Assembly: GCA_963836075.1 (NCBI GenBank)
Contig: CAWIIB010000002.1
Location: 1 to 22,681, forward strand
DNA: 22,681 nucleotides
DNA from: an uncultured Acidobacteriota bacterium
GTDB lineage: Bacteria; Acidobacteriota; JAQAZP01
Direction of reading: 5' to 3'
The notes under the pieces are model-generated. The model did no database searches. It was not told the origin of the DNA and was given only the letters and a program-made list of their open reading frames with translations. Every line of letters starts with the position of its first letter. The stretch's first letter is position 1. The translations under genes were made by a program, and so were the position numbers. This document shows positions 1 to 22,681 of this stretch, in pieces.

Positions 1-1059
1 AGGACGTCGTCGCCGTTCATGTCGCCCAGTCTCATCTTTCTGGGCGCTTCTCCCGCCGGATGTTCCTCGAACCCCCCGGAAGGTGCCGTCACCGTTTCCC
101 TCTGAGGACCGAAAACCTGTCGTGGTCGAAATTGGACACCACCAGATCCAGCCTGTGGTCGCCGTCCAGGTCGCCGGTGGTGATACCGCTCGGGTCCGCT
201 CCCGCATCGAAGGACACTCGCGGTTGAAATGTCCCTTCACCACTCCCCAGCAATACCGAAACCTGGTCTTCTTCCGGATTGGAGACGATCAGGTCCGGGT
301 GCCCGTCCTCGTTCGGATCTCCAACTCTCAGGGACCTCGGAGAGGGCCCGGCAGGGAGATGCACGGCAGGTGGAAACGTGCCGTAGCCATTGCCGAAGAA
401 GAGAGAAATACTATTTCCGGGGCCATCGGCCAGGGCCGCGTCCAGAACATCGTCACCGTTCAGGTCACCGAGTATCAAGGAACCTGCGTATTCACCGGCC
501 CGGTAGTGCACCGGGGCCTGGAAGCTGCCGTCACCGTTCCCCGTCAGAACCGAGAACAGCTTGCTGTATGTCCCGGCAACACCCAGGGTCGGGAGATTGC
601 CGTCGCCATTCAGGTCTCCGGCAGCGATGGAACTCATGCTGGTACCCACAAACTTGGGGTCCTGTTCTTGAAACCTCCCGTCTCCATTGCCCAGAAACAC
701 TCTTACTTCGAAGCTATTTGAATGAGCCACGGCCAGGTCAGGAATACAGTCATTGTTCAGGTCGGGACCACGGCGATGGACGAGGCCGAGCCGGAACTTG
801 GGTAATTCCAGACGGTGACAAACGTACAGTCACCGAGACCCAGGAGGGTCGAGACAGAGCTGAAATCATCAGTTCGCCACGGCAAATGCAGAATACCGTC
901 GAGGTTCAAATCATGGATGGCGATGTCGTTGGGGACGCCGCTCACATCGTAGTCGACACGCGCCATGAACATCCCGGTTGAGGCCGCCGCGGGGATTGAC
1001 AGCACCATAGAGAAAGCTACGGAAAGCAGGCGCCAGGTGAGCGTTTTTGGATTCTTCAT
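1..1059 (-). CDS. Secreted FG-GAP/VCBS repeat (integrin-alpha-like beta-propeller) protein; frameshifted, 3' end runs off the window
   Basis: ATG at 1059 with a GAGGTG SD, followed by the signal peptide MKNPKTLTWRLLSVAFSMVLSIPAAA. Repeats GDLNGDG...VSVLLGxGDGTF occur in ORFs 757-1089 and 89-730. Frame switches near 763 (DLNNDCIPDLAVAH) and near 95 (GNGDGTF...LGDMNGDDV continues to base 1). Confidence 0.88.
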
Positions 1060-1134
1060 TTGATCACCTCGGGCAGGAGAGAGATCCACATGCCTCGGCT
1101 CAGCACTTCAAGGGAAGATCTTCAGCATATGACA

Positions 1135-2888
1135 TTATCCATGAAAACCTCCGGCCCGGCTAATCCCCGTCCCGGATCGTTCAGGCCCCTTCCCCCAGCT
1201 GAGCCCTGCCACGTAGCGCCAGACCAGCCATCCGCTGACCGCGCAAACCAGCAGCAGCAGCGCTCCCAGCCAGGTGGGCCGAGCAGCAGCTTGCCCACGC
1301 CCGAACAGGGCGCAGTAGATGGCGATGACCGACAGGACAAAGGCCGGCACCGCCTTGATCGGCGCCGGGTCGCGGTCCGCACCGGGGACCTGCCGGGCGA
1401 TCGGCCTCCAGAGCCGGCCACCGGGCCTGATCCTGCGGTAGAACGCAGGGTCTCCTCGTCCACCGGTCGGGTCAGGAAGGTCGCGGCCAGGGCCGCCGCG
1501 ACGGTGATCGGCACGACGAAGAAGAGCACATGGGGATATAGGCCCCAGCCCCAACCTGAAGACGACGGTGCAGACCAGCGCGGAGACCATGGCCGCGATC
1601 TCGGACCAGGCGTTGATCCGCCACCAGTACCAGCGCAGGATGTAGATGATCGTCACGCCGCCGCTGATCGAGGTGATGATGTACCAGCCCTCGCGGATCG
1701 AGTGCATCAGCGTGGTCACCAGCATGCCCAGGACCGCCAGGAACACCGTGAACACCATCGACGCGACGATGTAGTGGCGCTGGGTCGCCTCGGGCTTGAT
1801 GAACCGCTTGTAGACGTCGTTGACCAGGTAGGAGGCGCCCCAGTTCAGGTGGGTGTCGATGGTCGACATGTAGGCGGCGAAGAAGGAGGCGATCACCAGC
1901 CCGAGGATCCCGGGGGCAGGAACTCCTTCATCAGCAGGATGTAGCCGATCTCCGGGTCCTCGAGCGCCGGGTAGAGGACCGCGGCGCAGAGGCCGGCCAG
2001 GATCCAGGGCCACGAGCGCAGGCAGTACTGGGCGATGTTGTACCAGAGCGTGCCGAGGAAGGCGTGCTTCTCGTTCCTGGCGCTGAGCATGCGCTGCACC
2101 ATGGCGCCCGCCGCCGCCGACGTTCGCCGCCGCCCACCACTGGAAGAAGATGAAGGTCATGACCGGCACGAAGAGCTCGGACCCTGAGCGGGGGAAGAAG
2201 GCGGTGATCTCGGCGGCCCGCTCGGCGCCCGTGGGCCTCGACCAGCCCGGCCTGCAGGCCGTCCAGGCCGCCCGACGCCCTGCACCGCCACCACCGCCAG
2301 GTAGATGCGCCGAACATCGAGATGAAGAACTGGATGAGGTCGGTGGCCATCACGCCCTCGCAGCCCCGCCATCATGGTGTAGACCAGGCTGAAGCCGAAG
2401 CAGAAGTAGAGCGGCGTGGGTCTCGTCGATGCCGACGGTGTTGGCCAGCACCTTGACCATGGCCAGGTTGACCCAGCCGATGATGATGCAGTTGCAGAGC
2501 ACCCCGGAGTGGATCGAGAGATAGCCGCGCAGGAAGCTCGCCGGCCTGCCGCTGTAGCGCAGCTCGATGAGCTCGACGTCGGTGAGTCACCCGGCTGCGC
2601 CGCCAGAGCCGGGAGAAGAAGAAGACGACCAGCATGCCGGCCATGGCCGAGGCCCACCAGTACCAGTTCCAGGCGATGCCGCTCTTGATGACGAAGCCGC
2701 TGACCGCCAGGGGCGTGTCGGCGGCGAAGGAGGTGGCGGCCATGCTGGTGCCCAGCAGCCACCAGGAGGCTTTGCGGCCCGAGACGAAGTACTCTCGATC
2801 CCGGAGGTGGCCGGCGCATGTGGTAGAGGCCCATACCCAGGGCCAGCACCAGGTAGGCGATGACGATCGTCCAGTCGAGGGTTGACAC
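1135..2888 (-). CDS. Sodium:solute symporter (SSS family), multiple frameshifts
   Basis: N-terminus MSTLDWTIVIAYLVLALG, then SMAATSFAADTPLAV, TDLIQFF, QRMLSARNEKHA, AAYMSTIDTHLNWGASYLVNDVYKRF and LRWYWWRINAWSEI, spread over several frames. Confidence 0.92.
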
Positions 2889-2904
2889 GGTTCAGATCCT
2901 GCCC

Positions 2905-2960
2905 GTCATTGCGAGCCACCGACCCGCGGGGAACGCGCACAGCTGGGGGTCATGCTAGGG
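2905..2960. repeat. Dispersed GTCATTGCGAG REP-like element, copy 1
   Basis: 2907-2931 cattgcgagccaccgacccgcgggg matches 22589-22613 at 22/25 nt, with similar downstream ggtca...tagg. Confidence 0.6.
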
Positions 2961-2967
2961 CTCAGTC

Positions 2968-3022
2968 TTGACAATCACGTACGGACGTGTCAATCAGTGA
3001 TATAGAAAAATGGTTATGTCAA
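2968..3022. promoter_or_regulatory. Candidate operator/promoter region upstream of the SSS gene
   Basis: TTGACA (2968-2973) and TGTCAA (2988-2993) form an inverted repeat around a cacgt-acgg-acgtg palindrome. A further TGTCAA lies at 3017-3022 in a locally AT-rich patch. Confidence 0.4.
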
Positions 3023-3051
3023 CCTGACCCCGTACGTATCGACTTTGTTTG

Positions 3052-4495
3052 TCATTACGAGGAGGCTCCCACTCCATCTCCGGGTCGAAGGGAAACAGCG
3101 GCCGGTCGAGCCGCCGGTAGCGGCAGGCCGGTGATGTTCTGGTTCACCGCGCCGGGGGTCAGGGCCAGCAATGACGCCGCGGCGAGCTGCCGCAGTCGGG
3201 CACCAGGTAGCCGATTTTCACCACGATGATCTTGAACGCTTCGGGCGTCGAGGCCCAGCTCGATGAACTGTCCCGGTGGTGGAACGGTGTCCGCCGTTCG
3301 GTGATGATCACCGTGATACCACGGGTGTCCAGGACCGCCACCTGGTTGGGCAGCTCGTCGCCGGCGCCGGATCGGAGCAGGGTAGAGTGAGACGGATCAC
3401 CTGCCCGGTAACCCGCAGCGGCCGGCCGTTCAGTGGGTCGAGCTTCCCACCAAGCTCCAGCGCCACCCCCGCCCCGCGGCCCGCCCGCCGGCAGGCTGGC
3501 CACGCGCCGGGGTCGGTGATCCCGGCAACCAGTGCGTTCTCGACCCCCAGCTCGAGCATCCGCTCCAGGGCAAACGGCACATCGCCCGCTCCCCCGGCCG
3601 TGGGGTTGTCCCCCGAGTCGCTGATCAGCACCGGATGCCCGGATCGGCCCGGGCCTGATCGAGACACTGGTCCACCGATCCGGCAAAGCACACCGAACCG
3701 GAACTCCCGGCGCAGCTCCCATAAGCGTCGGGCCAGGAACTCGCGCCGCCTCACGACGCGGCTCGGGTCCGGTCCGAGGGTGACCACCGAGGCCGAGGCA
3801 CGGGGCTCGTCGGCCCACACATAACCCATGAGGATCGACGCGTCCAGGAGACCGAATTGATCGATCACCATCGGGATCATCCCGTAGAGGCTCGCCGGCC
3901 GGCTCCCAGCCGGTGCCGGCTCTGCTCGCCGGGCAGCAGAATCGGCACCGTGATGTGGCTCTTGACCGGTCGTCTCAGCGGCTGCGCAGGCAATCCACCA
4001 GCAGCCGGCACGCCCGCTCAACGGTCTCGTACCAGTCCTCGTGGGGCGCGGTGCGGTAGGCGGTGAGCAGGTCGAGATTCGCCATCAACCCTGGCCGAGA
4101 AATTCCCGTGAAGGTCATAGCTGGCGGCGATCAGGCAATCCGGCCCGCCGCCTGGCGGATCGAGGCGATCAAGTGCCCTCGGCATCCTCCATTCCGAAGA
4201 CGGTCGCCGCGCCGTGCATCGGCAGGAGAAGCCCGTCGAAAGGGCCCTGGTCATCGAATCGACCGCAGCAGGTCGTTCTTGAAACTCGTCGTAGAACAGA
4301 CGTCTGATTCGGCCGCCGGGGAGCGCTCTGGCCCGAGACAGAGGGATAAACTCGGATCCGGGATAGTCGGCCCAGGAAACCGTACTGCCGAAGTAGGTGC
4401 CGGCCTCGGAGAGATGTGAAAATCCTCCTCCGCTGGTGGCCAGGGGAGAAAAGGTGGAGCACTCGCAGCTCAGACCGGCGATCACCGATGCGCAT
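3052..4495 (-). CDS. M81 family (MlrC-like) metallopeptidase/amidohydrolase, multiple frameshifts; 3' end approximate (about 3052 or 2995)
   Basis: Motifs IAGLSCECSTFSP, ARALPGG, MHGA, ASYDLHGNFS, DASILMGYVWADEPR, ISDSGDNPTAGGAGD, IIVVKIGYL, LALTPGAVNQ and RPLFPFDP. The start ATG overlaps the cutC stop (TGATG at 4493-4497). Confidence 0.88.
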
Positions 4496-5250
4496 CAGGC
4501 CTCCTTCTGGCGGCGGCTGCGCAGATGGCCCGGATCCGCTCCCGGTCGGTCACCAGCCGCTAGATATTCCGAGAGTCGGCGGTCCGATCCCATGAAGGCC
4601 TCGTCGTTCCGGAACTCCATCGGGCTGGATACCTGCCGCTCGGCCAGCACGTGGAATTCCGCGGCACGGGTCTGGCTGATCAGGCCGGCGATGTTCGTCT
4701 CATCGATCCCCACGCCGGGCATGATGATGATCTGGTCGCCGGCCCGCCGCACCAGCTCGGCGATCAGATCGGCGCCAGCCACGGCCGACGACTGCTGCCC
4801 GGAGGTCAGCACGCGGTCCACACCGAGGGCCACCAGGTCCTCAAGGGCGGCAAAGGGATCGGCGGTCATGTCGAAGGCGCGGTGAAAGGTCACGCTCATC
4901 GGCCGGGCCAGCTCGACCAGCTCCCGGCACTGCTCGCAGTTGACAGTCGCCGTACGTATCAAGGATGCCGAAGACCACCCCGTCGGCGCCCGCCTCCCCG
5001 GCGGCCAGCAGGTCGGTCTTCATGATCTCCAGTTCCTGGAGGAGTAGCAGAAATCTCCGCCCCGAGGCCGGATCATCACGTTGAGCCCGATGTCGAGATG
5101 CTTCCGGGCTGCCCGGATGGCCCCGAGGCTGGGCGTGGTGCCCGCCTTCGTGGAGGTTGTCGCAGAGCTCCACCCGGCCGGCGCCGCCGTGGCGGCCTCG
5201 ACGGCCGACTCCACCGAGTTGACACAGGCTTCGAGGAGGATGTCGTCCAT
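4495..5250 (-). CDS. cutC: CutC family TIM-barrel protein, frameshifted
   Basis: Motifs LLEACVNSVESA, ELCDNLHEGG, TTPSLG, VMIRPRGGDFCY, GADGVVFGIL, TFHRAFD, RVLTSGQ and IIIMPG. Confidence 0.93.
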
Positions 5251-5349
5251 ATCTATTTATATCCCACCTTAAAATGGCTCACAAACCCCGGCTCCGGATT
5301 GCCCCGGCACATGCTCTTTTCCGCAGGGGGAACACCGCCACTCCTGCCT

Positions 5350-5378
5350 TTGACTCCGACGGGCAAAACCACTATTCT
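5350..5378 (+). promoter_or_regulatory. Sigma70-type promoter for the GT2 gene
   Basis: TTGACT (5350-5355), 17 nt, TATTCT (5373-5378), about 85 nt upstream of ATG 5462. Confidence 0.55.
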
Positions 5379-5461
5379 TACTGCCGGTTAGCAGACAATA
5401 AACATCGTCGCTCCCCCGCTTGCCGGAGAGGAGCGGCGGTATCTGTACGGGGAGTGGAGCG

Positions 5462-6180
5462 ATGCCGGAACAGGAGAATCTCGACCTTCAAATCATCATG
5501 CCGGTGCACAATGAAGGTGAAAGCATTGAGGCGACGCTGCAGGAATGGTACGACGAATTGTCACCGCGGCTGAGCATTCAGTTCATCGTCTGCGAGGACG
5601 GCAGCCGGGACAACACCAAGGAGGTGTTGACCCGGACTTAGAAAGAACTGCCCATGATCCTCGACATGGTGGACGGCCGGCGGGGCTATGCCGGCGCGGT
5701 GGTGGACGCCTTCCGCCACTCCACCGCCCCCTTTGTCCTCGCCGTCGACTCCGACGGGCAGTGCGCTCCTGCTGATTTCTGGCAGTTCTGGGAGAAGAGG
5801 GACCAGTTCGACATCGGCATCGGATGGCGCACCGACGCCAGGACTCCCTCACTCGAAAAATCATGTCCGGCTCGTTCAAGCTGCTGCACAAAACGCTCTT
5901 CTCCCACGAGATCCACGATCCCAGCTGTCCCTACCTGCTGATCAAAAGACCCGCCCTGGAACAGTTGCTCCCCGACCTGGGTCTGCTCACCGAGGGGTTC
6001 TGGTGGGAGTTTGTCGGCCGGGCCACCAACGCCGGCCTGCGTATCGAGGAATTCCCCATCCAGCACCGCCTGCGCACCGCCGGTTCCACCGTGGTCTTCA
6101 AAATGTCGAAGATCCCCCGGATTGCCCTGCGCAACGGCCTGGGCCTGATCAAGGTCTGGCGCCAGACCCGGCCGAAATAA
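5462..6180 (+). CDS. Glycosyltransferase family 2 (polyprenol-phosphate glycosyltransferase-like); internal TAG at 5639-5641 and a frameshift near 5830
   Basis: Motifs IIMPVHNEGESI, VCEDGSRDNT, RGYAGAV, VDSDGQ (DXD), RQDSLTRKIMS, IHDPSCPY and EEFPIQHRLR. GGAG SD precedes the ATG. Confidence 0.88.
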
Positions 6181-6391
6181 CCTTCCCCTCTGCCACAGCG
6201 TGGCGCCCGCGGAGAGCCGGTTCGCCCGACGCCGGCAGACTGGAGATCAGGGAGGACTGGCCGTCCGGCAGGTCTGCGACGACCGGGGGCAGCAGGCAGA
6301 AGAAGGAGAGCCAGAACACAGCAGGCAGCGGCAAACTCACGATTTCGCCTCCATCGGCACACACCGGACTGGATGGTTGACAGCGGCAGAC

Positions 6392-7247
6392 CTACCAGTG
6401 CCCTCCAGCCTTGCCCTTACGGTTGAGATAGGTCTGTTCCAGTTCCTTGCTCAGAAATTCGAATGTCTCCTCGGGATCGTCTCACGCTTGAACAGGTCGC
6501 GGTCCTCGGGGCTGATGGTGCCCAACTCGACCATGGCGTCGAGGTTGATCACCTCGTCCCAGTAGTCGCGTGCCGTAGAGCACGATCGGCAGCTGCTTCT
6601 TCGATCTTTCGGTCTGGACCAGGGTCAGAATCTCGAACAACTCGTCCAGGGTGCCGAAGCCGCCGGGGAAGACCACCAGCGCCTTGGCCAGGTAGACGAA
6701 CCAGAACTTGCGCATGAAGAAGTAGTGGAACTCGAAGTTGAGCTTGTGCGATGATGTAGCGGATTGGCGTTCTGCTCGAACGGGAGGCTGATGTTCAGGC
6801 CGACGGTCTCGCCGTCGGCCTCGCTGGCGCCGCGGTTGGCGGCTTCCATGATGCCCGGGCCGCCGCCCGAACAGACGGTGAAGCGTCGCGCTCCGTCCCT
6901 CCAGGCCCTTGGACCAGGTGGTCAGCGGTGGGCCAGCCGGCGGGCGTCTTCGTAGTATCGGTCGAGCAGGCGGCTCCCGCCTGTCGCGTCACCACGCTCT
7001 CGGCCTCCTCCGCGGCGCTAGGCCCGCGCCGAGCCGAAGAAGACGATGGTGTCCTTGATCCGGTGGCGGCGGAAGCGCGGCACCGGCTCCAGGTACTCGG
7101 CGAGGATGCGGATCACCCGGGCGTCGGGGCTATTCAGGAACTCGGGTTCTTGTAGGCCTTGACCGGACGGTGATGATCGCGGGTCACGCCTTGGCTGTCG
7201 TCATCGGGCGTCCGGACCTCATTGCGCTTTTTTGACACGGTATCCAT
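6392..7247 (-). CDS. LOG family (TIGR00730-like) nucleotide phosphoribohydrolase, frameshifted
   Basis: [50 protein letters not shown] and [38 protein letters not shown] at 7247 with a GAGG SD; TAG at 6392-6394. Confidence 0.92.
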
Positions 7248-7347
7248 ACCTCGTTAGCGGGACAGACAAAAAAACATCCCGCCGGAAGACGGACATATCC
7301 TCCGGCCCGGAGGAACCGGGCCAGGTGAAGCGCCGTTAAAAGCCGGC

Positions 7348-9615
7348 TCAAGCCATGGGGGCGGGATCGCCGTCTTCGAACCGCTCTTCCTGCGGAGCGA
7401 GAATTCTTTCCGCTCCCCGTACCGGCCCTGGTAGCGGTAGTAAGGATAGTAATAGTAGTAGCCGTGGCGGGTCATGTCCAGGTTGTTGGTCACCACGCCG
7501 AGGACCCGAACCCCGGCAGCGTCGAGACGCTCCTTCACTGCCTGCAGGGCGTCCCGTTCGGTCACGCCCGCCGTGGATCACCAGCACCAGCCCATCCGAC
7601 TTCACCCCGAGAATAACCGGATCGGTCACGGAGAGAATCGGCGGCGAGTCGAAAATGATGTGGTCCACGGCATGCTCGCGATACATCCGCTCGACAAACT
7701 CGTCGAAGCGGACCGAACTGATCAACTCGCTGGGATCGGGAGGCACCGGCCCGGAGGTGATAAAGGAGAGCGCGGGCACCTTGCCCTGGGGCTGCACCAG
7801 CAGATCCTCGAAATTGATGATCCCGGCCAGGTAGTGGCTCATCCCGCCCTTCTTGCCGTCGGCCAGGAATACCTTGTGGATTTTAGGCCGGCGCAGATCC
7901 GTGTCCACCAGCAGGACCCGCCGGCCCAACTGGGCCAGGGTGATGGCCAGGTTGACCGAAGTGGCCGTCTTGCCTTCTCCGGGGGAAGCGCTGCTCACCA
8001 CGATGGTCCGCGGCGGCTCACCGGCCCCACTGAGCAGCAACGATGTGCGAACCGAGCGGTAGGCTTCGGCAACCAGCGATTTGCTGTCCTCGTAACAGAC
8101 GGCATAGATCGGGTCCACCGCACCTGCCGGTGCTTCCGGTTTGCTATCGGACTTTTTCGCCGCTTGCCCCCGTTGGTTTTATCCCCGTTGGTGGACAGAG
8201 TGGGAATCGCCCCCAGGGTCGGCAGGCCGAAGAGCTTGGTCACTTCTTCGCCGGACTTAACCGTCCGGTCGAGAAACTCGAGGAGGAAGGCCACTCCCAC
8301 GCCCAGGATCAAGCTCAGGGCAAAGCCGAGAGCCACATTGCGCCGTTTCTTCGGCTTGAATATCAAACCTCGGCAATTCGGCCGGATCGACGATCCTGAT
8401 GTTGCTGCTCCCGATCCCCTGCAGCTGTGCGGTGACGTTCGCCTCGGACTGCCGCTGAAGAAGCGACTGGAGCAACTGGGACTTGCTTTTGACTTCCATG
8501 GACAGGGAGTCGTACTGGATGGCGCTGAGGTTGCGGTCCAGGGCCCGGCTCTTCTGTTCGTCGAACATATCCTTGAGCGAGTTCTCGTTTTCGCGGGCCC
8601 GATCGAACTCGGTCCGCGCCGCCTTGAGCGCCTCGCGATAGATCTCGTTGCTCTTGTTGTTCAGCCGCTGACGGGTCTTTTCGATTTCAGATCGGAGACG
8701 CACCTGCTCGGGCATGGCGTCCTTGAACTTCTTGGTGTTCCGGGCATACTCGCCTTCCAGCTCGGTGATCTCCTGTCTTCAACTGGGTCACCTGCTGGTT
8801 GTTCTGGACCTCGGGGATCGATCCCGGAGAGGCATCCTTCATCCTCTCATACGTGGTTTCCAGACGTATTCGGTCGGTCTGGGCCCGGGTAAAGGACTGG
8901 TTCAGCTCCACCAGCCGCTGACTGGTGATGTCCTGGCCCTCCGAGGTTCCGATGATGTCGGACAGCTTGCCGTATTCCTGGAGCTGCTTCTGCTTGTCCT
9001 CCAGTTCCTGCTGCAGCCCCTCGACCTGGGTGGAGAGGAAATTGCGGGCTTGCTCGGTGGCCGAATACCGCGACTCGAGGCTGAACGAAATATAGGCCTG
9101 GGCCACGGAATTGGCCAACCGGGCAGCCATTTCCTTGTCCGGGGAGAGCATCGAGACTTCGACGATGTTGCTGTCCTTCACCGGGTTGATCTCGATGGTT
9201 TTCATCAGGCTTTCGGCTATCCGGTCGCGGAGAGTCTCCGCATCCAGCGCTCCGCCATCCTCCTCGCCATCTTCTCGGAATAAACAGCGGCGAAGTCGGT
9301 GAGATCCAGCAGATCCACCACGCGCTTGGCCACGGTCTTGCTCGTGATCAGTTGGTACTGGGTGTTGAAAAAGGTGTAGTAGTCGTAGCGCTGGACGAAC
9401 ACCTCGTTGCCCATGGCCATGTTGCTCACCGTCGATTCCCGCTCGATGAGCACCGAGGTGGTGGCCTGGTACTGGGGTGTCTGGACAAAGGTGTGGATGA
9501 TGGTGAGGAGAAGGCCGAGCACGGTCAGCAGGATGACCAGCCGTTTTCGCTTGATCAGGATATAGTAGTAATTCCGGAGGTTGAATTCCTGTCCGGTGGT
9601 TTCCTCTTCGGCCAT
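7348..9615 (-). CDS. wzc: Polysaccharide co-polymerase / BY tyrosine autokinase (Wzc/GumC-type), frameshifted
   Basis: N-terminal TM followed by TPQYQATTSVLI, periplasmic coiled coils, NIRIVDPAELP and a second TM. Then AEAYRSVRT, Walker A SASPGEGKT, A' DTDLRRP, B IFDSPP and the Tyr cluster GYYYYYPYYRY. One extra G in the GGGG near 7416 gives stop 7348; the literal frame stops at 7254. Confidence 0.93.
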
Positions 9616-9637
9616 CCCGTCCCCCTCTGAAGCGGCA

Positions 9638-10957
9638 CTAGAAGATCGTTTCCGGTACCACGACCACGTCCTTGTCCTGGAGCAGGATATCTTCCTGCTT
9701 GCCCTTGAGGATCTTCTTCAGGTTGACGTCGATCTGTTCTTCCGTGCCGCCGGGCGATTTCCGTTTGACCCGAACCTTGTCCGCCGCGGCACGGTCAGTC
9801 AGGCCGCCCGCCTTGGTGATCGCTTGCAGCAGGGAGATGACGTCAGATTTTTTGAAGGACAGTTCACCCGGCTGCCTCACGGCGCCGTAGATGTACACCG
9901 ACATCTCGCGGATCAGCCGGAATGTTGATCACGTCACCGGACTGCACCTGGATGTTCAGCTCCGACCGCCCCTGGATCATCAACTCATCAATATTGACCG
10001 TGATCCGCCGCGACTCGCCGTCGGCCCCGATTCGAATGACATAGAGCTCCGGTCCCGCATTGTCCGTCAGGCCGCCCGCCTCGGAGATCATGTGGATCAG
10101 CGTCCTGCTGCCCAGCAGCTTGTAGGTCCCCGGTTTCTGGACCGAACCGATCACCGAAACGCTCCGGCTCCGGAACTCACGGATGAAGACCGAGACCTGG
10201 GGACTGTTGATATACTTTTCTTCGAGGAGGTTGCGAACCACTTCCTCGAGCCCCCGGCGGGTATGTCCTTCGGCCCGCACCTCACCGAGAAGCGGCAGGG
10301 TGATCATCCCCTCTTCCGAAACTCGCACCGTCTTGTTCAGCCCTTCGAGCTCGAACACCGAGACTTCCAGCAGATCCTCGGGACCGATGATGTAGTCACT
10401 GCGTTGGGTGGATAGGGAGGCCTGGCCGATCACCGGTTTTACCGACAGGTTGGCGCTGGTCCATTCCGGTCCGGTTGGCGCGGCTGCGGTTTCCACCGGC
10501 TCGGCATCCAGGGGCTCCACCGGGGCATCGGCCGGTGGATCGGAAAGAGCGCTGGTGGCCCCCCCGGATACAGACGGTCCACCACAACTTCGGCATCATC
10601 GTAACCCGCTTCGATAAACTGCGCCTGGAGAGCCTCGGCCTCTCCCGTGGTACGGAACTCACCGATCTCCACCCTGTACACGCCACTCTTGGCGCTGAAT
10701 TCGATGACCGCCTTCTGGCCCTTGAAGCGATCGTCCTTCTCGATCTTTTTTTTCGCCTTCTTGGCCCGGCGCGAGGAAAAATACGCGGCGACCTGGACGC
10801 GATACGTACCCTCTTCATCAGCGGACAACTGCCCCTCATCCGGCCCCCGGGAAACGTCGTTGTCGGCCCGAACCACACCGGCCAGCGGGATGGCTGCTGC
10901 CAGCGACAAAACGATCAGGATTGCCAGGAAATATCTGTTGTTGCTACTGTTCACCAT
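9638..10957 (-). CDS. OPX/Wza-like polysaccharide export protein with an N-terminal SPOR domain (signal peptide, SPOR, linker, Poly_export, two SLBB); frameshifts near 10560 and 9905
   Basis: ATG 10957 with a GGAGG SD. SPOR-like YRVQVAAY...VYRVEIGEFRTTGEAEAL. Poly_export DYIIGPEDLLEVSVF...GMITLPLLGEVRAEG. SLBB motifs VSVIGSVQKPG...AGGLT and VYIYGAVRQPG...AGGLT. Ends DKDVVVVPETIF. Confidence 0.85.
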
Positions 10958-11144
10958 CGCCTCCGTCCCACTCTCCAATAAACCGGTCACCCGTCCGGCA
11001 TCGAAACCTGCCCCGGTCAAGGACCGCGGTTTCGCGCCGGTCGAGGTGGCCGGCTCCAGATTTCAAGAACTCAGGTTGATTTCCTGACTCAATACGTACT
11101 CGCTCCACGACGAATTTCAACCCGCAACCACGCCGCTCGATGGC

Positions 11145-12482
11145 CTACCGGCTGAGGGTGATGGACACGGCCACAAACAACCGGTCGTAGTCGCGGGCGA
11201 AGTTCGATGTCCGGCTGCGGTACATCGCCTCGAACCCCAGCACCATACCTTCACGCGGGAGATACCTGAACCCCAGAATCGGGTTGCTGAAGCGGTCTTC
11301 ACGGCTGACGTAAACCGGGTCGTCCTCGGTGCCGGTGTTCACATCCGCCACCGGATAGTCGCTGCGGTCCCAGCCATACCCGAGATCGAGCCACCCGGCC
11401 CCCCCCATGCGCAGGGAGACACGGCCCTCGAGTTTCCGCCGCAGATAGAAGAGGTTCGTGGCGTAAGTGGAGAACTGCCGATCCCGGTCGGCATTTACCG
11501 TGAAATGCAGCCAGGACTTCATCTTCCAGGTCATCCGGGCAAAGCCCACAAGTCCTGCGTAATCCTGCTCCGGTGCGAGGTCGGCGGTAAAACTGGAGTA
11601 GCCCACCTCCAGTTCGCCGTTGATGATCCCGGTGGGATCGAATTCAGCGCCCAGGAGATAGCGCAGTTCGGATGACTCTCTCGTGCTTGCGGGATCCTTG
11701 AAATCGTAATCGGTGTGCCTGACCCTGATCAGAAATGTGGTCCGGGGCAGCGCGGCATAGTGCATCAGCAGCCCGTTCCGCCGCTCAGTCCGGTCGAGCA
11801 CCAGGGCAATGCTGTCCGGCGCGCCCGGTTCGACTTCGGAAGGGTCGTCATAACTGATCTTGTCACTATCGTGGGTCAGACCCGCTTCCACACGCGGTGA
11901 GATCTCCAGCAGGAGTTCGCCGCTGATGAGGTTGTTATTTCGCCTGACCCGGGCATCGATTTCATCGTTGGGCCGCTGGAGCCTGGTGGTGTACCGGTCA
12001 CCGAGCGCGAGGTGAATTCGTTTGAGGTAAAGATCGTATCCGAAAGCGCCATCATTATTTAAGTAAATTCCGGGAGGGTTCTTCTCATAAAAAACGATGT
12101 CGAGGTCTTCTTCCACCCACAGCATGTTCCGGTTGCCGATGGGCATGAACAGATCGATACCGGGGGCCAGGGTGGCGGTGAACGATCCCACCTGTTCCTG
12201 GTTCGTGTTGTACAGGTTGTTGTCATACCCCGCATCCTTCAGCCGGATGCGGGGTTTCCAGTACAGCGGCCCCCAGTTGGCCAGCCCCTCGATGGCCTCG
12301 TCAACAGGAGAGGTGTTCTCCTCCGCGTGAAGGGAACAGGCACCGGGGATCACCGCCGGAAGGATGACGAGCAGGATACAGATACCGAGCGTGATCCGTC
12401 CCCCCGCCACGGTCGGGCGAGAAACATGACGGGCAGACGGTAGAATCGGTTCGGGAAAGAGATTGAACCAGCGCGCTGGCAA
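11145..12482 (-). CDS. Outer-membrane beta-barrel protein of the polysaccharide-export type (BBP2/EpsX-WzpB-like)
   Basis: Intact 445-aa ORF with a signal peptide, the motif GYDNNLY, alternating amphipathic strands and a terminal strand LFVAVSITLSR. Lies immediately upstream of the OPX gene. TTG start with a GGAGG SD. Confidence 0.8.
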   Translation of the reverse strand: MPARWFNLFPEPILPSARHVSRPTVAGGRITLGICILLVILPAVIPGACSLHAEENTSPVDEAIEGLANWGPLYWKPRIRLKDAGYDNNLYNTNQEQVGSFTATLAPGIDLFMPIGNRNMLWVEEDLDIVFYEKNPPGIYLNNDGAFGYDLYLKRIHLALGDRYTTRLQRPNDEIDARVRRNNNLISGELLLEISPRVEAGLTHDSDKISYDDPSEVEPGAPDSIALVLDRTERRNGLLMHYAALPRTTFLIRVRHTDYDFKDPASTRESSELRYLLGAEFDPTGIINGELEVGYSSFTADLAPEQDYAGLVGFARMTWKMKSWLHFTVNADRDRQFSTYATNLFYLRRKLEGRVSLRMGGAGWLDLGYGWDRSDYPVADVNTGTEDDPVYVSREDRFSNPILGFRYLPREGMVLGFEAMYRSRTSNFARDYDRLFVAVSITLSR

Positions 12483-12687
12483 ATCGCCTCCAGAGGGTGT
12501 ACAGATACAGCCGTTTGGCCAGGCTGCCGGGGCAGCATCCTGACCAGGGTGCTCTGGCCATCGGGCCGTGCCGGCTGGTCTCAGGAGCGGAGGCCGATGG
12601 CGGAACCAATCCGCCAGCGCCCCTGCCCGCCGTCCGGCACATCAGTGTCGGTGATCAGGCTTCTTCGCCGGAAGCCGACCTGGGGAA

Positions 12688-13206
12688 CTACGGGTTTGCC
12701 GGACTCTCCGGTGCCGGGTCATCTTCAAGTTGCTTGGCCACAACCAGACCCGCGGCCACCGCGGCCGCGGAAAGCACCACGATACCCACCGGGGACTTCC
12801 ACCAGGCCGCGGCCTTCTTTGTGGAAGCCGTTCCCTCGTCCTCTGACAGGGCCAGGGAAATTACCTGGGGCACCGTGTTTTTTACCGCCACCTGGTCCGA
12901 CGTCAGGAAGTACCCCTTTTCAGTCTCAACGGCCAGGTCGTAGGTGCCGAAGGGGACCTCACGCGAAATATACATGCCCAGTTCGTCCGCGGGACTGCTC
13001 TTGTATATTTCGCCGGTGACAGTGTTTCGGACCTGAACCACCGCTCCTGAATACACACTGCCACCGTCATCGGTGGTGATCACACCGAGCAGGGTTCCGG
13101 ATTCGGAGTCTAGTGCCCACGCGCCTGGAAAACCGATACAAGCGGGCACCATCAGCAAAAGAATTGCCGCCACACCCTTCCTCCAACCCATATTGCTCAA
13201 TCTCAT
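12688..13206 (-). CDS. Exported carboxypeptidase-regulatory-like (transthyretin-fold) domain protein with a C-terminal membrane segment
   Basis: Signal peptide, then GTLLGVITTDDG...GAVVQVRNTVTG...ADELGMY...VPFGTYDLAVET. Tail is WWKSPVGIVVLSAAAVAAGLVVA followed by an acidic/Pro stretch. GGAGG SD. Confidence 0.75.
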   Translation of the reverse strand: MRLSNMGWRKGVAAILLLMVPACIGFPGAWALDSESGTLLGVITTDDGGSVYSGAVVQVRNTVTGEIYKSSPADELGMYISREVPFGTYDLAVETEKGYFLTSDQVAVKNTVPQVISLALSEDEGTASTKKAAAWWKSPVGIVVLSAAAVAAGLVVAKQLEDDPAPESPANP

Positions 13207-13316
13207 CCGAGTTCCTCCCTGGGAGACAGGCTTCCCTTAATAGAGAACATATTTCCCTCTCGGAGACCCGAGAAGAAAACAATAGTCTGTACTTATTATC
13301 GGAAAAACTTATAACT

Positions 13317-13346
13317 ATAATAAACTCCTTTTTAAACTGAAGTCAA
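13317..13346 (-). promoter_or_regulatory. Sigma70-type promoter for the export cassette
   Basis: Minus-strand TTGACT (13346-13341), 18 nt, TATTAT (13322-13317) in an AT-rich intergenic region. Confidence 0.5.
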
Positions 13347-13363
13347 GATACGTTCTCACCACT

Positions 13364-13393
13364 TTGACAGGCGTATATCAGGTTGAATAGACT
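13364..13393 (+). promoter_or_regulatory. Sigma70-type promoter for cvpA
   Basis: TTGACA (13364-13369), 18 nt, TAGACT (13388-13393). Confidence 0.55.
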
Positions 13394-13425
13394 TCTGGCA
13401 GAATGGATAATAAGGAAATTAATGT

Positions 13426-13959
13426 ATGAATGTCATCGATCTGCTCATTCTTGTGGTCAGCCTCGTCGGAGTCACCCTTGGCGCGATCAAGGGGATCTCC
13501 CGAATCCTGCTTGCCGCACTGGGGCTGGTCTGCGGGATTGTTCTTGCCGCCCGACTGCACCAGCCGGCGGGAAACCTGCTGGAGCGGCTGGTCGACGGTG
13601 CTTCCCTGCGTAAATCCATCGGGTTTGTAATGGTCTTCCTCCTGACCTGGATCATCTTCCTGCTGCTCGGCTACCTGGTCTCCTGGCTACTGAGAAAGAC
13701 AGGCCTGCGGTGGCTCGACCGAACAGTGGGCGCCGGCGTCGGCTTCGGGGCCGCGGTGATCTTTCTCTTCTTCATTCTGATCCTGCTCACCGCCCTGCTG
13801 CCGGTGAACAGCCCGCTGCTCACCGAGTCGCGCCTGAGCCCCTTCTTGCTGGGGACGGTGAACCGGGCATCGCTGCTGGTTCCCCACCAGACCCAGGATC
13901 GTTTCTCGGACAAGCTGGAAGCGGTACGGCGTTTTTGGGAGCAAACATCTGCCGAATAA
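13426..13959 (+). CDS. cvpA: CvpA family membrane protein
   Basis: MNVIDLLILVV...GAIKG, several TM segments, GLRWLDRTVGAGVG and ESRLSP. AAGGA SD. Confidence 0.92.
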   Translation: MNVIDLLILVVSLVGVTLGAIKGISRILLAALGLVCGIVLAARLHQPAGNLLERLVDGASLRKSIGFVMVFLLTWIIFLLLGYLVSWLLRKTGLRWLDRTVGAGVGFGAAVIFLFFILILLTALLPVNSPLLTESRLSPFLLGTVNRASLLVPHQTQDRFSDKLEAVRRFWEQTSAE

Positions 13960-13966
13960 GGGAATA

Positions 13967-13992
13967 GCGAACTTTTTGGGCCGGCTGCCGTA
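13967..13992 (+). promoter_or_regulatory. Putative ECF-sigma (autoregulatory) promoter
   Basis: GCGAAC (13967-13972), 16 nt, CGTA (13989-13992), matching the AAC-N16-CGT architecture of SigW-like ECF promoters, about 90 nt before the ECF gene. Confidence 0.55.
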
Positions 13993-14081
13993 TTTCACAG
14001 GTGACGGGAGGCAAGGCAACCTCACCCGGCAGGAAACCGAACCAGGGCCGAGATCGACAACTTCACAAGGAGCTCGGTAGG

Positions 14082-14763
14082 ATGCCCCAGCCGGCGGAAA
14101 GAGACCGAAGCGACCGGAACTCCTCCGGAAATCACCGACGGCCAACTCGTCCAGAATTGTCTTGACGGTGAATCCCCGGCCTGGGAAGAACTGGTGACCA
14201 GATACAGCAGACGTGTCTACAACGTGGCCTACCAGTTCACCGGACGCCACGAGGAAGCCGAGGATCTGACCCAGGATATTTTTCTCAAGATCTACCGCTC
14301 CCTCGGCACCTTCGACCTCGATGCCGCCTTCCTCCCCTGGCTGATCAGGGTATCGAAAAACATGTGCGTGGATCACTATCGCAAGCGCCGTCGGGAACGG
14401 CTGCTGGTTCACGGGAACTGGGAAAAAATCACCAATGTGGCCTGCACCCGTTCCAATCCATATCAGAAGACATTCAACCGGGAACGGCGGGCGATTTTGC
14501 TCCGCGCCCTGGAGCAGATCCCGCCCGACCTGAAGGCAGTGGTCATCCTGCGGGACCTGCAGGGACTGACATACCAGGAAATTTCCGAGGCGATGGATCT
14601 TCCCGAAGGAACGGTGAAATCCCGCCTCAACCGCGGCCGCCTGGAACTGGCCCGATTCATCCGCGGCGAGGACCGCTCCCTGGAGAAGGTCGCCTCGGTG
14701 AGCGGCGGCTGGTTCCGCAAGGCCGTCCGGAAACGTGCCGCCGCCGCGGCCAGTCCAGGCTGA
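14082..14763 (+). CDS. ECF RNA polymerase sigma factor (SigW/RpoE-like); probable start ATG 14082 with one indel near 14095
   Basis: EITDGQLVQNCLDGESPAWEELV is in frame upstream of GTG 14194. Region 2: AEDLTQDIFLKIY...WLIRVSKNMCVDHYRK. Region 4: LRDLQGLTYQEISEAMDLPEGTVKSRLNRGR. Confidence 0.93.
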
Positions 14764-14791
14764 AAGGCGTTCTGAAAGGAGGCGCCGGGGC

Positions 14792-15397
14792 ATGAGCCAT
14801 GAATTGCAGGAAACGCAGCAAAACTGTTCAGCGAGCAGATCGAGGGCCGCCTCGACTCGGAGCGGTCGGAGCAGACTGCTGGCCCACCTCGACCGCTGCG
14901 CCGACTGTGCCGAGTTGATCGAGATCATGGAGCTGAACATCGTTCAGCTGGAAAACGTGCCGGAGCCGCCATGCCGGCCGGTCTCGAACAGCGTCTGGCC
15001 TCGATCCCGCAGCGTGAACTGGCCGCGGCCAGCGCCAGGGGCAGCAAAGCGGCAGCGGGGCTGGGGGCCGGCGGCGCACTGGCTCTTCTCCAATGCGGCG
15101 GCAGCCGTGATCCTGGCGGTGTTCATCACCGCCAACCTCACCTGGTTCAATCCCGATTTCCAGGATTCGATCCACGGCTGCCGGAGGCTGATCAACGACA
15201 AGAGCGCGCAGGGCGCTGGAATGGCTTCGGACTGGGGAGCCGGACTGAACGATTTGAAACAGAAGGTGGAATCCCGGATGGACATGGTTCGGGATGCCGA
15301 CGGCCGGACCGCTAAGGATACCGACGAAACGGAGGCTGACACCTCCGGATTCCTGGTCACCGAAATCATCAGGGCGCTGGGTCTGATCGGAGCCTGA
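14792..15397 (+). CDS. Zinc-finger (zf-HC2/ZAS) transmembrane anti-sigma factor, with local compensating indels
   Basis: HLDRCADC (HxxxCxxC). An alternative frame gives MNC...LFSEQIEGRLD. TM segment AAAAVILAVFITANL. Directly downstream of the ECF gene. Confidence 0.85.
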   Translation: MSHELQETQQNCSASRSRAASTRSGRSRLLAHLDRCADCAELIEIMELNIVQLENVPEPPCRPVSNSVWPRSRSVNWPRPAPGAAKRQRGWGPAAHWLFSNAAAAVILAVFITANLTWFNPDFQDSIHGCRRLINDKSAQGAGMASDWGAGLNDLKQKVESRMDMVRDADGRTAKDTDETEADTSGFLVTEIIRALGLIGA

Positions 15398-15428
15398 AAC
15401 AGCCCGGGCGCCCGGGGGCGAGGGAAAC

Positions 15429-16174
15429 ATGCGCTGCCACTACCATGCAGAAGAAGAAGCCATCGGCGCCTGCGCCATGTGCGGACACCCGCTCTGCGAG
15501 ACCTGCACCCGGGAGCGAGACCGGGTCTTCTATTGCGAAAGCTGTCTGGCGGAGAAGGAAGGCAGCGGGGGAGAACCGGCCCCGGCAAGCGATATTCCGA
15601 AAATCAAGCTTCCGGCCGGCGAATATTATCAGCCCCCGCGTGCTGATGCCGGAAAAGACCCGGCCTCGAAAAGCAAGCGGCCCGGAACGGCCGCCCTGCT
15701 CTCGATATTCATCCCCTTCACCGGCCAGATCTACAACAACCAGTTCGCCAAGGCCCTTACATTTCTGCTGCTCTTCATCAGCTCCATTATCCTGACCCAG
15801 AAATCGCATCCGATGGAGGGCCTGTTCGGAGTCATCGCGGCCTTCATTTACTTTTACCAGATCTACGACGCATACAAGACCGCTCGGGGAACAAAGAATC
15901 CGAACACTCCACGGCGCTGGTCCCCATGCTCACCGGTGAAAGCCAGGCCGAATTCACTGGCCAGGGCGCCGAACCAGCTTCCGGCCCGGTGGCGGCACCG
16001 GCAGTCGAATCACCGATCTGGGGCATCAGCCTGATACTGCTCGGGGTCATCTTCCTGCTGGACAATTTCAACCTGATTCACTACTCCACCCTGATCAATC
16101 GTCTCTGGCCGCTGTTCATTATCGGCACCGGGATGGCGATGATCCTGATCTACGCTCGCCGCAGAACCAGCTGA
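15429..16174 (+). CDS. Membrane protein with an N-terminal B-box-type zinc finger, a central TM2-like region and a C-terminal LiaF/DUF5668-like TM module; frameshift near 15900-15925
   Basis: MRCHYH...CAMCGHPLCETC...YCESC, then PGTAALLSIFIPFTGQIYN, YQIYDAYKTAR and WGISLILLGVIFLLDNF...LWPLFIIGTG. Confidence 0.82.
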
Positions 16175-16236
16175 AACAACCGGCATCGGAAGTCGGAACC
16201 CGGCGGCCGTACAGGAAACACCGCCGCCGGTACATG

Positions 16237-16274
16237 ACGAAGCCCCGCGGCCGCCAGGGCCCGCGGGGCTTCGT
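16237..16274. terminator. Probable bidirectional terminator hairpin between convergent genes
   Basis: Perfect 14-bp stem acgaagccccgcgg (16237-16250) / ccgcggggcttcgt (16261-16274) with a 10-nt loop. U-tracts are weak. A second 8-bp stem lies at 16200-16230. Confidence 0.7.
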
Positions 16275-16297
16275 TGCTCACAATCACGAATCGGCGG

Positions 16298-16708
16298 CTA
16301 CGGCGCTACCACTTCCAGGCTGTCGGACCCCGTGTCCACGGGCACGCCATCCATTTCAATCCATCCGGTAAAACTGTAAATTCCCGGCTGAGCATAGGAC
16401 GACACCGGAATCTCCCAGTTCTTGCGACGGGAGGTGGCCGGGGTCACATTGTTGATCGTGATCGGGCCACGGGGGATGGTGTACCCCCAGGGAGTATCGA
16501 TGGTCATGTAGCCGATACCGGAGAGGAAGATACCTGAACCGTATGGAGCAGGGTTGAAGATTACCGTGTTGACGATCGCCTTCTCACCGATCAGGACCGT
16601 ATCCTGGGGCAGATTGAAGACCACCAGTTGAAGTTCATATTCCTGGGCCATGGCACTCGCGCCCGCCATCAGAAATCCCAGGACCAGCAGAACAGCCAGT
16701 TTTTTCAT
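16298..16708 (-). CDS. Secreted 136-aa hypothetical protein, probably a single Ig-like beta-sandwich
   Basis: ATG 16708 with a GGGGAGG SD, signal peptide MKKLAVLLVLGFLMAGASAMA, and IPVSSYAQPGIYSFTGWI...DSLEVV. Confidence 0.8.
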   Translation of the reverse strand: MKKLAVLLVLGFLMAGASAMAQEYELQLVVFNLPQDTVLIGEKAIVNTVIFNPAPYGSGIFLSGIGYMTIDTPWGYTIPRGPITINNVTPATSRRKNWEIPVSSYAQPGIYSFTGWIEMDGVPVDTGSDSLEVVAP

Positions 16709-16726
16709 CAGACCTCCCCTTGCTTG

Positions 16727-16860
16727 TGGTGAATCGAAACCAAAGAAATGGCCAACGGAATACCTCCTCCGCAAACACATCCCAACCCTGAGTATTTTCA
16801 CCTGTGGAAACGATACTGAAATCCGAGAGTTTTGCGGCGGTGAGAGGAACAACTCCACCA
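16727..16860 (-). ncRNA. Candidate structured 5' leader RNA (family not recognised)
   Basis: Nested complementary segments, several needing G-U pairs on the minus strand, between the promoter and the SD; see findings. Confidence 0.4.
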
Positions 16861-16883
16861 AACCGTGCACAACTTGTTATTAG

Positions 16884-16912
16884 AATTTAAGCGATACAAG
16901 ACTATTTGTCAA
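16884..16912 (-). promoter_or_regulatory. Sigma70-type promoter
   Basis: Minus-strand TTGACA (16912-16907), 17 nt, TAAATT (16889-16884). Confidence 0.65.
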
Positions 16913-16987
16913 TATCCTATCGGGAAAAATCAACATGACTGCCCGGAACGGCCGACCGGCAGACCTCATCGTCATGGCCGAGCCATG

Positions 16988-16996
16988 TGGTATAAT
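16988..16996 (+). promoter_or_regulatory. Extended -10 promoter for the GWxTD-VWA gene
   Basis: TG-G-TATAAT, a perfect consensus, about 85 nt upstream of ATG 17082. Confidence 0.6.
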
Positions 16997-17081
16997 TCGA
17001 CGTGATACCCGCAGCAGGATACCAATTAGTTAGCAACCTCACCTCGTCGGGCCCTGCCCCGGGGGCATCCAGGCAACGTGA

Positions 17082-20000
17082 ATGAAATCCCACGGCCCGC
17101 GCTCAATACACCCGAAAACGATCCTTATCCTGGCCACAGCCATCCTCTTAACCTCGCCAACCGGCGGTGTGTTTCCGGCAGCGCCCGAGATACAGTTCGA
17201 GGATTCCGCCGAGGAGTTCACGCTGATCACGGGGAACTGGCTCCAGGAAGTAGCCGCGGACCTGCCGCTTGCCGAGGAATGGCAACTCTACCAGTCCATG
17301 CGCCGCCCGGATGACCGCGGTTATTTTCAGGGGGTATTCTGGGCCCGTCGAGATCCCACCCCTGATACGGTGCACAACGAATTCAAGTATGCCTACCTCG
17401 CACGAAAGCACCGTGCCCGGGAATTGTTCAGCTGCCGATTGGCCGGAGTGGCATCAAGCGACGAGGGTGTGTCGGTGCCCGGTGACCTGACCGACATGGG
17501 CCGGGTCTACACACTGCTGGGCCAGCCGGACGGGGGCCTGCCGCTCACTTTTGCACCGGGGGGTGGCGCTGAGGCCCTGGCCGCGGCACGCTACTCACCT
17601 GCCTTTGAATGGATATACCGTAAAAACAGCACTCTTCTCCCACTTTCCGAACCGCTGACCCTCAGTTTCCAGGACCTGAACAGTGATGGTCTTCCCGAAC
17701 TGGTGGACGAGGCCCGGTTTTTCGGGGAAATTGTGCCGGAACTCAGACAAAAGACCATCCTCTGGCCGGAAATCTTTTACCAGCCAGGGGGCCGGCCGCT
17801 TGACGGCCGGCCGATGGACCTGGTTGACGAAATCGAGCTCGTGGCCTCGGTGAGGGAATATTTCCGCATGGGACTGGGGCCGGCCGACATGGACGTCCAG
17901 GTTCAACCGCAAGTCTCCTTTTTCCGCGGCGAGGAGGGAAAGACCAGTGTCTGGCTCACCTGCAATCTGTTCGTGGTCAGGGGCCAGGGGCACGCCGCCT
18001 ACCGGGTCAAACAGAACCAGGGTGCCGAAAACCTCCGACTTCGCGGTCTGGTTGTGGGGCCGGACGGGGACGTGACCGACCGCTTCCACATCCGTGCCAT
18101 GCGCTCCGGACAGGATGAAGCGGTGATATTGAGCGAGACGGTGAGCCCCGAGGACGAACCGTGGACCCTGCGCAGGGTTTTCGACCTGGCTCCCGGCGAC
18201 TACCAGGTCTATCTCATTGCCATGGACCGGGCCACATCAAAACAGGGGTGGCACCGGCTCAATTTCCGGGTACCCGACCTGGGCCTCGATCAGCTCGCCG
18301 CCAGCAGCCTGTTGCTGGGAAACGGCCTCGAACCCTACCCGCTGATCCGGCGCCCCATGCCGCCCCCCTTCTGCCACCGCGGGCGTCAACTGACACCGTT
18401 GCCGGCGGAGGGTACCATCCCCCTGCCCCTCTCGGCCGGTCCGACCATGCTCTACCACGTCTACCTGCCCACGTCCGGGGAGGAAGAGGGAACTCAGGGT
18501 CTCCGCGCAGACCCGCGCCAGGTGGAGGCTTCATTCCGTGAGCTGACCGAGCGGCCGTTTCTCACCACCTACCGTTTCAAACGGGCCGGTGAAACTGTCC
18601 TCACACTTCCGGGAAACGCCCTGAACGAACTGGCCCAGCCGGTGGATTCCGCTGAACGGGAATGGAAAGTCTCGATCACCGTGCCGCCCGATCGCCTCAC
18701 GCCGGGTGAATACCAGGTGGAGGTGGAGGTGATTCTCCCCGGCGCCGGCCAAACCTGTCTTCTGGGCACGGGGCTGGCCATAACCGAAGTGGGCTCCGCG
18801 GTGCTTGACCAGGGCAGCGGCGAATCCGCCCCCCTGCGGCTGTTGACCCGGCTCGAGAAACGGGGACTGCCGGAGGCCGGCGACGAGCAGACCGGAGCCC
18901 GAAAAGTGGTGATCACCACCCCCACCGCCCAGGAGAACATCTTCGCCGTCGAACGCCTGGAGGCTGTTCCGACCCTCGGCCCCAACGGCGAAGAAGCGGA
19001 GTGGATCGATTTCTACGTCGATGGCGAACACCTCCTCCGGGACCTCGCCCCGCCCTACCGTTGCCTCTGGCGCGCGTACCCGGCGGCCACCGACTACCAG
19101 GTCACGGTACGGGCCCACTATCCCGGCGCGAAATGGGCCACTGACCATGTGCTGCTGGCCCGGCCGAACAACTACCTCTCGCTGGAAGTGGAGCTCCAGC
19201 AGATGTATGTCACCGTTGCCGACCCCGCAACCGGCGATTACGTTTCCGGTCTCACCCGGGATAGCTTCCTGCTGCTGGAGGACGGCACGGAACAGGAAAT
19301 CAGTCACTTCGAACAAAAACAGCGGCAAAACCTGGTGGCCGCCTTTCTCTTCGACATGGGCATCGACCCGCCCCAGGCCCTGCAAAAGCTCAAGGAGGGG
19401 GCCGTGAAATACATCACGGAAAACATGCCCCAGGGCGACCGGGCTTTTATCGCCGCCTACCAGGTACGAACCCTGGTCCAGCAGGAACTCACCGGCCAGC
19501 GGGGCCTGCTGGTCAGCGCGATCAAATCGCTGCCGGCTCCCGACGCCGCCAGCAGCCGGCGGGCAGACCGGATGATGGAAGCAATTTCCGCCTGTGCCGC
19601 CGAGCTGGAGCAACTGGAGGGAGATCGAAAGGTCCTGATCCTGCTCTCCGACGGCAAGGACGTAACAGCGGCAATCAGCAACCGCGGACTGGCCGACCAG
19701 CTCCAGCGCAGCGGTATCACCCTTTACGCCATCGGGATCAACACCACTCCCCCGCTCACCAACAACCAGTTCTACAACCTGACCCGCGACCCCTCCACAT
19801 TCGAAAAGGCGATGCGGCTGATCGGTCTCGGCGGCTTCTACCGCAGCAAGGACCTGAAACGGGCCGAAGCGCGAAACCAGTTCATGGAACGAAGGTTCAG
19901 CGAATCGCTGCTCGACACACTGACGCTGGCCTCGGGCGGCCGCTACTATCCCTTCGACGTGAGCTTCCGCGCCGATCACATTCGTGATGCACTGATCAGT

Positions 20001-20246
20001 CTGGAGGAAGAGCAGCGCAATCAGTACTACCTGGGATACATCTCCAGCAATCCGGAAAAGGACGGGTTGTGGCGCGGGATCAAGGTGGATACCGGAGGTG
20101 AACGGGATCTGCTGGTGCGCAGCCGGCTGGGGTATTTCGCCCGCGGACGAAGCCTCACGGCGATCCAGGATTTGCAGGATCTGTTCGCCGGAACAGAGGG
20201 TGGGAGCGAACCGGCCACGGAAAAAGAGGCCGGCCCGCCCCCGTGA
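17082..20246 (+). CDS. Exported GWxTD-domain, Ig-like and VWA (Acidobacterial VWFA-type) multidomain protein, 1054 aa
   Basis: Signal peptide; FWARRDPTPDTVHNEFK...TDMGRVYTLLGQPD; LAPGDYQV...SSLLL; IDFYVDG...PPYRCLW; YVTVAD...VSGLTRDSFLLLEDGTEQEISHF; RKVLILLSDGKD; SGGRYY; RNQYYLGYISSNPEKDGLWRGIKV...RSRLGYFA. Confidence 0.88.
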   Translation: MKSHGPRSIHPKTILILATAILLTSPTGGVFPAAPEIQFEDSAEEFTLITGNWLQEVAADLPLAEEWQLYQSMRRPDDRGYFQGVFWARRDPTPDTVHNEFKYAYLARKHRARELFSCRLAGVASSDEGVSVPGDLTDMGRVYTLLGQPDGGLPLTFAPGGGAEALAAARYSPAFEWIYRKNSTLLPLSEPLTLSFQDLNSDGLPELVDEARFFGEIVPELRQKTILWPEIFYQPGGRPLDGRPMDLVDEIELVASVREYFRMGLGPADMDVQVQPQVSFFRGEEGKTSVWLTCNLFVVRGQGHAAYRVKQNQGAENLRLRGLVVGPDGDVTDRFHIRAMRSGQDEAVILSETVSPEDEPWTLRRVFDLAPGDYQVYLIAMDRATSKQGWHRLNFRVPDLGLDQLAASSLLLGNGLEPYPLIRRPMPPPFCHRGRQLTPLPAEGTIPLPLSAGPTMLYHVYLPTSGEEEGTQGLRADPRQVEASFRELTERPFLTTYRFKRAGETVLTLPGNALNELAQPVDSAEREWKVSITVPPDRLTPGEYQVEVEVILPGAGQTCLLGTGLAITEVGSAVLDQGSGESAPLRLLTRLEKRGLPEAGDEQTGARKVVITTPTAQENIFAVERLEAVPTLGPNGEEAEWIDFYVDGEHLLRDLAPPYRCLWRAYPAATDYQVTVRAHYPGAKWATDHVLLARPNNYLSLEVELQQMYVTVADPATGDYVSGLTRDSFLLLEDGTEQEISHFEQKQRQNLVAAFLFDMGIDPPQALQKLKEGAVKYITENMPQGDRAFIAAYQVRTLVQQELTGQRGLLVSAIKSLPAPDAASSRRADRMMEAISACAAELEQLEGDRKVLILLSDGKDVTAAISNRGLADQLQRSGITLYAIGINTTPPLTNNQFYNLTRDPSTFEKAMRLIGLGGFYRSKDLKRAEARNQFMERRFSESLLDTLTLASGGRYYPFDVSFRADHIRDALISLEEEQRNQYYLGYISSNPEKDGLWRGIKVDTGGERDLLVRSRLGYFARGRSLTAIQDLQDLFAGTEGGSEPATEKEAGPPP

Positions 20247-20308
20247 GGCTGACATGGTTTGCCGGCGACACCCAGGCGGGCGCCGCCGAATGTTTCAGAC
20301 CGGCCGCC

Positions 20309-22440
20309 CTACTGGGCGGTTCCGCCGGCCACGTTGGCGCCGTAGAATACGGACGTCTCGTCAAAGGCGTAGAAATCGGTGCCGGTCACCAGTTCCAGCA
20401 CGGCCCCGTCATAATTCCAACCCCGAATCAGGGTGGGTTGACCAGGACCGGGTCCCGCACCGGTGAGAATCTCGTCGTAGCCATCGTTGTCGAAATCCAC
20501 GCAATTCACGTTGACCCCGTAAGTGTAACCGGTATCGTAAGCAAAGAAGCTGACGCCGGAAATCGGCGTCAATGACCCGTTGTCAAAGTTGAAGGCCCGG
20601 ACGTGGGATGATGTCGCTTCGCCAGGTCCCGCACCGGTGACGATCTCGTCATAGCCGTCGCCGTCGATGTCACCGGCGGCGACGTGGACACCCCAGCGGT
20701 TGGTGGCGTAAGACAGGAAACTGACCTGGCTTATGGCCTGGATGGCGGCGCCGTCGAAGTTCCAGCCCCGGACGTGGGGACCGTAAACCGCGCCGGGACC
20801 GGCACCGGTGAGAATTTCGTCGATCCCGTCACCGTCGATGTCGCCGCAACTCACGTTGACGCCCCATTTCGGTGTGCCGTAGGCAAAGTAGCTGATGGCG
20901 CCGATTTCGGTCAGGGGACCGCCGTCAAAGTTCCAGCCCCGGACGTGCGGGCCGAAAACCGCGCCGGGACCGGCACCGGTGATGATCTCGTCAAAGCCGT
21001 CACCGTCCACGTCACCACAGCTCACGTTCACACCGAATTTATTCGTGCCGTAGGCCAGGTAGCTGAGGTTACCCATGGCCGTGCCGTCCCAATGGAAGGC
21101 ACGGACGTGAGGTCCGTACACCGCACCCGGTCCGGGGCCGGTGATGATCTCGTCGATGCCGTCGCCGGTGATGTCGCCGCAGACCACGTTCACGCCGTAG
21201 CCGCCCGCACCATAGGCGATGAAATCAGTGATGCCGTTTTCGATGCCGTTGACGTAGAAACCCTTGACCCGGGATTCGTTGGCCGGTCCGGGGCCCGGAC
21301 CGGCGACGAGGAAGATGGTGCCGCTGCCGCCGCCACTCTCGAACCACAGGACCTCATCACCCTCGAAGTCACAGATAACCAGGTCCACATCCATGTCGCC
21401 GTCAAGATCGCCGGCGGCCGTGCCGAAGGGGCGCACCGCGGATTCGGTGACCACCCGGCGGGTGAAGGTTTCGGCACCGTTGTTGTCGTACCAGTACATC
21501 TGCGAACCGTTGAAGGCGGTGGCGGTGATGTCCTTGTCGCCGTCGTTATCCAGGTCAGCCACCGTGGCGTGAATGGCGCCGGCCAGGTTGTTGTCAATGT
21601 TTTTCTGGGTGAAGGATTCCGAACCGTTGTTCTCCCACCAGGTGAGCCGGTTGTCGTCCATGGCGGTGGTGACGAAGTCCATGTCGCCGTCATCATCCAG
21701 ATCCACGCCCTGAATTGAAGTGGTTCCCTCGTGGTTGCCGGAGATCTGGTTTGCGGTGAAGCTTTCGCTGCCGTTGTTCGCCCACCAGACCACGTTGCCG
21801 TCGTGGAAGGAGAGGCCGGCCACATCATTGTCACCATCGTCGTCCACGTCACCAGCCCAGACCCACTGGGCCCCGTCGAGACCGGCGGTGAAGGTGTTGT
21901 GCATGGTGAAGCTCTCGCTGCCATCGTTTTCGAACCAGGAAATCTTGTCCTGGTAAAAAGAGCTGGCGAGAATGTCCATGTCGTCGTCGTCGTCCAGATC
22001 GATGACGAAACAGCAGCTGGCGTCAACAAAGCCGGTGGCGATGTTCGCCCGCGAGAATGACTCGCTGCCGTTATTTTCCCACCAGGCCAGCACGTCATGG
22101 AAGAAGGAGACGGCAATGACATCCAGGTCGCCGTCGCTGTCCAGGTCAGCCACCACCAGATGGTTCACGCCATAGAAGTTGTCCTCCACCACCACCCGCT
22201 GCGAGAATGAGCCGAGCCCGTTGTTCTCATACCAGAAAATGTCTCCATCCTCATAGGCACAAGCCACCACGTCGTTGTCCCCGTCACCGTCAAGGTCCAC
22301 CACCTGCGCGTGGCGTGGACCATCGAACTGATCGCCCACCGTGTGCTCGGAGTAGTTGAACCGTCAGCTGCCACCGGCAGGGAGATGATCATCGCGGCCA
22401 GCAAAATTGCCAGACCGCCCAGATTTGCCATTCGCCTCAT
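20309..22440 (-). CDS. Secreted FG-GAP repeat protein with two distinct propeller-like modules; frameshift near 22360
   Basis: ATG 22440 with an AAGGAGG SD and signal peptide MRRMANLGGLAILLAAMIISLPVAA. Seven DLDxDGDxD...W(W/Y/F)ENxGxxxF repeats, a GGGSG linker, then GVNVSCGDIDGDGxDEIxTGAGPGAVYGPHVRGWN repeats. Confidence 0.9.
20420..21310 (-). repeat. Intragenic tandem repeats, period about 160-171 nt
   Basis: Near-identical blocks such as ggacgtgg/cgg...gcgccgggaccggcaccggtga at 20770 and 20941 (171 nt apart), with more degenerate copies on both sides. Confidence 0.8.
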
Positions 22441-22586
22441 GTCAGGCCTCCTTTCCCTCTGTTGAACATACGCACGAAAAAAGTCTTGTTACCACATCAT
22501 CAATCAAGCAGTATCAAATCAACCGCCACCGGCGTAAACCCGGCGGCGAATCACCTCCCCGGTTCTCCTTTCCCTCCTCCCCGCTT

Positions 22587-22635
22587 GCCATTGCGAGCCC
22601 CCGATCCGCGAGGGCCACGGGAGGTCAGCGATAGG
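22587..22635. repeat. Dispersed REP-like element, copy 2
   Basis: 22589-22613 matches 2907-2931 at 22/25 nt. Confidence 0.6.
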
Positions 22636-22654
22636 AACAATGATGCCTTTCATT

Positions 22655-22681
22655 GTCATTGCGAGGAGACGACGGAGTCGT
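22655..22681. repeat. GTCATTGCGAGG REP-like palindromic element, truncated by the window end
   Basis: gtcattgcgagg (22655-22666) followed by the hairpin acgac-gga-gtcgt (22669-22681). Confidence 0.6.

Follow-up and report, generated by a model that had tools for sequence, protein, structure and literature searches.

How trans-envelope polysaccharide exporters are positioned, held and threaded through the cell wall is poorly understood, and the one tether studied in Class-3 OPX systems is a lipid anchor. A gene in an uncultured Acidobacteriota bacterium raises the question of whether such an exporter can also carry a wall-binding domain of its own. The window analysed here is a complete contig of 22,681 nucleotides (22.7 kb, contig C2), and the original prediction was that a SPOR domain and an OPX protein, separate in the deposited frames, are really one protein. 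The reading that we favour, with a probability of roughly 0.6, is that the window encodes one exported SPOR-linker-Poly_export-SLBB-SLBB protein of ~437 aa, which would be the OPX subunit of a barrel/OPX/Wzc-like core. The SPOR domain would tether the OPX ring to peptidoglycan, and the frame breaks in the gene would be consensus errors.

The gene and its pieces

The gene was laid out by comparison with its homologues, including an intact paralogue on contig C9 of the same genome, whose structure was modelled (model m1ff74438a5c0, from a 98-sequence alignment, mean pLDDT 83.6). The features are as follows.

9638..10957 (-): the whole SPOR-OPX gene, its three pieces aligned end to end with intact homologues
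10957 and 9638-9640 (-): the ends of the gene, ATG and TAG; the deposited record reads the span in three frames, with two 1-base shifts
10865..10957 (-): N-terminal export signal of ~31 residues, MVNSSNNRYFLAILIVLSLAAAIPLAGVVRA followed by D, hydrophobic and Cys-free
10595..10813 (-): SPOR domain (PF05036, 35.1-36.9 bits, cut-off 21)
10557..10570 (-): frame break 1, tat-cc-G7-cc, one base short or two surplus relative to the homologue frame
10410..10594 (-): Pro/Ala-rich linker from SPOR to the OPX core, disordered at residues 131-180 of the paralogue model (pLDDT < 50)
10182..10409 (-): Poly_export (PES, D1) domain (PF02563, E 1.1e-21, 77.3 bits)
9921..10163 (-): first SLBB domain (SLBB_2 E 4.4e-8; SLBB E 2e-7)
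9905..9910, about 9907 (-): frame break 2, one surplus base in GATCCGCGAGATG by alignment with C9, outside any homopolymer
9656..9898 (-): second SLBB domain (SLBB_2 E 9.6e-13), within ORF 9638-9904

The true start is probably the ATG at 10957, which agrees with the 'MVNS...' of the closest homologue, P0006. Aligned with P0006, the three pieces are 79.8%, 89.0% and 90.9% identical. The signal peptide was described as lacking a lipobox Cys, and indeed the hydrophobic N-terminal stretch has zero Cys; by eye, type-I cleavage is predicted to follow VRA. The model of the C9 paralogue has a helix at residues 7-24, in the signal region.

One frame in the relatives

The C9 paralogue is an intact frame of 435 aa with a signal peptide, a SPOR domain, a disordered linker of ~50 aa, Poly_export and two SLBB domains. 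The same three families (PF05036, PF02563 and SLBB) occur together in 10 of the 120 best homologue clusters, in proteins of 416-456 aa. Metagenome loci with the full length in one frame, from query residue 1 (or 5) to 433, made up 5 of 52, and the genus-mate genome G002 has a 440-aa frame matching residues 1-433. The single-protein reading is borne out by every one of these: the C9 ORF, the 10 clusters, the five metagenome loci and G002 each keep SPOR and OPX in one frame.

The deposited window shows separate ORFs, and one gene prediction, P0121, is a SPOR-only product of 171 aa, so that SPOR and OPX could be read as two genes, the first for a small exported protein and the second for an OPX protein with a start of its own. 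Against two genes, all full-length relatives are one frame. Also, the OPX piece lacks a signal peptide of its own, as had been noted, and its frame opens inside the linker; the tail of the SPOR ORF past the G7 run (PPALFPIHRPMPRW...) is unmatched in homologues, while the other frame is matched. The reading frames of the relatives establish that SPOR and OPX are parts of a single protein there, and the two-gene reading counts as already refuted.

The two frame breaks

The G7 run on the minus strand lies exactly at 10559-10565, as claimed. By frame arithmetic, either adding one base or removing two puts the SPOR frame and the downstream frame together. The homologues read DRLYGGAS, DRLYGGTS or DRRYGGSS where the window has DRLYPGG running into the break and GGATS coming out of it, and these residues confine the shift to tat-ccggggggg-cc (10557-10570). 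From 10595 on, the downstream frame stays open, running through ...SGGATSALSDPPADAPVEPLDAEP... into Poly_export and a single SLBB domain.

The prediction that a single added G would join the SPOR domain to the entire OPX body was thus right in part. The correction does join SPOR to Poly_export and the first SLBB domain, but the second SLBB domain lies in a third piece, because there is a second frame break at ~9905-9910. The sequence at this break is GATCCGCGAGATG in the window, GATCCGC-AGATG in the C9 paralogue and GATCCGGAGATG in a related metagenome contig from run X2. The X2 contig has one base fewer than the window, and its record has a loose end.

Public reads were sought for the window and four runs were found, two of which (X1 and X2) hold small shares of it (0.11 and 0.06 of words). 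When X1 and X2 were placed on the window, cover was absent over 10376-10985. X1 contributes one 195-base contig, identical to 10081-10275 and too small for naming a habitat.

At least seven genes are split between frames within 1.1-10.6 kb of the window, which makes sequence error the likeliest cause. In well-aligned context, C2 and C9 differ by 74 indels whose length is not a multiple of three. Judged from these comparisons, the two frame breaks most probably reflect consensus errors, on a contig with poor coverage, rather than biology. The window contig is rich in errors, so split genes on it should not be taken as biology.

The breaks could also be real and the window copy a pseudogene, either a redundant and decaying second exopolysaccharide locus or the dying locus of a co-binned strain, with the fusion functional only in the C9 copy and the relatives. 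The two breaks are opposite in direction and the second is outside a homopolymer; the window contig is collinear with C9 and duplicates its region at ~77% identity, with 10 kb missing; and numerous neighbouring genes are broken as well, all of which would suit decay. Those neighbours, however, include unrelated housekeeping-type genes (an SSF symporter, an M81 peptidase, CutC and a LOG-like gene), and all three OPX pieces are stop-free in alignment with homologues while keeping 80-91% identity to intact P0006. The same kind of break is found on the large C9 contig, and the fragment P0122, from another assembly, changes frame at an A8 run. Given these points we consider a pseudogene unlikely, and keep to consensus error in a single gene.

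The SPOR part of the C9 paralogue is 59% identical to that of the window copy, and P0006 and P0004 are both nearer to the window copy than the C9 copy is. The GC content is 61.7% for the window contig and 63.6-66.9% for the other contigs of the genome, and in the genus-mate G002 the gene is single-copy. From the GC content, the nearness to P0006 and P0004 and the single copy in G002, the window contig and C9 may come from different organisms.

The SPOR domain

The ORF at 10439-11020 (-) is present as predicted, and its product matches PF05036 with E 1.7e-8 and 35.1 bits (cut-off 21). The score is 36.9 bits for C2:10595-10813, 33.6 for the C9 copy and 39.5 for P0008. When the window's SPOR sequence was searched against the PDB, it found the SPOR domain of CwlC (1x60, E 1.4e-6), as did a profile search (1x60, E 1.4e-8).

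The structure model gives the same answer. In the C9 model the domain has the SPOR order of elements, beta-alpha-beta-beta-alpha-beta, at pLDDT 88-95 (E51-60, H63-75, E84-89, E94-102, H105-117, E124-129). It superposes on the RlpA SPOR domain solved with denuded glycan (6i0n; Z 10.3, rmsd 2.3, 75 residues) and on CwlC (1x60; Z 9.7, Foldseek TM 0.80), and more weakly on DamX (2lfv) and DedD (6ztg), both at Z 6.6. FtsN (1uta) gave Z 5.2, in a comparison made only against a poor 11-sequence model (mean pLDDT 49.6). With a score above the Pfam cut-off and an RlpA/CwlC-like modelled fold, the N-terminal domain is shown to be a SPOR domain, as was proposed. The closest SPOR domains outside the clade are on SpoIID-type cell-wall enzymes.

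The domain shares the fold of the SPOR domains of RlpA, FtsN, DamX, DedD and CwlC, proteins of cell division and wall turnover, and passes the Pfam threshold; its ligand is probably the same, peptide-free glycan strands. According to portions of one source, SPOR domains are < 20% identical to one another and differ in affinity (10.1101/2022.07.01.498525), and because of that variation the fold alone is no proof of denuded-glycan binding. The placement differs too. In those five proteins the SPOR domain is C-terminal and takes division or wall-enzyme modules to the septum, whereas here it is N-terminal and joined to a secretion-channel subunit.

The OPX body and its partner genes

In both the window and C9 copies, Poly_export scores 77-80 bits (cut-off 28) and is followed by two SLBB domains, which places them among the OPX proteins. 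Residues 171-433 of the model superpose on residues 73-349 of Wza (Z 18.4, rmsd 3.9, 254 residues; Foldseek E 1.7e-20), and the Class-3 protein WzaB (9n9a) matches in fold (Z 15.8) and in a PDB profile search (E 8.6e-28). The Wza_C / GfcC C-terminal module gave no Pfam match at E <= 0.01 in the window and C9 copies. The final element of the C9 model is a strand at 424-428 of 433, the alignment with Wza halts at Wza residue 349, and the protein ends in ...VVVPETIF with no helix after it. The description of the OPX as helix-less therefore held: the body is that of Wza D1-D3 without the C-terminal helix, and a barrel gene adjoins it. The two partner genes are as follows.

11145..12482 (-): gene for an outer-membrane beta-barrel (BBP2_2 / EpsL-like) that is presumed to act as the porin partner (PF10082, E 3.1e-9)
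7348..9615 (-): gene for a Wzc-like protein (Wzz/chain-length determinant with a tyrosine autokinase), split into four or more frame pieces and starting 22 nt past the OPX stop

In all 5 loci examined, the gene immediately upstream of OPX is a BBP2_2 gene. The Wzc-like gene of C9 has a 716-aa frame, also with one break. With the BBP2_2 gene upstream and the Wzz-plus-kinase (PCP) gene downstream, the locus has the gene coupling of Class-3 systems.

The comparison set for Class 3 was WzaB-WzpB, EpsY-EpsX (WzaX-WzpX) and ExoA-ExoB of Myxococcus xanthus, and VpsN-VpsM of Vibrio cholerae. Like WzaB, EpsY, ExoA and VpsN, the protein has a Poly_export D1 with SLBB domains, no Wza_C helix and an aromatic C-terminal residue, and like those systems its gene adjoins an outer-membrane beta-barrel gene and a PCP/Wzc gene. 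Unlike the known Class-3 OPX proteins, it carries an N-terminal SPOR domain on a disordered linker of ~50 aa, and unlike the lipidated WzaB it lacks a conserved lipobox Cys. The partner barrel is assigned here by its Pfam family, BBP2_2; the studied Class-3 partner is an 18-stranded WzpX/EpsX-type porin that docks on the OPX ring. Escherichia coli Wza (Class-1; 2j58, 9r60) has a superposable D1-D2-D3 body; unlike Wza, the present protein lacks both the D4 amphipathic helix and a lipoprotein signal, carries the SPOR extension and would need a separate barrel.

A helix-less OPX with a barrel is already published as the Class-3, or composite OPX-beta-barrel, translocon in sections of PMC9601211, where section 11 describes D1D2D2 OPX proteins of > 250 aa coupled with barrels. 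Pairs of an OPX protein and a barrel are represented among structures already solved or modelled. Passages of the Class-3 sources (PMC9603273, PMC9601211, PMC12819527) report that WzaB uses a C-terminal di-Phe motif for porin binding, and that its outer-membrane association and oligomerisation require N-terminal lipidation. By its domains and modelled fold, the system at this locus is the known Class-3 OPX and barrel translocon plus an added, predicted peptidoglycan-binding module.

Among NCBIfam models, those of XrtB/PEP-CTERM exopolysaccharide loci score best: EpsE for the OPX gene (TIGR03028), EpsL for the barrel (TIGR03014), EpsF for chain length (TIGR03017) and EpsG for the kinase (TIGR03029), and the gene order is shared. 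The scores are well under the curated cut-offs (TIGR03028, 154.5 against 262.65; TIGR03027, pepcterm_export, 139.1 against 180), and the barrel gene, at E 4.5e-9, is far under the cut-off of TIGR03014. Across the genome (94.7% complete), the exosortase family PF09721 had 0 matches. A PEP-CTERM/exosortase (XrtA/XrtB) identity was rejected on these sub-cut-off scores and the absence of PF09721.

Lipid anchor and AMIN domains

N-terminal lipidation, seen in WzaB and in nearly all myxobacterial Class-3 members, is a feature of the studied proteins that does not define the class, and it was not found here. No Cys column is conserved in the signal region of the clade, and a loose lipobox pattern appears in 1 of 10 clade members. 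The same pattern appears in 10 of 120 relatives of the OPX subfamily, and the SPOR-less members are mostly without a lipobox too. The idea that SPOR substitutes for a lost lipid anchor was rejected for this reason, and a tether is evidently dispensable in the subfamily.

Some related OPX proteins have a different domain in the place of SPOR. In P0027 this is an AMIN domain (PF11741, 24.1 bits, cut-off 20.5); P0056 aligns with P0027, and an AMIN-like domain sits at the SPOR position in P0027, P0056 and P0109. AMIN is known for binding to the septal wall. The AMIN domains of PilQ have reportedly been proposed to place the pilus machine at new poles via septal peptidoglycan. Excerpts of PMC10653833 deal with these domains of the PilQ secretin, in type IVa pili. 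As in PilQ, a wall-binding module (here a predicted one) is N-terminal on a subunit of an outer-membrane secretion channel; unlike PilQ AMIN, the fold, the channel family (OPX against secretin) and the cargo are other ones.

Proposed tethering to the wall

The OPX protein would form a periplasmic ring, by analogy with other Class-3 OPX proteins. The ring would dock below the neighbouring barrel by its C-terminal end (...PETIF) and onto the Wzc-like protein by D1. The SPOR domains would sit on flexible linkers of ~50 residues at the D1 end, the end on the cell-wall side, where they would bind denuded (peptide-free) peptidoglycan glycan strands and thereby fix the non-lipidated ring to the sacculus at the point of the conduit's passage. 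Three Amidase_3 genes in the genome could supply the ligand. The tether may favour assembly at the septum and new poles, because division amidases make denuded glycan. The original prediction had placed this OPX at gaps in the peptidoglycan, with export at the septum or new pole; we infer the same as a possibility, by analogy with the roles of SPOR in other proteins.

The SPOR domain might instead bind the exported polysaccharide, or another amino-sugar glycan, and serve in substrate capture, gating or retention at the entrance of the OPX ring. The ligand of SPOR is a peptide-free glycan of the GlcNAc-MurNAc type (in the relevant part of PMC6895207), SPOR is tethered at D1, the entry side of the polymer, and SPOR sequences and affinities vary widely, which leaves some room for such a role. 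Against it, the characterised SPOR domains all bind denuded peptidoglycan glycan, as stated in sections of 10.1101/2022.07.01.498525. The nearest SPOR relatives, on SpoIID-type wall enzymes, also count against polymer binding. So does the presence of AMIN, an unrelated domain that binds the septal wall, at the same position of OPX proteins, which wall binding fits better. We regard polymer binding as distinctly improbable. A domain of a wall-binding type on a leash, together with another septal-wall domain in the same position in a sister lineage, leads to a hypothesis of wall tethering, possibly septal or polar.

A broader and quite tentative idea, which we consider less likely than not, is that non-lipidated Class-3 OPX proteins of Acidobacteriota and their neighbours repeatedly gained N-terminal readers of division-processed peptidoglycan (SPOR here, AMIN in the relatives), so that the export machine would be built at the septum and passed on at the new poles. 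If true, this would give glycan secretion a built-in spatial address, analogous to that of PilQ AMIN in type IV pili.

Distribution of the fusion

Literature searches did not turn up any described SPOR-OPX fusion, in agreement with the original prediction, which knew of no characterised one. The proposed search for this architecture in other genomes was run, and among the material searched the fusion occurs in one genus only. These searches rest on sequence likeness to the clade, and an independent fusion of a distant SPOR with a distant OPX would escape them. The SPOR region of the paralogue, compared with a set of 5.8 billion proteins, found nothing beyond 4 clade members. That of the window, compared with 1.84 billion representatives, gave 29 matches, and Poly_export was in 0 of the 27 scanned (P0121 and P0003 left out). 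The OPX clusters found in the ESM Atlas were all SPOR-less, with a top score of 0.81. A scan of genome contigs found 2 loci, both in one and the same genus-level group. The fusion is carried by a few uncultured Acidobacteriota from sediments. Across 401 Acidobacteriota genomes, strong matches were confined to 3 members of the genus; seven weaker matches were in frames of 790-1051 aa, and the one examined was SPOR with SpoIID.

A SPOR-OPX gene read in three frames

The SPOR-OPX gene of the window (9638-10957, minus strand), encoding an outer-membrane polysaccharide export (OPX) subunit, is carried by three successive ORFs, each in another frame.

ORFs of the SPOR-OPX gene in the window
ORF A: 10439-11020, minus strand; SPOR (Pfam, 35.1 bits, cut-off 21)
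ORF B: 9864-10520, minus strand; Poly_export (77.3 bits) and one SLBB domain (Pfam)
ORF C: 9638-9904, minus strand; second SLBB domain (Pfam SLBB_2, E 9.6e-13)

The three pieces have no internal stops. Their identity is 79.8%, 89.0% and 90.9% to P0006, the closest intact homologue, and 58.8%, 75.9% and 87.5% to the copy on contig C9 of the same genome. Frame B has no stop as far back as 10595, where it reads ...SGGATSALSDPPADAPVEPLDAEP..., and the G7 run lies at 10559-10565. Because frame A aligns to P0006 through residue 129 (...VVVDRL) and frame B from residue 131 onward (GGAT...), the first break lies within tat-cc-G7-cc (10557-10570). At this site the intact homologues read ...VVVDRLY-GGAS..., ...DRLYGGTS... 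or ...DRRYGGSS.... Joining A to B takes one added base or the loss of two: an eighth G yields YPGGATS, and removal of two C's yields YGGATS, the more homologue-like.

Joining B to C takes the loss of one base. The window reads GATCCGCGAGATG where the C9 paralogue has GATCCGC-AGATG, and a contig from the public read run X2 (12 differences in 137 bases) reads GATCCGGAGATG, encoding D-P-E-M like the homologue P0004. The second break is one surplus base in the window at ~9907, outside any homopolymer. Over 10376-10985, which includes the first break, neither of the two public runs containing parts of the window has cover. The original prediction was that one added base joins SPOR to the OPX part; this holds for Poly_export and the first SLBB domain, but not for the second SLBB domain, which lies beyond the second break.

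One protein, found in one genus-level group

The window is the complete contig C2 of a genome of 10 contigs and 6.2 Mb. The second copy, on C9, is an uninterrupted 435-aa ORF with SPOR (33.6 bits), Poly_export (80.5 bits) and two SLBB domains (Pfam). A search of 5.8 billion protein clusters returned 1395 proteins at E <= 0.001 among 8000 candidates. Among the best 120 of these, 10 clusters (P0001-P0010; 416-456 aa, 63-100% identical to the C9 copy) carry PF05036, PF02563 and SLBB in one protein, and the remaining 110 are without SPOR and mostly ~280 aa long. Relatives were found at 52 loci of JGI metagenome contigs, of which five span positions 1 (or 5)-433 of the query without a change of frame and 47 align solely from residue 169 on. 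Among 41 genomes (this one, plus others of its genus and phylum), 27 match at E <= 1e-20. Only C9 and the genus-mate G002 hold the full-length gene in one frame; in the genus-mate G001 it is interrupted by two contig ends, and in the other 24, including G025 (flagged as unpublished), the alignment begins at residue 135 or later. A scan of GTDB species representatives gave 2 loci. The C9 ORF, the ten clusters, the five metagenome loci and G002, all single-frame, bear out the proposal that SPOR and OPX form one protein.

The SPOR part of the window was also searched by itself. Ten of 401 genomes drawn evenly from the phylum match at E <= 1e-6; three are genus members (E <= 1.8e-38), and the remaining seven, with E 1e-10 to 5e-7, are weaker and lie within frames of 790-1051 aa, the one examined being SPOR plus SpoIID. 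Against 1.84 billion representatives there were 29 matches: the window's own fragment (P0121), the clade representative P0003, the frame-hopping fragments P0122 and P0123 from other assemblies, and 25 different proteins, 24 of which score SPOR. Poly_export was found in none of the 27 of these 29 that were scanned. Judged by sequence, the fusion appears confined, within the databases searched, to uncultured Acidobacteriota of a single genus-level group.

One of the matches, P0143 (913 aa), combines SPOR with a type IX secretion PorP/SprF membrane domain, another outer-membrane secretion component so equipped. The genome itself has just three SPOR matches, two of them in the OPX genes. The third (contig C1, 136486-136713) lies inside an 811-aa open frame, and a large SPOR protein matching it, from another family of the phylum (L076), pairs SPOR with SpoIID, a cell-wall hydrolase family. 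This large SPOR/SpoIID-type lineage may be the source of the OPX SPOR domain.

Literature searches on SPOR domains and polysaccharide export returned no description of a SPOR-OPX fusion, in line with the earlier statement that none is known to have been characterised. Since subscription journals and InterPro architecture tables could not be searched, "not described" holds for these searches. In the OPX-class papers every listed match to "spor" was "spore"; peptidoglycan gave 0, 2 and 0 text matches, one being a figure legend on periplasm thickness. Six supplementary files of PMC9603273 contain no whole-word SPOR, PF05036, AMIN, PF11741 or LysM. According to that paper, many Class-3 hits bear extra uncharacterised residues. 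The fusion is real: SPOR-OPX is a variant, not remarked on before, of an export machine already known, and the window copy of it is damaged.

Predicted fold

The protein was modelled twice. With 11 sequences the result was poor (mean pLDDT 49.6); with 98 homologues, in an alignment headed by the C9 protein, the mean pLDDT rose to 83.6. This second model was compared with 48,161 chains in VIA-align.

Segments of the C9 model
Residues 7-24: helix
Residues 51-129: SPOR, beta-alpha-beta-beta-alpha-beta, pLDDT 88-95
Residues 131-180: disordered stretch, pLDDT below 50
Residues 181-433: OPX body, pLDDT 83-98

VIA-align matches of the C9 model
Wza 9r60: Z 18.4; 254 residues, model 171-433 on chain 73-349
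Class-3 WzaB 9n9a: Z 15.8
Truncated Wza 7xfd: Z 15.2
RlpA SPOR with denuded glycan, 6i0n: Z 10.3; rmsd 2.3, 75 residues
CwlC SPOR 1x60: Z 9.7; rmsd 1.8
DamX, DedD: Z 6.6

Foldseek gave Wza (E 1.7e-20), WzaB (E 1.7e-15) and CwlC (TM 0.80), and sequence profiles concur (9n9a E 8.6e-28, Wza about 7e-17, CwlC 1.4e-8). The N-terminal domain is SPOR as predicted, since profile and structure matches agree: its Pfam score is above cut-off and the model matches RlpA 6i0n and CwlC 1x60.

Export locus and proposed wall binding

A BBP2_2 barrel gene (445 aa) lies immediately upstream of the OPX gene in the window, and a Wzc-like gene, combining Wzz and tyrosine-kinase parts, lies immediately downstream, 22 nt past the OPX stop. 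BBP2_2 is directly upstream of OPX in all five loci inspected (window, C9 and three other phylum families). The locus is the "third system" of the literature, in which a short OPX lacking the helix sits beneath a separate barrel; according to section 11 of PMC9601211, OPX-barrel coupling extends to D1D2D2 proteins of >250 aa. A PEP-CTERM locus was considered and rejected: NCBIfam EpsE, EpsL, EpsF and EpsG were the best models, all far below cut-offs, and no exosortase was found in the genome.

According to PMC12819527, non-acylated WzaB is monomeric, membrane association and oligomerisation require N-terminal lipidation, and the porin is bound via a C-terminal di-Phe motif with Wzc at the opposite end. 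The SPOR-OPX clade ends ...VVVPETIF in 11/11 sequences, and the terminal element of the C9 model is a strand. Unlike known Class-3 members, SPOR-OPX has a mature N-terminus that is not a lipidated Cys. The window's signal region has zero Cys, those of P0001 and P0008 are unconserved, and a loose lipobox pattern occurs in 1/10 clade members and 10/120 of the best homologues overall. The wider OPX subfamily is thus mostly non-lipidated, and SPOR is therefore an addition, not a replacement.

Three OPX relatives (P0027, P0056, P0109; 47-50% identity, 438-489 aa) have a different N-terminal domain, of AMIN type, in place of SPOR in the same subfamily. P0027 scores AMIN at 24.1 bits (Pfam cut-off 20.5), and P0056 aligns to it across this domain; the AMIN-bearing relatives end ...ETFF. 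AMIN has a wall-binding role, and two unrelated wall-binding folds at one position of one subfamily therefore make the best indirect argument for wall binding as the selected function. Literature searches on AMIN and polysaccharide export returned no description of AMIN-OPX fusions.

D1 of Wza-type rings lies farthest from the outer membrane and is the docking site of the Wzc partner. The N-terminal leash would depart from this end, and in an octamer eight SPOR domains, each on a linker of ~50 residues (45-75 aa among clade members), would encircle the conduit at its passage through the sacculus. By binding peptide-free strands, SPOR would hold the ring in place. Since division amidases produce these strands, a preference for septa and new poles is also proposed; three genes of the Amidase_3 family are present in the genome. 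Placement there reportedly has a precedent in the AMIN domains of PilQ. The analogy is to that system (PMC10653833). Wall tethering is the best supported of the proposed functions, and the septal targeting originally suggested is plausible.

Probable origin of the broken window copy

C2 (1-22681) is collinear with C9 3085345-3122160 at 77-88% nucleotide identity, with ~10 kb of C9 (3101480-3112143) missing from it. Its GC content, 61.7%, is below that of all nine other contigs (63.6-66.9%). Broken genes were recognised as Pfam families divided between overlapping frames (117 ORFs scanned).

Broken genes in the window
1138-2349 and 2375-2905: SSF symporter, 2 pieces, split Pfam family
3162-4549: M81/MlrC peptidase, 4 pieces (four ORFs), split Pfam family
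4498-5019 and 4844-5278: CutC, 2 pieces, split Pfam family
About 5836: frame change in glycosyltransferase-region gene
6485-6988 and 6628-6921: LOG/lysine-decarboxylase-like gene, 2 pieces, split Pfam family
Wzc-like gene: at least 4 pieces
OPX gene: 3 pieces

Well-aligned stretches of C2 and C9 are interrupted by 74 gaps whose length is not a multiple of three. C9 is not free of indel errors either, as its Wzc-like gene (L002, 2243-2608 and 2538-3584) has one frame break near the N-terminal Wzz part. We infer that C2 is a contig with thin coverage in a long-read assembly. Probably it is not a piece of the main chromosome and derives from a second population within the genus, co-binned with the main genome; the contamination estimate is 4.6%, and G002 carries the gene once. 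P0122 (189 aa), from another assembly, is near-identical to the window N-terminus and leaves and re-enters frame from the A8 run on; it is an independent case of homopolymer-type error in this gene.

The other half of the contig (13423-20246) is mostly intact.

Genes in the other half of the window
13423-13956: CvpA-like
14005-14760: ECF sigma factor
15647-16171: LiaF-like membrane protein
17082-20246: 1054-aa ORF, weak VWA match only

FG-GAP/VCBS-repeat proteins are encoded at 20312-22363 and 92-829, both on the minus strand. They belong to a very large paralogous family, as the repeat at 20.3-21.3 kb has well over 100 blastn matches at 65-76% identity on contigs C1, C5, C8 and C9.
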